Below are positions 1 to 64,000 of a DNA stretch of 64,000 bases, piece after piece; positions within the stretch are counted from its first letter, which is position 1; each line of letters opens with the position of its first letter. The notes beneath the pieces were generated by a model. That model made no database searches, was not told the origin of the DNA, and saw only the letters and a list, made by a program, of their open reading frames with translations. Both the position numbers and the translations under genes were made by a program. The stretch comes from Candidatus Yanofskybacteria bacterium RIFCSPHIGHO2_01_FULL_44_24 (lineage in GTDB: Bacteria > Patescibacteriota > Minisyncoccia > 2-02-FULL-40-12 > GWA2-44-9): NCBI GenBank assembly GCA_001794215.1, contig MGJK01000012.1:80818-144817 (forward strand), given 5' to 3'.

Positions 1-237
1 GGGCGCCATCTTTACAATTAATGATTTAGAGCGAAAATACTATATAACAGGATCGGATATAACAAGATAGCCATTCAAAGAGCAGATAAATGAATGATAG
101 ATCTAGGGGCCGGTTGAATCGATAGGCAAAATAGTGATACAAGGTCATGAGTGATACAAGGTCAGGCGAGGCGGGGAAGGAGTAACTGTTTTATAAACTT
201 ATCGTAAGATAACTTTATAAAACATCATATTTACATC

Positions 238-759
238 ATGAGAGCAGATTTCATACCTCAATTCATAGGCGCCCTTATAGAAATCGGCAAAGAAATCCGG
301 GATATTTGGTCTTGGGAGTCTTTGTACTATAAGGGCATTAGGGTTAAGGGCTACGATCGTAGAAAGTTTTACAATGGTATTAAGAATTTAGAAAACCGCA
401 AATTGTTATATAAACATTCAAATGGCCGGTACGGACTTACAAAAAAAGGACACGGATGGTTTTCTGGTCGTTTACTAAAATTCCATAAAATCAGTCATAC
501 CCAATGGGACGGCAAGTGGCGGATTTTGATTTTTGATATTCCGCAGGAGCTACATAATAAAAGAAATTTACTGAGAGCCAAGCTTAAATCCCTCGGATTT
601 TATATGATTCAGAAGAGCGTATTTGCTTTTCCGTATCCTTGTGAAAAGGAGGTTTCAGCCTATGCCAATTACTTGGGTATCGCCGATTACTTAGATATTA
701 TTACCGCCTATAATTTAGGCATTGGGGAGCAAGCCGCTCGAAAGTTCTTTGCTTTATAA
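238..759 (+). CDS. PaaX-family-like regulator (winged-HTH N-terminus plus PaaX C-terminal-like domain)
   Basis: 173 aa. The C-terminal WDGKWRILIFDIPQ..R..LR..L..LGFYMIQKSVFAFP pattern is typical of the PaaX C-terminal domain. The N-terminal region is basic and wHTH-like. Confidence 0.5.
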   Translation: MRADFIPQFIGALIEIGKEIRDIWSWESLYYKGIRVKGYDRRKFYNGIKNLENRKLLYKHSNGRYGLTKKGHGWFSGRLLKFHKISHTQWDGKWRILIFDIPQELHNKRNLLRAKLKSLGFYMIQKSVFAFPYPCEKEVSAYANYLGIADYLDIITAYNLGIGEQAARKFFAL

Positions 760-847
760 TCTTATCGTACGCTATTTTATAAAGCATTAAATTTTTGATG
801 ATGTTTTGTATTTGATCTGGGGAATCCTTTTGGTATAATTGTAAAGT

Positions 848-1174
848 ATGAAAATTGATATGTATGCAAAAAATATGAGTTTAGACGGGCCGCTTAGGGT
901 CTTTATCGAAGATAGAATAGGCGGATTAGGAAAGTTTATCGGTAAAGGGCCGGTTGAGGCCCGGGTTGAGATAGGGCTTCCGTCAAAGCATCATCAGTCC
1001 GGCAAGATTTATTATGCCGAGGTTAATTTGAATATGGGCGGGAAACTGTTGCGGGCCACCTGTCAGCATGAAGATCTCCGCAACGCTATCGTTGATGTTA
1101 AGAATGAGCTGCAGAGACAGATCAAAAAGTTCAAAGACAAGAGGAAAGACTTATCAAGAACGCCCCATAAATGA
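848..1174 (+). CDS. hpf: Ribosome hibernation promoting factor / RaiA (short form)
   Basis: 108 aa. MKIDMYAKNMSL...VEIG...GKIYYAEVNLNMGG...LRNAIVDVKNELQRQIKKFKDK matches the HPF/YfiA sigma-54 modulation protein fold pattern. Confidence 0.8.
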   Translation: MKIDMYAKNMSLDGPLRVFIEDRIGGLGKFIGKGPVEARVEIGLPSKHHQSGKIYYAEVNLNMGGKLLRATCQHEDLRNAIVDVKNELQRQIKKFKDKRKDLSRTPHK

Positions 1175-3942
1175 TGGGGCTGTTTAATATTCGGACCATG
1201 TCGATATTAGGTAAAATATTCGGTGATGCTAATGAGCGATACATCAAATCGCTTCAGCCGACAGTCGATCGGATCAATGAACTCGAAAAAGAATACGAGA
1301 AGCTTTCAGACGAAGAGCTAAAAGCCGAAAGCCTAAAGTTTAAAGCCAGATTGGCCGAAGGAGAAACTCTTGATGACATTCTTCCTAAAGCGTTTACGGC
1401 GGTTCGGGAAGCTTCAAAAAGAACTTTGGGCCAGAGGCATTTCGATGTTCAGTTAATGGGAGGGATCTCTTTGCATCGGGGGAAGATAGCCGAGATGCGC
1501 ACCGGAGAAGGAAAGACCCTTGTAGCGACATTACCGGCGTATCTTAACGCTCTTACCGGAAAAGGAGTCCATTTGGTCACGGTTAATGATTATTTGGCTC
1601 GTCGTGATGGAGCCTGGATGGGTCAGATTTATAATGCCCTTGGCTTATCGGTAGGATGTATCAACCACGACTCGAGCTATCTCTATGACGAAAGCCATAC
1701 AAAAAATCCTAAATCCAAAATCCTAAATCCTAAATCCAAAACAGCTTCCAATTCAGAGAGTTCGGATTTAGATATTAGTGCTTTGGATTTGGACCACGAG
1801 CGTGATACGCTTGGGTCCTTCCATGTCGTTCATGAATTTTTAAGGCCGGTATCAAGACGCGAAGCCTATAGCGCGGATATTACTTACGGGACAAACAATG
1901 AGTACGGTTTTGATTATCTGAGAGATAATATGGTTCACAGTTCGGAGCAGATGGTTCAGCGCCAGGGAGGACATAATTTTGCCATTGTCGATGAAGTGGA
2001 CTCCATTTTAATTGATGAAGCCCGGACTCCTTTGATTATTTCCGCTCCCGATACAGATTCCACGAAATTGTACGAGACTTTTTCCAGGGTGGTGCCGAGA
2101 TTGGTTGAAAATCAGGATTATAACGTCGATGAAAAGTTAAAGGCAGTTTCCATAACCGAAAGCGGGATCGAAAAGGTTGAAAAGATGTTAAACCTCTCAA
2201 ATATCTATGAGGAAGGCGGCGTTCGCTATGTGCATCATTTAGAGCAAGCCCTAAAGGCCAATATATTATTTAAGCGTGACAAGGATTATGTGGTAAAGGA
2301 CGGTGAAATTATCATTGTCGACGAATTCACCGGACGGTTAATGCCCGGCCGGAGGTGGTCAGAGGGTCTTCATCAGGCTGTCGAAGCCAAAGAAGGCGTA
2401 AGCGTTCAGAAAGAATCCCGCACATTGGCTACTATCACATTTCAGAATTATTTTCGTTTATATAAAAAGCTTGGAGGTATGACCGGAACCGGGCAGACGT
2501 CGGCCGAGGAATTTCATAAAGTTTACAACATCGATGTGGTGACCATCCCGACCAATAAGCCGATGATGCGTCAGGACCATCCGGATATGATTTACAAGAA
2601 TGAAGTCGGAAAGTTCCGGGCTATTGTCAATGAAATTAAAGCGAGAAACCAAAAAGGCCAGCCTGTTCTTGTCGGCACCGTTTCCATAGATAAAAATGAA
2701 ACTCTTTCCATGATGTTAAGGCGGGAAGGAATTGAGCATAATATTCTGAATGCAAAGAATCACGAGAAAGAGGCAGAAATTATCGCTCAGGCCGGGCGAG
2801 CCGGAGGAGTAACCGTCGCTACAAACATGGCCGGCCGGGGAGTGGACATAATTTTAGGAGGCAATCCTTCTGATCCGGAAGAAGCTAAAAGGGTGCGTGA
2901 TCTTGGCGGTCTTCATGTCATTGGAACGGAGCGTCATGAGGCTCGAAGAATTGACGATCAGCTCAGGGGCAGGGCCGGCAGGCAGGGTGATCCCGGATCT
3001 TCCCAATTTTTCATTTCCACTGAAGACGAAGTCGCAAGGATATTCGGCGGAGACAGGATGAAGAACATCATGGAGACCCTGGGGGTGGGGGAGGATGATG
3101 TCATCCAGAATAGTTTTATTTCTCGGGCCATACAGCAGGCTCAGTCGAAAATTGAGGGGCACAATTTTGATATCAGAAAATATGTTCTTGAATACGATGA
3201 TGTGATGAATAAGCATCGGGAGACGATTTATGGGTTAAGGAAGAGCGTCTTGTTTTCGGAAGATAATCGGGAAGTTGTCAGGGGATATCTGCGCAATCAG
3301 ATCAATAACTTAGTGGATTTTCACTTGGCAGAATCACAGGTCAACTCTGATAACGGAATAAATGTTAAGGAAATAGCCGAGTCCGTTAAGTCGATGGCCG
3401 GAATTGAACTTTCTTCACAGCTAACTGAAGTCGTTGAAGAGAATGATCCTGAAAAAATAAAGGACCTGATAAATGAACAACTCGAAGCCGCGTACAATAC
3501 GAAAGAAAAAGAAGTCGGAGCCGATAATATGAGGCGCCTTGAGAAGCTGGTTCTCTTAAGAACCGCGGACGAACTATGGGTTGATCATATTGATGCCATG
3601 GAATATTTGCGGGACTCGGTAAGATTGAGAGCCTACGGTCAGCGCGATCCGTTAGTGGAGTATAAGATTGAAGGCCAGAAGATGTTTGAACAACTCACTC
3701 AATCGTTAGAGTCACAGGTTGCCAACCTCATATTTAAAGTCGGATTTATCGAGAAGCCTCGTGAGGTTAAGGTGGAAGAAAGAAGGCCCAATATTCTGAA
3801 TGATGAATTAAGAAGCAAGAATAATGATTCGGATAAACAAAATCATAGTTCTAAGACCCAATCTCATAATTCATCTTTAGGCCGGAATGATCCTTGTTTC
3901 TGTGGATCGGGGAAGAAGTATAAGAAATGCCATGGTAAGTAA
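1171..3942 (+). CDS. secA: Preprotein translocase ATPase SecA, with an about 60-aa low-complexity insertion and a C-terminal SEC-C zinc motif
   Basis: 923 aa. Canonical SecA motifs are present (GKIAEMRTGEGKTLVATLPAYLNAL, DEVDSILIDEARTPLIIS, the C-terminal CFCGSGKKYKKCHGK). The insertion KNPKSKILNPKSK...SALDLDHERDTL lies between the LSVGCINHD and AYSADITYGTNNEYGFDYLRDNM blocks. Confidence 0.95.
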   Translation: MMGLFNIRTMSILGKIFGDANERYIKSLQPTVDRINELEKEYEKLSDEELKAESLKFKARLAEGETLDDILPKAFTAVREASKRTLGQRHFDVQLMGGISLHRGKIAEMRTGEGKTLVATLPAYLNALTGKGVHLVTVNDYLARRDGAWMGQIYNALGLSVGCINHDSSYLYDESHTKNPKSKILNPKSKTASNSESSDLDISALDLDHERDTLGSFHVVHEFLRPVSRREAYSADITYGTNNEYGFDYLRDNMVHSSEQMVQRQGGHNFAIVDEVDSILIDEARTPLIISAPDTDSTKLYETFSRVVPRLVENQDYNVDEKLKAVSITESGIEKVEKMLNLSNIYEEGGVRYVHHLEQALKANILFKRDKDYVVKDGEIIIVDEFTGRLMPGRRWSEGLHQAVEAKEGVSVQKESRTLATITFQNYFRLYKKLGGMTGTGQTSAEEFHKVYNIDVVTIPTNKPMMRQDHPDMIYKNEVGKFRAIVNEIKARNQKGQPVLVGTVSIDKNETLSMMLRREGIEHNILNAKNHEKEAEIIAQAGRAGGVTVATNMAGRGVDIILGGNPSDPEEAKRVRDLGGLHVIGTERHEARRIDDQLRGRAGRQGDPGSSQFFISTEDEVARIFGGDRMKNIMETLGVGEDDVIQNSFISRAIQQAQSKIEGHNFDIRKYVLEYDDVMNKHRETIYGLRKSVLFSEDNREVVRGYLRNQINNLVDFHLAESQVNSDNGINVKEIAESVKSMAGIELSSQLTEVVEENDPEKIKDLINEQLEAAYNTKEKEVGADNMRRLEKLVLLRTADELWVDHIDAMEYLRDSVRLRAYGQRDPLVEYKIEGQKMFEQLTQSLESQVANLIFKVGFIEKPREVKVEERRPNILNDELRSKNNDSDKQNHSSKTQSHNSSLGRNDPCFCGSGKKYKKCHGK

Positions 3943-3948
3943 AATAGT

Positions 3949-4605
3949 ATGGTTAATAAAGAAAAATTAGGCGAGCCGATTGGGGTTGGCGGGGAGAAAA
4001 AAGTATACCAAGACCCGAAAAACCCTGATCGAGTAGTGGGAATTTTTAGAGAGCATATCGAAGAAACGCCCAATCAGATTAAAGCTCGATTTTATCTTAC
4101 AAAAATCCTGCACCTCTTATTTCCCAAAAATATCCCCGACATGCATTGGGCCGGAAGTGAGCCTAATGCATATCAGGCAGATAGAAAAGAGCACGACGAA
4201 AGGCATGCCACATTACGAGATTATGTGTTGTCCGGGGAGGGCGATAAATATATAGGTATGTCCGTTGAGGTCAAGAAAGACTTAGAAAGAAAAGCGGACG
4301 ACGCTTTCCAGGAGCATATAAAAGATAAGGATGTAAGAAGTTTCGTAGATAGGTTGGATGAATTAGGGATCAGGTCAACCGATATGGCATCAGTTAACTT
4401 TTCGAAAGACCCCGGGGGTAACGTCTTATATCTCGATACTTTTTATGTCTGGAAAAGGAACATGTATGACAGGCTCCAATTATTTTGTGATTTCGATAAA
4501 TTAGAGAACGCATTTGCGCAGTTGCCAGAGGCCGATCGGGCGAAGGCCAAGAATTATTTATCACGATTGAAAAAACTTTATGAGGAAGAAAGTAATTCCA
4601 AATAA
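3949..4605 (+). CDS. Hypothetical protein
   Basis: 218-aa ORF with no recognisable motif. It sits tightly packed between secA and the epimerase gene. Confidence 0.4.
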   Translation: MVNKEKLGEPIGVGGEKKVYQDPKNPDRVVGIFREHIEETPNQIKARFYLTKILHLLFPKNIPDMHWAGSEPNAYQADRKEHDERHATLRDYVLSGEGDKYIGMSVEVKKDLERKADDAFQEHIKDKDVRSFVDRLDELGIRSTDMASVNFSKDPGGNVLYLDTFYVWKRNMYDRLQLFCDFDKLENAFAQLPEADRAKAKNYLSRLKKLYEEESNSK

Positions 4606-5584
4606 TTTCTCTAATTATACAAAAGATGCCATGGGAAGTAATAAAATAAAAGTGGTTGTTACCGGCGGAGCCGGATTTATCGGCTCTAATTTAGTTGATG
4701 CCTTGGTAGGCGAAGGCTTTGATGTCCATGTGATTGATAATCTATCGAATGGAAAAAGGGGGAATGTAAATAAGAAGGCTCAACTGCATATTCAGGATAT
4801 TGCTGATATTAAAAACATCCAGCCGATAATAAACGGCGCCGAATATGTTTTTCATTTAGCGGCACTGCCTCGGGTTCAGTATTCCATCGAGAACCCCATC
4901 GAAAGCGATACGGCTAATGTAAGGGGGACGTTGAATGTCCTGGTTGCCTCTAAGAATGCCGGCGTAAAAAGAGTTATATATTCGGCCTCAAGCTCTGCCT
5001 ATGGCGACCAAAAGAAAATGCCACTCAAAGAGACAATGACCCCTTCTCCCAAAAGCCCCTACGGACTTCAAAAATATATTGGCGAATTATATTGTAAACT
5101 ATGGAGCGAAATTTATGGCTTACCGACTGTTTGTTTGCGCTACTTTAACGTTTACGGTCCTCGCCAGAATTCAGAAGGAGCCTATGCGCTTGTGATTGCT
5201 AAGTTTTTTAAGCAGTTATCCGGCGGTAAACCGATGACGATAACGGGCGACGGAAAACAAACCAGGGACTTCACGAGCGTCCATGATATTGTTCGGGCAA
5301 ATATTTTGGCTATGAAAAGCAATAAGGTGGGCAGGGGAGAGTCTATTAATATCGGGGCCGGCAGGAACCAGTCGATAGATGAAATAGCCCGGCTAATCGG
5401 CGGACCTAAGAAATATATTTCAGCCCGGCTGGAACCTCATGACACTTTAGCCGACAACTCTTTGGCCCAACAACTTTTAGGCTGGAGGCCGAAGGTTAGT
5501 ATTGAAGATGGGATAGAAGAATTAAAGAGCCACCCCTGTCTGTGCGGTTCTATGGAAAAGTTTAAAGAGTGTCATGGGATATAA
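4580..5584 (+). CDS. NAD-dependent epimerase/dehydratase (UDP-sugar 4-epimerase-like) with an appended C-terminal SEC-C metal-binding motif
   Basis: Rossmann motif VVVTGGAGFIGSNLVDAL and the YxxxK catalytic region (SPYGLQKYIGE). The final 17 residues, HPCLCGSMEKFKECHGI, match the SEC-C CxCGSxxK[FY]KxCHG motif. Confidence 0.85.
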   Translation: MRKKVIPNNFSNYTKDAMGSNKIKVVVTGGAGFIGSNLVDALVGEGFDVHVIDNLSNGKRGNVNKKAQLHIQDIADIKNIQPIINGAEYVFHLAALPRVQYSIENPIESDTANVRGTLNVLVASKNAGVKRVIYSASSSAYGDQKKMPLKETMTPSPKSPYGLQKYIGELYCKLWSEIYGLPTVCLRYFNVYGPRQNSEGAYALVIAKFFKQLSGGKPMTITGDGKQTRDFTSVHDIVRANILAMKSNKVGRGESINIGAGRNQSIDEIARLIGGPKKYISARLEPHDTLADNSLAQQLLGWRPKVSIEDGIEELKSHPCLCGSMEKFKECHGI

Positions 5585-6110
5585 AAACATGGTTGGATTA
5601 AAACGAGGAATGGTAAAATTAGTACCGCATAATCCCGAATGGGACGAGTTGTTTCAGTCGGAGAGGATGAAGTTACTTAAAGTATTTGGTGATCTTGTTG
5701 TGGATATCCAACACATAGGCAGTACCGCAATTCCCACCATACCAGCGAAGCCCATAATTGATATTGCCATTTTGGTGAAATTGCTTAAAGAAGTTAATAA
5801 TTATGTAGAAAAGATAGGGAGGTTAGGATATCAAAAAAAGCAGGAAAATAGACCAGAAAGATTGTTTTTTACGAAAGGGCCAGAAGACAATAGAATTGTT
5901 TACCTGCATGTTGGGGACGATAGTACGAATTACATTAAGGATATGATTCTATTTCGAGATTACCTGATACAGAATCCAAGGGAAGCTAAAAGATACGCAG
6001 ATTTTAAACAGGAATTGGCAGAAAAATTTGCAGATAATCGTGAACCATATACTGCCGCGAAAGAAAAGTTCGTTCAGGAAGCGATTGATAGGGCGAAGGC
6101 GTCAAGGTAA
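5574..6110 (+). CDS. GrpB/UPF0157 family nucleotidyltransferase-like protein
   Basis: 178 aa. LVPHNPEWDELFQ...IQHIGSTAIPTIPAKPIIDIAILV is the GrpB signature. Confidence 0.75.
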   Translation: MGYKNMVGLKRGMVKLVPHNPEWDELFQSERMKLLKVFGDLVVDIQHIGSTAIPTIPAKPIIDIAILVKLLKEVNNYVEKIGRLGYQKKQENRPERLFFTKGPEDNRIVYLHVGDDSTNYIKDMILFRDYLIQNPREAKRYADFKQELAEKFADNREPYTAAKEKFVQEAIDRAKASR

Positions 6111-6126
6111 ATAAAAAAGCCCGAAT

Positions 6127-6294
6127 TCATCGGTCTGGGAACAGGCGATCTTTGATGGGAGCAATGCGCTGGGCTCTTTCGCGTACGTCTTCTTCGTCCA
6201 GTTCATCGGTGGGCCGGCCATTCCATAATATTTCAATTTGTTGATCAGAATAATCGTATTCTTTCAGTATTTCTGCGAATCTTTCTCGAGTCAT
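6127..6294 (-). CDS. Small hypothetical ORF (55 aa), hand-called
   Basis: ATG...TGA ORF MTRERFAEILKEYDYSDQQIEILWNGRPTDELDEEDVRERAQRIAPIKDRLFPDR, convergent with grpB. Not in the ORF track (under 60 aa) and shows no homology signal. Confidence 0.2.
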   Translation of the reverse strand: MTRERFAEILKEYDYSDQQIEILWNGRPTDELDEEDVRERAQRIAPIKDRLFPDR

Positions 6295-6381
6295 TCCATG
6301 TCTCCAGAAAATCTAAATTCGCATGAGGATTCTATCAGATCAAGTTCGGACGGTCAATAAATACCGAAATTAATAAATGTC

Positions 6382-6876
6382 ATGGATTATCTAAAAGATC
6401 AAAAAGAAAAAGATGCCATCAAGTGGATGAATCAAGCGGCCAAGATGGCCGAGAAGGCTTTGTGTTTCAAGGCCAAGTGCGGAACGGTTATCGTGAAAGA
6501 CGGCGAGGTTATCGGCGAGGGGTACAATGCGCCGCCATTGGATAGGGAAGAAAATAGAACATGCGATAAGGAGTTCGGTTTTGGCAAGCCTAAGTATGAC
6601 CGAACTTGTTGTATGCATGCTGAGTGGAGAGCTATTATGGATGCCTTAAAGACTAATCCTGAGAAAATAATGGGATCGAAGCTTTACTTCACGAGAGTAG
6701 ACAACGGCGGGAAGCTTAAAAAGTCCGGCAAGCCTTATTGTACTGTCTGCAGTCGCATGGCTTTGGATGCGGGGATTGATAAATTTATTTTGTGGCATGA
6801 AAAGGGGATATGCGAATATGACACCGAGGAATATAACAGGCTTTCCTACGGTTATGTTCATGAAAATCGAATATAA
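6382..6876 (+). CDS. CMP/dCMP-type zinc deaminase family protein
   Basis: The CMHAEWRAI (H-A-E) and PYCTVCSRMALDAGI (PCxxC) motifs are characteristic of the cytidine/deoxycytidylate deaminase zinc site. Confidence 0.65.
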   Translation: MDYLKDQKEKDAIKWMNQAAKMAEKALCFKAKCGTVIVKDGEVIGEGYNAPPLDREENRTCDKEFGFGKPKYDRTCCMHAEWRAIMDALKTNPEKIMGSKLYFTRVDNGGKLKKSGKPYCTVCSRMALDAGIDKFILWHEKGICEYDTEEYNRLSYGYVHENRI

Positions 6877-6897
6877 AGGCTAAGAAAAAATTATCTT

Positions 6898-7110
6898 GAG
6901 GGCACGGTGTAAAAGTCACTCAGCCTTGGCTTATTCGAGGTACGCCATAAAGACGCTTTGCTTCAACCTATTCAGGGCACGGCATAGATTTTTGCTAAAA
7001 TCTTGCCTTTTACTCCCGCCAGTCGCGGTCCGTAAATCCCTTCATAGGTTGAAGCCTCGCTTAGGGTTTTAAATAAAGGTCAGCGCAAATCCTCTCATAA
7101 GCCAAGGCTT
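6898..7110. repeat. Modular intergenic repeat element, locus A (members of a dispersed family; see loci B-D)
   Basis: Segment 6971-7040 is 69/70 identical to the reverse complement of 48426-48495. Segment 6900-6940 is 39/41 identical to the reverse complement of 48526-48566. A ccgc-cagtc-gcgg hairpin is followed by tccgtaaatccc. Confidence 0.8.
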
Positions 7111-7183
7111 CGTTATTATTTTCCGCAAGTCCCTCTAAATAGCTCTTCTTTGCTATATAATAGTTGATATCAAGCCAATAAAT

Positions 7184-7381
7184 ATGAGGCCGATACTTTG
7201 GGGAATAATTGTTCTGGTTCTTAGCGCAATCGGATGGGTAATCTCCGTGGTTTTGAATGTGGTCACCTTGGGCAGTTTAAGGTGGGTCAGCAATATGTTC
7301 GGCATAATTGCTCTGTTCAGCATACCCGCGTCCGTAATATGGGAAATTATCAGAAAAAAGAGGGTTAGGCCGGGAGATTAG
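7184..7381 (+). CDS. Small hydrophobic membrane protein, hypothetical
   Basis: 65-aa ORF with two predicted transmembrane helices. Confidence 0.35.
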   Translation: MRPILWGIIVLVLSAIGWVISVVLNVVTLGSLRWVSNMFGIIALFSIPASVIWEIIRKKRVRPGD

Positions 7382-7447
7382 CCCGATGCATCAAGGCGTG
7401 GATAAGATCTTTGCCGTTAGCCGGCTCTTTTGATACAATGAGACCGT

Positions 7448-7864
7448 ATGAAATCCCTGTGGACAATCACCGCTCTTGCGGGTTTCCTGTCCCTCTCTAT
7501 TTTTGGGCTATGGTTAATGCCATATAGTCCGAACCACGATCATCGTTGTTTGGCGGCTTTTATTAATAACGCCAAGTCGCCATGTCCCGAGGAAGATCCT
7601 ATGGGATTTGCCAATTTTCACGGCGGTGCTCTCAAGAAGATAAGCTTAAGCATAGCCGGCGGATTAGAGGATCTGGGTGCGGCGTTCTTTGCCATAGTCC
7701 TGATGCTTGGTTATCTTTTCTGGGCTGATGGAAAGACCGGACTCAAGTTTGCGGGGCCATATTGTTATCAATCCGTATCGGCCAATCCTTCGCCCCCTGC
7801 GGCAGAGTTAGTTTGGTTAGCCCTTCATGAAAACAGCGGTCCAGGGCCTGCATATTTTAGATAG
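7448..7864 (+). CDS. Hypothetical membrane/secreted protein
   Basis: 138 aa with an N-terminal hydrophobic segment and no recognisable motif. Confidence 0.4.
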   Translation: MKSLWTITALAGFLSLSIFGLWLMPYSPNHDHRCLAAFINNAKSPCPEEDPMGFANFHGGALKKISLSIAGGLEDLGAAFFAIVLMLGYLFWADGKTGLKFAGPYCYQSVSANPSPPAAELVWLALHENSGPGPAYFR

Positions 7865-8053
7865 CTTTCGATGGAGACGCGATCATCATTCGTTGGCTAT
7901 CTAAAACTTGGAGGCCTTTTTGTTTTCAAAGACAGCCGTAAATGATCAAAAACATATTACAAAATCCGATAAAAACTCTTGCCCTTTCCGGAACTATAGT
8001 TGCCGGAATAGTGTTTTTGGCGGAGGTTATAATCATGTTCAGAAATCTATAAA

Positions 8054-8680
8054 ATGAATTACAAAACCAGGCAGTTACTAAAAAGGGGCGGGTTCTTAGT
8101 GGGTTTTGGCCTGCTGATCTTCGTAATCTATTGGACAAGCCAGAGCCTGTCTAAGCTTCAAGATTCTACGTCAGGCGGCCTTATACCCAAGGAATCTGTG
8201 GCTACTTTGGTGGAGTACAGCGATTTTCAGTGTCCGGCATGCGGACTTTATTATCCTTTCGTGAAACAGCTTAAAGAAGAAATGGGTGATAAGTTGGCCG
8301 TAGTTTATAAGCACTTTCCTTTGCGGACAATACACAAAAATGCTGATTTGGCTGCCCGGGCTTCGGAAGCGGCCCGATTGCAGGGTAGGTTTTGGGAGAT
8401 GCACAATATGATTTTTGAAAAACAAAAAGAATGGTCTGACTCCGATCAGGTTCTTTCCCTTATGACTGCTTATGCCGTTTCTTTGAGGATTGATCAGGAC
8501 AGATTCTTGGCCGATATTAATTCCAATACGGCCAGAGACAGGATTGACAACGATTATCAGGAGGGGATGCGCTTGGGAGTCAGGGGTACTCCGACGTTCT
8601 TTCTGAACGGCAAAAAAATAATTAATCCGAGAAGCTATGATGAATTTAAATCAATCGTTGAACAATCAATCCGGCGGTAA
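8054..8680 (+). CDS. DsbA-like thiol:disulfide oxidoreductase (thioredoxin fold)
   Basis: N-terminal transmembrane helix. CPAC active-site motif in the context YSDFQCPACGLYYP. The C-terminal GVRGTPTFFLNG is a cis-Pro loop pattern. Confidence 0.8.
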   Translation: MNYKTRQLLKRGGFLVGFGLLIFVIYWTSQSLSKLQDSTSGGLIPKESVATLVEYSDFQCPACGLYYPFVKQLKEEMGDKLAVVYKHFPLRTIHKNADLAARASEAARLQGRFWEMHNMIFEKQKEWSDSDQVLSLMTAYAVSLRIDQDRFLADINSNTARDRIDNDYQEGMRLGVRGTPTFFLNGKKIINPRSYDEFKSIVEQSIRR

Positions 8681-9134
8681 GCTATGGCTTAGAGTTATTA
8701 CCATTGTCGCGCTGATCGGGGTGGCCGATACGGTTTATCTAACCGCAGATCGTTACTTCGGGACAGGGGTTCAGTGTTTTCTTTTGGAGGGATGCGAGAT
8801 CGTGCTGAAGAGTCCGTATTCCGAGATGTTCAGCATACCGCTATCTGTTTTCGGCCTCTTATTCTACGGTGCGATTTTTATCTTGGCCAATATAGCCGAT
8901 ATATACCGCCAGCGGATCCTTGTTCAGCTGTTATTCGGAGCCGGTGTAGTCGGATTTATTTTCTCACTTTACTTTCTTTATCTGCAATTGTTCATTATTA
9001 AGGCCCTATGTCCGTATTGCCTTGCGTCTCTTGCCTCGTCGACTGTTATTTTTGTCTCTGCTTTTGTCTTATGGAAGAGGGGCTTTGGCGGCGGATCGGC
9101 CGGCGTTCATAACTCATACCAGATAACACCATGA
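8637..9134 (+). CDS. Vitamin K epoxide reductase (VKOR) family membrane protein
   Basis: Multi-transmembrane protein with loop cysteines (CFLLEGC) and a CPYC motif in a transmembrane helix. It overlaps and follows the dsbA-like gene, as in bacterial DsbA-VKOR pairs. Confidence 0.65.
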   Translation: MMNLNQSLNNQSGGKLWLRVITIVALIGVADTVYLTADRYFGTGVQCFLLEGCEIVLKSPYSEMFSIPLSVFGLLFYGAIFILANIADIYRQRILVQLLFGAGVVGFIFSLYFLYLQLFIIKALCPYCLASLASSTVIFVSAFVLWKRGFGGGSAGVHNSYQITP

Positions 9135-9385
9135 ACATCGTCTATCGCATATTTAGAATTTCATTCTTCGTTTTCTTGGATGTAAGCGGTATTTTACTCG
9201 GGATATTTCTGATTATGCTGGGGTCGGCTATGATATTAGGCTTGGAGGTCGCAGGTTGGATAGGCTGGGTCGTGCTGATACTCGGAATTTGCGCTTTTTT
9301 GCTGCATGTCGGTCATTACTTCAGCTTAAGATATATGCGCTGGACCTTCGGAGAAGATTACTTTGTTCAAAAAATTAAGAAATAA
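9131..9385 (+). CDS. Small membrane protein, hypothetical
   Basis: 84 aa with two or three transmembrane helices. Confidence 0.35.
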   Translation: MNIVYRIFRISFFVFLDVSGILLGIFLIMLGSAMILGLEVAGWIGWVVLILGICAFLLHVGHYFSLRYMRWTFGEDYFVQKIKK

Positions 9386-9450
9386 AAATTAATTGTTCTG
9401 GGTCGAGGAACAGGCGAAGTTAAATAAAACATTATTAAAATAAAAAACAA

Positions 9451-9843
9451 ATGAATAACAAATTGTTGGAATGGGTTTTGAGAATTTCCATTGCCGGTGA
9501 ATTCATCGGCCATGGCGTTTTTGCCATTCAGGGCAAAAAGGACTGGATAGGTTGGTTTGCCAAGTTTGGAGTGGGGGATCCGGAGATGGCAAAAAATTTG
9601 CTTTTCTGGATCGGTATCACGGATTTAGCAGTTGCTTTATTGGTATTAGTTCGTCCGATCAGAGTTGCACTTTTGTGGGCCTTGGTCTGGGGATTCTGGA
9701 CGGCATTGTTGAGACCGCTTGTCGGAATGCCGATTTGGGATTTTATCGAAAGGTGGGCTAATTGGGGAGCGCCCTTAGCGCTGCTACTTTACTACGGCTG
9801 GCCGAGGAGCTTGAAGAGCTGGTTCAAGGTTCGTGGCGAGTAG
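9451..9843 (+). CDS. Membrane protein, hypothetical
   Basis: 130 aa and hydrophobic. Confidence 0.4.
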   Translation: MNNKLLEWVLRISIAGEFIGHGVFAIQGKKDWIGWFAKFGVGDPEMAKNLLFWIGITDLAVALLVLVRPIRVALLWALVWGFWTALLRPLVGMPIWDFIERWANWGAPLALLLYYGWPRSLKSWFKVRGE

Positions 9844-9850
9844 GTAAATT

Positions 9851-10354
9851 TTGTCTCGCAAAGCTATGAGAGTATCATATTTCAGAAACTTTATATTCGG
9901 GGTAGAGGATGGTTTAGTTTCGACGGTTGGTCTTTTGTCGGGCATAGCAATTGCTGATGTCCCAAGCGGTACGATACTTTTGACCGGCATAGTCTTAGTA
10001 TTTGTGGAAGCTTTTTCAATGGCGGCCGGAAGCTTTTTATCTGAATATTCAGCCGAGGGATATGCGGAGAAGGTGGAGGAGCCCACAAAAAGGGATTTTG
10101 TCGCCGGGACGGTAATGTTTTTTTCCTATTTCATTTCGGGATTCATTCCTCTTTCGCCCTACATGATTATGTCTACAAATGACGCTCTCGGGCTTTCCGT
10201 AGTTTTATCGGTAGCGACTCTGTTCATTCTTGGCGTGGTCGGCGCCAAGATGTCTGGAACCGGTATAATGAGAAACGGTTTCAGGATGGCATTTGTCGGC
10301 GGTATAGCAATAACGGTTGGTATGATTGCGGGTAAATTCATTTCTAATTTATAA
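9851..10354 (+). CDS. VIT1/CCC1 family iron/manganese transporter-like membrane protein
   Basis: GVEDGLVSTVGLLSGIA...SMAAGSFLSEYS matches the VIT-family signature. Confidence 0.7.
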   Translation: MSRKAMRVSYFRNFIFGVEDGLVSTVGLLSGIAIADVPSGTILLTGIVLVFVEAFSMAAGSFLSEYSAEGYAEKVEEPTKRDFVAGTVMFFSYFISGFIPLSPYMIMSTNDALGLSVVLSVATLFILGVVGAKMSGTGIMRNGFRMAFVGGIAITVGMIAGKFISNL

Positions 10355-10357
10355 ATT

Positions 10358-11119
10358 ATGTTCGAACTTAAAGAGAAGGTCGCGGTAGTGACCGGTGGTC
10401 GAAGAGGTATGGGCAGGGCTCATGCCGTGGCTTTGGCCGCTCAAGGCGCTCATGTAGTCGTAACTGATGTCGATTCATCAGCGTGTCAGCCGGTAGTCGA
10501 TGAGATACGGCTGTCCGGAAGCAGGGCATCCTGTTTCAAGATGGATGTGTCTGATAAGCGCGAAGTCGATCGGGTCTTTGACGAGGTAATTAAGGAATAC
10601 GGGAAGATAGATATACTTGTAAATAATGCCGGAATTTTTGCCTCTAAGCCGGCGCTGGATATCAGCGAAGATGAGTGGGAGAAAATGATTCATATCAATT
10701 TGCGGGGCCAGTTTTTGTGCGCCCAAAGAGCCGCGAAAGAAATGGCGAAAAATAAGTGGGGGAGGATAATTAATATTTCTTCGATTGCCTCCGGCGGGGT
10801 TGGTGTCGGTTTTGCCGGCGCGGCTCATTACACTGCTTCCAAGGGGGGCATAATCGGCATGACCGAGACTCTGGCGGTGGAGCTGGCTTCATTGGGAATT
10901 AATGTCAATGCAATTGCTCCTGGAGCGATTGATACTCCGATGATCGATGCCGCTAAAATACCAAAGGAAGCGCTCGATGCCATGCTTCAGTCCATCCCTC
11001 TAAGAAGGATCGGCCGGCCCGAAGAGGTTTCAGCGGCGGTTATTTTCTTGGCATCGGAGGAAGTTAGCTATATTACTGGTGCTACTTTGTATGTTGACGG
11101 AGGCTGGTTAGCGGCTTAA
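10358..11119 (+). CDS. SDR-family oxidoreductase (FabG-like 3-oxoacyl reductase fold)
   Basis: TGGRRGMGRAHA (TGxxxGxG), NNAG, and the catalytic S...YxxxK (YTASKGG). Confidence 0.9.
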   Translation: MFELKEKVAVVTGGRRGMGRAHAVALAAQGAHVVVTDVDSSACQPVVDEIRLSGSRASCFKMDVSDKREVDRVFDEVIKEYGKIDILVNNAGIFASKPALDISEDEWEKMIHINLRGQFLCAQRAAKEMAKNKWGRIINISSIASGGVGVGFAGAAHYTASKGGIIGMTETLAVELASLGINVNAIAPGAIDTPMIDAAKIPKEALDAMLQSIPLRRIGRPEEVSAAVIFLASEEVSYITGATLYVDGGWLAA

Positions 11120-11142
11120 TCTGTGCTTAAATAAACAAACTT

Positions 11143-11598
11143 ATGACAAAATATCAAAAAATTTCGATGTTCTTTCTACGGTTATCTATCGGTTGGCTGA
11201 TGTTTTATGCTGGTATAACTAAGGTCATCAATCCCGATTGGTCGGCGGCCGGATATTTGAAGGGAGCCAAGATGCTCACGGGATTTTACGGATGGCTTAT
11301 CAGTCCCGGAATTCTTCCCGGTTTGAATTTTGTAAACGAATGGGGACTGACCTTGCTTGGTGTATCCCTGATTTTAGGAGTCGGAGTGCGTTTAAGTTCG
11401 GTTTTGGGCGCAATCCTGATGTTACTTTATTACTTGCCCCTTGGACTTCCTTATCCTAATCCCCATTCACTTATAGTCGACGAGCATATCATTTACATGT
11501 TTGTTTTACTCATGTTTGCTACCTATCGTGTCGGGCGAGTCTGGGGATTGGATAGTAAACTCTCGAATTATTCAAGCTTTTTTGCTAAGCTTGGATAG
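11143..11598 (+). CDS. DoxX-family membrane protein
   Basis: LRLSIGWLMFYAGITK plus hydrophobic helices. Confidence 0.55.
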   Translation: MTKYQKISMFFLRLSIGWLMFYAGITKVINPDWSAAGYLKGAKMLTGFYGWLISPGILPGLNFVNEWGLTLLGVSLILGVGVRLSSVLGAILMLLYYLPLGLPYPNPHSLIVDEHIIYMFVLLMFATYRVGRVWGLDSKLSNYSSFFAKLG

Positions 11599-12056
11599 TG
11601 AAAAAGAAAGTTTTAACACTCTGTCTGATTCATCAACATCCCAATCTTTTGCTTGGAATGAAGAAGAGGGGTTTTGGGGTGGGAAAATGGAATGGATTCG
11701 GGGGCAAAGTTGAGCCTGGCGAGGAGATAGAGGATGCCGTTTATAGGGAGGTCTGGGAAGAAGCCGGAGTGAAGATTGCCGGAGCCGAAAAGGTCGGTCA
11801 TATTAATTTTAAATTCGCAGGAGAGCCCGAAGCGCTTGAGGTACATATTTTTAAAGCCGGCAGTTTCAGCGGAGAGCCTCGGGAGAGCGACGAGATGAAG
11901 CCTCAGTGGTTTCATATTGACGAAATACCCCTTGATCAAATGTGGTCGGATGACAAGATTTGGCTGCCGTTATTTTTGGCCGGTAAAAAATTCAAAGGCG
12001 AGTTTTTCTTTGAAGGACATGATAAAATTTTAGAACATAAATTGGAGTTGATTTAG
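11598..12056 (+). CDS. NUDIX hydrolase, MTH1 (NUDT1)-like oxidised-purine nucleotide pyrophosphatase
   Basis: LLGMKKRGFGVGKWNGFGGKVEPGEEIEDAVYREVWEEAG is a NUDIX box. Whole-length similarity to MTH1-type enzymes, including the conserved DEMKPQWF and DDKIWLPLFL blocks. The true start is probably at the internal Met (MKKRGFG). Confidence 0.8.
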   Translation: MKKKVLTLCLIHQHPNLLLGMKKRGFGVGKWNGFGGKVEPGEEIEDAVYREVWEEAGVKIAGAEKVGHINFKFAGEPEALEVHIFKAGSFSGEPRESDEMKPQWFHIDEIPLDQMWSDDKIWLPLFLAGKKFKGEFFFEGHDKILEHKLELI

Positions 12057-13078
12057 TGAATAAGAATAAAAAGAAAATTGTTGTTGCTATATCCGGTGGG
12101 ATGGACCCTATTCATATCGGGCATATTAGGCTTATTCAGGAAGCGAGAAGGCTTGGCGATAAATTAGTGGTGATTTTAAATAACGATAATTGGCTTAAAA
12201 AAAAGAAAAGACATATTTTCATGCACCAGAAAGAGAGAAAAGAAGTCCTTGAGTCAATCGAGGGGGTCGATCAGGTCGTCTTGACCAGTCATCCCCGGAA
12301 CCCTAAGGATATGAGCGTGTCTCGGGAGCTACTGAAGATCAAACCGGATATTTTTGCCAATGGCGGAGACAGAAAGGGCGAGAACGATATACCGGAGGTC
12401 GGAGTATGCAACAGGATCGGCTGTACGATGGCTTTCAATGTTGGTCGGGGCGGGAAGATCCAGTCCAGTTCCTGGCTCTTAAGCAGGTACGTGAGCAAGC
12501 TTAAGCCGGTACGCAGGCTCAAGGTTAAAAAGATTCTTGAGGAACTGAAGATAGCTCTCGGTAAATCCAATGTAAAATTGTCATTAGTCCTGAAACTCAA
12601 AGCCGCCAAGATCATGCTTAAGCTTATGAATAAGAAAACTGGATTCGGCCTTTTTGTTATTTTGGGGTGGCAGAATAAGTGGCGAAGCCATACCGATTTG
12701 CCCGACTCGGTCCAGGATATTTACGTAGAACATCCGCATAATATTTTAAAAGCATATCGGACGGGCAAATATAATATAGAAACTACCATCAATTTTGACG
12801 GCGCTATTCTGATAGATGCAAGGGGGAATATCATTCATTCAGGGATAATCATCGAAGGTTTAAAGCCTCGGTCAGCGGCTGATAAAATAAATCCGGGAAA
12901 GTTCAAGGACTTATCTGAGCAGTTCGGTTTCAGAAAAAAGGTGCATTCACGCCACCTCTCGGCCATTACGGCCTCATATATTTTTAAAGGTACGACCGTT
13001 ATGACCGTTTCCGAAGAAACAAACTCTTTTCATGTATTTGAAAACGGGCGCATAGCGTATAGAATGTATGATGAATAA
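12056..13078 (+). CDS. Fusion protein: cytidylyltransferase-like (HxGH) nucleotidyltransferase domain plus diadenylate cyclase (DAC/DisA_N) domain
   Basis: N-terminus: VVAISGGMDPIHIGHIRLIQEA (HxGH) ... GGDRKG. C-terminus: FDGAILIDARGNIIHSGIII ... SRHLSAITAS ... TVMTVSEETNSFHVFENG, matching the DAC motifs DGA / (T)RHR / VSEETG. Confidence 0.65.
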   Translation: MNKNKKKIVVAISGGMDPIHIGHIRLIQEARRLGDKLVVILNNDNWLKKKKRHIFMHQKERKEVLESIEGVDQVVLTSHPRNPKDMSVSRELLKIKPDIFANGGDRKGENDIPEVGVCNRIGCTMAFNVGRGGKIQSSSWLLSRYVSKLKPVRRLKVKKILEELKIALGKSNVKLSLVLKLKAAKIMLKLMNKKTGFGLFVILGWQNKWRSHTDLPDSVQDIYVEHPHNILKAYRTGKYNIETTINFDGAILIDARGNIIHSGIIIEGLKPRSAADKINPGKFKDLSEQFGFRKKVHSRHLSAITASYIFKGTTVMTVSEETNSFHVFENGRIAYRMYDE

Positions 13079-13505
13079 ATCAACGGAACAGAACCAGCAA
13101 CCTAAGGTCGGCATCGGGGTAATGATATTCAAGGATGGCAAGGTGCTGTTGGGCAAAAGAAAAGGATCGCACGGAGCGGGGGAGTATTCTTTTCCCGGAG
13201 GGCATCTTGATTACATGGAATTTTTCGCCGAATGTGCAAGGCGGGAAACATTAGAGGAATGCGGGATAGAAATTCAAAATATCCGCTTTCAGTTTTTAGC
13301 GAATGAAAAACTTTATGCTCCCAAGCACTATACCCACATCGGCCTTACTGCCGATTGGAAAAGCGGCGAGCCGAAAGTCCTTGAGCCTAATAAGTGTGAA
13401 TCCTGGAGCTGGTATGAGGTAGAAAAACTGCCGAGCCCCCTTTTTGATACTTGCCGTTTGGCCATCGACAGTTATTTAAATAATAAAAATTATTACGATG
13501 AATAG
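13068..13505 (+). CDS. NUDIX hydrolase
   Basis: GHLDYMEFFAECARRETLEECGIE NUDIX box. It overlaps the neighbouring genes by a few nucleotides, indicating an operon. Confidence 0.8.
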   Translation: MMNKSTEQNQQPKVGIGVMIFKDGKVLLGKRKGSHGAGEYSFPGGHLDYMEFFAECARRETLEECGIEIQNIRFQFLANEKLYAPKHYTHIGLTADWKSGEPKVLEPNKCESWSWYEVEKLPSPLFDTCRLAIDSYLNNKNYYDE

Positions 13506-14469
13506 CCTATCTGAGGCCAAGAAAATAAAAATTGTTTGTTTTGGCGGAGGAACCGGGATGCCTTCGCTTCTTTCCGGCTTAAAACATAATCCATGGCTGG
13601 ATATTGCGGCGGTCGTAAATATGTTTGATACCGGCGGGAGTTCGGGGGAGTTAAGGGATCGATTCGGCATTCTTCCTCCCGGTGATATCCTGAAATGCCT
13701 TTTAGCTTTATCTGAGGACGATGCCGTCGCCCGGAAAATTCTGCTTAAACGGATCAGTCACAATTCTTATCCCGGCCACACCGGAGGCAATCTTCTTTTG
13801 CTTGGCTTAGAGAAGGTCTACGCCAACTATCAGGAGGCGGTGGACTCATTAGCCCAGATTCTTTCGGTGAAGGGCCGCGTGCTACCGGTTACATTGGCTG
13901 ATGCGACTTTGTGTGGAAAATTCAAGGACAAGACCGTCTATAAAGGCGAAACAAGTATTGATGTCGGGATATTCGAAGGCAGAGAGGTCGACGAGTTATT
14001 CTTAGAGCCTGCGGTGAAGGCATCGTCTCAGGCGTTGAAAGCAATACGCGACGCCGATGTTATGTGTATCGGGCCGGGCAGTTTCTATACCAGCGTCCTG
14101 CCGAATTTTCTTCCGGTCGGAATAAAAGAAGCCATCAAAAAATCTAAAGCGCCTATCATATTTACCTCTAATCTTTTGACCGAAGGCATGGGGATGCGCG
14201 GGTTTACATTGGACAAAATAGTCAAAGTCTTAGAACGGTATACGGGCCGGAGAATTAATGCGGCGATTGCAAACAAGAAATTGCCCAGCCGGGATGTGTT
14301 GGATAAATACGCCCAGGAAAGAAAGCATCCCATCGTCATTAAAAATAAAATTAAGGGTACGAAGCTTATTAGAGCCGACCTCTGGATTGATACGGCCATT
14401 GCCCGCCATGATTCTATGCGTTTGTCGAATCTGATATTCGGAACAATTCACCGGCTTCTCAAAAAATAA
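13498..14469 (+). CDS. YvcK/CofD-like (UPF0052) gluconeogenesis-factor family protein
   Basis: KIVCFGGGTGMPSLLSGLK ... VVNMFDTGGSSGELRDRFGILPPGDI signature. Confidence 0.85.
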   Translation: MNSLSEAKKIKIVCFGGGTGMPSLLSGLKHNPWLDIAAVVNMFDTGGSSGELRDRFGILPPGDILKCLLALSEDDAVARKILLKRISHNSYPGHTGGNLLLLGLEKVYANYQEAVDSLAQILSVKGRVLPVTLADATLCGKFKDKTVYKGETSIDVGIFEGREVDELFLEPAVKASSQALKAIRDADVMCIGPGSFYTSVLPNFLPVGIKEAIKKSKAPIIFTSNLLTEGMGMRGFTLDKIVKVLERYTGRRINAAIANKKLPSRDVLDKYAQERKHPIVIKNKIKGTKLIRADLWIDTAIARHDSMRLSNLIFGTIHRLLKK

Positions 14470-14494
14470 ACCGTATATTATAATAGTTAACAAT

Positions 14495-15136
14495 ATGGAT
14501 TCAGAAAATAACCAAAACCAACTCGACGCGGCAAAAGAAGCTTTTTCCCGCAGAGAACAGAAAAATAGGGAAGCCGCCGCCAGAAGGAGAAAGAAGACTT
14601 TGAAGAAAGCGGTTGTTTGGGCTGTTTTAATCTTAGCTATATTTCTGGTCGTCTTTATTTCTTCTAAGAATGAAACTACTCAAGAACCGACTAATTCCGC
14701 AGAGCAGTTTTTCGCGGCTCAAAATCGGGACCATATCAAGGTCGGGGAGTCTCATCCGGCATATAACTCCGATCCACCGACGGGCGGATGGCACTACGAT
14801 CAGCCGGTCCAGTCGGGGATATATGATAAGGAATTTCCAGACGAACAGCTTATACATAACTTAGAGCATGGACACGTTTGGATTTCCTATCGGGCAGATT
14901 TGGATCAGGAAAGCATAGAGAAGCTTGCCGATATTGCGAAGGATTTCGGATCCAAAATCGTTATGACCCTAAGATCAAAGAACGATACCAAAATAGCATT
15001 AGCATCATGGGAATATCTTCTCAAAATGGATACGGTAGACGAGGCCGCGACAAATGAATTCATCAAAGATCACCGCGGGCGCGGCCCGGAGAATATAGTG
15101 GATTTCGGATTTAAGGATTTCCGAACCACGAAGTAA
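14495..15136 (+). CDS. Membrane-anchored DUF3105-like protein
   Basis: N-terminal K/R-rich segment then a transmembrane helix. SHPAYNSDPPTGGWHYDQP...LIHNLEHGHVWISY resembles DUF3105. Confidence 0.45.
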   Translation: MDSENNQNQLDAAKEAFSRREQKNREAAARRRKKTLKKAVVWAVLILAIFLVVFISSKNETTQEPTNSAEQFFAAQNRDHIKVGESHPAYNSDPPTGGWHYDQPVQSGIYDKEFPDEQLIHNLEHGHVWISYRADLDQESIEKLADIAKDFGSKIVMTLRSKNDTKIALASWEYLLKMDTVDEAATNEFIKDHRGRGPENIVDFGFKDFRTTK

Positions 15137-15181
15137 TCGAGCTATCTCGGTGAACCTGTCAGACGCACCGTTTGACTAACG

Positions 15182-16501
15182 GTGCTTTTTGTAGTACCTT
15201 CTGGCCGAGAACCTTTACATTCGGGGTGGACAATGAAGAAGGTCAGTGTCGGTATCCTGAAGAACGGAATGCGTTTCTATACTCAGGGCGACCCCAGCTC
15301 AAACGTTTCGGGTATCGGCGTTAAGTGCGGTTCTATGCATGATCCGCCTGGCTGTGTCGGGCTTGCTCATCTTGTGGAACATATGCTCTGCAGAGAATCC
15401 AGGGATTTTCCGGGACTGTCAGTGGACTTAATGATGGAGAAATATATGGGCGGGCCCGATGCCGATATTAACGTCAGGATCGATCGTTCGAGCACTTTTT
15501 ACGGCCACGATTCGATTCTGTACCGCCAGCATATGCTGGAGTGCTTCAATATGTATGCCAGTCTTCTCAAGGACAAGACAACCAATATGGAAGCTCTTCA
15601 GTTGGAATCCGCGGCGGTCCATCAGGAATATTATCTTTACGGCATAGATTACATCCCCAACTTGGTGGATGATCTGATTCACGAGGTGATGTACGATCGA
15701 AATCCGGCAAGAAACAGAGTTGATTGCAGGCCGGAAGATCTGTCTGCCATAAATCTTCAGCGGGTTTCTTCCTTTGTCAGGAAGTATTATGTGCCGTCAA
15801 ATATGTTCATTGTGTTGCTCGGACCGAGCTTCCATGATTCCAAAAAGATGGTTGAACGGCTGTTCGGAAGATTGCCTCAAGTTGAAAGCCCCAAGCTTGA
15901 TCTCGATTTGAGCGAAAGATTCCCAAACCTTACGCACACTCGGTCTTTGGAGATTGAAAGGCCCGGGATTCACCAATACCATCTTGGGATCGGTTTTCCG
16001 ACCGAAACATACTTGAGTAAAGACGCTGAAGCGTTAGATACCTTATCCCGGATCCTTGCTTTCAGGGTAAAACTAAAGCTGCGCGAAGGTAATCGGGATT
16101 TCAATAAGGGTGTTTATCGAGCCCTCTCCTATACTCCAAGGACTTTTGCTCACGGCCTGATCTATGTGTCTGTCGCCACGACCAGCGCCGAATTTATCAG
16201 AGAAGCTGAAGAGACGATCATCTCTGAGTGTAAGAGATTAAGGGAAGAGCCTGTGAGCAGTGAAGAGCTCGAGGCTATGACCCGAAGCCTCCTGTACTCT
16301 TATCGCAACGCCTTTATTAAGTCTCCGGGAGTCTTGTCGGAACTTATTATCGAATCAGTTTGCAACGGCGATGAGGACCTGATTCACCTCCATTCTTTCA
16401 GGGATCGTTTGAGAAAAGTCACCCGAAGGAAAATCATGGAGGTTGCCAATAAATACTTCTGCCTGCCCAATTACGGCAGAGTATTGATAAAGCCCACATA
16501 G
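15182..16501 (+). CDS. M16 (pitrilysin/insulinase) family zinc peptidase
   Basis: The inverted zinc motif HxxEH (GLAHLVEHMLC) sits near the N-terminus, in a two-domain protein of about 420 aa. The likely start is the internal MKKVSVG around 15233. Confidence 0.7.
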   Translation: MLFVVPSGREPLHSGWTMKKVSVGILKNGMRFYTQGDPSSNVSGIGVKCGSMHDPPGCVGLAHLVEHMLCRESRDFPGLSVDLMMEKYMGGPDADINVRIDRSSTFYGHDSILYRQHMLECFNMYASLLKDKTTNMEALQLESAAVHQEYYLYGIDYIPNLVDDLIHEVMYDRNPARNRVDCRPEDLSAINLQRVSSFVRKYYVPSNMFIVLLGPSFHDSKKMVERLFGRLPQVESPKLDLDLSERFPNLTHTRSLEIERPGIHQYHLGIGFPTETYLSKDAEALDTLSRILAFRVKLKLREGNRDFNKGVYRALSYTPRTFAHGLIYVSVATTSAEFIREAEETIISECKRLREEPVSSEELEAMTRSLLYSYRNAFIKSPGVLSELIIESVCNGDEDLIHLHSFRDRLRKVTRRKIMEVANKYFCLPNYGRVLIKPT

Positions 16502-16541
16502 GGCTTTTTGTTTTGGTAAATTTTATTGTACTATATAACAG

Positions 16542-17276
16542 ATGCCTAAACTCCAAAATACTCTTAAAATCTCGCGGAGCGGGTTGAAATTGTTTCTTGA
16601 ATGTCCAAGATGTTTTTGGCTTGATGTAAGACACAAGATCAAACGGCCTCCCGGATATCCTTTCACACTTTCTATAGCCGTGGACTATTTGGTCAAAAAG
16701 GAATTCGACGTTTATCGAGAAAAGGGTCAGTTGCCTCCGGTTTTGAAAAAGTTCGGTATCAAAGATGCGGTACTTTATAATGGCGAGCACCTATCCGAGT
16801 GGCGCAATAATTTTAAGGGCGTTGCTTATTGGAACGAAGAACTGAACGCCATACTATACGGAGCGGTCGATGATGTCCTGGAGTTTTCGGATGGTTCTCT
16901 GGGTGTAATTGATTACAAATCTTCCGGGGCCCGGGAAATTACTATCTACGATGATTATCAGAAGCAGATGGATGTTTATAATTATATTTTGAATCAAAAA
17001 GGTTTTCAGACTTATCCTGAGGCATTCTTCGTTTTTTATAAAGTCATTAAGGAAGGGGAGTCCGGGTTTTACAACGCTCTCAAATTTACCGAGGAAGTCA
17101 GGCCGGTTAAGGTCAATTCCGGCTGGGTCGAGTCTGTTTTCGAACAGGCCGTTGCGACGGCCCGCTCTGAAACTTCTCCCGGGCCCGGCACGGGCGGGAA
17201 AAATGGCCACTGTGATCATTGTCATTTCGTAGAGATGGCCATGACGCACAAGATTAACCCTGATTCCAATGAGTAA
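16542..17276 (+). CDS. PD-(D/E)XK nuclease, Cas4/RecB-like, with Cys cluster
   Basis: N-terminal ECPRCFWL. Core motifs D...VIDYKSSG...QMDVYNY. C-terminal GHCDHCHF, a four-Cys arrangement like Cas4 Fe-S nucleases. Confidence 0.6.
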   Translation: MPKLQNTLKISRSGLKLFLECPRCFWLDVRHKIKRPPGYPFTLSIAVDYLVKKEFDVYREKGQLPPVLKKFGIKDAVLYNGEHLSEWRNNFKGVAYWNEELNAILYGAVDDVLEFSDGSLGVIDYKSSGAREITIYDDYQKQMDVYNYILNQKGFQTYPEAFFVFYKVIKEGESGFYNALKFTEEVRPVKVNSGWVESVFEQAVATARSETSPGPGTGGKNGHCDHCHFVEMAMTHKINPDSNE

Positions 17277-17288
17277 TCAAAAGACCGC

Positions 17289-17744
17289 CTAAGAGGCGGT
17301 CTGGTCTTTCTTTGCGTAAAGCCGGTCTATGGTTTCTTGGCTTATGTTTGTGAGCTTAAGGCGGTTGCTGAAGTTCATGATTGGCCGAGGAGCTATTATC
17401 GAGAGGATAGCGAGGGGTATTGAGAATAAGCCGACGAGCGTACAGATCGTGAAAATTGCCATAGCGGGAGCGAAATTCAGGAAGTCGGGAGAAACCTTGC
17501 CTATCAAGCCGGTTAAAATAAAAAATCCCATCATCGGCAAATAGCAGAGAAGTAGGTACGAAAGAAAGTTCCCAAAATAATTCAGGTCTTTCCTTACCCA
17601 GTCCCAACCGGGATTGCTCGGTCCTATCCATGTCGATAGTTCTGCCGCAACCAATTTGGGCAGGCGATTAGTTACGATTTTTCTCATCATCTGAATATAA
17701 AAAATTCCGATTATCAGGTATAGAACGTTCAGAAGGAATAGCAT
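17289..17744 (-). CDS. Polytopic membrane protein, hypothetical
   Basis: 151 aa with four predicted transmembrane helices. Confidence 0.45.
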   Translation of the reverse strand: MLFLLNVLYLIIGIFYIQMMRKIVTNRLPKLVAAELSTWIGPSNPGWDWVRKDLNYFGNFLSYLLLCYLPMMGFFILTGLIGKVSPDFLNFAPAMAIFTICTLVGLFSIPLAILSIIAPRPIMNFSNRLKLTNISQETIDRLYAKKDQTAS

Positions 17745-17821
17745 CCCGAGCCCTCGTTGTTAAAGAATCAATCTACCAGACTATATCAGATCATTCATGA
17801 TTGTCCAGAGATCCGGCTTAC

Positions 17822-18200
17822 GTTAGGGAGGGCTCGATCTATAGGGCACGGCATAAATTTCTGGTGAAATTTTGCCTTTTGCTCGCCTCGGCCAGTCTGC
17901 GCAAATCCCTATAAATCAGGCCCTCCCTAACGATCAGGTAGCCAAATCAATTATTATTTTAGGGATTTACGCAAAACTACATAGCGAGCCCCCTTGTCTA
18001 TCTGAGGCATTTGAGACCCCGCCCCTTGCATGGTTCTGAAGGGGCGGGGCGAACATAGCTGAGTCCCGTCGTTGGCGGGACGGAGGCGTGCTGAAGATAG
18101 ATAGGGGGTGAGTAAAATTTATGGCATGCCTCGAATAAGCCAAGGCTGAGAGGCTTTTATGTCGTGCTCGAAAGAGACTTGCTTATCGGCTTATTAGCAT
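17822..18200. repeat. Modular intergenic repeat element, locus B (about 108-nt unit bounded by 11-bp perfect inverted repeats)
   Basis: ttagggagggc (17823-17833) and gccctccctaa (17920-17930) flank a segment containing tatagggcacggcataaa and gcgcaaatccct. The locus also holds a GC-only 9-bp hairpin ccccgcccc/ggggcgggg (18017-18049), gcatttgagacccc, and cctcgaataagccaaggctgag (18129-18150). Confidence 0.75.
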
Positions 18201-18269
18201 GATGTGTCTTGATTTTTCGGTACAAATTGGTTAGTATAATAACGCTTTTATCCCACAAGGAGTGAAGGC

Positions 18270-19013
18270 ATGCGAAAGTCAGTTCTTTTACTGTCGTCTT
18301 TGTTTTTTGTTTTGTCGGTTTCCACTCTTGTTTATGCTAAGGCTCGAGATTATGAGTCTATTTTCTCTGCGGGATACGGCAGCGGTAATATTCAGGCTGT
18401 TCCGAGGCAGGATCCTCCTCCTCCTCCAAGAACGCTGCCTCCTTCAGGCGGATCATCCGGCGGTTCTGATCCCGATCGGGGTTCGGCCGGTAAGCGTACG
18501 GGCGAGAATAATAGAGGCAGGGATCGTGATAATTCACCCGTAAACGGCAGAGCGATTCCACGTTCTCAGCCGCCGCGAGTTTACATTCAGCGGGACCCGA
18601 TATATTTCGGATATGGACAAAACTTGTGTTGGCCTCGGAGTTACTATGACCGCAATTATTATGGTTACGATCCAAGGTGTGATCCTTACTTTTGGCGTCA
18701 TCCCCATAGTTCACCAAGAATCCGTTACGTCTATAGTCCCGGAAACAGCAGACCGGCCGTACCCGAAGCTCCTGTGATGGGTTCGATTCGTCTGAGGGTT
18801 AATCCCAAGACTGCTTCGGTCCTTATTAACGGAGTCCTTATGGGTATCGTCGATGAGTTTGACGGACTGACCAATCATTTGAAGCTTGAGCCGGGATTAT
18901 ATCAGCTTGAAATTCGAGCCGACGGCTATAAAGTTTTCAGCAAAGAGCTGAGAGTCGTTGGCGGAAAGACCGTCACTGAGCGCGCTACTCTCCAGAAGGT
19001 TCAGAAGAAATGA
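18270..19013 (+). CDS. Secreted Pro/Gly-rich protein with a C-terminal PEGA domain
   Basis: Signal-peptide-like N-terminus, a PPPPPRTLPPSGG low-complexity region, and the C-terminal GSIRLRVNPKTASVLINGVLMG...LEPGLYQLEIRADGYKVFSKELRV, which is PEGA-like. Confidence 0.55.
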   Translation: MRKSVLLLSSLFFVLSVSTLVYAKARDYESIFSAGYGSGNIQAVPRQDPPPPPRTLPPSGGSSGGSDPDRGSAGKRTGENNRGRDRDNSPVNGRAIPRSQPPRVYIQRDPIYFGYGQNLCWPRSYYDRNYYGYDPRCDPYFWRHPHSSPRIRYVYSPGNSRPAVPEAPVMGSIRLRVNPKTASVLINGVLMGIVDEFDGLTNHLKLEPGLYQLEIRADGYKVFSKELRVVGGKTVTERATLQKVQKK

Positions 19014-19072
19014 TTTTTGAAAAACCGTCTTAGGGGCGGTTTTGTTTTGAGGTTTTCCATATTTTCAAAAGT

Positions 19073-19639
19073 ATGATACTATACTGTAGCCTTTGCATCC
19101 ATAAACAAAGGAGGCAGGAAGTGAGGAAGACAGTTCTTTTTATCGTTGTCGCTTTAATCGTTAGTATTCCTAATATCATTTTTGCCCAGGAGCGTACCAA
19201 TCCGAATGATCAGAATCCTTCGTCCCAGGGCCAAGCCGTAAAGAGACCGCCCCAGAAACAGCCGGATAATCCTCCTCCGCCTCGGAGAGCAAATCCAAAT
19301 CAACCTTCTTCTCGCCAGCGAACGGTTCAGAATCCACCGCCTCGGCAACACGCCGTTCCGCGGCCGCCTCAGAGGCCGCAACCTCCTCAGAACCAGCAGA
19401 TTCGGCCTCAGCCTCAGCGCCGGGACAATCTGAGAGACAGTATTATGTGGGGATGGTACGGGGGCTGGAATCGGTACGATCCGCGCTACCGCAGACCATA
19501 TCCGCCGAGACCTTCAATTTGGATCTGTGTTCCGGGCCACTGGGTTCTTGATCGCTACGGATACAGGGTCTGGGTTCACGGCCGATGTAATATCCCGAAC
19601 CATCGGCACGATCTCTACTTTTATTACGGTTACCGCTAA
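19073..19639 (+). CDS. Secreted proline-rich protein, hypothetical
   Basis: Signal-peptide-like N-terminus, extensive PPxxP/QRPQPPQ low complexity, and an aromatic/Arg-rich C-terminus (YGYR). Confidence 0.4.
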   Translation: MILYCSLCIHKQRRQEVRKTVLFIVVALIVSIPNIIFAQERTNPNDQNPSSQGQAVKRPPQKQPDNPPPPRRANPNQPSSRQRTVQNPPPRQHAVPRPPQRPQPPQNQQIRPQPQRRDNLRDSIMWGWYGGWNRYDPRYRRPYPPRPSIWICVPGHWVLDRYGYRVWVHGRCNIPNHRHDLYFYYGYR

Positions 19640-19645
19640 AGTCCT

Positions 19646-21211
19646 ATGACGGGGCTTTTTATTTTTCAGGAAGTAAATTTCTCGGCGGCTTTAAAGCATC
19701 ATCTTCATCATCTTTCCAAGTGCAGAATTTTTATATACAATTGGCTTATGTCTAAACTTAAATTAACGGGTGACCATTTTTATAAATTTTTCCAGTGTCC
19801 TCATTGGATTTGGTACGATATCTACGGCGAAGCCAAAAAGAGGAGGGAAGCTCCGCCTCTGTTAGAGATGATTTATAAGGGCAAGGTTGCACAGGCTAAT
19901 CAAACTCTGGGCCAGCATAAAAAATTCGAAGAGGTTAAGCCGGAACTTTTGCGTGATTTGGACGAGGGTTTTTTGGCTACCTTAGAGCTTATGAAAAAGG
20001 GAAAAAATATATATCACGGAGTTTTGATGAGCGAAAATTGGGTCGGGATGCCGGATCTTCTTGAGGCAAGGCCCGGTAAGTCGGATCTTGGCGATTGGTA
20101 TTATGTTGTCTACGACGTTAAAAGCTCTCTCGATCTAAGCGATGAGTACAAGTTTCAGCTTATTTTTTACAGTTTGATACTTGAGCGTCTTCAGGGCGTG
20201 AGGCCGAAGGAGGCTTATGTCATAGATGCCGAAGGCACCGAAAGGGCGTTTGCGATTGATGATTATATCGATCAATTCCATCTGACTCGTCAGCAGATAG
20301 AGAAAATTCTTGACGGTGAAAAGCCCGCCCCATTTCTAAAGAGCGGCTGTAAAAGAACTCCTTGGTATTCTCTTTGTATTTCCGAGACTGAGGGCTGTGA
20401 CGACGTTTCGCTTATATACAAGATCAGCCAAGCCGATCAGAGGCGTCTTTATGAGGTGGGAGTCAAAACAGCTCACGATATGGCCGATGCCGATGTCAAC
20501 CAGCTTCAGGCTAAATTGGAAGACTGGCCTTTTGATAAAATTATCAGGTTCAGCAATCAGGCCAAGTGCCTGATAAGTCAGGAGCCCAAAATTTTAAGAA
20601 AGCCCAATTTTCCCGACGTAGCCCACGAAATTTATTTTGATATTGAGAGCGACCCCACTCGGGATATAGATTATTTGCTCGGTTTTGTTATAAAAAGTAA
20701 AACAAGCCCCGAGGAAGTTAAGTACGAGTATTTTTTTGCCAATGATAAAAGCGAAGAGCCGGAGATGTGGAGAAAGTTCTTAGATTTTTTGGCTGGCTTG
20801 GATAATTTCGTCATCTACCACTATGCGTTTTACGAAAGGCAGGTTTTCGATCGCTTAGCTCTTCGTTACGGTGCCCCCACTACATTAATAAATAAATTCA
20901 AAGATAATACGATCGACCTTCATCTCAAATTAGTTGATTCAGCCGTTCTGCCGCTGTACTTCTATGGTCTCAAAGATGTTGCCGGATACTTGGGGTATAA
21001 ATGGGATAATCCCGAGGCGGGAGGAGCGGAGTCTGTTGTCTGGTATAATGACTGGCTTGATAAAAAGGACCTGCCTGACCGGCAGGCAGGCGATGCGATC
21101 CTCAAGAAGATTTTAAAATACAACGAAGACGATGTCCGGGCCACCTTGCTGATTAAAGAATGGCTCTCTTCTCAAAAACCATCCAAGCATAAGGAGAGCT
21201 TAGACGAGTAG
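19646..21211 (+). CDS. TM0106-family RecB-like PD-(D/E)XK nuclease with a C-terminal RNase-H-like (exonuclease-like) domain
   Basis: N-terminal FFQCPHWIWYD Cys motif. VYDVKSSLDLSDEYKFQLIFYSLILE (D..K PD-(D/E)XK). C-terminal IYFDIESDP...DYLLGF. The likely start is the internal MSKLKLTGD. Confidence 0.65.
   Translation: MTGLFIFQEVNFSAALKHHLHHLSKCRIFIYNWLMSKLKLTGDHFYKFFQCPHWIWYDIYGEAKKRREAPPLLEMIYKGKVAQANQTLGQHKKFEEVKPELLRDLDEGFLATLELMKKGKNIYHGVLMSENWVGMPDLLEARPGKSDLGDWYYVVYDVKSSLDLSDEYKFQLIFYSLILERLQGVRPKEAYVIDAEGTERAFAIDDYIDQFHLTRQQIEKILDGEKPAPFLKSGCKRTPWYSLCISETEGCDDVSLIYKISQADQRRLYEVGVKTAHDMADADVNQLQAKLEDWPFDKIIRFSNQAKCLISQEPKILRKPNFPDVAHEIYFDIESDPTRDIDYLLGFVIKSKTSPEEVKYEYFFANDKSEEPEMWRKFLDFLAGLDNFVIYHYAFYERQVFDRLALRYGAPTTLINKFKDNTIDLHLKLVDSAVLPLYFYGLKDVAGYLGYKWDNPEAGGAESVVWYNDWLDKKDLPDRQAGDAILKKILKYNEDDVRATLLIKEWLSSQKPSKHKESLDE
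21070..21090. repeat. GC-rich near-palindrome cctgcctg(a)ccggcaggcagg, copy inside a coding region
   Basis: 21-nt in-frame copy encoding DLPDRQAG in the nuclease gene. 20-nt perfect-palindrome copies occur at 29631-29650 and 51709-51728. Confidence 0.8.
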
Positions 21212-21300
21212 CGTCTCAGGAATATTTTAAAACCCCTCGCCTATCGGGGTTTTAAAATACTTGAATTGATATTGGTGAATATGTTAAGCTCAATAACGTT

Positions 21301-22623
21301 GTGAAAAACAATCATTACCTACTTGCAGTTATAGCGCTGGCATCGATTTTTTTGTTTTGTTTCGTCTATCCCCAAGGAATCAATCGGGGGATAGATTTTT
21401 TGAATAATAAAACTAAGATAAGCATTCCTCATTGGCCCGGGTTTTTAGATATGCCATTCAGTCTGGGGCTTGATCTTTTGGGGGGCGCCCATCTTTTATA
21501 CGAGGCGGACCTTACGCAGGTACCCGGCAGTGATAGATCGGATGCCATGCAGGGCGTTCGCGATGTAATTGAAAGAAGGGTTAATTTTTTTGGCGTAGCC
21601 GAGCCGGTTGTTCAGGTAAGCGGAAGCGATCGTTTGATAGTCGAATTAGCAGGAATAAAAGACATCAATCAGGCTATTCAGATGATAGGGGAGACTCCGT
21701 TTTTAGAATTCATGGAAGAAAAGCCGAATTTCGACGATATAGTAAATAATAAAGCCCAGTTCGAGGATCCTTTTCAGAGTACCGGCCTTGACGGGCAGCA
21801 CCTGAAGAGAGCCCAACTGATCTTTGATCCTCAAACAGGCGTTCCCGAAGTCGGTTTGGAACTTAATGAAGAGGGTACAAGGCTTTTCGCAGAAATTACA
21901 AAGAGAAATTTGGGGAAGAGGGTGGCTATTTTCTTGGACGGCTTCCCGATCAGCATCCCCGTTGTTCAAACCGAAATTTCCGATGGCCAAGCGGTTATCA
22001 GCGGCAAATTTACTCCTCAGGAAGCAAAACTTTTAGTAACGCGGCTGAATTCAGGAGCCTTGCCGGTTCCCATCAGTTTAGTATCCCAGCAGACCATCGG
22101 CGCCTCTCTTGGCAGCGAGTCATTAGCCAAAAGCCTTAAAGCCGGCGTTTACGGGCTTGTTTTCGTAGCTTTATTCATGATTCTGTTTTATCGGTTGCCG
22201 GGAGCCGTTTCGGTCTTGGCTTTAGCCATATATACCCTGATCGTTCTCGGATTTTATAAGATCATACCCGTTACGTTGACCTTGGCCGGTATCGCGGGCT
22301 TTATTTTGTCTTTAGGCATGGCAGTAGACGCCAACGTTCTCATATTTGCCAGAATGAAAGAAGAACTGAAGCTCGGCCGTTCCGTTTCCCATGCTCTTAA
22401 AGAAGGATTTTCAAGGGCTTGGCTATCTATCAGAGACAGCCATGTGACTACGCTTATCGGTGCGGCGGTGTTATATATGTTTACAACCTCAATCGTTCGG
22501 GGGTTTGCCCTTACTTTGGGGATCGGAGTCTTAACGAGTTTACTTACCGCTATCGTGATTACGCGCTCATTCCTTACTTTATTTGCCGGTCCATTTTATG
22601 AAAAAAGAAAATGGCTGTTTTAA
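21301..22623 (+). CDS. secD: Protein translocase subunit SecD
   Basis: 440 aa with a periplasmic domain and C-terminal six transmembrane helices. Paired with secF immediately downstream. Confidence 0.9.
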   Translation: MKNNHYLLAVIALASIFLFCFVYPQGINRGIDFLNNKTKISIPHWPGFLDMPFSLGLDLLGGAHLLYEADLTQVPGSDRSDAMQGVRDVIERRVNFFGVAEPVVQVSGSDRLIVELAGIKDINQAIQMIGETPFLEFMEEKPNFDDIVNNKAQFEDPFQSTGLDGQHLKRAQLIFDPQTGVPEVGLELNEEGTRLFAEITKRNLGKRVAIFLDGFPISIPVVQTEISDGQAVISGKFTPQEAKLLVTRLNSGALPVPISLVSQQTIGASLGSESLAKSLKAGVYGLVFVALFMILFYRLPGAVSVLALAIYTLIVLGFYKIIPVTLTLAGIAGFILSLGMAVDANVLIFARMKEELKLGRSVSHALKEGFSRAWLSIRDSHVTTLIGAAVLYMFTTSIVRGFALTLGIGVLTSLLTAIVITRSFLTLFAGPFYEKRKWLF

Positions 22624-22644
22624 TAATAGTTCTAAATATAAAAA

Positions 22645-23538
22645 ATGCATCCGGTATATAAAATAATGTTCTTCTTATCTGCGGCGCTGACCCTCGCCGC
22701 TTTGGCCGTTGTTTTATTTTTCGGTCTGAATTTCGGAGTAGATTTCAGAGGCGGCAGCGTGATGGAGGTAGAGTTTGCGGGCGGCGCGCCCTCGATACGG
22801 TCATTTACCGATGCCGTGACTAAGGTAAGCGGAGGGGCCGAAATGAATATAAATTCAAGCGGTGACAGAGGATTTATTTTGAGAACCAAGGAGCTGAACG
22901 AAGCGGAACATCAGGATCTTTTCGGCAAAATAAAGGGTTCGTTTTCAGATAATGAACTTATCGAAAGAAGGTTCGACTCCGTGGGGCCGGTGATAGGCCA
23001 GGAGCTTAAGAGCAAAAGTATTACGGCGATTGTTTTAGTTCTTTTAGGCATAGTTTTGTATATTGCTTTAGTCTTCAGAAAACTTTCAAAAACTCTTTCA
23101 CCGTGGATCATGAGCTTTTCTGTTATTGCCGCCCTTCTTCACGACATCATTATTCCGATAGGAGTTTTTTCCCTGCTTGGCAAATTTTATAATGTTGAGA
23201 TAGGAGCCGTATTCGTTGCTGCGATTTTAACTATCCTTGGATATTCCGTATCGGATTCAGTCGTAATATTTGATCGCATCAGAGAAAATATCATAAGGGG
23301 CAGCGCGAAAGAAGGCTTCGTATCCACCGTTCATAAAAGTATCATGCAGACCCTGAGCCGTTCGCTGAATACCACCTTTACGACCCTGTTGTCGCTCGTA
23401 GCCATTTATTTATTCGGAGGGGAAAGCGTCAGATATTTTGCCTTGGCGCTTATAATCGGTATATTCTTGGGAGCCTACTCATCGATCTTTGTTGCATCGC
23501 CGTTGTTGGTATGGTTTAATAATAAGGCCAAGAAATAG
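22645..23538 (+). CDS. secF: Protein translocase subunit SecF
   Basis: 297 aa. GLNFGVDFRGGSVMEV at the N-terminus is typical of SecF, followed by six transmembrane helices. Confidence 0.9.
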   Translation: MHPVYKIMFFLSAALTLAALAVVLFFGLNFGVDFRGGSVMEVEFAGGAPSIRSFTDAVTKVSGGAEMNINSSGDRGFILRTKELNEAEHQDLFGKIKGSFSDNELIERRFDSVGPVIGQELKSKSITAIVLVLLGIVLYIALVFRKLSKTLSPWIMSFSVIAALLHDIIIPIGVFSLLGKFYNVEIGAVFVAAILTILGYSVSDSVVIFDRIRENIIRGSAKEGFVSTVHKSIMQTLSRSLNTTFTTLLSLVAIYLFGGESVRYFALALIIGIFLGAYSSIFVASPLLVWFNNKAKK

Positions 23539-23653
23539 ACCCATTTGACTAATTTAGACGGATTTATTAATATATTGAAGTCGCATTGACTAAAAACTAT
23601 TAAAATGCTATCGTATAAGGTGTAATTATTAGGAGGAATTACGCCTAAATAAC

Positions 23654-24715
23654 ATGCCCAACAACAACGCAGGCGCTATCGCCAAAACGGTCGTCGGTTT
23701 AGTTAAGAACCTGTCTACTCGAAACAGGGATATAATATCTCGTCGTTTTGGATTGAAAACAGGCAGAAAGGAGACTCTTGAGTCTATAGGCAAAAGCTAC
23801 GGGATTACCCGGGAAAGAGTCCGGCAGATAGAGGAGTTTTCCATGAATCAGCTTGCCAAAACCGCTAACGTCAATCCGGATGTTGCCCGGTATGTCTCTG
23901 CGGCCGAAGGCATTCTTCGGGATAACGGCGGCGCAGCCAAAGAAAGAGATCTGTTTAAGGCTTTCAGCGGAAACGATAAAGACAGCGTTGCCAATGCTTC
24001 GCTGGTCTTTTTGCTGACCCTGAATAACGAACCCGTTCGTTTTCATGAAAATGATGATTTCCACTCTTTTTGGGCGCTTAATTCTAAATTCGTAGATTAT
24101 CTCAGAAATACTTCCGCGTCGTTAGCTAACGCTATGAACAAGACCAAGAAGATAGTTCCGGCCGATCAATTCAAAGACTTTTTAAGATCAAACCATGTTT
24201 CAGGTCCTGATGGAGACGAGGTTTCCGATGGTCATGTTCAGATGCTTCTCTCTGTGAGTAAGAGCGTCTCCAAGAACATTTTCAACGAAGTCGGTCTGTC
24301 GGATTGGTCCGATATCAGGCCCAAGGGCGTCAGAGACAAGGCTTATTTGGTTTTAAAAAAAGAAAAATCACCCAAGCATTTCACCGATATCGCCAAGCTT
24401 ATAAATGTCGCCACTTTCTCAAGCAAGAAAGCCAACATTCAGACCGTCCACAACGAGCTTATTAAAGACCAGAGATTTGTTCTGGTCGGCCGAGGCATGT
24501 ATGGGTTGTCGGAATGGGGATACCAGCCGGGGACGGTTAAGGACGTTTTGGTTAGTGTTCTGAAAAATTCTTCCCAGCCTTTGCCCAGGGCCCAGCTCGT
24601 TTCCAGGGTTATGGATGCCAGGATGGTCAAAGAAAATACAGTGCTCTTAAATCTTCAAGATTCCAAAGTTTTCCTTAAAAAAGAAGACGGCACCTACGCT
24701 TTGCGTAAAGCGTAA
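23654..24715 (+). CDS. Sigma-70 region-4-like HTH domain protein (N-terminal) with an uncharacterised C-terminal domain
   Basis: ISRRFGLKTGRKETLESIGKSYGITRERVRQIEEFSMNQL matches the region 4.2 HTH pattern. The remaining roughly 280 aa have no recognised motif. Confidence 0.45.
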   Translation: MPNNNAGAIAKTVVGLVKNLSTRNRDIISRRFGLKTGRKETLESIGKSYGITRERVRQIEEFSMNQLAKTANVNPDVARYVSAAEGILRDNGGAAKERDLFKAFSGNDKDSVANASLVFLLTLNNEPVRFHENDDFHSFWALNSKFVDYLRNTSASLANAMNKTKKIVPADQFKDFLRSNHVSGPDGDEVSDGHVQMLLSVSKSVSKNIFNEVGLSDWSDIRPKGVRDKAYLVLKKEKSPKHFTDIAKLINVATFSSKKANIQTVHNELIKDQRFVLVGRGMYGLSEWGYQPGTVKDVLVSVLKNSSQPLPRAQLVSRVMDARMVKENTVLLNLQDSKVFLKKEDGTYALRKA

Positions 24716-24773
24716 TAAAAGGTTAAAAGTTAAAAAATAAAATTTAATTAAGCTACGCGTGTCGGCTACCTGA

Positions 24774-24808
24774 ATTTTTCATTTTTCATTTTTAATTTTT
24801 AATTTCTG
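24774..24808. repeat. Tandem 7-bp A/T-rich repeat (atttttc x2, attttta x2, atttctg)
   Basis: Five contiguous heptamers immediately upstream of the GTG start at 24811. Confidence 0.8.
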
Positions 24809-24810
24809 TT

Positions 24811-26055
24811 GTGGTTTTCTCTCTTACTCTCGATATTTTAAAAGCAGCTTTTTCTCTACTCGCCTATTTTTGGTGGCTTTATCTGCCGATTCTTTTGTTG
24901 CTGGCCGTAATCGGTGTTTTTGAATTTCATAATCAACTCAGATATTTTCAGGGACTAAAATGGGTTCTCCTGGAAATGAAATTTCCGAAGGACCTGCACC
25001 GAAGTCCCAAAGCTTTTGAGCAGGTCTTTGCCGGTCTTCACGCGATCACCATACCTATTAAATGGTGGGAGAAGATTTTTGTAGGGAAAATACCGGACTG
25101 GTTTTCTTTTGAGCTGGTCGGAGTAAGCGGAGAATCTCATTTTTATGTAAGGACTCTGGAGCAGTTTAAAAATTTGGTTGAGGCTCAGGTTTATGCCCAG
25201 TATCCCGAAGCCGAGATTGTGGTAGCTTCGGATTACATGGACGAACTGCCGACATATCTGCCGGATCATAAGTATGATCTTTGGGGTTCTGAATTGATTC
25301 TTGAGAAAGAAGATGCCTATCCGATAAGAACCTATCCTGAGTTTGAAGAAAAAGCGGTTGCGAAGGAAGATATCAGGCGCATCGACCCCTTGGCTTCGAT
25401 AGTGGAGCTAATGAGCATGCTCGAGTATGGCGAGAGGATTTTCGTTCAGTTTATCGTCCGGCCTTCCGGCGATGAGTGGGTAAAGAAGGCGGAGGCGGTA
25501 ATTGACAAGATCATGGGTAAAAAGCCCAAGGCCTCCAAGGAGAGTTTGGCCTCTAAGATAGTTTTTGGCATTGATCGAGCGATAACCGGACCGGGAGGGG
25601 GAACGGAAACTCCCAAGGAAGAGAGGCGGGCGGATCTTAGTCCCGGCAAGCAGGAGGCGCTTAAGGCGATCGAAAAGAGCATCGCCAAGATCGGTTATTA
25701 TACCGGTATCAGGTTTATGTATATAGCTCCCCGCGAATCTTATCATCGGGCTCATGTCGCGGGAATTTTGGGTACTTTCAAGCAGTTTTCTACTCATAAT
25801 TTAAACGGATTCAAGATGAACAAGCCCACCCGAACAATGACAAAGGGTTTATTCAAAAAAAGCAGAGAGTATAGAAAGAAAATGTTTTTATTCAGGAACT
25901 ATGCTACCAGGAAGAAGCCGCTCAAGGAGTTTGTTTTAAATATTGAAGAGTTAGCGACGATTTACCATTTTCCGGATGTTGGAGTGCGGGCGCCGTTATT
26001 GCCCCGCGTTGAAGCGAAAAAGGGAGAGCCGCCGGTTGGTTTGCCTACAATATAG
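24811..26055 (+). CDS. Membrane-anchored hypothetical protein (two N-terminal transmembrane helices plus a roughly 350-aa soluble domain). A possible membrane partner or split N-terminus of the downstream ATPase.
   Basis: Hydrophobic N-terminus LLAYFWWLYLPILLLLAVIGVF with no recognisable catalytic motif. Lies 83 nt upstream of the T4CP-like ATPase gene. Confidence 0.4.
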   Translation: MVFSLTLDILKAAFSLLAYFWWLYLPILLLLAVIGVFEFHNQLRYFQGLKWVLLEMKFPKDLHRSPKAFEQVFAGLHAITIPIKWWEKIFVGKIPDWFSFELVGVSGESHFYVRTLEQFKNLVEAQVYAQYPEAEIVVASDYMDELPTYLPDHKYDLWGSELILEKEDAYPIRTYPEFEEKAVAKEDIRRIDPLASIVELMSMLEYGERIFVQFIVRPSGDEWVKKAEAVIDKIMGKKPKASKESLASKIVFGIDRAITGPGGGTETPKEERRADLSPGKQEALKAIEKSIAKIGYYTGIRFMYIAPRESYHRAHVAGILGTFKQFSTHNLNGFKMNKPTRTMTKGLFKKSREYRKKMFLFRNYATRKKPLKEFVLNIEELATIYHFPDVGVRAPLLPRVEAKKGEPPVGLPTI

Positions 26056-26138
26056 GAAATGTAAAATGCAAAAATAAAAGTGCAAAATTAAGATTTTCGG
26101 AATTATTAATCTTAATCTTCGTACTTTTATGTTAACTT

Positions 26139-27929
26139 ATGCCAGACAATGACGAACAATTAATAGTACTTGGTGAAACCAACTTCAGAAACCACAGGTC
26201 TCGTTTCGGAATAAAGACCGACGATCGGAGGCGCCATATGTATGTCGTCGGTTCAACCGGCATGGGCAAGTCGGAATTTTTGAAGAATATGGCCATTCAG
26301 GACATTGAAGCCGGCCATGGCGTGGCGTTTATCGATCCTCACGGCGATCCGTCCAACGACCTTCTCGATCATATACCCGCCCATAGAATCAAAGACGTTA
26401 TTTATTTCGACCCCGGAGACTTAGAGTACCCGATTGCATTCAATGTGATGGAGGGCGTCGGTTTTGATTACCGTCATTTGGTAGCCAGCGGTTTGGTCGG
26501 AGTATTCAAAAAAATATGGGGAGTTGAGGCGTGGTCCGGAAGAATGGAATATATTCTTAACAATACCATCTTGGCTCTCTTGGAGTATCCGGATTCTACC
26601 TTATTAGGAATAAACCGGCTGATGTCGAATAAAGAATACCGCAAGAAAGTCGTTTCTTCGCTCAAGGACCCGATCGTAAAAGGGTTCTGGGTGGAGGAGT
26701 TCGCAAAGTATGCCGATAAGTTCGCCACAGAAGCTACGGCCGCCATTCAGAATAAAGTCGGTCAGTTCTCTTCCAACAATCTGATCAGGAACATCATTGG
26801 CCAGTCAAACTCCAAATTAGATATCAGGAAAATAATGGATGAGGGGAAAATCCTCATTGCCAACGTTTCGCGGGGTAAAATAGGAGAAGACGCCTCCCGT
26901 CTTTTAGGAGCCTTCTTGGTCACCAAGATCCAGTTAGCGGCTATGTCCCGGGTTGATATTCCTGAGAACAAAAGGCGCGACTTTTATCTTTATGTCGACG
27001 AATTTCAGCACTTTGCCACGGAATCATTCGCCAACATTCTTTCCGAGGCGAGAAAATTCCATTTAAGCCTGACCATGGCCCATCAGTATATCAAACAGAT
27101 GGAAGAGCCGGTCAGGGATGCCGTTTTCGGCAACGTCGGAACCATCGTGACATTCAGAGTCGGAGCGGAGGACGCTGAATTTTTAGAAAAATGGTTTGCT
27201 CCGGATTTTATGATGGCGGATATAGTGAATCTTGGAAAATACAATATATATCTCAAGCTGATGATAGACGGAATTTCATCAAAGGGTTTTTCGGCTGCCA
27301 CTCTGCCGCCTTTTCCCCCGATGGATAAGAGCAATCGGGAAGCAATCATTGATTATTCCCGAAAGAATTACGGAACGCCGCGGGCCGAGGTTGAGGCCGG
27401 TATCGCCGAATGGGCCGGGATGCTTGAGTCCAAAACCGAGCAGGCAAGAGACGACAGACCGCGCCAATTTCGCGACGACAACAGGTCGGCGCAGAGATTT
27501 GATGACAGACCGCGCGCTCCTCGCTCAAACTACGACGCAGGGAGCAGATATGATAATGGTCCCAGGGATTTTCGTCGCGACGACAGAAGCGGCGGAGGAC
27601 AGGTCCGCGATATAAACAGAGATTTTTCTATTCAACAGCGGGCGCCGGCACCTCAGAAATTTCCGGATAGGCCTCCGGTTCAGCCAAGGCAGCCTATTGC
27701 ACAGCCTATGCCCGAAAGAAAACCCGAGCCAAAATTAGAACTAAAACCGGATTTGCCCAAACCGAAACCATCCGGCCTCTCTTTGGACGAAACTTTAAAA
27801 TCCGGGCCGGTTAATTTCAGGGGCCAAAAAATAGAACCTCGACAGCCCAAAGAAAAGAAAGAGGTTGATACGGGGGAATTGAGGAAGATCTTAGAGGGAA
27901 TGGGCAAGAAGGAGGAACAGAGCGGATAA
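26139..27929 (+). CDS. Type IV coupling protein-like P-loop ATPase (TraD/TraG/VirD4 family-like) with a long disordered R/D- and P-rich C-terminal tail
   Basis: Walker A VVGSTGMGKSEF and Walker B FYLYVDEFQHFA. IYFDPGDLEYPIAFNVME resembles the DP...NPL block of coupling proteins. The C-terminal approximately 170 aa are RDD/RD repeats then PxP-rich. No transmembrane segment. Confidence 0.55.
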   Translation: MPDNDEQLIVLGETNFRNHRSRFGIKTDDRRRHMYVVGSTGMGKSEFLKNMAIQDIEAGHGVAFIDPHGDPSNDLLDHIPAHRIKDVIYFDPGDLEYPIAFNVMEGVGFDYRHLVASGLVGVFKKIWGVEAWSGRMEYILNNTILALLEYPDSTLLGINRLMSNKEYRKKVVSSLKDPIVKGFWVEEFAKYADKFATEATAAIQNKVGQFSSNNLIRNIIGQSNSKLDIRKIMDEGKILIANVSRGKIGEDASRLLGAFLVTKIQLAAMSRVDIPENKRRDFYLYVDEFQHFATESFANILSEARKFHLSLTMAHQYIKQMEEPVRDAVFGNVGTIVTFRVGAEDAEFLEKWFAPDFMMADIVNLGKYNIYLKLMIDGISSKGFSAATLPPFPPMDKSNREAIIDYSRKNYGTPRAEVEAGIAEWAGMLESKTEQARDDRPRQFRDDNRSAQRFDDRPRAPRSNYDAGSRYDNGPRDFRRDDRSGGGQVRDINRDFSIQQRAPAPQKFPDRPPVQPRQPIAQPMPERKPEPKLELKPDLPKPKPSGLSLDETLKSGPVNFRGQKIEPRQPKEKKEVDTGELRKILEGMGKKEEQSG

Positions 27930-27986
27930 TCCTTTCACCTTCGGCACGTCTCCGATTGCTCCTGCGGTAATCTCAACTATTTCTCA

Positions 27987-28023
27987 CCCTGCCATTTCAG
28001 ATCCGAGCAAATGGCAGGGTTTC
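27987..28023 (+). terminator. Rho-independent terminator-like hairpin
   Basis: ccctgccatttcagatccgagcaaatggcaggg is a perfect 11-bp stem followed by ttt. Confidence 0.5.
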
Positions 28024-28230
28024 GAATGTCTCAGGTAAAAAGATTATCCGCTTTGTGGCAAGGTAGAAGCTGAGAAGTTGACCATGGCATCGAAAAACTA
28101 TTGTCGGAAACGGCGGGTTTGCCGGGGAGTGAATTTTTGAACTGTCTTGCGTCTATTGCACCTTGGGAGCCTTTCAAAAATCTACTCCTCGGTTTTAATT
28201 TTTACGGAACTGTGTTAAGTTAGGCTTATA

Positions 28231-29502
28231 ATGCCGAGCAAATATTATAAAAAATATATAAGGATTCCGCCGGGCGACAGTATTGATATCAGGAATATTT
28301 TGCCGGTTATAAACCATCCGCTTTTCCAGCGGCTTTTGCATATATCACAGCTCGGGACGACGCTGATGGTTTTTCCGGGAGCGACCCATAACCGACTTGA
28401 GCATGCCTTGGGAGTTTACGCTAAGGCGACCCGATTTTGCCGTAAGATGGCCCGGGAAGGCTTTCTGACAAAGTTTGAATCAGTTAATGTCCCGTTATTC
28501 GGGTTGCTTCATGACATAGGCCATGGCCCGTTTTCTCATGTTATCGAAGAGCTTACGCCTTTGAGTGGAGATGAAAATGAGAACGGACTTAAAGTCGTCC
28601 AGTTTTTTAAAAAAGAAATTAAAAAGGCCGGCGGCGATTACGACTTTATAATTTCTCTGTTTAAGCATAAAAATCCTTTGTATAAGATAATAATGGATAA
28701 GAACGTCGGCATGGATAAGCTTGATTATCTGGAACGGGATACTTACCATACCGGTTTTGGCCAGAGACCCGACATCGAGAGTCTTTTTAACTATTTGATT
28801 TTCTTAAAGGGCAAATTGGTAATCGATAAGAAATCTCTTGAGGCGGCCAAACAGATGCAAAGGCTCTATATATACATGTACAAAGAAGTCTATCTTCATA
28901 AGTCGGCCCTGATAAGCCAGAGGTTTTTGCAGAAGATGATTTCTTTATTCATAAAATTAGAAAAGGTTAACCCAAGAGATCTTTGGCTGATGAATGATGA
29001 GGAGCTGATGGCCAAGATCTATATCCATAACGATAAGAGGATCCAATTTCTGTACCAGTCCTATAGAAACAGGAATCTCCCAAGAACAGGATTAGTTTTC
29101 AGGATGAAAACAAGAAAATTCAGCGAGCGGGTCGCGGGAAAATCCATTAAGGTCATGGAAGAAGATGGGTCGTTTTTCGGTAAATTTTTAGAGCATTCCG
29201 AACCGGAAGACCTTGAGAATCTGGAAGAATTAGTTGGGAAGGCGCTGAAAGTGCCGGTGCATAAGATAGTGATTGTCCCGACCCTCACCCCGTGGCGTTT
29301 TGCTCCGGAAGATATCTTGTATCATGACGACGGCAGTATTCTGTCTCTAAAGAAATATTATCCAGAATATTTTAATGCGTTAAAATCCGAGCTCGGAGAC
29401 TATATGGCGGTCAGGGTCTGTATCGTCGGGAACAGGAGAGTGATCTATAAAAATGCCGCTAAGGTCCGTTCAATTATCAGGAGCTACCTTAAATCTAAAT
29501 AG
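28231..29502 (+). CDS. HD-domain dNTP triphosphohydrolase-like protein (dGTPase/SAMHD1 family)
   Basis: HNRLEHALGV ... GLLHDIGHGPFSH HD motifs in a protein of about 420 aa. Confidence 0.75.
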   Translation: MPSKYYKKYIRIPPGDSIDIRNILPVINHPLFQRLLHISQLGTTLMVFPGATHNRLEHALGVYAKATRFCRKMAREGFLTKFESVNVPLFGLLHDIGHGPFSHVIEELTPLSGDENENGLKVVQFFKKEIKKAGGDYDFIISLFKHKNPLYKIIMDKNVGMDKLDYLERDTYHTGFGQRPDIESLFNYLIFLKGKLVIDKKSLEAAKQMQRLYIYMYKEVYLHKSALISQRFLQKMISLFIKLEKVNPRDLWLMNDEELMAKIYIHNDKRIQFLYQSYRNRNLPRTGLVFRMKTRKFSERVAGKSIKVMEEDGSFFGKFLEHSEPEDLENLEELVGKALKVPVHKIVIVPTLTPWRFAPEDILYHDDGSILSLKKYYPEYFNALKSELGDYMAVRVCIVGNRRVIYKNAAKVRSIIRSYLKSK

Positions 29503-29564
29503 TCGAGATCTAATTTGTCGATCGCTTGGTTTTGTGATATAATTTTTTTGAATTTTTACTGATT

Positions 29565-29663
29565 TATATCCGCCCTTAGCCCCGGCTTCCTGTCGGCTTC
29601 GGTAGGAAATCAAATATATCCGCCCTTAGCCCTGCCTGCCGGCAGGCAGGTCAGTTGGTAGAG
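29565..29663 (+). repeat. Two partial 5' copies of the tRNA-Lys gene; the second is interrupted by a 20-bp perfect palindrome
   Basis: tatatccgcccttagc occurs at 29565-29580, at 29615-29630, and again at the intact tRNA (29913-29928). The second copy reads ccgcccttagc + cctgcctgccggcaggcagg + tcagttggtagag, which is tRNA positions 1-11, the inserted palindrome, then positions 12-24. Confidence 0.8.
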
Positions 29664-29669
29664 ATCAAT

Positions 29670-29909
29670 ATGTATTTTGTATATATTTTAAAAAGCGGCA
29701 AAGACGGCAATTTGTACATAGGCCTTACTAATAACATAGAGAGAAGGTTGAACGAGCATAATCGGGGCAGAAATTTATCTACAAAACACAGGGTGCCGTT
29801 TAAGCTTTTGTATCAGGAGCGGGTAGGTAGTAGAATTGAAGCAAGAAAGCGAGAAAAGTATTTCAAATCAGGAACTGGTCGGGAATGGATCAAAAGTAGC
29901 TTAAGATAA
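29670..29909 (+). CDS. GIY-YIG nuclease superfamily protein (small, UPF0213-like)
   Basis: MYFVYILKSGKDGNLYIGLTNNIERRLNEHNRG... is a canonical GIY-YIG module. The track ORF begins at TTG 29655, inside the duplicated tRNA D-arm segment. Confidence 0.85.
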   Translation: MYFVYILKSGKDGNLYIGLTNNIERRLNEHNRGRNLSTKHRVPFKLLYQERVGSRIEARKREKYFKSGTGREWIKSSLR

Positions 29910-29918
29910 TTTGTATAT

Positions 29919-29991
29919 CCGCCCTTAGCTCAGTTGGTAGAGCAGCTCCCTTTTAAGGAGACGGTCGTAGGTTCGACTCCTACAGGGCGGA
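29919..29991 (+). tRNA. tRNA-Lys (anticodon UUU)
   Basis: Hand-folded: 7-bp acceptor stem ccgccct/agggcgg, D arm gctc-agttggta-gagc, anticodon loop cTTTTaa, T arm gtagg-ttcgact-cctac, discriminator A, and no encoded CCA. Very similar to the E. coli tRNA-Lys(UUU) backbone. Confidence 0.85.
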
Positions 29992-30595
29992 CAATATAAA
30001 AAGTCAGCATTTTTTGGAGTGTTGGCAATTCGGGAATATGCCTTTTTGTATTGTATTTCCTGAATCTCTTTGTTTTGGAACCAAACGTTCCAAAGTAGTG
30101 AATTTATCATTTGATACCTTTTTGAATCTTCGCCATTTAAAAAGTCATTTTTGGCGTTTTTAGCTTGTAAAAATACTTCTTTTGTCCGTTCCAAAGTAGA
30201 TAAGGCGGTTTCCGGATTATCCTTTTTAGTCCGGCTTAACTGATTTTCTAATTCAACCCTCTGATTATTGAGTTCCCTTATCTTATCGTCATATAACTCA
30301 ATTCTAAGGCTTCCAGAGGCCATAGCATCAGCCAGGCGGGATTCTCTTTCGTCTATCAGTTTCAATTCTTTTTGAATACCGGAAATGATAGTTTCAGACC
30401 TATCACTTGCCCCTATCTTCTGTTTGGCCGCCTCATACATGATTTCAATGGCCTCATCATCAAAAGCCAGATCGCCAAGCTTATCGGCAATCATCTTTGT
30501 AATAATTTCTTCCCGCATATATGCCTTGCCCTGTTCGCAAGAACCCTTTCCATTTGTGCAGTAATAATACCTATAACCCTTCTGCCACAGAGTGC
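29992..30595 (-). pseudogene. C-terminal fragment of a large serine recombinase (zinc-ribbon remnant plus coiled-coil region); N-terminal catalytic domain absent
   Basis: The minus-strand frame upstream of the track ORF start reads STLWQKGYRYYYCTNGKGSCEQGKAY-MREEIITKMIADKL... This is the YYxC...C half of the recombinase zinc beta-ribbon, followed by about 180 aa of coiled-coil. An in-frame stop lies just upstream, so there is no resolvase domain. The track ORF 29925-30518 runs antisense through the tRNA, so its last roughly 20 codons are artefactual. Confidence 0.45.
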
Positions 30596-30660
30596 TTTAC
30601 TTAGTTCAAAAACCGTGCTATCGTATAGTGCGGTTTTTAGTTCGTTGAAAAGGAAGCGAT

Positions 30661-31194
30661 ATGTTCACGGAAGATACGCCTAAACATAGCGACCCATCAG
30701 TAGAGCAATTGCTCGTCGATTTCAAAAAACTCAGAAAGATCATTAATGCCGTGAGATCCGGCTCGGTAACAAAGGCCCAGGCAATGGAGTACGAAGTCTC
30801 GGTCAATAAATTATTAAATCATGCCGGGACAGTAGATAGGGTATGCAAAGAAAGAGTCGAGCTATTAGACGGTGCCGACAAGGCCGTAAAAAAATTGGAA
30901 CAATTTGCAGAGAAGCGATTTCCGGCAGATGGAGAGTTCGGGTACCTTATGGTGGTCGAGCTGGACGAATCAATGCCTGGTGGCGAAAGAATATTCATCG
31001 GCGGGGGCAAGAGAAAGCCTGGAGAGGTCGGCGAGCCTTACGAGCCCGGGGTTTATGTGTATTGGGATGTGTATCTCTACGGTTATGCCGACGGCGGTCC
31101 GCACGACAGGCGGATCAATTCTTTGAGGGAAATCAAAGTTACAAATGAACAGTTAAGGAAATTTGTGGAGGCCGCAGAATCTTTGACGCGGTAG
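30661..31194 (+). CDS. Hypothetical protein (island cargo)
   Basis: 177 aa with no motif. Followed by the terminator at 31264-31296. Confidence 0.4.
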   Translation: MFTEDTPKHSDPSVEQLLVDFKKLRKIINAVRSGSVTKAQAMEYEVSVNKLLNHAGTVDRVCKERVELLDGADKAVKKLEQFAEKRFPADGEFGYLMVVELDESMPGGERIFIGGGKRKPGEVGEPYEPGVYVYWDVYLYGYADGGPHDRRINSLREIKVTNEQLRKFVEAAESLTR

Positions 31195-31263
31195 AGTTCT
31201 GAGCTATTCCCGGAGGAGAATCATAAGATTGTATCCAGCATTTTTTCTGATGGCTGAAAAGAC

Positions 31264-31296
31264 GCCGACTAATAAGTCGGCTTTTATTTTTTTTAA
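31264..31296 (+). terminator. Rho-independent terminator
   Basis: gccgactaataagtcggc hairpin followed by a T-run of 8 or more. Confidence 0.65.
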
Positions 31297-31308
31297 ATTC
31301 ATGGTAGC

Positions 31309-31596
31309 TTGTTAAGACAATTTAGTTTTTTAAAAAGGAGAGTCATGAAGATTCCGTATACCCGTATCGAAGCAGGCGAAACAGATATTCCAACCCACCA
31401 AATCGTTAAGCGGATCAGAGATGAGTACTTAGCCAAACTTGGCGGGGAGTTTGTAAGAGAGGTAGGCGGTAAGTACATGTTAATGGAGGAAACACGCACA
31501 TCTCATCGCTTTGAATTTGACGTGAGGGAACTGACCGAAGAAGAAGTAGCAAATTTTCAGGTTATTAATAGGCTCATTGTTTTCTTCATGAAATGA
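31309..31596 (+). CDS. Hypothetical protein (island cargo)
   Basis: Likely start at the internal MKIPYTRIEAG, preceded by a strong aaaaggagag RBS. Followed by the terminator gccggcagttagccggc+ttttt at about 31615-31637. Confidence 0.4.
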   Translation: MLRQFSFLKRRVMKIPYTRIEAGETDIPTHQIVKRIRDEYLAKLGGEFVREVGGKYMLMEETRTSHRFEFDVRELTEEEVANFQVINRLIVFFMK

Positions 31597-31614
31597 CCCT
31601 GACAACAGATTCGA

Positions 31615-31637
31615 GCCGGCAGTTAGCCGGCTTTTTA
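31615..31637 (+). terminator. Rho-independent terminator
   Basis: gccggcagttagccggc hairpin followed by ttttt. Confidence 0.6.
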
Positions 31638-31747
31638 TGAGAATATTTACGTGCAGCTTACTGCGCGTTCAAGTTTAAGTTTAAGTTGACAATATATCGT
31701 GAGGATGATATCCTATTTAAAAGTTCGTTTCACAATAAGGAATAAAA

Positions 31748-32122
31748 ATGTCCGGAAATCGCAAGACCCCCATTTACGTGACGGTAGGCAATTTTTGGAA
31801 AGAGGTCGAAGAGGCCGGACACAGGGTCGGAATGCCTCCGGAATTAATCAGCTGTCTCCGGGTTCTTATAGGATCGCACATCCATTCTCAAATGGGTCCT
31901 CGGGCGTCTCCTCATCTGATACGGCTGGCCAAAGAGTATGTTCTTGGCGGAGTTGTTATATCCGATTTTGTGAGAGAGGAAGAGCGTGTTCTTGAGGTGA
32001 TGGTTTTTATACCGAAGTTTAATCCTGATCCGGAAAAAGTCGGGCATCCGTTTTTCAAGCTCGTACCTACTTATTCAAACGGAGTGCTTCGGCGCCTTCA
32101 AGATATTTTGCCCGAAGATTAG
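31748..32122 (+). CDS. Hypothetical protein (island cargo)
   Basis: 124 aa. Preceded by an aaggaataaaaATG RBS. Followed by the terminator aaccgac...gtcggtt+tttt at about 32126-32156. Confidence 0.4.
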   Translation: MSGNRKTPIYVTVGNFWKEVEEAGHRVGMPPELISCLRVLIGSHIHSQMGPRASPHLIRLAKEYVLGGVVISDFVREEERVLEVMVFIPKFNPDPEKVGHPFFKLVPTYSNGVLRRLQDILPED

Positions 32123-32234
32123 CTTAACCGACCGAGATCAGAGTTAGTCGGTTTTTGATTGGAAAATACTTTACAAACTTTGTTGGAAGTGATACCTTGA
32201 CCCTGCCTTTTTAAGCAATCAAAACGAGGAGCCG

Positions 32235-32474
32235 ATGAGGATTTACTGGGACGCCAAGAGCCGAGGAACCAAAGCCGAGATCGTTCAGGATATGGAAAAT
32301 GATGCCGCCCGGCTGTTGGCGGAATCTGAGCCGGAATCGCACATTAGAGTAGGAGTTGAAAGGGTGTTCATTTATCCTTCCAGTTACGGCGTTAGCGGGT
32401 ACTCTTTGACCCTTGAAGATTTAGAAAGACTTGCTCAGGCGCTTAGGGCAAACAGCACAGACAGTTTTGCTTAA
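32235..32474 (+). CDS. Hypothetical small protein (island cargo)
   Basis: 79 aa. Followed by the terminator ccccacagaacgggg+ttttt at about 32475-32496. Confidence 0.35.
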   Translation: MRIYWDAKSRGTKAEIVQDMENDAARLLAESEPESHIRVGVERVFIYPSSYGVSGYSLTLEDLERLAQALRANSTDSFA

Positions 32475-32544
32475 CCCCACAGAACGGGGTTTTTGTTTAG
32501 GCATGCTCTAACCAAAAAGCGGGCAATGCCCGCCGAAACAACAG

Positions 32545-32994
32545 CTACCTTTTTCGAGGCTTCGAGAAGCAGATTCTTGTCGAAGCTTTTTTATTGGAAT
32601 TGACGTGAGGCGCAAATTCCGCGGCCGTATAGGTATCGACGTTAACGATTACGTGGCCGCGAGTCTCGTCTGAAACCAACGCGACAGCTCTGATCAGGTG
32701 CTCATCTCCAGAGATGGGTCGAAGAAAATGCGTAGTTAGGGTCTGAGCCGGAGTATGGAACTCTTCTTCCGAAACGGGGATGGTGCTCATCGCGGCATAG
32801 ACTCCGGCGAAGTCTGCGATTACGTCAATGACGCCTCCTTGGACGATTCGCTTGCCGGCAATAAGAAATTCTGGCCGGATCAGGGCGGTTAAGACCGCAT
32901 ATCCTTTTCCGATCTTTTCAAGCTTTATGTCCATAAAGATTACCAGGGGCTCCGTATCGAACCTTTGTCTCAGCTGATCAATCCGCTCGTTCAT
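32545..32994 (-). CDS. PaaI/4HBT-like hotdog-fold thioesterase
   Basis: 149 aa. Central GKRIVQGGVIDVIADFAGVYAA resembles the PaaI-type thioesterase helix. Followed on the minus strand by a gcgggcattgcccgc+tttttt terminator. Confidence 0.5.
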   Translation of the reverse strand: MNERIDQLRQRFDTEPLVIFMDIKLEKIGKGYAVLTALIRPEFLIAGKRIVQGGVIDVIADFAGVYAAMSTIPVSEEEFHTPAQTLTTHFLRPISGDEHLIRAVALVSDETRGHVIVNVDTYTAAEFAPHVNSNKKASTRICFSKPRKR

Positions 32995-33015
32995 GGACTT
33001 TCTCCTTTTTCGGCT

Positions 33016-33378
33016 TCAGCCTATGAGATCGTTGACCCGTAAGCTGATTTTATGTTCAACGGTGATTCCGCCGCAGTTAAGGAGCAAAACCCTTCTGAGG
33101 GAGGATTCTTTCGGGTCGGAGACTGAGATGCTGACTTCGTATCGAGGCTCGGGATAAAGTTTGGCGTAGGCATTTCTCAGTTCTTGGGCGAAGCCGTCTA
33201 CAGTTCCTCCGCGATGGGCGACGAGCTCCGTTTCGCTGGTTCTTCTCAAGAAATTACGGGAGCTGTACCGGACTTCAACCAGAATGGGTTTGTCGTTCAT
33301 TGTTTTCTCGGTTGTGTGAAAGAGCAAAGATAAATTACTATAACCATATCCGTCTGTCAACCCTTCAGTTGACACCAT
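33016..33378 (-). CDS. Hypothetical protein
   Basis: 120 aa. Likely start at the internal MNDKPILVEV. Confidence 0.3.
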   Translation of the reverse strand: MVSTEGLTDGYGYSNLSLLFHTTEKTMNDKPILVEVRYSSRNFLRRTSETELVAHRGGTVDGFAQELRNAYAKLYPEPRYEVSISVSDPKESSLRRVLLLNCGGITVEHKISLRVNDLIG

Positions 33379-33437
33379 GATAACTTTTATCTATAATATG
33401 CGGTAGTTTCATTTACATCTTTAGAATAGGAAAACGA

Positions 33438-33986
33438 ATGGATCAGACAGGTTTGGCTCTCAGTAACGACTTAGTCGGTCTGCTGGATAGTCTTAAGAAC
33501 GAGGCTCTCAAAGTGATAGAAGTGCCCAAGTTTCGTATACCGTTTTGGCCAAAAGGCCTTATGTGCATCTCGGATCTTGGAAAGAGAGGGTACCGCGTTC
33601 CTTCCGAGGATTCAAACGGCTTGCTCTCCTGGAAAAAAGGCAAGCACAAGATCTCCTTTGTCGTAGGAGTAGACGGCGAGATAAGATTCGAGTTCCGCGG
33701 GATGTTTAAACAATGGAGAAAATTCCCCGTCTTTTCTTCGGTGCAGGTTAGTGACGGTTACCGCGGATATTATGACTCCCCGGTTTACCAGGCTTCTTCC
33801 GACCACGATAGTAGTAATATCTCACGGTTGGGAGCGTTAGAGCTGTTTGATCAATTCAAGGTGGAAATTCTTTCTCTTGCGCTTGAGACAATCCGAACTT
33901 CTGAACATAAAGAAGTGGCCGAATCGGTCAAGAAAGCTTTCGAACCCTTTGTGCCGTTTGTTGTGGCGGATATGCTGTTGAAGTGA
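33438..33986 (+). CDS. Paralog 1 of a novel ~180-aa protein family, motifs EVPKFRIPFWPKG ... LFDQFKVEIL ... VKKAFEPFVPFVVADML
   Basis: Shares N-terminal, central and C-terminal blocks with the ORFs at 37075-37602 and 37599-38147. No transmembrane segment and no known domain. Confidence 0.5.
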   Translation: MDQTGLALSNDLVGLLDSLKNEALKVIEVPKFRIPFWPKGLMCISDLGKRGYRVPSEDSNGLLSWKKGKHKISFVVGVDGEIRFEFRGMFKQWRKFPVFSSVQVSDGYRGYYDSPVYQASSDHDSSNISRLGALELFDQFKVEILSLALETIRTSEHKEVAESVKKAFEPFVPFVVADMLLK

Positions 33987-33993
33987 GAATCAG

Positions 33994-34596
33994 ATGATCG
34001 GCGTTCTTACCCTTGATAATTTAAGAAGTTACGCTCGTTGGGGCAAATTAGGGAAGATAGATTTTTTTCAGCATAATTTGAGCCGTCGCGCATACCCCAG
34101 TCTGTCGGATTTACACAAGCTGATTGTTCAAATGGCGGATCAGTATGGTTTAAGAGAGGAAAATGTTTTAGCCGTTGTTGCCATCGGTTCGGCTATTCAT
34201 CCCTCGAAATTCAAGAACAGCTATAGTATAAGGCGGAGGTTCTTCCTGTTCGGGCCTCTACGGGCTAAGCATAGAATCGTCCAGATAGCCCCTAATGACT
34301 TTGATTTTTTGGTGTTAACGGACCGTGATTTAGAGGCGAAAGGGGCCTGGATGAGGAAAGGTAAAATCCACCTGATAAACCGGAGTATCGGACAGATTCT
34401 TAGGTGTCGCGAGAATGGAGATACGGTGAGTATCAATGCTCTGCGCCGGGGGGTTATGATTTTTCGGACTTTTCTTTTTGAAGATAATGATTGGGCCAAT
34501 CTCGGCATCCGGGCAGGCGTTAAACGGGATGCATCGAGACCTCGGGCTTACTATTATAAGGGTCCTCACAAATATCTGGAGATCAGCGTAGGTTGA
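33994..34596 (+). CDS. Hypothetical protein with a weak nucleotidyltransferase-like GS ... DxD pattern
   Basis: VVAIGSAIHPSKF ... NDFDFLVLTDRD. The GS-to-DxD spacing is longer than in canonical minimal NTases, so the assignment is tentative. Immediately downstream of paralog 1. Followed by the terminator gaggagttcagaacgaactcctc+tttatttt. Confidence 0.3.
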   Translation: MIGVLTLDNLRSYARWGKLGKIDFFQHNLSRRAYPSLSDLHKLIVQMADQYGLREENVLAVVAIGSAIHPSKFKNSYSIRRRFFLFGPLRAKHRIVQIAPNDFDFLVLTDRDLEAKGAWMRKGKIHLINRSIGQILRCRENGDTVSINALRRGVMIFRTFLFEDNDWANLGIRAGVKRDASRPRAYYYKGPHKYLEISVG

Positions 34597-34783
34597 GAAG
34601 ATCGAGGAGTTCAGAACGAACTCCTCTTTATTTTACTCCGTAATACGGCAAGATTGGCAAATCAGCCGTTCTGCCATAGCCTACACTCCATTCCCGGTAT
34701 CATCCATAAAGCTCTTGACTTTATTAGTATTTTAATTTAAAATATGGCCACAAGTTCATTGTCAATTCAAAGAGAAAACAAAC

Positions 34784-35773
34784 ATGAGACCGAAAGAAGT
34801 CAGCGCGTTTTTGAAGTCTCTCACGCACTATTCTAAGGCCCCCGCGGTCTTTATCTGGGGTCCTCCCGGAGTAGGGAAGTCGAGAGTATGCGAGCAGGTG
34901 GCCCGGGAGGAGAACATGGGCTTTGTCGATTTGAGATTGGCTTTGATGGATCCGACCGATCTTCGGGGCATTCCTGTTCCGGAAAACGGTAAGGCCCAAT
35001 GGTTGGCCCCCTCGGCATTACCCACGGAAGGCAGGTGGATCATCCTCCTGGATGAATTTAACCTTGCTCCTCCGCTTGTGCAGTCGTCCGCTTATCAGCT
35101 TGTGCTTGACCGTAAGCTTGGGGAATACACACTACCCAAGGAATGTCTTGTGATCGCCGCCGGGAACAAAACCGAACATGGCGCCAATACATTCAAGATG
35201 GCGATGCCTCTCCGCAACCGATTCGTCCACATTGATTTCGAAACCCATATTGACGACTGGAGAGAATGGGCGATCCGAAACGAAATAGAATCGGAAGTCG
35301 TAGAATTCATCAGTTTCCGGCCGGACCTTCTTTTTCAGTTTGATCCGCGAAGGCAAGAGAATGCTTTTCCTACGCCTCGAAGCTGGGAATTTACTTCGCA
35401 AATCATAAAGAGCAGAAATGGCTTGGGTGAAGAAATTGTCCAGAAAGTAATTGAAGGGACTGTCGGTGCGGGAGCGGCAACGGAGTTGAAAAGCTACCGT
35501 CAAATGAAGGCAAATCTGCCGTCCATCGACAGTATTCTTAAGGGTGAAGACTATGCTCCCGAACAGGCCGATCTCGCCTGTGCCGTTGCCACCGCTCTTG
35601 TTATCAGGGCCAATGCGGATCAATTCGACAGGGTACTGCGCTATTCCGAAAAGCTTCAGGCTGAAATCACCGTACTGATCGGCAAGCTTCTTGCCGTCAA
35701 AGACAAGCAATCTCTGATGAAGTGCTCCTACTGGGCTACCTGGTCTAAGAAGCATTACGGCCTTATAGGATAA
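34784..35773 (+). CDS. MoxR-family AAA+ ATPase (AAA_5 / CbbQ-NorQ-GvpN-like)
   Basis: Walker A GPPGVGKS, Walker B ILLDEFN, sensor-1 AAGN, and RNRF. About 330 aa, the MoxR size. Confidence 0.85.
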   Translation: MRPKEVSAFLKSLTHYSKAPAVFIWGPPGVGKSRVCEQVAREENMGFVDLRLALMDPTDLRGIPVPENGKAQWLAPSALPTEGRWIILLDEFNLAPPLVQSSAYQLVLDRKLGEYTLPKECLVIAAGNKTEHGANTFKMAMPLRNRFVHIDFETHIDDWREWAIRNEIESEVVEFISFRPDLLFQFDPRRQENAFPTPRSWEFTSQIIKSRNGLGEEIVQKVIEGTVGAGAATELKSYRQMKANLPSIDSILKGEDYAPEQADLACAVATALVIRANADQFDRVLRYSEKLQAEITVLIGKLLAVKDKQSLMKCSYWATWSKKHYGLIG

Positions 35774-35782
35774 GGGCTGATC

Positions 35783-37078
35783 ATGAGTGGAAATAAGGCG
35801 GTCAGAGAAAGGATAATCAGGGAAAGGGTTCAGCTCCTGCTTCATCGTCCCTTTTTCGGGTATCTCACTCTAAGTCTTGATCTGAAAGAAGAGCTTGGAA
35901 TACCTACTATGGCGACAGATGGAACTCGCCTTTACTATAATCCGGCTTTTGTGGATGGGCTTGATCCTAAAGTTCTTCAGATGATTCTTGCCCATGAAAC
36001 GCTTCATTGCGCCTTGGGCCATCTCTGGAGGCTTGAAAAACGTAATCGTGAAAAGTGGAATTATGCCACCGACTATGCGATCAATTTGATGCTGAAAAAA
36101 GAAGGATTCACGGTGCCGGCCAATTGTTTATGCGACGATAAATTTGACGGTATGTCGGCTGAAGAGATATATCACAGACTGCCTGATCAAAAACCCAAGG
36201 GGTCTTTAGTCAGCTCTCACGATAAATGGCCGGGTAAGAATAAGTGTAAGGATAAAGAGAACAAGAAGGCGTCTCAGACTCCGCAAGATAAAAGCGGTGA
36301 AGGGGGAGATAAAAAGCCTGAGAATCAGGGCCAGCAGAGTAAAGACGATTCTAAAGAGGATGGGAGCGGGGGCGACAATAAAGACAGGATTGAAGGCGAT
36401 CAGCCTCAGTCCGCCCCGCCCCAAATTTTAAGTGGCGACGATCAAGAGGAGCTTGTGAAAGAGTGGCAAGATAAACTGATCCGCGCCGCTAATGCGGCAA
36501 GAATGCAGGGTAAATTGCCCGGCAGGATGGGTCAGCTTATCCAGGATGTTCTTGAGCCTAAGCTCGACTGGAAGGTAATCCTGAAGGATTTAGTCACTTC
36601 TTTGGTCCGAAACGATTTTCGTTTATTTCCGGCCTCAAAGAAGCATCTTTGGCGTAATATCTATCTGCCTTCCCTTCACGGTGAGTTGATAGAATTAGCC
36701 GTAGGCATAGATACTTCCGGCTCAGTTTCTGATGAGCAATTCCAGGAGCTGATTGCCGAAGTGCGGGGCATTGCCGAGCAATTTGAGAATTTCACCCTTC
36801 ACTTGTTTTTCTGCGATACAGAGATCCACGACCGGATGACCATCTCATCTAACGACGTATGGCCGGATAAATTTACCAAAAATGGAGGCGGTACGAGTTT
36901 TGTTCCGGTGATAGAGCTGATCGACAAAGAGCTTCCGCATATTGCCGGACTGGTCTACCTTACTGACGGGGATGGAGCGTATCCTAAGAATCCGCCGGAC
37001 TATCCGGTGATCTGGGTGCTTAATAAAGATAAGGTCATGCCCTGGGGCGAGAGCATTAAGATGGAGGAGGCCCGATGA
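35783..37078 (+). CDS. VWA-domain protein with an N-terminal zincin-like HExxH domain (DUF2201-like) and an acidic/K-rich linker
   Basis: AHETLHCALGH contains an HExxH motif in the N-terminal domain. The C-terminal GIDTSGSVSDEQ is a MIDAS DxSxS motif in a VWA-like fold. Start is 10 nt after the AAA gene stop, the classical MoxR-VWA pairing. Confidence 0.8.
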   Translation: MSGNKAVRERIIRERVQLLLHRPFFGYLTLSLDLKEELGIPTMATDGTRLYYNPAFVDGLDPKVLQMILAHETLHCALGHLWRLEKRNREKWNYATDYAINLMLKKEGFTVPANCLCDDKFDGMSAEEIYHRLPDQKPKGSLVSSHDKWPGKNKCKDKENKKASQTPQDKSGEGGDKKPENQGQQSKDDSKEDGSGGDNKDRIEGDQPQSAPPQILSGDDQEELVKEWQDKLIRAANAARMQGKLPGRMGQLIQDVLEPKLDWKVILKDLVTSLVRNDFRLFPASKKHLWRNIYLPSLHGELIELAVGIDTSGSVSDEQFQELIAEVRGIAEQFENFTLHLFFCDTEIHDRMTISSNDVWPDKFTKNGGGTSFVPVIELIDKELPHIAGLVYLTDGDGAYPKNPPDYPVIWVLNKDKVMPWGESIKMEEAR

Positions 37079-37602
37079 CACCGACTCAAAATCTTTCCGA
37101 ACTCAAAACATACCTTGATCAGTTTAAAGAGGAGATGGCTCAAATTGATATCCGGAATCTTCAGGAAATTCCCAAATTTCGTATCCCTAATTGGCCGGAA
37201 GAAGCAGGGTCTGTGGCGGTTGACTTCTGGTTCAGAGAGCTAATGTATCCTTGCCGGGGCGAGGCATCTTCCATGCTGAACGTTCGAAGAAAAAGGGTGC
37301 GTCATATGAGGGTTGAAATATATCATGGACTTATCTACATAACCAAGATGCATTTGAATTCAAGCAACCAGGCTTTTCAATCCGACAATCTTACCGGGCT
37401 TAATCGCACCAATTGTTTCATTATTTTCCATCAGCTTATCGACCCGATTTGCAGGGCAATAATCAAAAAGCTTAAGAAGAGATATCGTAAGTTCAAGGAT
37501 GAAGCGGAGCAATATAACAGAGTCTGTGACGCCGTCAAAAAATCCTTCGAACCTCTGATCCCTTTCATTGTGGCGGATATTTTGGAAGGGGAGGAAGGAT
37601 GA
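37075..37602 (+). CDS. Paralog 2 of the novel ~180-aa family (EIPKFRIPNWPEE ... VKKSFEPLIPFIVADIL)
   Basis: Start overlaps the VWA gene stop (ATGA), suggesting translational coupling. Conserved terminal motifs are retained, the middle is divergent. Confidence 0.5.
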   Translation: MTPTQNLSELKTYLDQFKEEMAQIDIRNLQEIPKFRIPNWPEEAGSVAVDFWFRELMYPCRGEASSMLNVRRKRVRHMRVEIYHGLIYITKMHLNSSNQAFQSDNLTGLNRTNCFIIFHQLIDPICRAIIKKLKKRYRKFKDEAEQYNRVCDAVKKSFEPLIPFIVADILEGEEG

Positions 37603-38147
37603 CAAGTTCCATTTCGATAGTCCCGATGAGTAAGGCTAACATGGGCGAGGAATTTTCCGGGATTGAGTTTCAGGATATCAATGTTCCAAAGTTCAAAATT
37701 CCAAACTGGCCCAAAGGGGTAGGCATATCCCTTAAGTTAAGCAAGAGGCCGTATCATATTCCCGTGGAGTCTGACGGCAAGTACCTATGGTATAGGAATA
37801 AGCATAGGCTGTTCGTTGAGATAACGGGCGAGGGCTTCATCAGGTTTCAGTTCTTGCGCGCCGTCCTTGGATTAAGGCCGGCCCAATTTTGCGGTAGCTA
37901 CGCATCCAACGGCTATACGGTAAGTTGGTTAGATGTCGGCCATTACTGGGTTGATTCCGGTGCGGACGACTTACCGAGAAGGCTACCCGCCCTGATGTTG
38001 TTTGACCAGTTCAAGGTCAACATTCTTCTGGAGCTGGTTTCGAAGCTGAAGAACGATTCTGCGATACATAATCAGGTTGTTGAAGAAGTCAAGAAAGCCT
38101 TCGAACCCTTTGTGCCGTTTGTTGTTATGGATCAGTTACTGTCATAG
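37599..38147 (+). CDS. Paralog 3 of the novel ~180-aa family (NVPKFKIPNWPKG ... LFDQFKVNIL ... VKKAFEPFVPFVVMDQL)
   Basis: Overlaps paralog 2 by 4 nt. The paralog closest to paralog 1 across the full length. Confidence 0.5.
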   Translation: MTSSISIVPMSKANMGEEFSGIEFQDINVPKFKIPNWPKGVGISLKLSKRPYHIPVESDGKYLWYRNKHRLFVEITGEGFIRFQFLRAVLGLRPAQFCGSYASNGYTVSWLDVGHYWVDSGADDLPRRLPALMLFDQFKVNILLELVSKLKNDSAIHNQVVEEVKKAFEPFVPFVVMDQLLS

Positions 38148-38318
38148 GACGAGAGCAAGATAATTTCTTGCTCTTTTTGTTTAGCTAAAAGCCCAAAAGA
38201 AGGATAAAATATCAGAGTATTTATCATTTTTGTCAAATTTTTTGTTCCTTGTGGAGGTTCTGCGGGAGTGGTATTTTTAATGTATACTGGTTAACAAAAT
38301 CAAATCAGCCTGCTTACT

Positions 38319-39161
38319 ATGAGCAACTCCAACAAAAGATTGAAATACGCCAAACACCATGCCGAGACAGTCTATGTGGGCGAATATATAGATCTCAAGA
38401 AAGTTCAGGAGGGCATCAGGCACTATGTTTATCTTAATCGCGATCATCCGCTGGTCATCCGGGTTTTAAAAGAGCAATATGTGGTTTTGACCAAATTCGG
38501 AGCTGTTACATTTTGGAACGTTTCCCAGCGTTTAAGGAAGGAATTTTTAAAAGAAATCATACCCTTTGTCAAGAATAAAAAGACCAACTATCCTTACGAC
38601 GAAGAAACCAAGGTTTTTATAGGCGGCGAAGTTGAAAAAATAACTTTCGATACCGTCTATCTCACCAAACTCGAACCGAGCGAGATCAAGATCATCTCCT
38701 ACGTCCTATCCCAGTCAGTCGCATTGGAGCGCTACGAGGATGAGATAGAAGCTAATCTTTCCGAGATCGGAGTTATCGTGGAAAATCTGAAATCGACCGG
38801 ACGAGCCATGCTTAACGAACGAGGGCTCTTGAAGCAAATCGGCAATGTTCTGTCGGTAAAGCAAACGGCGGTTGCGCATTTGTCTCTGTTTGATAAGCCG
38901 GAAGAGGTTTGGGAGTCTCCCGGACTGGAGAGTCTCTACAACAGAATGAATTTCGAATATGAGCTACAAGATAGATTCGACATTCTTGATGAAAAAATTA
39001 AGTATCTTTCCGATATTTCCCAGATGCTTATGAATTTTTTGGCTGAAAAACGAAACGCTTTTTTGGAGACCATTATTATACTTTTATTTGTTGTTGATTT
39101 AGGCCTCTGGTTCTTGCCTCCTTTTCCGGAAGTATTGACCTACATTCGCTCGCTGTTTTAA
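38319..39161 (+). CDS. DUF155/RMD1-like protein with a C-terminal transmembrane helix
   Basis: 280 aa. Overall architecture is a soluble domain with ETIIILLFVVDLGLWFL at the C-terminus, resembling DUF155. Assignment made by pattern only. Confidence 0.4.
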   Translation: MSNSNKRLKYAKHHAETVYVGEYIDLKKVQEGIRHYVYLNRDHPLVIRVLKEQYVVLTKFGAVTFWNVSQRLRKEFLKEIIPFVKNKKTNYPYDEETKVFIGGEVEKITFDTVYLTKLEPSEIKIISYVLSQSVALERYEDEIEANLSEIGVIVENLKSTGRAMLNERGLLKQIGNVLSVKQTAVAHLSLFDKPEEVWESPGLESLYNRMNFEYELQDRFDILDEKIKYLSDISQMLMNFLAEKRNAFLETIIILLFVVDLGLWFLPPFPEVLTYIRSLF

Positions 39162-39323
39162 TCAGGATAAACTTGGGGGGTTGAATTGATAAAATCCCCC
39201 TTTGTGGTATAGTGGCTTTCGTGCCCAGTAATACAGCTTTTGGTCGGCTTCAGTTATTCCAGGGCAGTATAAGGATGCTGGGCTTTAATTCCTAAACAAA
39301 TTACCTTAACCTCGGCGTGCCGG

Positions 39324-40337
39324 ATGCATGAATATCCGGAAGCTGATATACTGGGCGTGCCCCGCAAGCTTCTAAAAATCGGCGTTTTAATGGGCGGGCC
39401 TTCGTCTGAGCACGAAGTCTCTTTGGCTACGGGAAAGAATATTATCGGCAACCTGGATAGTACGAAATACCAGCCGGTTGCGATAAAAATATCCAAAAAG
39501 GGGCAGTGGTCTTTAGGTGGTCAGATCGTTGATATGCCCGCGGCATTGAAATCGGTTGATATCGTCTTTAACGCTCTTCACGGTACTTTTGGCGAAGACG
39601 GAAGGGTCCAGGCTCTCATGGAATATTACAATACGCCGTATACAGGGTCAGGCATTACCGCTTCGGCTTTAGCCATGGATAAGCTAAGGAGCAGGGAGAT
39701 TTTTAAATTAGCCGGTTTTTGCGTTCCCAAAACATTGAAACTGAAACGGGGTGAAAATTACGAAGCAAGACTGAACCTCTTTGTCAATAAAGTAGTCAAG
39801 TTTCCGGTGGTAGTTAAGCCCTGCTCAAACGGGTCGTCGGTAGGAGTCAAAATAGTCGACAGTCCGGCCGATTTAGAGCCAGCCATTCAGGAAGGTTTTA
39901 AGTTAGACAAGAAAGTGCTGGTTGAGGAGTACATTAAGGGCAGGGAGCTGACCTGCGGCGTGCTCGATAATTTTAACAATCAGCCCGTTGCCGCTTTGCC
40001 GGTGACCGAAATCACTCCGGTAAACGGCCACAGATTTTTTAATTATGACTCCAAATACAAAGACGGGCAGGCAAAGGAGATAACGCCGGCTTTCGTCGAT
40101 AGTGTAATATATTCAAAAGCTCAGGAAATTGCTTTGACCGCGCATCAGATTTTAGGTTGCCGGGGATATTCAAGAACTGACATGATCTGGACCCCCGGAA
40201 ATAATGATGTTTATATTCTTGAAGTAAATACGCTTCCAGGCCTCACTCCCAACTCATTGCTTCCCAAGGCGGCTCAATCTTCGGGTCTGTCGCTTGCACG
40301 GCTTCTCGATGCCATAATCGAAAGTTCGAGGGACTAA
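39324..40337 (+). CDS. ddl: D-alanine--D-alanine ligase
   Basis: KIGVLMGGPSSEHEVSL ... HGTFGEDGRVQALMEYYNTPYTGSG ... ATP-grasp C-terminus ending LARLLDAII. The likely start lies a few codons downstream of the track start. Confidence 0.9.
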   Translation: MHEYPEADILGVPRKLLKIGVLMGGPSSEHEVSLATGKNIIGNLDSTKYQPVAIKISKKGQWSLGGQIVDMPAALKSVDIVFNALHGTFGEDGRVQALMEYYNTPYTGSGITASALAMDKLRSREIFKLAGFCVPKTLKLKRGENYEARLNLFVNKVVKFPVVVKPCSNGSSVGVKIVDSPADLEPAIQEGFKLDKKVLVEEYIKGRELTCGVLDNFNNQPVAALPVTEITPVNGHRFFNYDSKYKDGQAKEITPAFVDSVIYSKAQEIALTAHQILGCRGYSRTDMIWTPGNNDVYILEVNTLPGLTPNSLLPKAAQSSGLSLARLLDAIIESSRD

Positions 40338-40454
40338 GCCGGCATTTAAGTTTAGAGAAACGGTCCGAGCCTCCTTAAGGGCTTTTTTGTTTGACGATTA
40401 AATTTTTGTCTGATAAGATTCGAGGGGCAATAGTTATGTTTTGAAGAGGTATGA

Positions 40455-40628
40455 ATGATGGTGAAGCTACTCGCAGTCGGCTCAATTTTAATGGGAGTAT
40501 TCAGGTTTATTGATTATCTTTATTACGGAAATAGTCATTTTCAATATGCCCTAACAAAGGCCATCGTCTCGATAGCCATGGGTCTATTGCTTCTTTATGT
40601 GAAAAATCGAGAAAATAGGTCGAGGTAA
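40455..40628 (+). CDS. Small membrane peptide (57 aa), hand-called
   Basis: Strong RBS gaagaggt 5 nt upstream. Reads MMVKLLAVGSILMGVF...AIVSIAMGLLLLYVKNRENRSR. Not in the track (under 60 aa). Confidence 0.3.
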   Translation: MMVKLLAVGSILMGVFRFIDYLYYGNSHFQYALTKAIVSIAMGLLLLYVKNRENRSR

Positions 40629-40719
40629 GAAGTTCGGGCAGAAGAGGCCTCTTGTCTATCATTTAAAATCGGATATTTATCCGATTTTGTTTTAAGGGGT
40701 TTTATGATAATATCTGATT

Positions 40720-42108
40720 ATGACTCGGACAAATATCAGCGAAACAAAAGATCTTGTCGGAAAAGAGGTTGATCTCGCCGGTTGGATTAATGTACGACGA
40801 GACCACGGCAAAATAATTTTTATTGATTTACGGGACCGTTCGGGGATTGTCCAGATGGTTTTCGTGCCTTCGAATAAGGAGCTTTATGATAAGGCCAGCC
40901 AACTTCGCGCTGAATGGGTTGTACGCGTAAGAGGCAGGGTCAAGCAACGGCCTGATAGGATGGTAAATCCGGACATCGAAACCGGTAAAGTTGAGATCGA
41001 ACCGTTAGGATTAGAAATACTCAACGAATCATTGGCCTTGCCCTTTCCGATCGACAGCGACGGTCATGACATCGACGAAGAGATCCGTTTGAAGCATCGT
41101 TATCTTGATCTGCGTCGTCCCCGATTGGCTAAAAATATTAAATTACGCTCTGAACTCGTTGATCGCGTCAGGCAGTTTTTGTTTAATAAAGGATTTTTAG
41201 AGATAGAAACACCGATTCTTTCAGCTCCGACTCCGGAAGGTTCGAGGGATTTTGTCGTGCCGTCCCGTCTCAATCCGGGCAAGTTTTTTGCACTTCCTCA
41301 GAGCCCGCAGCAATATAAGCAGCTCCTGATGGTCGGCGGGTTTGAAAAGTACTTCCAAATTGCCCGCTGTCTCAGAGACGAAGATTTAAGAGCCGATAGA
41401 GGTTTCGAGCATACCCAAGTTGATATAGAAATGAGTTTTGTTGATCAGAAGAGTTTTGTGGCTCTTGATGAAGAAATGATTACTACGGTTGTCGAGGGTA
41501 TGGGATACAAGATCAAACAAAAACCCTTTCCGGTTTTTACATATCAAGAAGCTATGGATCGGTTTGGGGCGGATAAGCTTGACCTAAGAACCGAAGAAGA
41601 TAAGAAAAATGGTGTTCTTGCTTTTGCCTGGGTGAAAGATTTTCCGTTTTTTGAGAAAGACGAAGAAGGCAATTGGACCTTTACCCATAATCCTTTTTCG
41701 CATGCCAAACCGGAACATGTTCCCTGGCTTTTAAAGGGCGAGCATATCGAAAAGATCTTAACGACCCAGTATGATATGGTTTGCAACGGATTTGAAGTCG
41801 GCGGAGGAAGCATCCGCGCCCACAAGCCTGAAATGCTCAAGGCCGTCTTCAAGATAATGGGTTACGAAGATAGTCAAATCGAGGAGCAGTTCGGACATAT
41901 GCTCGAAGCGTTTAAATACGGAGCTCCGCCTCACGGAGGCATTGCCCATGGCATTGAGAGACTGATGATGACTCTGCTCGGCGAGGAGTATCTGAGGGAG
42001 ACCCAGGCTTTTCCTCAGACCAGCTCGGGACGGACTTCAGTTATGAATGCGCCCGGTGAATTAAGCAAAAAACAGCTCAAAGAGCTGCATCTAAAAATAG
42101 AAAAGTAA
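40720..42108 (+). CDS. aspS: Aspartyl-tRNA synthetase, short archaeal/eukaryal-type
   Basis: 462 aa. OB-fold N-terminus (GWINVRRDHGKIIFIDLRD), class II motifs FRDEDLRADR, and the C-terminal GGGSIRAH. Lacks the bacterial insertion domain. Confidence 0.9.
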   Translation: MTRTNISETKDLVGKEVDLAGWINVRRDHGKIIFIDLRDRSGIVQMVFVPSNKELYDKASQLRAEWVVRVRGRVKQRPDRMVNPDIETGKVEIEPLGLEILNESLALPFPIDSDGHDIDEEIRLKHRYLDLRRPRLAKNIKLRSELVDRVRQFLFNKGFLEIETPILSAPTPEGSRDFVVPSRLNPGKFFALPQSPQQYKQLLMVGGFEKYFQIARCLRDEDLRADRGFEHTQVDIEMSFVDQKSFVALDEEMITTVVEGMGYKIKQKPFPVFTYQEAMDRFGADKLDLRTEEDKKNGVLAFAWVKDFPFFEKDEEGNWTFTHNPFSHAKPEHVPWLLKGEHIEKILTTQYDMVCNGFEVGGGSIRAHKPEMLKAVFKIMGYEDSQIEEQFGHMLEAFKYGAPPHGGIAHGIERLMMTLLGEEYLRETQAFPQTSSGRTSVMNAPGELSKKQLKELHLKIEK

Positions 42109-42109
42109 G

Positions 42110-43042
42110 ATGAAATTCAGCCTAAATTTAATCATCGGAGCCTTATGTATTCTGCTTTCCCTTAACCTTTTTTTTATTTTCAGTTCATTCGGCAGTGTAA
42201 ATACGGAAAGCGGAACGGGAATAAATTTGCCCGATACCAAAGCCTATATTTTACCCGTTTCTCAGGCAAGCTACATACCCATTCTTGATTCGGATATCGT
42301 TAAGCCGGAAATAAGCGCCAAATCGGCTATTGTATACGATACGCGGTCGTCGAGGTTTTTATTCGAGAAAAATACCCAGCAGAAGCTTCCCGTAGCTTCT
42401 CTGACTAAGATTTTAAGCGCGGTGGTTGTATTGGAATCGATGAATTTGGATGACCTAGTTATTATTCCCAAAGAAGCTATCAGGGCGGACGGAGAAAAGC
42501 AAGATCTTTACTTGGGCGAAAGTTTGACTGTGGAAAACCTTTTAAAGCTGATGCTGATTCAGTCATCCAATGATGCCGCATACGCATTGGCCGCACATTC
42601 TAAAGATCAGGGCGTGGATTTCGTTTCGGCGATGAATCATAAAGCCGCGGTTCTTGGAATGAAAAATTCTTTCTTTCTTGATCCGGCCGGTCTGAATGAT
42701 AATGCCTACTCAAGCGTTGAAGATCTGATACTCTTAATAGAGTACTCTTTAAATTACAGCCAAATCTGGGATATTTCCGCCGAAAAAAGCATAATCGTAG
42801 AATCGAGCGACAAGAAAATAAAGCATTATTCCGTCAGCACTAATCAGCTTCTGGGGGTTTTGCCTGATATTCTTGGCGGTAAAACCGGATACACGGACGG
42901 AGCGTTGGAGTGTCTGATACTGATAATCCGGCTTCCGGATTATCCGAGCAAGATAGTCAGTATCGTTTTAGGATCTCGCGATCGGTTCGGCGATACTCAA
43001 AAGCTGGTTGACTGGACTCGCCAGGCCTATCGATGGAAATAG
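42110..43042 (+). CDS. D-alanyl-D-alanine carboxypeptidase (S11 / PBP5-like)
   Basis: SxxK (ASLTKIL), SxN (SSNDAA) and KTG (KTGYTDGA) motifs, plus an N-terminal transmembrane or signal segment. Confidence 0.8.
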   Translation: MKFSLNLIIGALCILLSLNLFFIFSSFGSVNTESGTGINLPDTKAYILPVSQASYIPILDSDIVKPEISAKSAIVYDTRSSRFLFEKNTQQKLPVASLTKILSAVVVLESMNLDDLVIIPKEAIRADGEKQDLYLGESLTVENLLKLMLIQSSNDAAYALAAHSKDQGVDFVSAMNHKAAVLGMKNSFFLDPAGLNDNAYSSVEDLILLIEYSLNYSQIWDISAEKSIIVESSDKKIKHYSVSTNQLLGVLPDILGGKTGYTDGALECLILIIRLPDYPSKIVSIVLGSRDRFGDTQKLVDWTRQAYRWK

Positions 43043-43064
43043 GGCAGATTGTTAATTCAAATTT

Positions 43065-44126
43065 ATGACCGAAGAAATTTTTACAATTTTTAATATAGTG
43101 CGCTTATTTACCGTGGCGACCTTGGCTTTTTTTGTTAACCTTATAATTACCTTTTTTTGGACAAAGGTTTTATATAAGTATTTCAGGCCGGGCAAGGAAA
43201 TCGAAAAGCAAAACGCGCCCGTTTTTAACGCTTTGCATAAGAAAAAAGAGGGGACACCGACTATGGGCGGCCTGCCTATCTGGATAACGACTGCCGGACT
43301 GACGGTTTTTTTCTGGCTTCTCTCCAATACGATTGACGGTTTCTGGTCTCGGGTTAATTTCTTGTCGCGGGGCCAGACCCTGCTGCCTCTGGGCATTTTG
43401 ATTTTTGCCGGTTTATTGGGTATGGCTGACGATATCTTGGGGATCTTTAAAAGGGGGGGGCTGAGGATGAATAAGCGCCTATTTCTTTATATTTTTGTAG
43501 CTATTGTCGGAGCCTGGTGGTTTTATTTTAAACTGGATAGAGACGTGATCAACATTCCTTTCTTGGGGGATTTTGTCATAGGCTGGTTATATATTCCCTA
43601 CTTTATATTTATTGTCGTTGCGACGGCTTTTTCGATGAATGAAACGGATGGCCTTGACGGACTTTCCGGCGGAGTATTCTTGATTATTTTTGGAGCCCTG
43701 ACCGTGATTGCCTTTGACCAGGGAAGGATGGATTTGGCCGTATTTTTAATGGCAATAATCGGAGCTCTTGTCGCATTTTTGTGGTTTAATATATATCCGG
43801 CACGCTTTTTCATGGGAGATACCGGCGTGATGTCTTTAGGCTTTACCGTCGGAGTCGTTTCATTGCTGACCAATACCGCTCTGCTCCTGCCCCTGATCGC
43901 GGTTATTCCGATGGTTGAGTCTTTGTCGGTAATAATCCAAATGGCATCCAAAAGACTTCGGGGCAAAAAAATATTTCTTTCCACTCCTATTCATCATCAT
44001 TTTGAAGCTTTGGGCTGGCACGAAACTCAGGTGACTATGCGTTTCTGGATGGTCAGCGCTATCGGAGCGGTGATCGGCTTGATTATATTCTTGGTCGACT
44101 CCAAGATCCCTCCCTTATTCCAATAA
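43065..44126 (+). CDS. mraY: Phospho-N-acetylmuramoyl-pentapeptide transferase MraY
   Basis: LGMADDILGI, NIYPARFFMGDTG, and the C-terminal PIHHHFEALGWHETQV signatures. Confidence 0.9.
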   Translation: MTEEIFTIFNIVRLFTVATLAFFVNLIITFFWTKVLYKYFRPGKEIEKQNAPVFNALHKKKEGTPTMGGLPIWITTAGLTVFFWLLSNTIDGFWSRVNFLSRGQTLLPLGILIFAGLLGMADDILGIFKRGGLRMNKRLFLYIFVAIVGAWWFYFKLDRDVINIPFLGDFVIGWLYIPYFIFIVVATAFSMNETDGLDGLSGGVFLIIFGALTVIAFDQGRMDLAVFLMAIIGALVAFLWFNIYPARFFMGDTGVMSLGFTVGVVSLLTNTALLLPLIAVIPMVESLSVIIQMASKRLRGKKIFLSTPIHHHFEALGWHETQVTMRFWMVSAIGAVIGLIIFLVDSKIPPLFQ

Positions 44127-44136
44127 AAAGGAGCCC

Positions 44137-45966
44137 CTATTGGACTCCGTCTATCTGCGCTATCTGGTGGTCAACTAATTTCTTATATGTCTCGCACGAG
44201 GCGTAGAGTTCTTTATGGGTTCCCTGGCCGACTATCCGGCCGTTATCCATTACGATAATTCTGTTGGCATATCGGATAGTCGAGAATCGATGAGCGATTA
44301 TGACCGTTGTTCTGCCGCGGGAGGCTTCACGAATGGCATCTCTAATCTCTGCTTCTACTGCCGCGTCCAAACTGCTCGTTGCTTCGTCAAAAATCAGAAT
44401 TGAGGGATTCTTGATCAGTGCCCGGGCTATACCGACTCTCTGGCGTTCTCCGCCGGAAAGCTTAATGCCTCTTTCCCCGATAAGGGTATCGAACCCGCTT
44501 TCTAATTTGTGAGTGAAGCGGTTGATCTGGGATATCTGGGCTATTTTTTCTATGTCCTGGTCGGATGCGCTGATTGATTCCTGGTCGATGCCGTAAAGTA
44601 TGTTATCGCGGATACTCCGGTCGAATAGCGGAACGTCTTGTTCGACTATTCCGATTTGGGATCGGTAGGAATGAAGGTCGAGACTTCGAAGATCATGACC
44701 GTCGATCAGGATTTGACCGCTGGTAGGGTCGTTTGCCCTGATGAGTAGGCCGGCAAGGGTTGTTTTCCCGGAGCCCGATTCTCCTACTATGGCTATCATT
44801 TCGCCCGGTTGAATCGTCAGAGAAACATCTTCAAGGGCCGATTGTTCGCCGGCTTCTCTTTCGATCGGAGCAGGATCATCTTCTGTGTCGTAAGATACGA
44901 GCATCCGGCTTTGGTATCTGAAGGAGACATTTTTCAGCTCTATCAGACCCTTGACCGGTGCGAGCACTATCGGATTGGCGGGAATCTTGATATCCGACTC
45001 TATATTCATGAATTCGCAATACCTGACTATCGATGTCCACATTTTCATGATTTGCCTGTGGAGTCCTCCGATATGCCAAAGTCCGTCAAGGGCCATGTTT
45101 GACCATGCCCAGAATATGACTATGGTTCCGATTGAGTATTGTCCGCCGTAAACGTAATGAGCGCCCAAACCGAGAATCAGAACCTTGGCTAAGGTGATTA
45201 TTGTTCCCTTTTCGTGGCCGAAAAGAATGAACTTGAGCCAGATGGGCTTGGCCATGGCGACTACTTCGCCGTACTTGGCGTCCGCCTCAGTCCTTGCCTT
45301 GTCTTCCTGGGCATTGGCCAAGACGTGGCTTACGTTGCAGAGTATCTCATTTCTGAATTTTGATTCCTGATTCCACATTCTTTCCGAGATTTTCAGCTTT
45401 TTTCTGGAAGCATGGTTGGTCAGGTAGGTCATTATCAGAAAAATCAGCAGAGCTCCGAGGACAATTAAACCGAGGGCCCGGATCAGCCAGATCATTGCTA
45501 TCGTCATCAGGATTATCCGGGTGAACGTCGGGATTATGTCGTAGATGAACATGAACACTAAAGCATTCAGAGAATGCTGACCCCTGTTGATTACGCTTTG
45601 TTTCAATCCGGAATGCTGGGCATTGTGCTGGCCGATTGAGAGGCTGAGCACCTGGCCCATTGTCCGGTCGCCGATTCTCGAGTCTATATCGAAATCGACC
45701 CTTTTAACCTCATGGCGTTCTCTCAGGTAGCCCGTCAGCCAAAGGCTTGTAAGCCATATGCCCGCCGTCCAGTAGATCAGAATCAGCACCTCATCAAAAC
45801 TTCTCTGCTGGGTCATTTTATCGATGATTTGGCCTTGGACGTAGGGGCCGACTAAGTTGAGGCCCTGATTAACGGCTATCAGTAAAAGCACTATGGCTAT
45901 TCTCCACTTCAAAGGCCAAAATATAGCCCAGATCTGCTTAAAAACCTGCTTTCTTGTTGATGACAA
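44137..45966 (-). CDS. ABC exporter, fused permease plus ATP-binding domains (MsbA-like)
   Basis: Six transmembrane helices at the N-terminus. Walker A GESGSGKTT, signature LSGGERQRVGIARAL, and Walker B ILIFDEATSSLD. TTG start. Confidence 0.9.
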   Translation of the reverse strand: MSSTRKQVFKQIWAIFWPLKWRIAIVLLLIAVNQGLNLVGPYVQGQIIDKMTQQRSFDEVLILIYWTAGIWLTSLWLTGYLRERHEVKRVDFDIDSRIGDRTMGQVLSLSIGQHNAQHSGLKQSVINRGQHSLNALVFMFIYDIIPTFTRIILMTIAMIWLIRALGLIVLGALLIFLIMTYLTNHASRKKLKISERMWNQESKFRNEILCNVSHVLANAQEDKARTEADAKYGEVVAMAKPIWLKFILFGHEKGTIITLAKVLILGLGAHYVYGGQYSIGTIVIFWAWSNMALDGLWHIGGLHRQIMKMWTSIVRYCEFMNIESDIKIPANPIVLAPVKGLIELKNVSFRYQSRMLVSYDTEDDPAPIEREAGEQSALEDVSLTIQPGEMIAIVGESGSGKTTLAGLLIRANDPTSGQILIDGHDLRSLDLHSYRSQIGIVEQDVPLFDRSIRDNILYGIDQESISASDQDIEKIAQISQINRFTHKLESGFDTLIGERGIKLSGGERQRVGIARALIKNPSILIFDEATSSLDAAVEAEIRDAIREASRGRTTVIIAHRFSTIRYANRIIVMDNGRIVGQGTHKELYASCETYKKLVDHQIAQIDGVQ

Positions 45967-46095
45967 GCGGTCCCTCCGCGCTGTAGGTTATTAAAGGACA
46001 ATCTTGCATACTATATCATAAGATATTTATATGTCAAACAGGTCCTATGGATCGACTACATTTCAGAATGCGGGAAAATATATTAGAATTCGTAT

Positions 46096-47172
46096 ATGGC
46101 CAAATCTTTATTGGCGGTTGTCATTGTTATTTTGGTCTTCGGGTTGGTTGTTTTATCTTCGGCCGGAATTGTCGACGGGCAAAAGAAATTCGGGTCGGCT
46201 TACTACTATCTAATCCATCAGCTCTTATACGGCGTTTTGCCGGGCCTATTATTCATGTTCGGTTTATCCAGGACGGATTATAGGCGTTGGAAAAAACTTG
46301 CTCTTCCGATATTGGCCGGCGCTCTTTTCCTGATGGTGCTGGTCTTTGTTCCCAGCGTCGGTCAGGGCCTCAAGGGGGCGACGCGCTGGCTTAATTTGGG
46401 CATCTTTTCTTTTCAACCCTCGGAAGTGTTAAAGTTATCCCTTATTTTGTATTTTGCGGCTTGGTTCGGAAATCGGGACGAAAGGATTAGGGGCTGGACT
46501 TACGGCATGGCCCCCTTTTTTGTTGTTTTAGGCTTGGCCGGAGGGCTTTTGTTATATCAGCCGGACGTAGGCACCCTTATTGTTGTTGCCGGCATAATAC
46601 TTTCAATGTATTTTTTCGGGGGAACAAATTTGAAAAGACTGGGAATAATTATTCTTGTGTTGATAGCTGTTATGGCGGCGGCTATTTACGCCGAGCCTTA
46701 CCGCTTTGATCGGGTGAAAACATTTTTCGATCCATCAATTGATCCCCGCGGGATATCTTATCAGGTTAATCAGTCCTTAATTGCGATAGGTTCGGGCGGG
46801 TTGTTCGGAGTCGGATACGGTAACAGCACTCAAAAATTCGGTTTTCTTCCTGAGGTGGTTAACGATTCTATTTTCTCGGTGATTGCGGAAGAATTGGGTC
46901 TGATCGGCGCCTCGGCGACCATCGGATTATTTCTGATCTTGGCTTTTTTTCTGACCCGGATAGCCAAGGAAGCTCCTGATAAATTCGGACGGTTGGTAGT
47001 GATGGGAATGGCGGTTTGGATAACGGGCCAGGCCTTCTTAAATATAGCTGCGGTTTCCGGATTGGTTCCCTTGACCGGCATTACTTTGCCGTTTATCAGT
47101 TACGGCGGAACGGCTATAGCCTCTCTTTTAGCCGGCATGGGGATTGTAATCAATATTGCCAAGAGGACTTAG
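46096..47172 (+). CDS. ftsW: SEDS-family peptidoglycan polymerase (FtsW/RodA)
   Basis: 358 aa and polytopic, with the conserved ...GATRWLNLG...FQPSE... and C-terminal GLVPLTGITLPFISYGGTA blocks. Confidence 0.85.
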   Translation: MAKSLLAVVIVILVFGLVVLSSAGIVDGQKKFGSAYYYLIHQLLYGVLPGLLFMFGLSRTDYRRWKKLALPILAGALFLMVLVFVPSVGQGLKGATRWLNLGIFSFQPSEVLKLSLILYFAAWFGNRDERIRGWTYGMAPFFVVLGLAGGLLLYQPDVGTLIVVAGIILSMYFFGGTNLKRLGIIILVLIAVMAAAIYAEPYRFDRVKTFFDPSIDPRGISYQVNQSLIAIGSGGLFGVGYGNSTQKFGFLPEVVNDSIFSVIAEELGLIGASATIGLFLILAFFLTRIAKEAPDKFGRLVVMGMAVWITGQAFLNIAAVSGLVPLTGITLPFISYGGTAIASLLAGMGIVINIAKRT

Positions 47173-47220
47173 CTCTCGTAAATTAAAAGTTTAAAACTAA
47201 AAGTGAAAAATTTAGGAAAT

Positions 47221-47250
47221 CAAAATCTGCCTTTTAGGCAGATTTTGATA
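47221..47250 (+). terminator. Rho-independent terminator after ftsW
   Basis: aaatctgccttttaggcagattt hairpin followed by tg. Confidence 0.55.
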
Positions 47251-47423
47251 ACAATTTTGCGGCGGTGTTACTTCGATGAAATGATGCCTTGAGACAATAG
47301 CCGTGCCGCTGCGGATTTTAACCGGGCGGCTTTGTTCCCCGCACTACAACGGGCATATGCCAACGCATGCTTCCGCATGTGGCATAGAGAAGAGATGCCT
47401 GTTGAGTGTCGGGGCAAGCAGTG

Positions 47424-47696
47424 TTATTTCAACGCATCAGATTTTTTAGACAGCAACCGTGCTGCCGCTGATTTGAGTCTCGAGGCCTTGTTCTTTTTGA
47501 TAACGCCGGTTTTGGCAGCCTTGTCTATCTTTTTATAAACCTTAGGAAGAAGTTTCTTGGCCGCTTCTTTGCCGGTGGCTGCAAGCTTCTTCAGTTCCTT
47601 CATTACGAGCTTGTAGGCGTTGCTTTTGGCTAAGTTACGGATTCGTCTGGTTTTCGATTGTCTTAGGGCCTTTTCGGCCGATTTTGTAATTGGCAT
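47424..47696 (-). CDS. rpsT: 30S ribosomal protein S20
   Basis: MPITKSAEKALRQSKTRRIRN... is a canonical bS20 N-terminus. The track ORF extends 7 codons further upstream to a TTG start. Confidence 0.85.
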   Translation of the reverse strand: MPITKSAEKALRQSKTRRIRNLAKSNAYKLVMKELKKLAATGKEAAKKLLPKVYKKIDKAAKTGVIKKNKASRLKSAAARLLSKKSDALK

Positions 47697-47707
47697 GTAG
47701 ATAAATT

Positions 47708-47740
47708 CAGAATGCAAATATCAAAATGCAAAGTGAAAGG
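47708..47740. repeat. Tandem 7-bp repeats (cagaatg caaatat caaaatg caaagtg) upstream of rpsT
   Basis: Four or five heptamers. The same caaaatg/caaagtg word recurs upstream of the ATPase gene (26061-26090) and of atpG (59389-59420). Confidence 0.7.
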
Positions 47741-47863
47741 TTAAGCGCTAAAATACCGTAATAGAATAACAAGTTTATTCTATTTACGCAATATATTGAC
47801 ACTTGTCAAATCCCGGTGTATTATTTGAAGGCCTTAGGAAAGTTCTTTCGGGCGGAGGGAGCA

Positions 47864-48007
47864 ATGGAATATCTACTGATCGTCGGAGGATTGACTGTCG
47901 CAATTGCGGGTTGTCTGCCGAGCGTCAGGAAAAGATCCCTCGGCACCCTACTCAGGGTTTCGGGTGGATTCATGTTCGGATGGGGTATCGGCAGGTTATT
48001 CTTATAA
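47864..48007 (+). CDS. Small hydrophobic peptide (47 aa), paralog a
   Basis: RBS ggaggga. MEYLLIVGGLTVAIAGCLPSVRKRSLGTLLRVSGGFMFGWGIGRLFL. Followed by the hairpin terminator agcggcgtttcgccgct+tttt at 48011-48031. Confidence 0.35.
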   Translation: MEYLLIVGGLTVAIAGCLPSVRKRSLGTLLRVSGGFMFGWGIGRLFL

Positions 48008-48103
48008 TTTAGCGGCGTTTCGCCGCTTTTTGTATTTCTGGCGCTTGACAGGATAGTAGTAAAAAGCTTATTATGCAAAAGCACCATTAGGGCGGGAGAA
48101 TTA

Positions 48104-48250
48104 TGTGATTGTATCGGCTTCATTGTTGATTGTTTGTGGTGTTTATTGGACGGTGCGTGGTGTTAAAAGTAATAGCTTGTGGTCATTTCCGATGCTTATG
48201 CTCGGCGGATATTGTTTAGGGTTTGGCATCAGGCTCCTGTTCTTCTCTTA
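48104..48250 (+). CDS. Small hydrophobic peptide (48 aa), paralog b, hand-called
   Basis: GTG start after a gggagaa RBS. Reads ...VKSNSLWSFPMLMLGGYCLGFGIRLLFFS, sharing the C-terminal GGxxxG[WF]GI[GR][RL]LF motif with paralog a. Followed by the hairpin agcgggatttatcccgct+ttt at 48251-48271. Confidence 0.3.
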
Positions 48251-48361
48251 AGCGGGATTTATCCCGCTTTTCGTTTTTCCGGAGCCTTGACTATTTATGT
48301 TCAGATTACTCAAGCGAAACCTTAACCCAACGAAGAGATTTACAAAAAGCTATATGGCGAA

Positions 48362-48612
48362 GCCCCTTGTCATTCTGCAGCATTTGAGACCCCGAAACCG
48401 CTCAAGCGAGGCCATAATCCATAAAGGGATTTACGGACCGCGACTGGCGGGAGTAAAAGGCAAGATTTTAGTAAAAATCTATGCCGTGCCCTGAATGGGT
48501 TATGGCCGAGCGTTTTTATGGTCTGCCTCGAATAAGCCAAGGCTGAGTAACTTTTACGCCGTGCCCTGAATGGGTTGAAGTAGAGCGTCTTTATGCCGTA
48601 CCCTGATTAACC
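48362..48612. repeat. Modular intergenic repeat element, locus C
   Basis: Contains gcatttgagacccc, the segment 48426-48495 (the inverted copy of 6971-7040), cctcgaataagccaaggctgag (48526-48547), and three degenerate copies of t[at]tgccgtgccctgaatgggtt at about 48480, 48555 and 48593. Confidence 0.8.
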
Positions 48613-48627
48613 AAGGCGGAGGCCTTT

Positions 48628-50643
48628 TTATATTGAATCATTCTTTATCTTCCGTATCTGTTCCCGCAGAACCATCGCCCGGTCATAGTCGAATTTGCGG
48701 GCGGCCTTTTCCATCATTTTAGTCAGCTGCATGACTGCCCGTCTTTTGCTTGAATCGCCGAATATTATTATTTCATTTTCTTGTTCTTCCCGTCCGTATC
48801 TCCTGGATTTCGTAATGCCGTTATTGGATACGGGCATATCAAAACTGCCTATGTCTTTCTTGATAGACTGCGGAATGATGCCGAATTTTTTGTTGTGTTC
48901 TTCCTGTTTCTTTCGGCGCCTTAAGGTTTCTTTGACGGCCGAATCGATCGATCCGGTTATCTTGTCGGCATACATAACCACATGGCCGTTAAGGTGCCGG
49001 GCCGCTCTCCCCATTGTTTGGATGAGGGTGGTCGTATTTCGCAGGAAGCCCTCTTTGTCTGCATCTAAAATAGCGATCAAAGATACTTCAGGCAGGTCAA
49101 GGCCTTCGCGTAATAAATTGACGCCTACTATAACGTCATGATGGCCCATCCGGAAATCTTTAAGAATCTTAATCCGGTCGAGCGTCTTTATTTCTGAATG
49201 AAGATAGTTCACCTTAATTCCGTTATCGGCCAAGTGTTCAGAAAGATCCTCGGCCATTCTCTTGGTCAGGGTTGTAACGATTACCCGTTCTTTTTTGGCG
49301 ATTCTTTCCTCGATTCTTTTTATTAGGTCGTCTATCTGGTTTTCGGTCGGATGCAGTTCTATCGTCGGATCAAGCAATCCGGTCGGGCGTATCAATTGTT
49401 CGGCTATACTATTTTTGCCGGCTTTTTCAATTTCATATTTTCCGGGCGTGGCGGAAACATAAACCATTTTTTGGATTCTCTTTTGAAACTCGGGAAATCT
49501 TAACGGCCTGTTATCTATAGCCGAAGGAAGCCGGAAGCCGTATTCGACCAGGGTGCTTTTTCTGGAAAAATCGCCGGTATACATGCTTCGAAGCTGGGGC
49601 AGAGAAATGTGGGATTCATCGATAATAGTAAGAAATTCTCCTTTCGAGATGAAGAAGTCGAGCAGGGTATAGGGCGGTTCGCCCGGTTTTCGAAAATCAA
49701 GGTGCCGGGAATAGTTCTCGATGCCGTGGCAGTATCCGGTTTGGCGCATCATCTCAATGTCTTGAAGCGTTTTTTCTTGGAGCCGAGCCGCTTCGCTGAA
49801 TTTTTTTTGTTTTTTGAGAACTTTAACATGCCGCTGCAGCTCGCTCTTTATATTTTCTATAGCCACGCCTATTTTATCATCCGAAGTTATCCAGTATTTG
49901 GCAGGCAGGACAGTAGTCTCAACTATCCGTTCAAAACGGGGATCTTTGGTATTAAGTTCATCGGGGTCGGAAATGACGGCCTTGGTTATTTTGACTATTT
50001 TGTCATCTACGAATGCAATTTTTAAAATATTCTGGCCGTCGGGTCCCATGATCTCAATTTCATTGCTCGTTTTCCTGAAGCAACCTCTTTTTAATTCTAT
50101 GTCCGGAGCGTACTGTAACCTTGAAAGGCTTCGGATTAGGTCGCCCGGTTTTATTTTCTGTTTTTCGAAAATATGGAGACCCATGCTCTTGTATTCTTCC
50201 GGAGATCCTAAGTTGTAGATGCACGAAACCGAAGCTACGATGATTACATCATCGCGCGACATCAGGGCCTGGGTCGTGGCGTGTCTTAAGCGATCGAGTT
50301 CCTCGTTTATCTTAGAGTCCTTTTCTATGTACGTATCAGTGTGGGGGATATATGCTTCCGGCTGGTAGTAATCGTAATAGCTGACGAAGTAATGGACGGC
50401 GTTTTTAGGGAAAAATTGCTTAAATTCTTTATACAGCTGGGCGGCCAGGGTTTTATTGTGAGAAATGATCAAAGTCGGTTTTTGGTAAGCCTCAATTACT
50501 TTGGCCATAGTGAAGGTTTTTCCGGAACCGGTTACGCCCAAAAGCACCTGGTGTTTTTTACCGGATTTCAGTCCTCGGGTCAGCTTTTCTATCGCCTCAG
50601 GTTGATCGCCCGTGGGCTTATATTTTGATGTTAGTTTAAACAT
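48628..50643 (-). CDS. uvrB: Excinuclease ABC subunit B
   Basis: 671 aa. GVTGSGKTFTMAKVIE Walker A, the helicase motifs, and a C-terminal UVR-like region. Confidence 0.95.
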   Translation of the reverse strand: MFKLTSKYKPTGDQPEAIEKLTRGLKSGKKHQVLLGVTGSGKTFTMAKVIEAYQKPTLIISHNKTLAAQLYKEFKQFFPKNAVHYFVSYYDYYQPEAYIPHTDTYIEKDSKINEELDRLRHATTQALMSRDDVIIVASVSCIYNLGSPEEYKSMGLHIFEKQKIKPGDLIRSLSRLQYAPDIELKRGCFRKTSNEIEIMGPDGQNILKIAFVDDKIVKITKAVISDPDELNTKDPRFERIVETTVLPAKYWITSDDKIGVAIENIKSELQRHVKVLKKQKKFSEAARLQEKTLQDIEMMRQTGYCHGIENYSRHLDFRKPGEPPYTLLDFFISKGEFLTIIDESHISLPQLRSMYTGDFSRKSTLVEYGFRLPSAIDNRPLRFPEFQKRIQKMVYVSATPGKYEIEKAGKNSIAEQLIRPTGLLDPTIELHPTENQIDDLIKRIEERIAKKERVIVTTLTKRMAEDLSEHLADNGIKVNYLHSEIKTLDRIKILKDFRMGHHDVIVGVNLLREGLDLPEVSLIAILDADKEGFLRNTTTLIQTMGRAARHLNGHVVMYADKITGSIDSAVKETLRRRKKQEEHNKKFGIIPQSIKKDIGSFDMPVSNNGITKSRRYGREEQENEIIIFGDSSKRRAVMQLTKMMEKAARKFDYDRAMVLREQIRKIKNDSI

Positions 50644-51015
50644 TATATTTGACTAATTGGTTGGCTACTGTTACTATATTTTAACCATACTTCGATTGAT
50701 AAAAGGGCGACGGATGAGAATAGTTCAGAACCAGTTCTTCCGTATTTTCTTTAGCGTTTTATCCGGTCTGTTCGTTAGATATTTTTTGGGATTTGGTTGG
50801 GGTCTGGTGGCTGCGTTAATAGTCGTTATGTTTCTCAACGTCCTTGCCGGGATTGACCGGGCTCGAGGCCGCTCTTAGCGGCCTTTTTTATTTCTTTTTT
50901 CAGTGGTAAGCTTAGATAGAAGTACCCGCCTATGCCCTTCAGGCTTCGGCGAGGTGCTGAATTTTCTAACAACTCGGCTTCGCAAGCATTCGCTTGCCTC
51001 GTTGAGGAAATTCGC

Positions 51016-51630
51016 ATGATCTCATTCCTCGAAGGAACAATTGAACATTTGGGCGAAAAACATGCAATTTTGAATGCCGGCGGCATAGGCTATAAGGTGA
51101 CTATGGTCCCTAAATTGATTAATATTCTATCAAAGTCAACATCCTCTGTCAAGGATCAGAAGGGCGGTTCTTCGGATAGGGTGAGGTTATTCGTGCATTC
51201 CCAGCTAAATCTTCGCGAAGGTACATTTGATATGTATGGGTTTGATAAGAGAGAGGATCTTGAATTGTTCAATCTGCTGACCTCCGTATCGGGCATAGGA
51301 CCCAAGGGGGCAATGAATGTTCTGTCGGTAGTGGATCCGAAGCACCTAAAAGCCGCCGTGGTTAACGAAGATGCCGATTATCTTAAAAAAGTTTCCGGTT
51401 TAGGACCCAAAACTGCATCAAGGCTGATTCTTGAACTGAAAAATAAATTGGATCATATCGATATGGGAGATTTGGCCGGAGTCGATTTGGGCCAGGAGGG
51501 CCAGGCCATCGAGGCGTTGATGGCCTTGGGCTACAGCCAGTATCAGGCCAAAGAAACTCTTAAAGAGACTAAAGGAAAAACTCTCGAGGAGAGAGTTCGT
51601 GAAGCACTCAAAAGTTTAGGGAAAAAGTAG
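51016..51630 (+). CDS. ruvA: Holliday junction DNA helicase subunit RuvA
   Basis: MISFLEGTIEH ... GIGYKV ... two HhH motifs (LLTSVSGIGPKGAMNVLS; LKKVSGLGPKTASRLILEL). The track ORF starts 28 codons upstream. The ATG at 51016 fits the RuvA N-terminus. Confidence 0.9.
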   Translation: MISFLEGTIEHLGEKHAILNAGGIGYKVTMVPKLINILSKSTSSVKDQKGGSSDRVRLFVHSQLNLREGTFDMYGFDKREDLELFNLLTSVSGIGPKGAMNVLSVVDPKHLKAAVVNEDADYLKKVSGLGPKTASRLILELKNKLDHIDMGDLAGVDLGQEGQAIEALMALGYSQYQAKETLKETKGKTLEERVREALKSLGKK

Positions 51631-51639
51631 GCGCTCGGC

Positions 51640-52055
51640 TTTCAATCTACTAACGGCACGCCATAAAATGTTACTCGGGTTTAACCAATGAAGGGCACGA
51701 TGTAAATTCCTGCCTGCCGGCAGGCAGGTCTACTGAAATTTCATCTTTTACTCGCTCCAGTCGAGCTCCGTAAATCCCTTCATTGGCTAAACCCTCGCCC
51801 TGAGCTTGGTCAGCCTGCACAAATCCCTTAAGAGATTAAAAGCCTCGCTTGAAAAGCTCGGGGTCTCAAATGCTTCAGATGGACAAGGGGCTTCACCTTA
51901 GTTTTTTCGTAAATCCCTTCATGGGTTAAGGATTCGCTTGATGCTTGAACAAACAACCTGCGCAAAGATATTGTGGCTCTGGTTTTCGAACGGCCCTGAT
52001 GGGTCTTGACAAAAATTTTGGTTAGGTGTATTGTATCGTAAATCCATGAAGCAAC
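51640..52055. repeat. Modular intergenic repeat element, locus D
   Basis: Contains ggcacgccataaaatg, the palindrome cctgcctgccggcaggcagg (51709-51728), the hairpin gctc-cagtc-gagc then tccgtaaatccc (51754-51778), and three copies of the cgtaaatccc(t)tcatNGGNTAA word. Also has ggggtctcaaatgc, the reverse complement of gcatttgagacccc. Confidence 0.75.
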
Positions 52056-52068
52056 GGTAGGTGGTAAG

Positions 52069-52356
52069 ATGCCTGGGAAAATTCTGTGTGTCCTAGGTTT
52101 TCATAAGTTTGGCAAGGTGGAAGAGAGCTATTTCAAAGATACCGGTAAATATGGAGGCCCTTGGGGCAACGATGGCGTTTGGATTGTCCAGAAAGGCGTG
52201 AAGAGATGTACGAGAGAAGGCTGTAATTATGATAAGCTGGTTTGGCGTCAGGGGTGGCATAATCTCCCTAATCCTGAATTCGGGCGTTGGCGCCGATTAA
52301 GCCAGAAAAGAGAATCTTCTATTGATGCTTTGCCGGACTTTTATCTGATGGGTTGA
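52069..52356 (+). CDS. Small Cys/Trp-rich hypothetical protein
   Basis: 95 aa. C..(x)..CTREGC pattern. No homology recognised. Confidence 0.3.
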   Translation: MPGKILCVLGFHKFGKVEESYFKDTGKYGGPWGNDGVWIVQKGVKRCTREGCNYDKLVWRQGWHNLPNPEFGRWRRLSQKRESSIDALPDFYLMG

Positions 52357-52449
52357 TAGGGTCCTTCGGGACCTTTTTGTTTTGGATTGACCTGTTCCGT
52401 TTAAAGTACTAATAATATAAGAGGCCGATCCTTAAAAGGAGAGTTTTGC

Positions 52450-52773
52450 TTGGAAGAGGCGGCGGTTTATGCGTCTTTGACGTTCATGATCTTGGCCGGG
52501 ATTTTTTTCTTTAAATCCATGATATGCGCCCTCAGGGCATCTAAGGTTTCTTTTCCAAGCCGTGATCATGCCTGGTCCAGCATGTTTATGAGTCTCGGGT
52601 TGTTGTCTTTATACTCTTCAGGCATGGTCCTGTCTCTGTTCTACGGAGATCCGATTTGGTCAAAGCTAAGATGGACCATGTTTTTCTTCCTGATACTGGC
52701 TACGTTGTTTTACTTGGCTTTCAGGTTTACTCATGCCAAGTTAAGAGAAGACGAAGAAGATAAACAGGACTAA
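52450..52773 (+). CDS. Small membrane protein, hypothetical
   Basis: 107 aa with three transmembrane helices and an acidic C-terminus. Confidence 0.35.
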   Translation: MEEAAVYASLTFMILAGIFFFKSMICALRASKVSFPSRDHAWSSMFMSLGLLSLYSSGMVLSLFYGDPIWSKLRWTMFFFLILATLFYLAFRFTHAKLREDEEDKQD

Positions 52774-54194
52774 GAAGATTTTTTAGTAAGCAGAGAACCG
52801 TATATGGTGTCTTCGATTTCATAGCCCAGATTTTGTATCTGGGTTCTTATTTTGTCTGATTCTTTAAAATTCTTTTCTTCGCGGAATTTTTCGCGTTTTT
52901 CGACTAAAACTTCTATTGCGGGAGGGATTTCATCCTGAGTGTCCGGAACAATTCCGAGTATTGAGTTAATGTAGCTAAGCATCTGCGACGCTTCTTCTGC
53001 CCCTTTTTGTCCTATTGAATCGCTGGTCAGATCGGTGTTCATTCTTTTTATGAATTCAAATATAGCACCAAAGGCCTTGGGAGTATTAAAATCATCGGTC
53101 AAAGCTTCATCGAAGGCTTCTCTAAGGGCATAAGCAACGATTCCGTCGTTTTTGTTCCTTTCAATGTTCTCAAGTTTTTTTGTCAGCTCTTTTATTCTTT
53201 GAATACCTGCCCGCGCCTGTTTGAGCGCTTTATCGCTGAATTCAAGAGGCTGGCGGTAATGACCGCTCAAAAGATAAAATCGCAGAACCTCTTTCGGGTA
53301 TTGTTTCAACAATTCGTGAACTGTCGTGAAGTTACCCTTGGATTTAGACATTTTCTCCTCTTTGTTTATCAGAAATGCCACGTGCATCCAGTATTTAACA
53401 AAAGGTTTTTTGCCCGAGGCTGATTCTTGCTGGGTGATCTCGGCTTCATGGTGAGGGAATATCAAATCTTGTCCGCCGCCGTGGATATCATACTGCGGAC
53501 CGAAATAGTGCTCAGTGATGGCCGTATCCTCTATGTGCCAACCCGGCCGTCCCCAACCCAACGGTGTGGCCCAGGCAGGCTCACCGTCAGCAATTTCCAA
53601 TTTCCAATTTCCAATTTCCAATTCTTTACCAACTTTTACTAATTTCCAAAGGCAGAAGTCGCCCTTATTTCTTTTTTTGTCATTTTCATCTATCCGGCTG
53701 ACTGCATCGTCGGCCATCTGGGCTTTTCGTCCAGATAATTTCCCATAATCTTTGAATGTAGAAAGATCGAAATACCATCCGTCGCCTTCGATCAAGTAAG
53801 CATGTTTCCGGTCGATTAATGCTTTGACCTGTTTAACGACTTGCCCGATATGCTCCGTCGCCGGAACGTATTTGGGAGAGTCTATTCCGAGAGCCTTCAT
53901 GTCTTCTTCGAATTTTTGGCGGTATTCTTTTGCCCACATTAGAGGGTCTTTTTTATTTTCCTTGGCTCGCTGGATGATCTTGTCGTCTATATCTGTAATA
54001 TTCTGTATGTAATCAACTTGATAGCCTCGATATTTTAGATATTTGGCGACAACATCAAAAAAAACAAAAGTCCGGGCATTGCCGATATGAATATAGTCAT
54101 AAACCGTCGGTCCGCAGACAAACATTTGTATTTTTTTATTCTCGCGCGGAACTATTTTTTCTTTAGTTTTAGTAAGGGTGTTGTGGATGATCAT
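52770..54194 (-). CDS. cysS: Cysteinyl-tRNA synthetase (contains an in-frame insertion encoded by a 7-nt tandem repeat)
   Basis: Class I HIGH (HIGNARTF) and KMSKS (KMSKSKGN). GEPAWATPLGWGRPGWHIEDTAI is a CysRS zinc and anticodon region. The insert KELEIGNWKLEIAD is encoded by caatttc x5 at 53591-53625. Confidence 0.9.
   Translation of the reverse strand: MIIHNTLTKTKEKIVPRENKKIQMFVCGPTVYDYIHIGNARTFVFFDVVAKYLKYRGYQVDYIQNITDIDDKIIQRAKENKKDPLMWAKEYRQKFEEDMKALGIDSPKYVPATEHIGQVVKQVKALIDRKHAYLIEGDGWYFDLSTFKDYGKLSGRKAQMADDAVSRIDENDKKRNKGDFCLWKLVKVGKELEIGNWKLEIADGEPAWATPLGWGRPGWHIEDTAITEHYFGPQYDIHGGGQDLIFPHHEAEITQQESASGKKPFVKYWMHVAFLINKEEKMSKSKGNFTTVHELLKQYPKEVLRFYLLSGHYRQPLEFSDKALKQARAGIQRIKELTKKLENIERNKNDGIVAYALREAFDEALTDDFNTPKAFGAIFEFIKRMNTDLTSDSIGQKGAEEASQMLSYINSILGIVPDTQDEIPPAIEVLVEKREKFREEKNFKESDKIRTQIQNLGYEIEDTIYGSLLTKKSS
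53591..53625. repeat. Tandem heptanucleotide repeat (caatttc x4 plus caattct) inside the cysS coding sequence
   Basis: Read directly. 35 nt of 7-mer repeats, translated on the minus strand as (E)LEIGNWKLEIA. Confidence 0.85.
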
Positions 54195-54199
54195 ATCAA

Positions 54200-55507
54200 T
54201 TAAAACCAGGAGCCGATGAGGGCTCCGGCTTTATCGGCGGGGAATTCGGTTATAAACAATACTACTATCGCCGCTATCATTACCACAAGAGTAGTATAGC
54301 CGAGGATATTTGATGTTCGGCCGTTTACATTGGGGCCGACGATGGCGGGATTATTGGACATATGCAGGATTATGGATATCAGAAATGGAGCAACGATGCC
54401 ATGGATAATGGCCGTAAAGAATAAAGCTTGTATCGGGCTGATACCGGTATAGGTGATCATTAAACCGACAAGGGTTGAGAATATGATTACCATATAAAAA
54501 GCCTTAGCCTTAGAGAAGGGTCGGTCTAATCCGCCCTTCCAGTTGAATATCTCAGCCAAAACATAGGCTGATGATCCGGCTAATATCGGTATGGCAAGGA
54601 GTCCGGCGCCTATTACACCCAGAGAAAATAATATATACGCATAATCGCCGGCCAAGGGGCGTAAAGCTTCGGCTGCGTCTTTGACCGTTTCTATGTTGTG
54701 TATTCCGGCATTAAACAAAACGGAACTGGTGAGGGCGATTATAAAAAAACCGATTAGGTTCGAGAAAAACATTCCAAGCTTAGTATCTTTTGCGGCTCTT
54801 CTCAACTCGCTTCGTGTTACTATTTTGTATTCACAGATATAAGGACCGTCTTCGGACTTGTCTTTTATTCTTTTTTCTTCTGCCTCTTCACTGGCCTGCC
54901 AGAAAGCTAAGTAAGGAGAGATGGTAGTTCCGAACAGCGCTACTACGATAAGAAAGTTGTCTCTATTGATTTGAAACGAAGGAGCGATCATTTGCCAGGC
55001 CAATTTCGGCCATTCTTCGACAACTATGAAACCGGCCGCAATATATGCCAAAAGGGTCATCGAGAGCCACTTGAATATGACGACTATTTTTCTGTAGGGT
55101 AAAACTACGGTCAGGAAAAGAATTGCCACTACTATTATCCACGATAATAGTTGAGCTGACCCCGGCATTAAGAGCTCTATAGCTGAAGCCATACCGAAAA
55201 TATCCGCGCCTATGTTAAAGGTATTAGCCAGTATAATCAGAGAAGATATTAGTATCAGGGTGATCTTGGAATAATGTTTTTTGATGTTTCCGGCCAATCC
55301 GCACTGAGAAGCCAGTCCTATTTTAGCGCTCATCTCTTGCACCACGGTCATCAGGGGCAGGGTATAAAGCATAGACCAAAGGGCGTGAGGCCCCATTTTT
55401 GCTCCTGCAACCGAATAAGTGATGATTCCCGAGGGGTCATCGTCCGAAGCCCCGGTAATTAAGCCGGGCCCAAGCGATTTCCATAGATTTTTTATTTTCT
55501 GCAGCAT
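54200..55507 (-). CDS. mntH: NRAMP-family divalent metal (Mn2+/Fe2+) transporter
   Basis: GPGLITGASDDDPSGIITYSVAGAKMG ... MTVVQEMSAKIG is the NRAMP consensus. About 11 transmembrane helices. Confidence 0.85.
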   Translation of the reverse strand: MLQKIKNLWKSLGPGLITGASDDDPSGIITYSVAGAKMGPHALWSMLYTLPLMTVVQEMSAKIGLASQCGLAGNIKKHYSKITLILISSLIILANTFNIGADIFGMASAIELLMPGSAQLLSWIIVVAILFLTVVLPYRKIVVIFKWLSMTLLAYIAAGFIVVEEWPKLAWQMIAPSFQINRDNFLIVVALFGTTISPYLAFWQASEEAEEKRIKDKSEDGPYICEYKIVTRSELRRAAKDTKLGMFFSNLIGFFIIALTSSVLFNAGIHNIETVKDAAEALRPLAGDYAYILFSLGVIGAGLLAIPILAGSSAYVLAEIFNWKGGLDRPFSKAKAFYMVIIFSTLVGLMITYTGISPIQALFFTAIIHGIVAPFLISIILHMSNNPAIVGPNVNGRTSNILGYTTLVVMIAAIVVLFITEFPADKAGALIGSWF

Positions 55508-55570
55508 TATTGTGATTATATCATAAATTGAGCAATCGGCTTATCTGGCTGTTTGAATTTTTAGTATTTT

Positions 55571-56374
55571 ATGCTATTATTTTGTTTTCGCATCACTATG
55601 GCTGAAATATCCATCAAGGCGGAACCTATTTTTCATATCGGTTCTTTTGTTTTCACCAATTCCTACCTTTTATCCGTAATCGTGGTAGGAATTTTTGTTT
55701 GTTTATCTTTGTGGTTGAAAGATCATTTGAAAACCATTCCCGGCAAGCTTCAAAGCGTATTCGAGCTTTTAACTGAAGAAATTTTCAAGATGATGGATAC
55801 CGTATTGGGCTCTCGGAGCCTTTCTGAAAAGTATTTCCCGATCGTAACTACGGTTTTCCTTTTTGTATTACTGTCAAACTGGCTGGGCCTCCTCCCCGGA
55901 GCGGGTTCCCTGGGTATTCTGCATGAGATCCAGCATGAGGGAGAGTACCGGACTATCCTGGTGCCTTTTCTGAGGGCTCCTTCAGCCGACTTGAATTTTA
56001 CCGTTGCCCTTGCCCTGGCAGTTATGTTTGCTATTAACTTCTTTGGCTTGACCGCCCTGGGCATCAAGCGCTATGCCGGAAAATTCTTCAACTTTAAAAA
56101 CCCTATTTATACTTTTGTCGGCCTGCTTGAATTAATTTCAGAATTTGTTAAAATAATCTCGTTTTCGTTTCGTTTATTCGGTAATATATTTGCAGGCGAG
56201 GTACTGCTTATCATCATAGGATTCCTTGGCCCTTATTTTTTGCCGCTACCGTTCCTTTTTTTGGAAGTATTTGTAGGGTTTATTCAGGCGTTTATTTTCG
56301 CTATGCTCACGCTGGTATTCATAGGAATGTCCGTGAGTCATCACCCTGACACCCACCAAGCAGATATTTCTTAG
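55571..56374 (+). CDS. atpB: F0F1 ATP synthase subunit a
   Basis: LSNWLGLLPG ... FRLFGNIFAGEVLL, including the conserved Arg in the RLFGN motif. The likely start is the internal MAEISIK. Confidence 0.9.
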   Translation: MLLFCFRITMAEISIKAEPIFHIGSFVFTNSYLLSVIVVGIFVCLSLWLKDHLKTIPGKLQSVFELLTEEIFKMMDTVLGSRSLSEKYFPIVTTVFLFVLLSNWLGLLPGAGSLGILHEIQHEGEYRTILVPFLRAPSADLNFTVALALAVMFAINFFGLTALGIKRYAGKFFNFKNPIYTFVGLLELISEFVKIISFSFRLFGNIFAGEVLLIIIGFLGPYFLPLPFLFLEVFVGFIQAFIFAMLTLVFIGMSVSHHPDTHQADIS

Positions 56375-56510
56375 CAGCTGTCGCATAGACGCGAATTTAT
56401 TAAGTTCTTGCCAATAGCCTGATGAGTCCCGTCTGAACGCGGGAATAAAAGAAGCAACTGCTTGGTGGGTGTGAGGGATCGCGAAGAGGTCGAGCAACAT
56501 TAAATAACTA

Positions 56511-56845
<335 letters not shown>

Positions 56846-56961
56846 TTGATCTAATTTCTGATTAACCTAAAAAATATCTAATTTCTGAATTTTAGACATG
56901 GGTAGTTGTGAATTATTTAGAGCAATTAGGCTGATCGGATTCATTAGGTCAATTTCCGGTA

Positions 56962-57456
56962 TTGTCCGAACTCTTCTCCCAATTGGGGATAGAATGGAAG
57001 CTCCTCTTGGCTCAGGGGGTGAATTTTTTGATTTTGTTGGTTGTTTTAACCAAGCTTGTTTACAAGCCCTTGATGAGGATGGTGGAGGAGCGGAGGAAGA
57101 AGATAGAGCTTGGAGTTAAGGGAGGCGAGATGGCACAAAAGATCATCGAACGAGCCGAAGAAGAAAAGTCCGGGATAATTAGGGGAGCCGACAGTCGGGC
57201 AGTTGCTATTATTTCCGAAGCCGAGAAGGCAGCTAATAAAAAAGCGCAAGAGATTGCCCTCCAAGCCGATAAAAAAGCCCAGCAGACCCTGCGGGAAGTC
57301 CTCCTTTTGGCTGACAGGAAGCAGAAAGAAGAGATGGAAAAGGTTTCGGCCGAGGCTAAGAAGTTGGTTAAAGAGGCAATTATTAAAACCGTTGAATTAA
57401 AACCCGAACAGATTGATGATAAATTAATTGAGGATGCTATTAAGGGATTAGTGTAG
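56962..57456 (+). CDS. atpF: F0F1 ATP synthase subunit b
   Basis: N-terminal transmembrane helix (LLLAQGVNFLILLVVLTKLVY), then a long charged helix KPLMRMVEERRKKIE... The precise non-ATG start is uncertain. Confidence 0.75.
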   Translation: MSELFSQLGIEWKLLLAQGVNFLILLVVLTKLVYKPLMRMVEERRKKIELGVKGGEMAQKIIERAEEEKSGIIRGADSRAVAIISEAEKAANKKAQEIALQADKKAQQTLREVLLLADRKQKEEMEKVSAEAKKLVKEAIIKTVELKPEQIDDKLIEDAIKGLV

Positions 57457-57464
57457 AAAATAAT

Positions 57465-57833
57465 ATGCGCTATCCGTTAAACAATTATGTGGATGCGTTT
57501 ATGGAGGCTTTGGAAAAGGCATCCCAGGAAAAGGCCATCAGCGGTTTCGTCAGACTACTTAAAAAAACTGGCGACATAAAGGCAGCCGACAAAATATTTA
57601 CAGCCATCCATAAGAAAATGATTAATCTCGACGGAGGCAGATGGGTAAAGGTAGAAACGGCCAGAGAGATTTCAGAAAAGAAGCTCGAAGCACTGGAACA
57701 TAAGTTTTCAAAAAAAGATCATGCTGTTTTCAGTATAAATCCTGATTTGGTGGCTGGGCTGAGGGTTACAGTTAACGGGGAAGAGGAGTTGGATAATTCT
57801 CTGCAGAATAAACTAAATAAGTTATTTAAATGA
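57465..57833 (+). CDS. atpH: F0F1 ATP synthase subunit delta (OSCP), shortened
   Basis: 122 aa. The C-terminal [26 protein letters not shown] matches the OSCP C-terminus. The position between atpF and atpA fits. Confidence 0.65.
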
Positions 57834-59356
57834 GCTACGAAATAATAGAAAAACTGAAGAAAGAGATCGCCGGCTATAAAGATGAAACGAAATTTGAAAC
57901 AGTCGGTATCGTTACCGAGGTTGGTGATGGTATCGCCAAAATTTCTGGCTTATCCAAGGCGTTGAGCCAGGAATTATTAACCGTCGAGACTAATAGCGGT
58001 AATGTTTCTTCGATTGCTTTTAACCTTGAAGAGAATTTCGTCGGGGCCGTTATCTTAGGAGACGCCCAGACAGTCAAAGTAGGCGATAGAGTCCATCAGA
58101 CGGGTAAAGTCGTTTCTATTCCCGTAGGAGATGAATTGATCGGCCGAGTCGTTGATCCTTTGGGCAATCCGCTGGACAATAAGGGAGTAATTTTTACTAA
58201 ACCGGAAAAGGCTAAAAATTATCCTCTTGAACGTTCAGCTCCGTCGGTTGTGGCCCGCGAATCGGTAAATACCCCGGTTCATACGGGAATTAAGGCTATT
58301 GACGCCATGATTCCGATCGGCCGAGGCCAACGAGAGCTTATTATCGGGGATAGGCAGACCGGTAAAACCGCTATTGTTTTAGATACAATTTTAAATCAGG
58401 GACAAGATGCCGGCCGTCGACAAATGATTTGTATCTATGTTGCCGTTGGTCAGAAGAATTCCAAAGTTGCCAAAATCGTGAAAACCCTCGAGGAAAAAGG
58501 CGCCCTCAAATACACTATTGTCGTTTCAGCCCCGGCTTCTTCTCCGGCTTCAGTTCAGTATCTTGCTCCTTTCGCCGGGTGTGCAATCGGAGAGTATTTT
58601 ATGGACAACGGACAGGATGCCCTTGTCATATATGATGATTTATCAAAGCACGCCGATTCCTACAGGCAACTGTCTTTGTTGCTGAGGAGGCCGCCGGGCC
58701 GGGAGGCTTATCCGGGAGATGTATTTTATCTTCATGCCCGGTTGCTTGAAAGAGCCGCTAAATTAAATCAAGAACTCGGCGGAGGTTCTCTTACGGCCTT
58801 GCCCATTATCGAGACCCAGCTTGGCGATGTTTCCGCTTATATTCCCACCAATGTTATTTCTATTACCGACGGTCAGATATATCTTGAATCCGACCTTTTC
58901 TACAAGGGGTTGAGGCCGGCGGTTAATGCCGGACTATCCGTCTCCCGTGTCGGATCTTCGGCTCAGACCAAAGCCATGAAAAAGGTTGCCGGTAAGTTAA
59001 GATTAGAGCTTGCTCAGTTCAGAGAATTGCAGGCATTCGTTCAGTTTGCTTCGGACTTGGATGAGAATACGAAAAAGCAGATTGCCCGTGGACAGCGTCT
59101 CACTGAGATCTTAAAGCAGGTTGACAGCGCGCCCATCTCATTTGAGAAAGAGGTCTTAGCTATATATATGGCGACGAATGGATACCTGGATGATGTAAAA
59201 GTTGAAGAGGTTCGGTCGGTTGCCGAAAAAATGATAGATAATCTTGAAAAACTGCACGGAGACATTCTGAAAAAAATCAGAGAGACCAATCAGATGGATG
59301 ATAGTACCGAAACACAGATGAAGTCGGCGTTCGATGAATTGAAAAATGTTGGTTAG
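57830..59356 (+). CDS. atpA: F0F1 ATP synthase subunit alpha
   Basis: 508 aa. [10 protein letters not shown] Walker A, and [43 protein letters not shown]. Confidence 0.95.
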
Positions 59357-59388
59357 CAGTTTCTTGAGATAGTATAAAATTAAAAAAT

Positions 59389-59463
59389 CAAAGTTCAAAA
59401 TGACAATGCAAAATGAAAAGTTTTCCGATCATTTTAAATCCTAAACTGTCATTTTCCACTTTG
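59389..59463. repeat. Imperfect inverted repeat (caaagttcaaaatgaca ... tgtcattttccactttg) enclosing a caaaatg heptamer word, in the atpA-atpG spacer
   Basis: Read directly. The 17-nt arms have 14-15 complementary positions. The loop contains aatgcaaaatgaaaag. Confidence 0.6.
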
Positions 59464-59517
59464 ATGTTTACATTTTAAATCAAAAAGCCCTTCTCGAATG
59501 AGTCGGGCCGTAGGAGA

Positions 59518-59709
59518 TTAGTTTGATGAATCTTTTGTAAAAATAGTGCCTAATTTCAGAAACTGTAGAGATATAATGAGGGTGCCTAACATTATCAGAG
59601 AGGCACTGGTAAGATTGTTACACCATCCTAACGTCAGACTGAGACCCCCGATTACGGATACCGGGACCATCAGCAAAAAGAAATATCCCAGAACTTTAGT
59701 CTTTTTCAT
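59518..59709 (-). CDS. Small membrane protein encoded antisense within the atp operon spacer, hypothetical
   Basis: 63 aa with two hydrophobic helices. No homology. May be spurious. Confidence 0.2.
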   Translation of the reverse strand: MKKTKVLGYFFLLMVPVSVIGGLSLTLGWCNNLTSASLIMLGTLIISLQFLKLGTIFTKDSSN

Positions 59710-59768
59710 CCTAACCTCGTATTGTTAAATTTAAGCAGCTGGTCAGATAGTAGTTTATAAAATTAGCC

Positions 59769-60737
59769 ATGTCAATAATTGAAGTCAAAAATAGAATAAA
59801 AGCCGTTAAGAATATCGGACAAATCACGAAAGCGATGGAAGTTGTGGCGGCGACGAAGATGAGAAAGAGCCAGGAAGTGGCTCTGCATTCGCGTCCCTAC
59901 GCTTTTAAGGCGCTTTATTTGCTTTCGACCTTAGCTAAGCACGCAGAAGTTAAGACAAAACTGATGGAGGTTCGCCATATAAAAAAGACTCTCTTGGTTA
60001 TCGTTACCTCCGACAGGGGACTTGCCGGTTCTTTTAATTCCCAGGTTTTCAGGATGGCCGATTCCTTTTTGAAATCATATCAGGATATCGGAAATGACGG
60101 ACTGAAGGTTATCGCGGTTGGCAAGAAGGCTATTTCTTATGCCGGGAAAAAGAAACTCAACATGGTTGACGGTTTTTCGGGATTCGGAGATTTTGTAGAG
60201 CCGGCAGAGACCTATCATTTGTCGGATAAAATCACCTCAGCTTTTCTTTCGGGCGAGTGGGACAGAGTTATAACCATTTCGACTCATTTCCGTACGACTC
60301 TCAAGCAGGAGGTTTTAATGAGGCAGATTTTACCGGTTGATTTGGAAAAAATTCAGAAAACAATCGACGAAATTATTCCAGAATCAGGCCGATTTGCCGG
60401 ATTGAGAGTAGAAAGTAGAAAGTTGAAGGTAGGAAATTCAGATTCAGAGCCACTTTCCACGCCCCACCTTTCACACTCTCCGGATTACATTTTTGAACCA
60501 AGTCCGGCGGAGTTAATTGAATCCCTCGTCGATCACTTGGTTAAAATGGAGGTTTATCATCTTGTTTTAGAGGCCAATGCCTCGGAACATTCGGCGCGGA
60601 TGGTGGCAATGAAAACAGCCTCCGATAATGCCCAAGAACTTTCCGAAAATCTAAATTTAGAGTATAATAAGGCGCGTCAGGCTGGAATCACGAAAGAGTT
60701 AATTGAGATCACGTCTGCAGTGAATACACTGCAGTAA
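59769..60737 (+). CDS. atpG: F0F1 ATP synthase subunit gamma (with an internal insertion of about 30 aa)
   Basis: IKAVKNIGQITKAMEVVAATKMRKSQ at the N-terminus and ITKELIEITSAVNTLQ at the C-terminus. The extra segment GNSDSEPLSTPHLSHSPDY lies in the middle. Confidence 0.9.
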   Translation: MSIIEVKNRIKAVKNIGQITKAMEVVAATKMRKSQEVALHSRPYAFKALYLLSTLAKHAEVKTKLMEVRHIKKTLLVIVTSDRGLAGSFNSQVFRMADSFLKSYQDIGNDGLKVIAVGKKAISYAGKKKLNMVDGFSGFGDFVEPAETYHLSDKITSAFLSGEWDRVITISTHFRTTLKQEVLMRQILPVDLEKIQKTIDEIIPESGRFAGLRVESRKLKVGNSDSEPLSTPHLSHSPDYIFEPSPAELIESLVDHLVKMEVYHLVLEANASEHSARMVAMKTASDNAQELSENLNLEYNKARQAGITKELIEITSAVNTLQ

Positions 60738-60744
60738 ATCCGAA

Positions 60745-62214
<1,470 letters not shown>

Positions 62215-62230
62215 TAGGTAGAACGTAGCT

Positions 62231-62587
62231 ATGGCTAAAAATTATGAAAACTTAAATATTTGGAAGAAGAGCATAGACTTTGCCTCTTTCATATATAGGA
62301 CCACAAAGAACTTTCCCAGAGAAGAATTCTATGGACTCGTTTCCCAGATTAGGAGAGCCGTTGTATCGATATCTTCTAACATAGCAGAGGGCGCAGGGAG
62401 AGGTTCTAAGAAAGAATTCTCAAGATTTATTTCGATAGCATCCGGATCCCTCAATGAGGTTGAGGGTCAGCTCCATATAGCTAGTAATCTAGATTATATA
62501 AAGAAAGAAGACTTTGAGAAAGTCCTGGAACTTATTAAAGATCGGGGCAGTATGTTAGGTGGTTTTCAAAAATTTCTTAAGAAATAA
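62231..62587 (+). CDS. Four-helix-bundle protein (TIGR02436 / so-called 23S rRNA intervening-sequence protein family)
   Basis: RRAVVSISSNIAEGAGRGSKKEFSRFISIASGSLNEVEGQLHIA is the family signature. Inserted between atpD and atpC. Confidence 0.8.
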   Translation: MAKNYENLNIWKKSIDFASFIYRTTKNFPREEFYGLVSQIRRAVVSISSNIAEGAGRGSKKEFSRFISIASGSLNEVEGQLHIASNLDYIKKEDFEKVLELIKDRGSMLGGFQKFLKK

Positions 62588-62619
62588 ACCACTTACTACA
62601 TTCTACCTTCTACGCTCCA

Positions 62620-62859
62620 ATGCGCTTAAGCATTATTTCATTGAAGGGTATTCAATTTGAAGGAGATGCCGCTTCGCTGAACCTAAAGACAAGAAGCGGA
62701 GAGATTACCGTTCTCGATCACCATCGTCCTTTGGTTGCTCAGTTATCTTCGGGGCAAGCCATAGTTACGAAGCCAGACGGTAATAAAATGGAATTTTATA
62801 TCGCCTCCGGATTTTTAGAAGTAGGAGGAAATAATCAGGTCACCATACTTGCAGGGTAG
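62620..62859 (+). CDS. atpC: F0F1 ATP synthase subunit epsilon, N-terminal beta-sandwich domain only (C-terminal helices absent)
   Basis: 79 aa. MRLSIISLKGIQFEGDAASLNLKTRSGEITVLDHHRPLVAQLSSGQAIV matches the epsilon N-terminus. Stop comes right after the beta-domain. Confidence 0.75.
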   Translation: MRLSIISLKGIQFEGDAASLNLKTRSGEITVLDHHRPLVAQLSSGQAIVTKPDGNKMEFYIASGFLEVGGNNQVTILAG

Positions 62860-63382
62860 TTCTTGTGGTGGTATAATATATCTCGGCACATTAAACCAAA
62901 AGGCGGGCATGAAAAAGACACAAACAAAAAAAGCGAAGAGGGAGTATGTCTACAGGGGCAAATCCCGCTTAGAGCACTATAAGGCAGGTGCTTTCGTTGT
63001 TCGATGTCTTGATAGCCGCTTTTGGAAGATCGCCAAGCGGTTTATAAAGAGCTTGGGCCTAAAGCATATTGATCCGGCTTTTCCTGCCGGCGGGTCCAAA
63101 GTTTTCTCTTCGCCGTTTGACGAGCATGAGACCGAACATTATCTGGGCCAGATAGCCAAATCAATCGGGCTACATCATACGGAAAGAGTAATGCTTTTTT
63201 CCCATCACGATTGCGGAGCGTATGGAGGATTTGTTCATTTTGGAAATGATCCGGCGAAGGAATTAGAGTTTCACCGGGGGGAGCACAGGAAAGCCGTCGC
63301 GGCAATCAAGAAAAGATTCCCTCGATTGAAGGTAGAGACCTACTTTATTGATCCGGACGGGATTATTGAGACAACGAGTTAA
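62849..63382 (+). CDS. Beta-class carbonic anhydrase-like protein
   Basis: CLDSRF (CxDSR) and HHDCGAYGG (HxxCG) zinc-ligand motifs. The likely start is the internal MKKTQTKK around 62909. Followed by the terminator gccgagcttagctcggc+gttttctttt. Confidence 0.5.
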   Translation: MQGSSCGGIIYLGTLNQKAGMKKTQTKKAKREYVYRGKSRLEHYKAGAFVVRCLDSRFWKIAKRFIKSLGLKHIDPAFPAGGSKVFSSPFDEHETEHYLGQIAKSIGLHHTERVMLFSHHDCGAYGGFVHFGNDPAKELEFHRGEHRKAVAAIKKRFPRLKVETYFIDPDGIIETTS

Positions 63383-63428
63383 TGATGAGGCCGAGCTTAG
63401 CTCGGCGTTTTCTTTTCGGGGCGGTTGA

Positions 63429-63455
63429 TTAGCACTCTTGACTTGGGAGTGCTAA
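63429..63455 (+). promoter_or_regulatory. CIRCE operator (HrcA binding site)
   Basis: ttagcactc-N9-gagtgctaa is a perfect match to the CIRCE consensus TTAGCACTC-N9-GAGTGCTAA. It lies about 150 nt upstream of hrcA. Confidence 0.85.
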
Positions 63456-63606
63456 TTTAATAAAATGTCCCTATGCTCGGTAACACAGCCTCCAAAGGTT
63501 TTTAGCCGATCGAATTGTAATACCGGGTAGATAGTATAACTTATTCAGTCTTTAGTTGTCTGGTTTTTCACAAAACCTTAAGGTGATTGGAGTCTGATAT
63601 GCCGGG

Positions 63607-64000
63607 ATGCTTACCGATAGACAGGAAAAACTGCTTAATATTCTGATCGACCGGTATATCAAAACAGCTGAGCCGGTCAGCTCAAAGTCCTTAGTCAATT
63701 CGAGGTTTTTTAACCTAAGTTCGGCCACTCTGAGAAACGAGATGAATGACCTTGAAAGCAGGGGCTATTTAACTCAGCTTCATACTTCGGGCGGGAGAAT
63801 TCCGACTGACAGGGCCTATCGTTTCTATGTGGATAACTTGATAAGCTCTGAAGATTTAGATATTTATCCCAATTGTCAGAAAAGGATTGACGCCACTCTG
63901 TCCGGTGTCGGCGACGATCCTCGTGAAATCAATAAAATAATGGCACAGCTTTTATCGGATCTTTCCGACAACGTTGTTATTGCGGGCATAGCCGAAGAGG
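63607..64000 (+). CDS. hrcA: Heat-inducible transcription repressor HrcA (N-terminal part; runs off the window end)
   Basis: MLTDRQEKLLNILIDRYIKTAEPVSSKSL ... LRNEMNDLESRGYLTQLHTSGGRIPTDRAYRFYVD is a canonical HrcA wHTH N-terminus. Confidence 0.9.
   Translation, partial: MLTDRQEKLLNILIDRYIKTAEPVSSKSLVNSRFFNLSSATLRNEMNDLESRGYLTQLHTSGGRIPTDRAYRFYVDNLISSEDLDIYPNCQKRIDATLSGVGDDPREINKIMAQLLSDLSDNVVIAGIAEE

Follow-up and report, generated by a model that had tools for sequence, protein, structure and literature searches.

A probable tRNA-Lys integration hotspot in a Yanofskybacteria genome that carries the relic of an unusual tRNA-targeting serine-recombinase element

In SCCmec, circular elements enter the 3' end of rlmH (orfX) through the Ccr large serine recombinases (LSRs), and composite arrays of decaying cassettes result. 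The phage T4 gene segB, which encodes SegB, sits in the T4 tRNA cluster. Accessory DNA is also known from tRNA-linked islands and hotspots, both the classical tyrosine-integrase islands and the tycheposon-type hotspots (bioRxiv 10.1101/2020.12.28.424599). Small integrative rolling-circle replicons and integrative mobilizable elements have been reviewed (PMC5704250), and free-standing GIY-YIG homing endonuclease genes tied to tRNA genes are covered by a review (PMC2988022) and by PMC13096335.

We analyzed a 64,000-nucleotide stretch of Yanofskybacteria DNA, hereafter called the window. The host, a member of the CPR, comes from groundwater. A sequence-only reading had described the DNA around tRNA-Lys as one decayed integrative element comprising an integrase, cargo and a GIY-YIG gene. 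Accessory DNA with a serine-recombinase remnant does lie at the tRNA, but the analysis speaks against a single element. We conclude that the locus is probably a typical integration hotspot carrying an unusual tRNA-targeting serine-recombinase element.

The island and its flanks

The locus was compared with 14 related Ca. Yanofskybacteria genomes; the related sequences are mostly metagenome contigs, some very short. The flanks (TraG-like/HD on one side, ddl/aspS on the other) are kept in all 14, and an orthologous tRNA adjoins the HD gene in 11, with both orientations represented. As proposed, core genes resume after about 38.3 kb, starting with the DUF155 gene. The order DUF155-ddl-aspS also occurs in the relative L009, and ddl and/or aspS are found in most relatives. 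The HD-to-ddl/aspS interval differs in content in each genome compared and measures 1.3 to 6.6 kb across the relatives. The 82 gap ORFs of 15 genomes yield only four homologue pairs between genomes, and no window gene belongs to any of the four. Genes at 30661-38147 are absent from this locus in every one of the 14 relatives, which agrees with the earlier description of a genomic island; the region is lineage-specific accessory DNA. The region after tRNA-Lys is a real strain-specific island (Table 1).

The contrast in GC and codon usage proved weak. Island GC is 0.473 versus 0.445 in the flanks, and synonymous usage gives p=0.22; the 32-38 kb segment has the most aberrant tetranucleotide usage in the window (z ~2.6). 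The repeat of the tRNA 3' end that had been proposed near 38.2 kb was not found there, and at its far end the island has neither an att-like repeat nor the tRNA-side junction in inverted form.

Table 1. Features of the locus, with positions in the window
Feature	Position	Strand	Evidence or remarks
Promoter-like site, TTGTCG-17-TATAAT with TG	29515..29543	+
tRNA-Lys 5' end, copy 1, TATATCCGCCCTTAGC	29565..29580	+	5 nt leader + tRNA positions 1-11
tRNA-Lys 5' end, copy 2	29615..29663	+	broken by 20-nt palindrome
Palindrome CCTGCCTGCCGGCAGGCAGG, 20 nt	29631-29650		inside copy 2
GIY-YIG nuclease gene, 79 aa	29670..29909	+	catalytic domain only; Pfam PF01541, E=7e-16
tRNA-Lys (UUU), intact	29919-29991/2	+	ARAGORN; Rfam tRNA 68.5 bits
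LSR relic, 588 bp, 196-codon open frame	29997..30584	-	residues 288-483 of intact 484-aa LSR
h177, near-ORFan single-gene unit	30661..31194	+	terminator 31264-31281
h95 (83 aa per gene callers), single-gene unit	31309..31596	+	hairpin and T-run 31614-31632
h124, single-gene unit	31748..32122	+	promoter-like 31686-31714; hairpin and T-run 32126-32153
h79, single-gene unit	32235..32474	+	terminator 32473-32491
Two-gene unit, h120 and hotdog/PaaI-like gene	32545..33378	-	terminator 32534-32518
h120	33378-33016	-	first gene of unit
Hotdog/PaaI-like protein, 149 aa	32994-32545	-	second gene of unit
Promoter-like site before parA-nt200	33369-33397		perfect consensus
First cassette operon, parA (182 aa) and nt200 (200 aa)	33438..34596	+	terminator 34604-34626
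Second cassette operon, MoxR, VWA, parB, parC	34784..38147	+	terminator 38151-38175
MoxR-type AAA+ ATPase	34784-35773	+	AAA_5/AAA_3
Zincin-like + VWA protein, DUF2201 type	35783-37078	+	DUF2201_N 9e-48, DUF2201 2e-24
parB	37075-37602	+
parC	37599-38147	+
DUF155 gene	38319..39161	+	first conserved flank gene; profile match and synteny
ddl	39324-40337	+	after DUF155; syntenic with relatives
aspS	40720-42108	+	after ddl; syntenic with relatives

Four small genes on the + strand, rather than the five first counted, precede the thioesterase-like gene. Only three non-self clusters among 1.84 billion representative proteins match h177, and h95 has no Pfam or PHROG match. The proposed PaaI-like thioesterase gene is there, but its identity is sub-threshold, with matches to NCBIfam PaaI (E=1e-4, 22.5 bits, cutoff 118.9), the hotdog domain (E=5e-4) and Pfam 4HBT (E=0.025) that all fall below curated cut-offs. 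Four units are single genes as described, but several others are operons (h120 with the thioesterase-like gene, parA with the 200-aa gene, and MoxR-VWA-parB-parC). A hairpin with a T-run does follow most units (h177, h79, the thioesterase-like gene, the 200-aa gene and the last cassette gene); the hairpins after h95 and h124 (long loop) were recognized by eye. Terminator-like hairpins number ~0.9 per kb in the island versus roughly 0.25-0.45 good hairpins per kb elsewhere in the window, and such sites are commoner than in shuffles genome-wide too. The four ORFan single-gene units and the two-gene unit, each with a putative promoter and terminator of its own, look independently acquired.

The serine recombinase relic and its family

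The truncated LSR, with its in-frame stop and missing catalytic domain, had been correctly recognized. What remains is the latter half of the zinc ribbon, together with the coiled coil and a PKNADF C-terminus. The open frame contains YRYYYCTNGKGSCEQ, has the in-frame stop just upstream, and runs antisense into the tRNA. Over the collinear residues 288-483, the relic is 68% identical to the intact LSR of L024 (window 30584-29997) and 59% identical to that of L025, and profile search places it at positions 396-563 of 651 in PHROG_95 'integrase' (E=2.8e-13). Residues 1-287 of the intact protein have no match anywhere in the window.

Intact family members are 484 aa long with Resolvase, Recombinase and Zn-ribbon domains (PHROG_95, E 1.6e-77), and plasmid-borne LSRs match them at 25-29% identity. 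At eight loci the LSR gene stops 6-10 nt short of an antisense tRNA gene's 3' end (Gln three times, Lys twice, and Pro, Ser and Asp once each). The protein ends in PKNADF at these loci, except in L025/L026, where it ends in PKDADF. The DNA upstream of an intact LSR was readable in three loci, where L026, with the same Rep, is a near-duplicate of L025. Ahead of the LSR, both L025 and the Yanofskybacteria relative L016 carry an 80-aa ORF and a rolling-circle Rep. This Rep matches Pfam REP_ORF2-G2P (3.9e-13) and PHROG_3419 and is distantly like microvirus VP4/G2P, with 27-35% identity to microvirus VP4. The conserved core of 80-aa ORF, Rep and LSR spans ~2.5 kb. No second attachment site or element end was identified in the window or in L025, and a complete element may be larger than this core and may carry cargo. 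The homologies indicate that the integrase fragment derives from a predicted tiny, plasmid-like element that inserts at tRNA gene ends.

Anatomy, homologies, absence from relatives and differing contexts were observed directly; how the element excises and integrates, in which order events took place and what the cargo might do are what we infer. The LSR would put a circular form of the element directly at the 3' end of the tRNA gene, leaving the recombinase gene convergent with the tRNA and ending 6-10 nt from it, and the invariant last codons (PKNADF) may also serve as one attachment-site arm. Later tRNA-distal insertions or deletions would have cost the element its Rep gene and the recombinase its catalytic half, and the part abutting the essential tRNA would have survived.

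Two other relics adjoin different DNA. L035, possibly a chimeric assembly, is 99.8% identical to the window relic up to 30388, with unrelated DNA beyond. L023 shows 88% nucleotide identity and breaks at the equivalent of 30443; its neighbor genes differ, and its ddl and aspS products are only 61% and 58% identical to the window proteins. Relic and neighbors thus look as if they have had independent histories. The N-terminal truncations are independent in four relics (window, L022, L023 and L035), with the C-terminal part kept beside a tRNA; the truncation points differ, the window's lying at residue 288 and the others at ~242, ~335 and ~354. Because the window and L023 copies give a dN/dS of 0.12 at a dS of 0.52, their divergence mostly accrued under selection.

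Probable separate insertions and alternative readings

ARAGORN and Rfam both confirmed the tRNA-Lys. The promoter-like site at the left edge is probably the original tRNA-Lys promoter, which now precedes a tRNA 5' fragment; in the variant allele L034, also a possibly chimeric assembly, an analogous TTGTCT-17-TATAAT lies immediately upstream of the tRNA. The window contains the tRNA 5' end in three exact copies, where chance would give 0.02, and the second copy resumes after its palindrome with tRNA positions 12-24 (TCAGTTGGTAGAG). The GIY-YIG protein matches the NCBIfam group I intron endonuclease N-terminus (E=9e-5). No relative has the gene between HD and tRNA, as expected of a homing-type selfish gene. 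Its presence had been noted correctly, but it is not part of the LSR element: it sits 5' of the tRNA with the recombinase fragment on the other side, and a tRNA 5'-end duplication of its own goes with the insertion. The gene looks like a separate insertion, which would have entered the 5' part of the tRNA gene by homing-type spread; the tRNA 5' end was duplicated, and therefore an intact tRNA remains.

Profile matches to AAA_5/AAA_3 and DUF2201 verified the MoxR/VWA cluster, which forms a 4.8-kb cassette (33.4-38.19 kb) of two small operons. Its par proteins are an uncharacterized paralogous family of 175-182 aa, present in 2-4 copies per cassette, with no member in phage records, no PDB fold match and no Pfam, PHROG or PADLOC model. 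The par/MoxR/VWA core recurs in three other contexts (L028, L030 and L032), accompanied by nt200 in L028 and L030 but not in L032. In L028 the cassette is directly beside an intact but different LSR, and in L030 and L032 it adjoins an Orn/Arg decarboxylase gene. The L028 and L030 cassettes share 82% nucleotide identity over 4 kb (MoxR 93% protein), but their flanks differ. Similarity between the window cassette and other copies stops at ~38186, and the right end of homology is the same in three contexts, just past the terminator. The cassette thus looks like a separate movable module that was independently acquired, and parA-nt200 plus MoxR-VWA(DUF2201)-parB-parC may travel from promoter to terminator among Parcubacteria.

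We think it probable that the 29.5-38.2 kb region, from HD-hydrolase/tRNA-Lys to DUF155-ddl-aspS, is a hypervariable integration hotspot holding at least four independent pieces. It seems unlikely that the 8.2 kb from the tRNA to ~38.19 kb are one decayed LSR-borne element with the small genes and MoxR/VWA cassette as cargo and with the N-terminal part of the LSR, the 80-aa ORF and Rep lost to an internal deletion. Such an element would account for the relic at the tRNA-proximal edge, the constant place of the family's integrase gene, and for the right edge of the island, where the cassette stops and the conserved genes set in. A cargo-carrying LSR element is also conceivable because in L016 8.5 kb of unique genes, a methyltransferase and a PD-(D/E)XK pair among them, separate HD from an intact 77-aa/Rep/LSR trio, and because the same cassette lies beside an LSR in L028. 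The single-element view is nonetheless unsupported, because the intact core is only ~2.5 kb and the window holds neither a Rep trace nor cargo common to intact relatives; the putative cargo genes occur at none of the other loci bearing this LSR family. The relics in L035 and L023 have other neighbors and other truncation points, the cassette is movable separately and has no recombinase in L030 and L032, and the GIY-YIG gene is a separate insertion 5' of the tRNA. The missing repeats at the far end and the weak compositional differences weigh in the same direction.

Two further readings were weighed. The truncated recombinase could be retained and expressed, as a coiled coil that may include part of the zinc ribbon, and hinder integration or excision of related elements at tRNA-Lys; the open 196-codon frame, the four truncations that spare the C-terminal part and the low dN/dS all suit this idea. 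We consider it quite improbable, since the same dN/dS is equally expected if the divergence predates the truncations and accrued in active elements, the truncation points keep no common domain boundary, and the window and L023 copies do not have a complete zinc ribbon, which characterized LSRs need for DNA binding. Alternatively, the region could be ancestral to Yanofskybacteria and lost or scrambled in relatives, with no horizontal acquisition and the recombinase fragment as noise. Composition near the genome average and the occurrence of the cassette family in other Yanofskybacteria (L032 and probably L030) fit that account, but it is already disfavored and very hard to credit: each island gene is absent at the locus in all 14 relatives, h177 is nearly without homologues anywhere, and the fragment is strongly and collinearly homologous to intact LSRs. 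Cassette similarity is also incongruent with host kinship, as the window MoxR is 80% identical to the L028/L030 copies but only 52% identical to that of the closer relative L032.

Comparison with known systems

The hotspot resembles tRNA-linked islands in that accessory DNA piles up beside a tRNA gene with an integrase remnant at the tRNA-proximal edge, content varies between close relatives, and pieces decay and are replaced. It differs in having a large serine rather than a tyrosine recombinase, in the missing flanking direct repeat of the tRNA end, and in that most of its content is not attributable to the integrase. As in SCC, a circular element would be placed by an LSR at a conserved housekeeping gene's 3' end, with composite arrays of decaying pieces as the outcome, and among named NCBIfam models CcrB and CcrA match the intact L024 protein best (E=2.7e-27 and 4.6e-22, far below curated cut-offs). 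However, the target here is a tRNA gene end, with the tRNA differing by family member, there is one recombinase gene instead of a pair, and the element has a rolling-circle Rep and a small conserved core. Small integrative rolling-circle replicons likewise combine a minimal replication initiator with a site-specific recombinase and can reside in the chromosome. In contrast to those replicons, the Rep here is of the REP_ORF2-G2P, microvirus VP4-like type in a CPR host, no relaxase or oriT was recognized, and the recombinase ORF reaches the attachment junction.

The GIY-YIG gene parallels tRNA-associated homing genes as a stand-alone gene by or within tRNA DNA at a site that is empty in relatives. 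Unlike SegB-type genes, it encodes a protein of only 79 aa without a DNA-binding domain, lies in a bacterial chromosome, and has a tandemly repeated tRNA 5' fragment and a palindrome of 20 nt at its insertion. Finally, the MoxR-like ATPase and DUF2201 protein match a phage 'metallopeptidase-VWA' pair (PHROG_1297 and PHROG_1314, E=7e-95 and 7e-103), and 767 phage records, jumbo phages among them, contain VWA homologues at ~32% identity. Unlike the phage pair, the pair described here is embedded in a cassette with two to four copies of the 175-182-aa family.

A recombinase relic in a variable interval

The only tRNA gene of the 64-kb window is tRNA-Lys(UUU), found by both ARAGORN and Rfam, and Rfam matched no other RNA family in the window. 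The sequence-only reading had placed a truncated large serine recombinase (LSR) without a catalytic domain beside this tRNA, and profile and alignment searches confirmed both points. The frame matches the integrase profile PHROG_95 over positions 396-563 of 651 (E=2.8e-13) and aligns gap-free to residues 288-483 of intact 484-aa proteins from two other loci, L024 (68% identity) and L025 (59%). Residues 1-287 left no trace in the window in tblastn searches with the intact homologues, the frame has no Pfam match to the N-terminal Resolvase catalytic domain with its serine nucleophile, and the Recombinase domain PF07508 is absent from the window. The second half alone of the zinc beta-ribbon is left (YRYYYCTNGKGSC), and Pfam Zn_ribbon_recom scores it at E=0.0066 and 17.3 bits, below the cutoff of 25.3. 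The relic begins 6 nt past the tRNA 3' end, and the last ~25 codons of the ATG-initiated ORF in this frame are antisense of the tRNA. Searching the phage collection with the relic by tblastn gave no match. Because its C-terminal part is collinear with bona fide LSRs, the fragment is, judged by its sequence, a relic of an LSR family member and not a functional member.

Coordinates of features in the window and of observations at compared loci.
Locus	Feature	Position	Strand	Remark
Window	TraG/VirD4-like ATPase	26139-27929		Conserved upstream flank
Window	HD-domain hydrolase (HD)	28231-29502		Conserved upstream flank; Pfam HD, HD_assoc_2
Window	Three copies of 16-mer	29565, 29615, 29914		5-nt leader plus tRNA positions 1-11
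Window	GIY-YIG gene	29670-29909		79 aa
Window	tRNA-Lys(UUU)	29919-29991	+
Window	Recombinase-like frame	30584-29997	-	First downstream of tRNA
Window	Four small genes (h177, h95, h124, h79)		+	177, 95/83, 124, 79 aa; after recombinase frame
Window	Gene pair (h120, hotdog-like)		-	120 aa, then 149 aa; after four small genes
Window	Sigma-70 consensus	33369-33397		TTGACA-17-TATAAT
Window	parA, then nt200			182 and 200 aa; after - strand pair
Window	MoxR-type AAA+ ATPase, then DUF2201_N/DUF2201 "metallopeptidase-VWA" protein			After nt200
Window	parB, parC			175 and 182 aa; after VWA protein
Window	DUF155, ddl, aspS	from 38319		Downstream flank
L002	Run of N at MoxR start	16602-16621		GCA_001794475.1, MGJW01000018.1
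L009	LAGLIDADG-type gene	12392-13222
L011	LAGLIDADG-type gene	9105-9941
L025	LAGLIDADG-type gene	10658-11428
L011	"tRNA-Stop (tta), position 35"	9026-9099		tRNA-Lys orthologue
L012	"tRNA-Stop (tta), position 35"	9125-9198		tRNA-Lys orthologue
L015	"tRNA-Stop (tta), position 35"	11704-11777		tRNA-Lys orthologue
L016	Methyltransferase and PD-(D/E)XK-like genes	17402-18734
L020	GIY-YIG homologue	2840-3110
L023	Inverted repeat	9870-9985
L034	Equivalent of window 29919 and upstream	1700-1810
L035	Unrelated DNA beyond the relic	1-616		Compared with window 30389 onward

Small transcription units fill the space beyond the relic, as the sequence-only reading had described, although its gene counts and operon structure needed small corrections: four + strand genes precede the supposed thioesterase where five had been counted. 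Terminators (a hairpin plus a T-run) lie 3' of h177, h79, the hotdog-like gene, nt200 and parC, and by eye also 3' of h95 and h124. Good hairpins are ~2-3 times as dense in the island as in the rest of the window; genome-wide, too, terminator-like sites outnumber the shuffled expectation. Pfam and PHROG gave nothing usable for the six small genes, and a search of 1.84 billion representative proteins gave h177 only three clusters besides its own. The 149-aa protein, described earlier as a PaaI-like thioesterase, matches PaaI TIGR02286 at E=1e-4 (22.5 bits, cutoff 118.9), TIGR00369 at 20.1 bits (cutoff 36.6), Pfam 4HBT at E=0.025 and PDB 3e1e at E=0.48, and its single-sequence AF2 model was unusable (pLDDT 38). 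A hotdog/PaaI assignment is therefore plausible, with every profile match below its curated threshold.

We compared the orthologous locus in 14 Yanofskybacteria/Parcubacteria relatives, found by using the HD protein (61-80% identical) to scan a single genome of each species. The TraG-like and HD genes are kept in all 14, ddl and/or aspS follow downstream in most, and one locus (L009) has DUF155 as well. The HD-to-ddl/aspS interval measures 1.3-6.6 kb in the relatives versus 9.8 kb in the window, and for the window genes of 30661-38147 tblastn found no match at the locus in any of the 14. Among 82 interval ORFs from 15 genomes there are four cross-genome homologue pairs in all. Since the content of the gap differs across relatives and so few pairs are shared, this region is a hypervariable hotspot. 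The comparison supports island boundaries at the tRNA 3' end and ~38.19-38.32 kb, and conserved genes resume near 38.3 kb, as had been read from the sequence.

The tRNA-Lys gene stands beside HD in 11 relatives, in either orientation; in four of them (L008, L012, L014 and L018) its strand is the reverse of that in the window, L007, L009 and others, implying that DNA around the tRNA has been locally inverted. ARAGORN labelled three of the tRNA-Lys orthologues "tRNA-Stop". Their anticodon loop, CUUUUAA, is the same as in the window, so the label probably comes from a misread register rather than from a suppressor tRNA.

Composition gave a mixed contrast between island and flanks. Island genes have a slightly higher GC content (0.473 versus 0.445, p=0.005; GC3, p=0.03), but their synonymous codon usage is no different (p=0.22). 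By tetranucleotide usage, two 4-kb windows over 32-38 kb are the most deviant in the 64 kb (z=2.6 and 2.5). These values are compatible with transfer from related Parcubacteria and are not decisive.

Recombinase homologues at tRNA 3' ends

Homologues of the recombinase were collected by a protein search and one metagenome scan. In every homologue recovered, the gene converges on a tRNA gene, whose 3' end follows after 6-10 nt, and this arrangement was seen at five kinds of tRNA. The protein ends in ...PKNADF in the window and at seven other loci, with the variant PKDADF in L025 and its near-duplicate contig L026. The intact homologues L024 and L025 have Resolvase, Recombinase and zinc-ribbon domains. 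Viral contig scans contained no relatives of the family.

Adjoining tRNA and copy state of the recombinase homologues.
Locus	tRNA	LSR copy
Window	tRNA-Lys	N-terminally truncated
L023	tRNA-Lys	N-terminally truncated
L024	tRNA-Pro	Intact
L025/L026	tRNA-Gln	Intact
L022	tRNA-Gln	N-terminally truncated
L027	tRNA-Ser	Cut by contig or locus end
L021	tRNA-Asp	Frameshifted
L016		Cut by contig or locus end
L035		N-terminally truncated

The LSR of L025 is preceded, in the same direction, by an 80-aa ORF and a 243-aa rolling-circle initiator (Rep), which matches Pfam REP_ORF2-G2P (3.9e-13) and PHROG_3419 and is 27-35% identical to Microviridae replication initiators. L026, which starts inside the 80-aa ORF, carries the same Rep (100% identity). 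In L016, a Yanofskybacteria relative, the trio recurs in the same order 8.5 kb beyond HD, and we therefore regard it as a conserved core of ~2.5 kb. Neither Rep nor the 80-aa ORF left a tblastn trace in the window. These arrangements suggest a small circular replicon whose own LSR would insert it where a tRNA gene ends; the invariant last codons of the LSR would form one att arm. The far side of the L025 element repeats neither the tRNA/LSR junction nor the 3' end of the tRNA above chance. Between HD and the intact trio in L016 lies an N6/N4 DNA methyltransferase gene beside a PD-(D/E)XK-like gene, probably a restriction-modification pair.

The four N-terminally truncated copies are cut at four different points, and the closest of them have different neighbours. 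L023 is 88% identical to the window over 29964-30443 at the nucleotide level, despite protein identities of 61% for ddl and 58% for aspS, and the small genes between relic and ddl are quite different in the two. The relics of the two loci show dN/dS 0.12 at dS 0.52, so these copies diverged mostly as functional genes. L035, from the same aquifer, is 99.8% identical to window 29922-30388 and unrelated beyond. This pattern fits related elements that integrated separately at one and the same tRNA and were then truncated independently. A further contig, L034, is 99.94% identical to window 29919-31681 and completely different upstream of the tRNA, which suggests a recombination junction within the tRNA gene or else chimeric assembly.

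Details of these loci deserve separate mention. Past the equivalent of 30388, a third truncation point of the relic, L035 continues into unrelated DNA with a 118-aa ORF. L034 has its own promoter-like site upstream of the tRNA, and G7 stands opposite A66 in a hybrid acceptor stem. Directly adjoining the truncated relic of L023 is a near-perfect inverted repeat of ~100 nt (cgcgcttttatatggcc...ggccatataaaagcgcg), which may represent a structured RNA or an element of MITE type.

The MoxR/VWA cassette and the GIY-YIG gene

The MoxR/VWA cluster reported downstream of tRNA-Lys is present, with the MoxR gene (AAA_5, 4e-07; AAA_3, 2e-05) 9 nt from the gene for the VWA protein (DUF2201_N with HExxH, 9e-48; DUF2201, 2e-24). 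The two proteins match PHROG_1297 and PHROG_1314 very strongly, and homologues of the VWA protein at ~32% identity occur in 767 phage records; viral contig scans held no relatives of it. The literature searchable here contained no description of DUF2201 function. Around this pair stand parA, parB and parC, which are mutually paralogous (we use par as a family name); no model in Pfam, PHROG or PADLOC covers the family, and no homologue of it turned up in phages. The AF2 model of parA (pLDDT 73) has a beta-sheet core and C-terminal helices; Foldseek against the PDB returned nothing at E<=0.001, the best matches being Ran-binding/PH-like domains with probability <=0.3. PADLOC gave weak P-loop-level matches for MoxR (DolB, 7e-5; IetA, 7e-3), no defence model for the VWA protein, the par proteins or nt200, and at most nonspecific P-loop matches for the small genes.

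For nt200, Pfam and PHROG gave no usable match. A resemblance to TALE repeats in a PDB profile search with its alignment contained zero significant stretches and was a summed-repeat artefact, and a by-eye guess at a Pol-beta-type nucleotidyltransferase (GS...DxD) was unsupported by the PDB profile search. A perfect sigma-70 consensus (12/12) lies 41 nt upstream of parA and is the sole such match in the 55 kb scanned. In the L002 MAG, an apparent 52-bp deletion in MoxR was no real deletion: a run of N replaces 72 bp at the gene start, which is why MoxR is uncalled there.

At three other pairs of loci the par/MoxR/VWA core recurs, accompanied by one to three additional par copies. In L028/L029 a different intact LSR (36% identical) comes next; in L030/L031 and L032/L033 the cassette adjoins ornithine/arginine decarboxylase and polysaccharide genes. 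An nt200 homologue is present in the first two pairs and not in L032/L033. Over 4 kb, L028 and L030 are 82% identical in nucleotide sequence (MoxR 93% and VWA 88% at the protein level), and their flanks differ. The window, L028 and L030 share a homology end (38186 in the window) just past the terminator. By HD and TraG-like identity, L032 is the closer relative of the window. All that can be said of the cassette is that it is mobile and conserved, carries several paralogues and is built on an ATPase/VWA pair common in phages; any part in biological conflict is speculation.

On the other side of the tRNA, the GIY-YIG domain (PF01541, E=7e-16) spans the whole 79-aa protein end to end, with no attached DNA-binding or target-recognition domain. 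The 16-mer TATATCCGCCCTTAGC occurs three times, versus 0.02 expected by chance. Its first two copies fall in a 50-nt tandem unit with 82% identity, with a promoter-like site upstream of copy 1. In copy 2 a 20-nt palindrome sits exactly at tRNA position 11/12 and is followed by tRNA positions 12-24, then by the GIY-YIG ORF and the intact tRNA. The duplicated region folds modestly more stably than shuffles (z=-2.4). In relatives, HD and the tRNA are ~90 bp apart, with no GIY-YIG gene. From this arrangement, the locus looks like a homing-type insertion that restored its tRNA: a free-standing GIY-YIG gene would have inserted into the tRNA gene's 5' part and brought along a replacement for the tRNA 5' end.

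The relative L020 has a 41%-identical GIY-YIG homologue between 19-nt inverted repeats (ATCCCGCTCTTGAGAATCC / GGATTCTCAAGGGCGGGAT), which may be a cassette with terminal inverted repeats. In other relatives, LAGLIDADG-type genes, some with an N-terminal HTH, adjoin tRNA-Lys or tRNA-Gln. The tRNA flanks in these genomes seem to attract several classes of homing-type genes.

One element or several

The island and its recombinase remnant are real. The sequence-only reading had united them with the remaining genes and the GIY-YIG gene in one decayed integrative element, and here the evidence divides. It had proposed a degenerate direct repeat of the tRNA 3' end near 38.2 kb; within the window, the tRNA 3' end has no second copy above chance, direct or inverted, nor has the tRNA/LSR junction, and the best local matches are no better than those to shuffles. 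LSRs do not generate long repeats, so the missing repeat is weak evidence against a single element. The parts also have separate histories. The relic keeps different company in L023 and L035, the cassette occurs at other loci with a history of its own (the window MoxR is 80% identical to the L028/L030 copies and 52% to that of L032), and the GIY-YIG gene, taken earlier as a mark of the decayed element, lies across the tRNA with insertion scars of its own. That the whole region descends from one LSR-borne element is therefore unlikely, and it keeps some credit because LSRs in L016 and L028 adjoin cargo comparable to the window's and because element ends could not be mapped in the window or in L025. 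We think that the locus is probably a tRNA-adjacent hotspot that combines the relic of a Rep-LSR mini-element specific for tRNA ends, independently acquired ORFan units, a mobile MoxR/VWA cassette and a GIY-YIG insertion.

A bolder proposal, which we put forward as a long shot, is that the Rep-LSR elements are an undescribed CPR family of minimal integrative replicons, each comprising the 80-aa ORF, a microvirus-like rolling-circle Rep and an LSR whose last codons overlap the att site. Such elements would insert precisely at tRNA 3' ends, the tRNA differing by variant, and would seed hypervariable islands; their relics would be kept as a block to re-integration (att-site immunity), and the cassette would be a mobile conflict system.

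Variable islands beside tRNA genes are routine, and as a genomic island this one is ordinary; the part of interest is the tRNA-targeting serine-recombinase/rolling-circle element. The mobile elements of CPR bacteria are poorly known, and the literature searchable here held no description of tRNA-targeting LSR/Rep elements in them. Three kinds of selfish DNA gather on the tRNA genes of these reduced genomes: cassettes running from promoter to terminator, Rep-LSR elements, and genes of the GIY-YIG and LAGLIDADG types. Defined and movable as a unit, the MoxR/DUF2201 cassette has a paralogous family of its own and could serve the study of a pair of genes, very common in phages, that has no known function. 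The targets of LSRs normally lie inside genes or in intergenic DNA, and tRNA ends are classic for tyrosine integrases. If our interpretation is true, a family placed 6-10 nt from different tRNA ends, with an att arm embedded in the recombinase's own stop-proximal codons, offers a natural series of retargeted LSRs, and an LSR joined to a rolling-circle Rep ranks among the smallest integrative replicons.

Follow-up and report, generated by a model that had tools for sequence, protein, structure and literature searches.

The window, by which we mean the whole 64-kb stretch of DNA analysed, bears a single tRNA gene, that of tRNA-Lys(UUU) at 29919-29992. It was found with ARAGORN and scored 68.5 bits with Rfam RF00005, and a second tRNA was absent even at E ≤ 10 in the Rfam search. 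Upstream of it lie partial copies of the same tRNA, a palindrome and a small GIY-YIG nuclease gene, as follows:

29515-29543, plus strand: promoter-like site, TTGTCG-17 nt-TATAAT with a TG extension (10/12 matches)
29565-29614, plus strand: unit 1, degenerate and without the ORF; leader nt −5 to −1 and tRNA nt 1-11, then a decayed hairpin and right arm (CCCGGCTTCCTGTCGGCTTCGGTAGGAAATCAA)
29615-29630, plus strand: left arm of unit 2; leader nt −5 to −1 and tRNA-Lys nt 1-11, 16/16 identical to 29914-29929
29631-29650, no strand: CCTGCCTGCCGGCAGGCAGG (PAL), a perfect 20-bp palindrome between tRNA nt 11 and 12; hairpin of −13.9 kcal/mol
29651-29663, plus strand: right arm of unit 2, TCAGTTGGTAGAG, tRNA-Lys nt 12-24
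29670-29909, plus strand: stand-alone GIY-YIG nuclease gene of the SLX1/UPF0213 type, 79 aa
29914-29918, plus strand: TATAT, the 5-nt tRNA leader within the duplication
29919-29992, plus strand: intact tRNA-Lys(UUU) (ARAGORN; Rfam RF00005)
29925-30518, minus strand: integrase gene remnant, C-terminal third only (PHROG 95, profile positions 421-563 of 651, E = 2e-7)
51709-51728, no strand: second exact PAL, intergenic, with no tRNA and no GIY-YIG gene nearby

Reading of the sequence and a repeat finder both located the 16-mer TATATCCGCCCTTAGC at 29565-29580, 29615-29630 and 29914-29929. The original prediction had reported three copies of this 16-mer as the 5′ end of the tRNA. The number of copies and the first two positions were correct; the third copy starts at 29914 rather than 29913, and since the tRNA starts at 29919, the 16-mer comprises 5 nt of the leader and only 11 nt of the tRNA itself. 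The prediction was borne out in that copy 2 has tRNA nt 1-11 and 12-24 parted exactly by the perfect palindrome (seen both by eye and with the repeat finder), that the intact tRNA follows the GIY-YIG gene, which ends at 29909, and that only one functional tRNA is present. The split in copy 2 is clean, with nothing duplicated and nothing lost. The 11-mer CCGCCCTTAGC occurs exactly three times in the window; with at most one mismatch it gave 5 matches vs. 0.9 expected, a number reached in 0 of 100 shuffles, and 0 matches to PAL were expected from shuffles.

Two observations go beyond the original prediction. Copy 1 is a degenerate unit devoid of the ORF: it is 82% identical to copy 2 over 33 nt according to the repeat finder, and the alignment of the two units extends through GGTAG..ATCAA with a 6-nt gap. 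The palindrome, in turn, recurs at 51709, giving two exact copies in the window, and represents an element conserved across phyla.

The promoter-like region aligns with that of the relative L206, which lacks the nuclease gene, and probably is the original tRNA-Lys promoter; no terminator-like site was found between it and the tRNA. The leader of the window ORF folds somewhat better than shuffled sequences (z = −2.1), and none of the hairpin, the leader and the second PAL site matched a known RNA family in Rfam. We rejected an additional functional tRNA as well as an intron-containing one, since ARAGORN and Rfam found a single uninterrupted tRNA; a group I intron was rejected likewise, given that Rfam at E ≤ 10 returned only the tRNA and that what is inserted is a 20-nt hairpin within a dead stub. 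The integrase remnant abuts and overlaps the 3′ end of tRNA-Lys, has no match in Pfam or NCBIfam, and is a separate decayed integrative element outside the GIY-YIG unit.

The arrangement is identical in ten public assemblies over the stretch compared (L209 and L213 duplicate the records L001 and L002). The identity covers 531 nt (29480-30010) in L001 and L002, 496 nt in L003 and 490 nt (29503-29992) in L209-L214, and L215 differs from the window in only four bases at the tRNA 3′ end, its GIY-YIG unit being unchanged. As the stretch is identical wherever contigs cover it, an assembly artefact is ruled out.

The locus L206 represents an orthologous empty site, in a different lineage (80% identical in the HD protein) rather than in the same population. 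Its HD gene and promoter region are conserved, and its tRNA-Lys (71/74 identical) begins 85 nt after the HD stop codon; the GIY-YIG gene, the tRNA fragments and the palindrome are all absent from this locus. Hence, the GIY-YIG gene is present or absent at one and the same locus in relatives, and the window has about 349 extra nt between the tRNA-Lys promoter and the tRNA. No empty allele was found within the population, where every contig with the identical HD protein carries the unit. The original prediction took the repeats for a footprint of element insertion into the tRNA gene, or of its duplication, and this is supported by the empty site and by the recurrence of the layout at many isotypes. 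The relative without GIY-YIG lacks the duplications as well, so that an ordinary promoter duplication fails as an explanation, and the upstream copies are present in every independent assembly, so that an artefact fails too.

A minimal GIY-YIG protein

The mechanically defined ORF starts with TTG at 29655, inside the D-arm copy, and to this extent the start proposed in the original prediction is correct. The family alignment places the conserved start, MYFVY, at ATG 29670, 6 nt past the D-arm copy, and this codon, just outside the tRNA-derived segment, is the likely start. The product matches Pfam PF01541 with E = 5.9e-16 and 59 bits vs. a cut-off of 22.6, and the residues Y5, Y16, G18, R26, H30 and E62 are invariant among the 34 homologous sequences aligned. 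The catalytic residues are thus intact, and the protein is predicted to be an active enzyme. Comparison of profiles with the PDB gave 1ywl (8.7e-13), 1zg2 (1.3e-12) and SLX1 7cq2 (4.7e-7); TIGR01453 reached 22.6 bits vs. a cut-off of 56. By these sequence matches, the protein is a minimal GIY-YIG enzyme of the SLX1/UPF0213 type consisting of the catalytic domain only: it ends right after this domain, and a C-terminal DNA-binding domain of the Seg/I-TevI type is absent. We also considered a homologue of T4 SegB, but the likeness ends at the GIY-YIG motif, with hhalign aligning 24 columns at a probability of 5%.

Eukaryotic SLX1 is a structure-specific nuclease requiring SLX4. The SLX1/UPF0213 group (COG2827; PDB 1ywl, 1zg2) provides the best sequence matches and, just as the window protein, has a minimal domain without the C-terminal Asn motif, whereas tRNA-gene linkage, flanking repeats and a hairpin have not been described for that group. 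In a 2006 survey, its stand-alone proteins were regarded as the minimal, possibly ancestral form (PMC1564403). The homologue family counts 8,389 representatives at E ≤ 1e-10; it was seen only on bacterial chromosomal contigs, and tblastn at E ≤ 1e-8 gave no match in phage or plasmid collections.

Recurrence of the layout and of the palindrome

The family sample, obtained in a search seeded with a 12-sequence alignment, spanned several phyla and comprised 78 loci with 93 homologous ORFs. A co-oriented tRNA abuts 74/93 ORFs, a linkage figure that may be inflated by the choice of 80 loci for similarity to a tRNA-linked query. In 56 of the 93, the co-oriented tRNA starts between −30 and +60 nt from the stop codon, and in another arrangement (18/93) the tRNA ends 0-80 nt ahead of the ATG. 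Many loci have the stop codon within the tRNA, at offsets of −10 and −22. At least 12 isotypes are linked, including Leu, Asn, Glu, Arg, Lys, Gln, His, Thr, Val, Ser, Cys and Ile. Most tRNA-linked ORFs have a partial copy of the neighbouring tRNA on their opposite side, such that direct repeats flank the ORF, and the stubs vary among loci in the part of the tRNA retained. The window protein at tRNA-Lys and the L004 protein at a Leu-gag gene are 66% identical; the presence of such close proteins at different isotypes suggests switching between tRNAs. Tandem arrays were found in L057 (three units, with a nonsense codon in the first) and also in L021, L025, L033, L071 and L083, and units without an ORF occur in the family as well.

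A CCYGCC...GGCRGG hairpin lies within 120 nt of 68/93 ORFs, and such hairpins are 53 times denser there than elsewhere in the same loci. Exact PAL was found within the same distance of 37/93 ORFs. It stands beside nucleases of 50-66% identity, whose loci carry the labels Patescibacteria, Bacteroidota, Ignavibacteriota, Omnitrophota, Planctomycetota and others. Between hairpin and ORF, 27 of 41 arms measure 8-14 nt, the 13 nt of the window being typical, and the hairpin always ends at least 12 nt before the ATG; in other loci the hairpin lies downstream of the ORF, and in some it flanks the tRNA on both sides. The insertions are clean, with contiguous tRNA coordinates and no target duplication. 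They may be nested (L073) or in tandem (L004, L027); a single stub may hold several (L010, L077), and L006 shows both orientations. The hairpin type follows the protein clade, and several types meet in a single locus in L077, L062 and L051. PAL stays perfect even where the flanking arms have decayed.

PAL is also dispersed, being found in at least 120 metagenome stretches. Among the matches listed, a GIY-YIG gene was absent nearby at 119/127 metagenome PAL sites and present within 150 nt at only 8/127, which rules out an obligatory association of PAL with the gene; a tRNA lay within 450 nt at 11/127 of the sites listed. No target consensus was seen at the hairpin insertion points, and the idea that PAL inserts at the apex of existing hairpins was dropped, since the preference was not significant (p = 0.06, 20,000 random positions). 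A MITE was rejected too: PAL is itself an inverted repeat, yet its insertions show no target-site duplication.

Possible mode of spread

Because leader nt −5 to tRNA nt 24 are directly repeated, a complete tRNA is kept downstream, with a dead 5′ stub left by the promoter. The same layout with the 20-base hairpin beside many tRNA genes of several phyla gives the impression of a hitherto undescribed selfish-DNA family, and no prior account of the tRNA stub, palindrome and GIY-YIG layout was found in the literature outside subscription journals. We lean, with modest confidence, towards a selfish module resident in tRNA leaders and spreading in the manner of phage SegB, i.e., through a break in a tRNA gene, recombinational copying and amplification. 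By analogy with SegB, the nuclease would break the DNA of tRNA genes, and repair by recombination from an occupied copy would carry along the nuclease gene and a piece of the tRNA, the outcome being homing into empty tRNA loci. Unequal repair could then yield arrays of tandem units as well as remnants without an ORF, of which unit 1 would be one. The tRNA promoter at 29515-29543 would drive one transcript through the stub, hairpin, ORF and tRNA, from which RNase P would free the tRNA. As for the hairpin, it most likely belongs to the module as a cis element; PAL could be the DNA site of the nuclease or a breaker of the direct repeats that guards the gene from deletion.

Several facts speak against the selfish module as formulated. 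The protein lacks a DNA-binding domain and resembles SegB in the GIY-YIG motif only, and the search of phage and plasmid collections at E ≤ 1e-8 gave no homologue that would point to a vehicle between genomes. The intact downstream tRNA would retain any target site, with no obvious safeguard against self-cleavage. Copying during repair cannot alone account for the first origin of repeats matching each new isotype, and it leaves the frequent 8-14 nt arm between hairpin and ORF unexplained. Finally, most PAL copies stand apart from GIY-YIG genes, as noted above for the metagenome sites listed.

The model for this reading, SegB, is a GIY-YIG enzyme that cuts within tRNA genes and homes (PMC2330249). 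It drives a nuclease- and recombination-dependent tandem amplification of the tRNA+segB unit, and is enriched near tRNAs of many isotypes (PMC13096335). In T4, the order is tRNA-Ile, 41 nt, segB, 5 nt, tRNA-Arg. In both systems, a GIY-YIG gene is wedged between co-oriented tRNA genes, many isotypes are involved with variable presence among relatives, and tandem tRNA and nuclease units occur in which the nuclease 3′ end runs into the tRNA 5′ end. In contrast, SegB has 221 aa including a DNA-binding part, compared to the 79 aa of the catalytic domain alone; it resides in phages rather than on bacterial chromosomal contigs; and dead tRNA stubs split by a conserved palindrome have not been reported at its loci.

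Free-standing homing endonuclease genes may bring along a replacement part of the invaded gene, as does a GIY-YIG gene in Allomyces atp6. There, too, insertion into an essential gene is tolerated as the displaced part is duplicated and a dead fragment is left, but these cases concern protein-coding genes of organelles, in which the 3′ part is duplicated and a hairpin is lacking. In CPR bacteria, GIY-YIG ORFs have been described, sparsely, in non-intron insertions of rRNA genes, with no mention of tRNA (PMC11270868). These insertions concern the same kind of organism and place small GIY-YIG genes in or beside structured-RNA genes; they are neither group I nor group II introns and sit at stem-loops (PMC11270868). 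The difference is that the rRNA gene is interrupted, whereas the tRNA of the window is kept whole by duplication.

An alternative that we regard as rather unlikely puts the hairpin at the centre, as in a REP/RAYT ‘REPtron’: PAL with its variants would constitute minute mobile hairpins, non-autonomous and mobilised by the GIY-YIG nuclease. The nuclease would act mainly in cis, saturating the dispensable tRNA stubs beside its own gene, and the tRNA site would serve expression or supply hairpin-forming DNA. This overlaps with the selfish-module explanation and does not exclude it. Exact PAL next to nucleases of 50-66% identity across phyla, its dispersal (51709 and the metagenome stretches), clean insertions in all configurations listed, the match of hairpin type to protein clade and the intact PAL amid decayed arms all point in this direction. 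RAYTs are HUH/Y1 enzymes, and REP families are lineage-specific. Just as REPs and the small palindromic repeats of cyanobacteria, PAL is short and GC-rich and appears dispersed in intergenic DNA and clustered around one nuclease gene, and the insertions can nest and lack target duplications. Unlike REPs, PAL is identical across phyla, the enzyme is a GIY-YIG protein, so that REP/RAYT proper is rejected, and mobilisation of PAL by the nuclease is only a candidate mechanism. GIY-YIG enzymes hydrolyse DNA without a covalent intermediate, and strand transfer would therefore need further factors. The several hairpin types at one locus, the lack of a target consensus and the non-significant preference for hairpin loops also count against it. 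A bolder proposal, still doubtful in our opinion though slightly less so, is that PAL and its CCYGCC...GGCRGG relatives (15-40 bp) are the smallest known mobile DNA and the 79-aa protein is their dedicated nuclease. They would form a REP/RAYT-like two-part system with a different catalytic fold, present in at least five phyla and colonising tRNA genes whose leaders express the nuclease gene.

It appears improbable that the nuclease is a domesticated enzyme kept by tRNA genes for the benefit of the cell, with the stubs as by-products, for instance because the breaks it makes would lead to amplification or repair of tRNA genes attacked by phages or tRNA-cleaving toxins, as has been shown for SegB and tRNA-Tyr. 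For phage T6, the amplification of tRNA genes by SegB is adaptive (PMC13096335); the family, with its 8,389 representatives, is very large and looks ancient, and the catalytic residues are conserved. Yet presence differs between close relatives, some copies are pseudogenised (L057), ORF-less remnants exist, and the duplicated pieces are dead fragments giving no extra functional tRNA.

Still less probable is a device acting at the RNA level, in which the tRNA-like stub and hairpin would serve the transcript by stabilising its 5′ end, by drawing off RNase P or a toxin as a decoy, or by acting as an antitoxin-like RNA towards the nuclease. One predicted transcript contains the stub, the hairpin and the ORF, the hairpin is stable in a leader that folds somewhat better than shuffles, its distance from the ATG is always at least 12 nt, and the decayed hairpin of unit 1 would, as read by eye, still pair through G-U. 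Against this, elsewhere the hairpin lies downstream of the ORF, and some loci have one to either side of the tRNA, the tRNA part retained in the stubs varies, PAL is widespread outside any such transcript, and Rfam has no matching family; moreover, a mere stabilising stem needs no nucleotide-perfect palindrome across phyla.

Least probable is an ordinary duplication or integrase footprint, with 5′ copies left by a neighbouring integrative element or a chance tandem duplication and GIY-YIG as a passenger. The integrase remnant favours it, as does the strain variant L215, whose tRNA 3′ end is replaced from the T-loop onward, marking the locus as an integration hot spot. Integrases, however, duplicate the tRNA part at their own junction, here the 3′ side, whereas the copies are 5′ parts on the opposite side; L215 is altered at the 3′ end with its GIY-YIG unit unchanged; and the stub, hairpin and ORF layout at dozens of tRNAs without an integrase already contradicts this reading. 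A tRNA-targeting integrative element was rejected likewise, the unit holding the 79-aa ORF only, with the duplicated parts 5′ and the integrase remnant across the tRNA.

If the selfish module is real, GIY-YIG homing elements that target tRNA genes, so far known only in T-even phages (SegB), would extend to the chromosomes of many phyla, and a role would emerge for the ‘hypothetical’ UPF0213/SLX1-like mini-nucleases of this large family. The layout also explains a recurrent annotation artefact, namely small GIY-YIG proteins predicted with tails at the N or C terminus that in fact come from translated tRNA or hairpin DNA, as well as pseudo-tRNA fragments adjoining tRNA genes. The 20-bp sequence, identical across phyla beside proteins of 50-66% identity, makes a candidate protein-DNA recognition pair. 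With only 79 aa, the nuclease is easy to test and a potential tool, and together with PAL it offers a concrete system for studying the spread of very short palindromic repeats.

The tRNA-Lys locus and its empty counterpart

The features around the nuclease gene are as follows:

29515-29543: promoter-like site TTGTCG-17-TATAAT with TG (10/12), immediately upstream of copy 1
29565-29614: copy 1 of the tRNA 5′ part (unit 1)
From 29615: copy 2 (unit 2)
29631-29650: perfect 20-bp palindrome CCTGCCTGCCGGCAGGCAGG (PAL), directly after tRNA nt 1-11 of copy 2 (repeat finder)
Directly after PAL in copy 2: TCAGTTGGTAGAG, tRNA nt 12-24 (repeat finder)
29670: conserved ATG start (MYFVY...) of the 79-aa GIY-YIG ORF
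29919-29992: intact tRNA-Lys(UUU)

The 16-mer TATATCCGCCCTTAGC occurs at 29565, 29615 and 29914 (repeat finder; the original prediction gave 29913 for the third copy). It had been taken for the tRNA 5′ end, which holds for tRNA nt 1-11; as the tRNA starts at 29919, the first 5 nt of the repeat belong to the leader. In copy 2, nt 1-11 and 12-24 are indeed parted by the palindrome, without which this copy is a 29-nt exact repeat running from leader -5 to tRNA nt 24. The 11-mer of tRNA nt 1-11 has exactly three occurrences, and five vs. 0.9 expected when one mismatch is allowed; the expected number of matches to the palindrome is zero. The ORF had been thought to start inside the D-arm copy, where there is a TTG; the conserved start is instead the ATG 6 nt downstream of that copy. 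Copy 1 can be aligned to copy 2 past the tRNA part, via a decayed hairpin and 'GGTAG..ATCAA', and is a degenerate unit without an ORF.

The tRNA downstream of the nuclease gene is intact, as predicted (ARAGORN; Rfam, 68.5 bits), and is the sole tRNA that ARAGORN found in the 64-kb window; in 29000-30600, Rfam gave nothing else resembling a tRNA at a threshold as loose as E<=10. With this single tRNA, a tRNA intron is excluded. Because the promoter-like site lies just upstream of copy 1 and no terminator-like site was found ahead of the tRNA, the stub (a dead partial tRNA copy beside the ORF) occupies the former place of the tRNA 5′ end.

The compared stretch is the same in ten public assemblies wherever the contig reaches (531 nt in L001 and L002, 496 nt in L003, 490 nt in L209-L214), the exception being L215 with four differing bases at the tRNA 3′ end, which argues against an assembly artefact. 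The suspected insertion footprint is borne out by a related genome, GCA_964429675.1 (L206), whose upstream HD gene is 80% identical to that of the window. Its promoter region is conserved, and its tRNA-Lys, 85 nt past the HD stop, is identical at 71/74 positions, the differences including one compensatory acceptor pair; the nuclease gene, the tRNA stub copies and the palindrome are all absent from this locus. The window carries about 349 extra nt, with direct repeats of the tRNA 5′ part around the ORF, and the region is, by this comparison, an insertion relative to the empty site.

Three further observations concern the surroundings. The first ORF codons (29673-29684, TATTTTGTATAT) recur, with one mismatch in 12 nt, as a direct repeat in the leader immediately ahead of the intact tRNA (29907-29918, TAATTTGTATAT); recombination between the two would remove the ORF, and the repeat may be due to chance in AT-rich DNA. 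Upstream, 26139-29502 holds a DUF87/TrwB/TraG-like ATPase ORF and the HD/HD_assoc_2 gene, whose adjacency is kept in several Yanofskybacteria contigs. In another such contig (L207), ARAGORN called a 'tRNA-Stop' (anticodon tta) at 5238-5311, followed after 6 nt by a LAGLIDADG_3 ORF (5317-6153), a second kind of homing-endonuclease gene adjoining a tRNA in this lineage.

A family of tRNA-associated mini-nucleases

The ORF product is a bare GIY-YIG catalytic domain (Pfam, 5.9e-16) that keeps all catalytic residues and has no DNA-binding part. Its nearest relatives are the UPF0213 proteins 1ywl and 1zg2, and SLX1, a group termed the minimal form of the fold in a 2006 survey (PMC1564403). The NCBIfam and PHROG homing-endonuclease models gave weak matches under their cut-offs, and phage or plasmid collections yielded no homologues at 1e-8. 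A 100% identical protein is present in Candidatus Yanofskybacteria RIFCSPHIGHO2_02_FULL_44_12b, a CPR bacterium, and in a profile search, 8,389 of 1.84 billion representative proteins matched at E<=1e-10.

A search of one genome per species returned at least 507 stretches that encode related proteins, of which the best 80 loci were kept. These are labelled Patescibacteria, Bacteroidota (including the isolates Leeuwenhoekiella, Maribacter, Aequorivita and Spongiimicrobium), Ignavibacteriota and Omnitrophota, with further MAGs labelled Planctomycetia, Gammaproteobacteria, Bdellovibrionales, Margulisiibacteriota and others. The 93 ORFs counted come from the 78 of these loci with a plus-strand match, plus L001. 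The association with tRNAs and hairpins is family-wide.

Surroundings of the 93 ORFs (from the best 80 of at least 507 stretches)
Co-oriented tRNA starting -30 to +60 nt from the ORF stop: 56/93
tRNA ending 0-80 nt ahead of the ATG: 18/93
ORF internal to a tandem array: 5/93
Adjacent tRNA not detected: 14/93
CCYGCC...GGCRGG hairpin within 120 nt of the ORF: 68/93
Exact PAL within 120 nt of the ORF: 37/93

The adjoining tRNAs are of many isotypes, the opposite ORF flank carries a partial copy of the same tRNA, and in many loci the ORF stop codon falls within the downstream tRNA (offsets -10 or -22). Protein clades track isotype and hairpin type in part; close proteins also occur at different tRNAs, which indicates isotype switching. 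Arrays and decayed copies are present as well. In Leeuwenhoekiella blandensis MED217 (L057, 1560-2641), three tandem 327-bp units, each composed of tRNA-Arg nt 1-32, PAL, an arm and the ORF, precede an intact tRNA-Arg(UCG), and the first ORF has a nonsense codon, TAA where the other two copies have TCA. Arrays were also found at L021, L025, L033, L071 and L083, and units without the ORF at L077 and L162.

Many predicted proteins bear tails that come from translation of tRNA or hairpin DNA ('PACRQAG' and 'AELVD' are examples). The N- or C-terminal extensions of many predicted GIY-YIG proteins in the databases, among them P0003, P0005, P0022 and P0164-P0313 (e.g., PACRQAGQLVEV, AELVDARDLKSLG, ALSSNG) are likewise translated tRNA genes or PAL, and some predictions are fused across tandem units. 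Such extended predictions are a systematic gene-calling artefact.

The hairpin and its dispersal

At most loci the partial tRNA copy is split by a GC-rich hairpin with the ends CCYGCC...GGCRGG, at contiguous tRNA coordinates and without duplication. The split falls most often at nt 21/22, also at 9-12, 15, 32, 39 and 71, and a short piece of tRNA sequence separates the hairpin from the ORF leader (8-14 nt in 27/41; the arm is about 11 nt). The commonest hairpin is the exact 20-mer of the window. The tRNA-Glu loci have a 35-nt variant; other forms include CCCGCCTGYGGCGGG at Lys/Asn loci (three in tandem in L027, at tRNA position 11 as in the window) and CCCGCCTCCGGCGGG+TAAA, seen in both orientations (L006, L011); PAL is nested in PAL in L073 and tandem in L004. 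PAL had seemed to occupy the tips of pre-existing hairpins, which a control did not bear out.

Within 120 nt of ORFs, 80 hairpins fall in 21.5 kb vs. 20 in the other 291 kb, a 53-fold higher density. Exact PAL matches were found in at least 120 metagenome stretches; among the matches listed, a GIY-YIG gene lies up to 150 nt from 8 of the 127 sites, and a tRNA up to 450 nt from 11. Thus, the nuclease gene nearly always comes with a hairpin, and most hairpins come without the nuclease gene.

The window itself holds a second exact PAL at 51709-51728, intergenic, with neither tRNA nor GIY-YIG at the site. It is bracketed by the inverted repeat TTAACCAATGAAGGG / CCCTTCATTGGCTAA; the intergenic region (51631-52068) follows an ORF that we take from its sequence to be RuvA-like, contains three copies of the motif CGTAAATCC(C/A)T..CAT (about 51770, 51909 and 52038) and matched no Rfam family. 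Three more CCYGCC...GGCRGG hairpins lie at 18018-18048, 21070-21086 and 27988-28018 (31, 17 and 31 nt), two of them intergenic, which may be ordinary terminators, and one within a long ORF.

The hairpin could be the recognition site of the nuclease, as favoured by its identity across phyla and by a palindromic form that would suit a dimer. It could also, as an insertion, interrupt the direct repeat and so guard against ORF loss, or it could stabilise the mRNA end. An independent repeat accumulating in dead DNA is the least likely reading because of the 53-fold enrichment near ORFs.

Proposed spread among tRNA genes

Most likely, the mini-nuclease gene would spread among tRNA genes by break and repair. 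Of the systems tested by experiment, phage SegB comes closest; this GIY-YIG endonuclease is encoded in the T4 tRNA cluster (tRNA-Ile, 41 nt, segB, 5 nt, tRNA-Arg), and through it the tRNA association of GIY-YIG homing endonucleases was already known. SegB cleaves within tRNA genes and is passed on at nearly 100% in crosses (PMC2330249). In T6, SegB causes a 718-bp tRNA-Tyr+segB unit to be amplified in tandem; this requires the nuclease activity of SegB and UvsX/UvsY and shows microhomology between the tRNA 5′ end and the segB 3′ end. Near tRNAs of many isotypes, SegB is enriched as well (PMC13096335). Both proteins are GIY-YIG and associated with many tRNA isotypes; their sequence likeness goes no further than the motif. 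By analogy, the mini-nuclease would cause breaks in the DNA of tRNA genes, and these would be repaired with an occupied copy as template, so that the broken locus acquires the gene along with part of a tRNA. Arrays and remnants such as unit 1 would result where the repair is unequal, and the gene would be expressed by transcripts that run on from the tRNA promoter, the tRNA being released by RNase P.

A domesticated, beneficial role of the nuclease is possible and is not favoured, given the pseudogenes and the presence/absence variation. A device that acts at the RNA level alone is a poor fit, as the hairpin precedes the ORF in some loci and follows it in others and PAL is dispersed among metagenome sites. 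Integration at tRNA-Lys cannot have produced the 5′ copies, as it acts on the other side of the tRNA.

The locus is also an integration site, as follows from an integrase remnant and from the replaced tRNA 3′ end of L215. A 197-aa ORF on the minus strand (29925-30518), called hypothetical by gene callers, runs antisense through the entire tRNA-Lys and corresponds to the C-terminal third of an integrase (PHROG 95, E=2e-7); it is apparently left over from an element that was formerly integrated at the tRNA 3′ end and has decayed. In L215 (3189-3264, corresponding to 29977-29992 onward), the GIY-YIG unit is identical, the tRNA-Lys is altered from the T-loop on (…TTCGAATCCTACTGAGCGCACCA), its acceptor stem pairs at 4/7 positions and the DNA downstream is unrelated; this is apparently a junction with an element that is integrated there at present.

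GIY-YIG ORFs have been reported in non-intron insertions of CPR rRNA genes (PMC11270868). In the full-text literature, we found no description of an SLX1/UPF0213-type mini-nuclease in bacterial tRNA leaders, of the dead tRNA stubs or of the conserved palindrome. That the hairpin and the nuclease together constitute a new type of mobile system is a tentative and rather doubtful proposal. The L. blandensis isolate, with its array of three units, is a convenient cultivable system for experiments.

Follow-up and report, generated by a model that had tools for sequence, protein, structure and literature searches.

Organisation of the cassette

Within the window (the whole 64-kb stretch of DNA that was analysed), six ORFs were found on the plus strand, as given in the preliminary description of this DNA, and a signal scan arranged them in two putative transcription units. 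The first unit is preceded by a promoter-like site on the plus strand (33369–33397, TTGACA-17-TATAAT), a candidate identified solely by its match to 12/12 consensus positions, and consists of par1 (33438–33986), which encodes a 'U-type' paralog of 182 aa, and orfX (33994–34596), which encodes a basic protein of 200 aa (pI 10.3). The hairpin terminator previously noted downstream of orfX is indeed present at 34604–34626 (plus strand) as an intrinsic-terminator-like hairpin, with a 9-bp stem containing 5 G-C pairs followed by a T-run (TTTATTTT). The second unit has a promoter-like site at 34715–34743 (plus strand, TTGACT-17-TAAAAT, 10/12 consensus positions), and contains the genes for a MoxR-clade AAA+ ATPase (34784–35773, 329 aa, Pfam AAA_5), a protein combining a zincin metallopeptidase with a vWA (MIDAS) domain (35783–37078, 431 aa, DUF2201_N and DUF2201), and two further paralogs, the 'M-type' par2 (37075–37602, 175 aa) and the 'D-type' par3 (37599–38147, 182 aa). 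It is closed by a second intrinsic-terminator-like hairpin (38151–38175, plus strand), with a 10-bp stem followed by TTTGTTT.

The start of par2 overlaps the stop codon of the VWA gene by 4 nt (ATGA), as does the start of par3 that of par2, and these overlapping stop and start codons suggest translational coupling. The overlaps are as reported before, but the spacer between the ATPase and VWA genes is 9 nt rather than the 10 nt given earlier. The cassette has an ordinary tetranucleotide composition and a GC content that is only slightly raised.

The ATPase and zincin-vWA pair

The ATPase scored 30.5 bits against AAA_5 (cut-off 22) and 24.7 against AAA_3 (cut-off 27), the profile of MoxR proper; an assignment to MoxR proper was thus rejected, and the ATPase is of the MoxR clade in a broad sense, which upholds its earlier description as MoxR-type. 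Its GPPGVGKS, LLDEFN and RNRF motifs lie in invariant columns of an alignment of six orthologues, in which the Walker A residues K32/S33, the Walker B residues D90/E91, the sensor-1 Asn N128 and R144/R146 are all conserved. The protein strongly matched phrog_1297 (E = 7e-95), and its top PDB sequence match was midasin, while matches in PADLOC were weak and generic (DolB, E = 7e-5; IetA, 0.007).

The VWA protein matched DUF2201_N (E = 9.2e-48) and DUF2201 (E = 1.7e-24) in Pfam, as well as phrog_1314 (E = 7e-103), and had no match among the PADLOC or NCBIfam defence models. The vWA domain occupies residues 305–428 of 431, at the C-terminal end of the protein, and a low-complexity linker is found at residues ~150–220. 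The N-terminal HExxH (AHETLH) and C-terminal MIDAS (DTSGS) motifs, both recognised previously, are located in invariant columns in the same number of orthologues (six), with invariance also of the complete sets of zincin (H71/E72/H75, H80, D97) and MIDAS (D310/S312/S314, T371, D395) residues. A weak profile match linked the protein to the minigluzincins MJ1213/projannalysin (E = 0.02). Judged from these alignments, the ATPase and the zincin-vWA protein keep all predicted catalytic, MIDAS and zinc-binding residues.

This pair is already known, both as Pfam DUF2201 and as PHROGs 1297/1314. It is common in lytic phages, with its vWA protein in 767 phage records, and present in many bacteria; a phage MoxR-type ATPase paired with a vWA protein with an N-terminal metallopeptidase was described by Iyer et al. 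2021 in group 2.2 jumbo phages, with a proposed role in virion assembly (PMC7824862). Among sampled bacterial loci with a related ATPase, 75/80 encoded a DUF2201 protein, mostly directly downstream, while the paralog family was found in 0/80 such loci outside the clade, and the phage pairs examined were likewise free of it. The earlier label of an undescribed vWA-MoxR-type system does not hold for the pair; the ~180-aa family is novel.

A novel family of fast-diverging paralogs

The par1 protein shares 40% identity with par3 and 26% with par2, and each of the three matched independent family members on other contigs with E-values of 1e-7 to 1e-17, so that their paralogy, as measured on sequence, is far above chance. 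The family comprises 88 representative clusters at E < 1e-3 and 64 at E < 1e-10 (clusters at 50% identity among 1.84 billion representatives), with proteins of ~160–220 aa. Although par1 matched the family HMM with E = 2e-45, it had no match in Pfam, NCBIfam, PADLOC or PHROGs, and profile searches gave no annotation for the ~180-aa proteins, in line with their earlier designation as novel. No defence model of PADLOC or NCBIfam matched the paralogs. Pattern scans found no family member in the GTDB species representatives or in IMG/VR, nor was one present in PHROGs, and there was no structural match in BFVD.

Family members share an architecture of an N-terminal helix, a near-invariant PxFxIPNWP loop, an antiparallel sheet of four strands and, at the C-terminus, a long helix ending in KKAFEPFIPFVVAD, with a conserved D/E near the C-terminus; the AlphaFold model of par3 has a pLDDT of 71. 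Near-invariance is limited to columns with P, W, P, G, R, Q and P, and the conserved residues appear to be structural and not enzymatic. One of the three blocks thought to be common to all three paralogs, LFDQFKV.IL, is restricted to par1 and par3, with par2 having IFHQLIDPIC instead. Two ancient subtypes, M and D/U, hold fixed positions in the loci, with homologues of par3 (40–43% identity) at the equivalent position in L001, L002, L003, L008 and L102.

The paralogs diverge 3–20 times faster than the ATPase. For one genome pair (L002 versus L008), dN was 0.034 for the ATPase, 0.077 for the VWA protein, 0.245 for the D-type and 0.716 for the M-type paralog. All genes are under purifying selection; because dS is saturated and no comparison gave a dN/dS near or above 1, this fast divergence may reflect a relaxation of constraint and not an arms race.

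Linkage of the paralogs to the pair

The AAA_5 and DUF2201 pair was found beside 1–3 copies of the family at 13/13 distinct loci with enough flanking sequence (the window, L001, L002, L003, L004/5, L008-13, L014, L019, L020/21, L102, L104, L105 and L108, each with AAA_5 and/or DUF2201 adjacent). Identity of the ATPase to that of the window ranged down to 56% among these loci, and the flanking genes were different every time. The gene order was always MoxR, vWA and paralog(s), and no locus had more than one additional paralog upstream; L108 carries three tandem paralogs. The association with MoxR-vWA genes in other genomes, on which the preliminary description had made its proposal depend, was thus seen at every other examinable locus, and the refuting conditions set out there left the proposal standing; as the linked loci belong to one clade of related genomes, the linkage is partly inherited synteny rather than independent association. 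The third component is triplicated in the window, as had been noted, but since the copy number is 1–3 across loci, triplication does not define the system. No AAA or VWA gene was seen within the short contigs of L018 and of those distant members that have a transmembrane hairpin.

The par1-orfX unit is a separable accessory module, present at three loci. The par1 protein clusters with the upstream paralog of L008, and L102 has an orthologous upstream paralog as well; orthologues of orfX (35–38% identity) adjoin the U-type paralog at both of these loci. The orfX protein displays the pattern AxGSA ... PNDxDFL ... D ... ALxxGxxIF, and its AxGSA and PNDxDFL motifs are kept in the two known orthologues, ~35 residues apart, a spacing wider than that of minimal nucleotidyltransferases. 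No match was obtained in Pfam even at E = 10, in the PADLOC or NCBIfam defence models, or in sequence and profile searches of the PDB, save for a spurious sum over TALE repeats. On its motifs, orfX possibly encodes a divergent Pol-beta-type nucleotidyltransferase.

Genomic context

The recombinase remnant reported near the cassette was recovered as an integrase remnant on the minus strand (29925–30518, phrog_95, E = 2e-7), which adjoins a tRNA-Lys gene. Elsewhere, a full serine recombinase lies directly 3′ of the cassette in L102, an IS element is found near it in L001, and tRNAs are near it in L009, L105 and L020. The supposed GIY-YIG neighbour was not found by motif or domain search anywhere in the window, no att repeat was found, no recognised defence genes neighbour the cassette, and no other phage-like gene was seen near it in the window or the examined loci. 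In L020, a minimal three-gene AAA-VWA-paralog operon is located between TsaD/LeuRS and ClpB/FtsZ/FtsA. With no GIY-YIG gene, no PADLOC match for the VWA protein or paralogs, and one locus among housekeeping genes, the 'typical defence-island context' was overstated. Membrane-protein genes lie directly downstream in L004 and L020.

Comparison with known MoxR-vWA systems

The cassette shares with the AAA_5 and DUF2201 pairs of phages and bacteria the order of ATPase and zincin-vWA protein, the closeness of the two genes, and HExxH and MIDAS motifs that are intact, but differs in that the pair is always flanked, after and/or before, by 1–3 family paralogs. The classical MoxR-vWA pairs include CbbQ-CbbO, NorQ-NorD, CoxD-CoxE, RavA-ViaA, GvpN and ATV p618/p892. 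The classical adaptors are not known to carry a peptidase domain, and they act on established enzymes or structures as clients. A ring of the AAA_5/MoxR type and a MIDAS adaptor binding a dedicated client encoded nearby are common to these pairs and the cassette (in part after PMC7824862), whereas the adaptor of the cassette carries a zincin and its candidate clients or adaptors form a new family.

An adaptor-plus-motor logic has been described for MoxR-vWA pairs (PMC7159879, PMC7824862), and ternary versions in which the third component varies have been predicted to be conflict systems (Kaur et al. 2020, PMC7159879). The third component is either a tripartite VMAP, in a strict order VMAP-MoxR-vWA and with variable effector domains fused C-terminally to the vWA, or an inactive STAND NTPase in iSTAND systems, and both types are enriched in multicellular bacteria (PMC7159879). 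Like these, the cassette combines MoxR and vWA with a fast-evolving, system-specific third protein that occurs in paralogous copies and has no recognisable enzymatic residues, yet it is found in CPR. The cassette is not a VMAP system, as its order is MoxR, vWA and paralogs, its vWA protein has a zincin at the N-terminus but lacks an effector at the C-terminus, and its third component is modelled as one small domain of 4 strands and helices, compared (by description) with about 7 strands and 6–7 helices in VMAP-C (PMC7159879). An iSTAND system was likewise rejected, since the paralogs, of 160–220 aa, had no P-loop or STAND profile match even at E = 10 and no NTPase fold in the model, as was a catalogued defence system, since neither the VWA protein, the paralogs nor orfX matched PADLOC-DB v2 or NCBIfam.

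Possible functions of the cassette

We favour, with moderate confidence, an interpretation of the cassette as accessory and as a ternary form, specific to its lineage, of the MoxR-vWA chaperone/protease module in Yanofskybacteria and related Parcubacteria, with the paralogs as adaptors or clients; its lineage specificity follows from the pair being already known and the paralog family being absent from the 80 sampled outside loci. Most probably, the paralogs act as adaptors or clients in the form of hetero-oligomers. Their synthesis would keep a constant ratio to that of the vWA protein, and the hetero-oligomer that they would form may dock via two conserved motifs, including the C-terminal D/E, on the vWA MIDAS and/or the ATPase ring. 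ATP-driven remodelling would come from the ring and cleavage from the fused zincin, with target recognition set by the fast-diverging sheet and loop between the conserved motifs. On such a scheme the paralogs would not be enzymes; they would serve a split AAA+ metalloprotease as adaptors or as clients dedicated to it.

Defence against phages or mobile elements is possible, if somewhat doubtful. The fast-evolving paralogs would act as sensors of a protein from the invader, with the MoxR ring switching the vWA protein and the fused zincin as an effector that cleaves an essential protein of host or invader; such a logic would resemble abortive infection, as with zincin effectors such as Lit. The fast divergence of the paralogs, the differences in copy number and arrangement among loci, and the changing flanks with recombinase, IS or tRNA genes nearby all fit with this, as does the precedent of predicted ternary conflict systems (PMC7159879), but there is no sign of positive selection, the VWA protein and the paralogs have no match to PADLOC or NCBIfam defence models, the ATPase matches DolB only weakly, no recognised defence genes adjoin, and L020 has a housekeeping context. 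Furthermore, the frequent presence of the same pair in lytic phages argues against an intrinsically defensive function. That the cassette represents a previously unrecognised, CPR-confined class of ternary MoxR-vWA conflict system, in which fast-evolving, new-fold hetero-oligomeric paralogs sense the invader or set specificity and the zincin is an ATP-gated effector, is unlikely.

The position of the minimal operon of L020 among LeuRS, TsaD, ClpB, FtsZ and FtsA could instead point to a lineage-specific housekeeping chaperone, with paralogs that serve a CPR-specific assembly as structural subunits and are themselves folded, assembled or proteolytically matured by the MoxR-vWA pair. Parallels exist for gas vesicles (GvpN), Rubisco (CbbQO) and a virus tail (the ATV p618 system), in part after PMC7824862. 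The coupling suggested by the stop/start overlaps, the long C-terminal helix and fixed subtypes, suggestive of a defined hetero-oligomer, the structural look of the conserved residues and the purifying selection on all genes would suit this role, which we nevertheless consider quite unlikely, given a family that is rare (88 clusters) and has no member in the GTDB scan, a variable paralog copy number, and flanks that are never conserved and include mobile-element genes.

It is improbable that the cassette is carried as cargo by an integrative or phage-derived element and serves that element, for example in counter-defence, host-protein takeover or particle assembly, with the paralogs as element-specific substrates: the very strong PHROG matches, the 767 phage records, the serine recombinase abutting the L102 cassette, the integrase remnant in the window and the virion-assembly role proposed for the jumbo-phage pair (PMC7824862) are offset by the lack of further phage-like genes near the cassette, of the paralog family in the IMG/VR pattern scan, of structural matches in BFVD, and of these paralogs beside the phage pairs examined. 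It is very improbable that the paralogs are modules for handling lipids or membranes in CPR cells auxotrophic for lipids, a reading based on a weak fold resemblance to TULIP lipid-binding proteins (CETP, BPI, JHBP/Takeout, Der f 7), the members with a transmembrane hairpin and the membrane-protein genes downstream in L004 and L020.

For the ternary chaperone/protease module that we favour, a role in conflict is a plausible hypothesis, given the fast evolution of the paralogs and the recombinases, IS element and tRNAs in the vicinity; one locus has housekeeping neighbours. The biological role of the cassette is probably accessory and may well be related to conflict, with a somewhat less than even chance for defence or for a mobile-element function that came with the pair from phages.

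Organisation of the cassette

The cassette comprises six genes on the + strand, par1 (33438–33986), orfX (33994–34596), AAA (34784–35773, encoding a MoxR-type ATPase), VWA (35783–37078, encoding a zincin-vWA protein), par2 (37075–37602) and par3 (37599–38147), with par1, par2 and par3 belonging to a new paralog family. The ORF listing agreed exactly with the six same-strand genes of a preliminary description made from the sequence, the overall observation of which was confirmed with small corrections. AAA and VWA are separated by a 9 nt spacer, and the stop and start codons overlap by 4 nt (ATGA) at both VWA/par2 and par2/par3. A consensus scan identified a σ70-like promoter matching 12/12 consensus positions at 33369–33397 and a second promoter-like site at 34715–34743, and a clean hairpin followed by a T-run lies directly 3′ of orfX (34604–34626), with a second terminator at 38151–38175. 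As judged from these consensus matches, the putative promoters and terminators would split the cassette into par1-orfX and AAA-VWA-par2-par3, each a transcription unit of its own. The window belongs to groundwater MAGs of Candidatus Yanofskybacteria (CPR/Parcubacteria), and the six proteins are identical to KKT80766–KKT80771 and to OGN entries. Names given to the paralogs and OrfX do not go beyond 'hypothetical' or 'uncharacterized', and those of AAA and VWA do not go beyond generic domains.

The AAA protein (329 aa) passed the Pfam AAA_5 cut-off (30.5 bits, cut-off 22) and narrowly missed AAA_3 (MoxR proper), with midasin as closest solved relative by sequence. The VWA protein (431 aa) combines DUF2201_N ('putative metallopeptidase', 9.2e-48) with DUF2201 ('VWA-like', 1.7e-24), and its profile made weak contact (E = 0.02) with the minigluzincins MJ1213/selecase and projannalysin. 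In a comparison of six orthologues, with 56–82% (AAA) and 51–67% (VWA) identity to the window proteins, AAA was invariant at the Walker A lysine and serine, Walker B DE, sensor Asn and two arginines, and VWA at H71/E72/H75 (HExxH), H80 and D97 of its zincin part and at the MIDAS residues DxSxS, T and D. At the level of residue conservation, both the MoxR-clade ATPase and the zincin-vWA protein are thus intact. The zincin and vWA domains are joined by a low-complexity linker of ~70 residues (residues ~150–220), rich in K/D/E/G/Q/S, which differs in length among orthologues and is nearly missing in loci L004 and L020.

A new paralog family with two conserved termini

The Par1 protein shares 40% identity with Par3 and 26% with Par2. 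Two of the conserved blocks proposed in the preliminary description, [EN][VI]PKF[RK]IPxWP and VKK[AS]FEP[FL][VI]PF[VI]VxD, were found in all three paralogs, with the third (LFDQFKV) being restricted to Par1 and Par3; the family has two conserved terminal motifs around a variable middle. Searches of Pfam, NCBIfam, PADLOC and PHROGs with the three proteins gave no match up to E = 10, and a paralog profile gave only noise against PDB sequences. Relatives are few: only 7 emerged when 5.8 billion proteins were searched by word index, and 88 when 1.84 billion representatives were searched with a full HMMER profile, nearly all of the latter being 150–240 aa in length and 64 having E < 1e-10. One longer match (P0093, 370 aa), considered as a domain fusion, proved to be a false positive caused by a coiled coil; no Pfam domains were present in the other long matches. 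Pattern scans of the GTDB representatives and of IMG/VR detected no members of the family, with the 54-sequence family alignment being too diverse for deriving search patterns.

Across these 54 members, P30, W37, P38, G79, R128, Q137 and P173 are nearly invariant, which is a structural rather than a catalytic signature. AlphaFold modelling reached a pLDDT of 71 for Par3 (8 sequences) and 90.4 for Par2 (70 sequences). The Par2 model starts with a helix (7–23) and the PKFRIPNWP loop (33–41), followed by four antiparallel strands over residues 47–102, a helix at 108–120 and a very long helix (122–173) bearing the C-terminal motif, and the family probably represents a new fold. Four distant members (P0070, P0073, P0092 and P0088, loci L106 and L107) lack the FEPFIPF tail, and contain, within the variable loop, a hydrophobic insert resembling a two-helix transmembrane hairpin; in L107 a CbiM-like membrane protein is encoded downstream of the family member.

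Comparison of loci L002 and L008 gave dN values of 0.034 for AAA, 0.077 for VWA, 0.245 for the D-type paralog and 0.716 for the M-type paralog, with dN/dS ratios being rough because dS was saturated (≥0.8). Judged by these substitution rates, the paralogs evolve 3–20 times faster than the motor, yet under purifying selection; positive selection was considered for the cassette genes and rejected, with no dN/dS near 1 at saturated dS. The C-terminal motif is also kept at the DNA level (33905–33971, 37512–37578 and 38066–38132), and is 81% identical over 67 nt between par1 and par3, the proteins of which share 40% identity over their whole length. Very strong constraint or local gene conversion could account for this. 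On one metagenome contig (L012), the M-type paralog (1210–1707) is split into ORFs 1210–1416 and 1420–1707, either as a frameshift pseudogene or by assembly error.

Linkage of the paralogs to the ATPase and zincin-vWA genes

An AAA_5 and/or DUF2201 gene adjoined the family member in all 13 informative loci, window included, with AAA identity to the window protein down to 56% and flanking genes that were never the same; four contigs of 1.1–2.2 kb (L018, L103, L106 and L107) were left out of this count as too short, L018 having an ornithine/arginine decarboxylase-like neighbour. The preliminary description had named the absence of such linkage as grounds for rejection, and the linkage held wherever the flanks were long enough. 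The order AAA-VWA-M-D was found in L001, L002 and L014, and also in L008, where it is preceded by orfX and a U-type paralog on the opposite strand; the shorter contigs L009–L013 bear the same D-type protein as L008. Similarly, L102 has orfX and a U-type paralog on the opposite strand, then AAA-VWA-D and a recombinase, and L004/L005 have an opposite-strand upstream paralog and AAA-VWA-M. A single paralog follows VWA in L003 and AAA-VWA in L020/L021, VWA is followed by a paralog in L104 and L105, AAA-VWA by three tandem paralogs in L108, and in L019 the paralog is divergent from AAA. A neighbour-joining tree separated an ancient 'M' subtype (including Par2), always the first gene after VWA, from a 'D/U' group (including Par3 and Par1, respectively) at the last or upstream positions. 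In these genomes the new family, which looks non-enzymatic, evolves fast and has fixed positional subtypes, is obligately linked to the ATPase/vWA pair.

The orfX gene is a near-orphan, with two orthologues (35–38% identity) that both adjoin a U-type paralog. The conserved elements are AxGSA, PNDxDFL, a subsequent Asp and ALxxGxxIF, a pattern which resembles the core of a Pol-beta nucleotidyltransferase with an unusually long insert; profile and PDB searches gave no support for a nucleotidyltransferase.

The ATPase/vWA pair in phages and other bacteria

Both proteins have very strong matches to phage families (AAA to phrog_1297, 7e-95; VWA to phrog_1314, 7e-103), and by tblastn the VWA protein has matches in 767 phage records. 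Among these are N4-like, rV5-like and jumbo phages as well as Bacillus phage G and cyanophage S-TIM5, and wherever this was checked the gene is immediately preceded by one for an ATPase. The family phrog_1314 itself is labelled 'HNH endonuclease'; many of the records give the vWA gene this name, and single records use 'anti-sigma factor', 'dCTP deaminase' or 'membrane protein' (examples of the records are OZ195746.1 (L016, 3923–5047), NC_028659.1 and NC_011041.1). These names, 'HNH endonuclease' among them, are contradicted by the Pfam domains, and apparently represent a propagated annotation error. The pair is already known as a type, as MoxR plus vWA with an N-terminal metallopeptidase was described in jumbo phages, with a proposed role in virion assembly and processing (Iyer et al. 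2021, PMC7824862); the literature searched contained no experimental study of it.

In a reverse survey of 80 GTDB loci with an ATPase 31–44% identical to AAA, from Campylobacterota, Proteobacteria, Desulfobacterota, Firmicutes, Cyanobacteria and Actinobacteria, a DUF2201 protein was present in 75, mostly directly downstream of the ATPase. None of the 80 loci contained a paralog family member (hmmsearch --max, E ≤ 1), indicating that this lineage has added the family to a two-gene module that is itself widespread. Clustering of the neighbours revealed no widely conserved third gene, the biggest cluster being an upstream helicase-like protein of ~1150 aa in 11 loci.

Genomic context

Upstream of the cassette lie genes for SecD/SecF, a 353-aa protein of unusual architecture (23654–24715, N-terminal sigma-70 region 4 plus HARE-HTH), a HerA/TrwB-like ATPase and an HD protein, and downstream are DUF155, Ddl and AspRS genes. 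Further upstream, before SecD/SecF, a 521-aa protein (19646–21211) combines a Cas4/PD-(D/E)XK-like N-terminal region (1.8e-4) with RNase_H_2 (4.8e-29). A remnant of a large serine recombinase, corresponding to its C-terminal part (29925–30518, − strand; phrog_95 integrase, E = 2e-7), overlaps the tRNA-Lys gene (29919–29992), ending inside or beside it, and is followed by ~3 kb of small orphan ORFs (30661–33378) without database matches, which together look like a decayed integrated element. Neither a second copy of the tRNA-Lys 3′ end nor a flanking direct repeat was found as att sites. A prophage reading of the window was rejected, as none of the neighbours tested apart from the integrase remnant (six small ORFs on the upstream side, and the DUF155 gene downstream) had a PHROG match below E = 0.01.

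Membrane-protein genes lie behind the last paralog in L004 (4463–5104, 213-aa multi-pass protein, 13 nt downstream), in L020 (10555–11076, a short MscS-like protein directly after it) and in the window (38319–39161, a DUF155/RMND1-like protein that has a hydrophobic segment at its C-terminus, after the terminator), which may be coincidence.

Possible roles of the cassette

It is established for MoxR-vWA pairs that remodelling is performed by the ATPase ring, and that the MIDAS domain binds the dedicated client through one of the client's acidic residues. By analogy, the paralogs would be a hetero-oligomeric partner of the zincin-vWA protein, either a specificity adaptor or the dedicated client, and the cassette might encode a split ATP-dependent metalloprotease or remodeller. 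This mechanistic core is common to the three roles considered below. The earlier interpretation as an undescribed vWA-MoxR conflict or signalling system was partly supported. The third component, in CPR, is new, and the kind of system was already known.

A role in defence is possible, if tentative. Checks of the island proposed around the cassette revealed no GIY-YIG motif in a six-frame scan and no Pfam match for ORFs next to it, and GC content is slightly raised (47.2% vs 44.8 ± 1.3%) with ordinary tetranucleotide usage. The cassette is neither a VMAP nor an iSTAND system (PMC7159879), from which it differs in its gene order, in the architecture of its vWA protein and in what kind of protein the third component is. 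A lineage-specific housekeeping assembly appears unlikely; in its favour, the minimal operon of L020 is located on a 398-kb contig between Ank/TsaD/LeuRS and MscS/ClpB/FtsZ/FtsA. Less probable still is a function serving a mobile element. In L102, a full-length large serine recombinase (8162–9580; Resolvase + Recombinase + Zn_ribbon_recom) begins 16 nt beyond the last paralog, DnaX being the next gene, and cassette and recombinase may form a compact integrative element of ~5.5 kb; the window remnant is not similar to this recombinase, arguing against one shared element. An IS element is present in L001, and tRNAs lie ~0.4–1.6 kb from the last paralog in L009, L105 and L020. Set against the L020 surroundings, these hints suggest that the cassette may be mobile.

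A clade in which the pair is tied to dedicated, co-translated partners offers a concrete handle for identifying the targets that the machine binds and might cleave. The main value of the cassette is as such a handle on the uncharacterised MoxR/zincin-vWA pair of many phages, together with its probable new fold. If the conflict reading is true, MoxR-vWA ternary systems would reach beyond multicellular bacteria and include a peptidase-bearing adaptor. To our knowledge, very few accessory or immune systems have been recognised in CPR genomes, which here gain a defined multi-gene system with a likely new fold.
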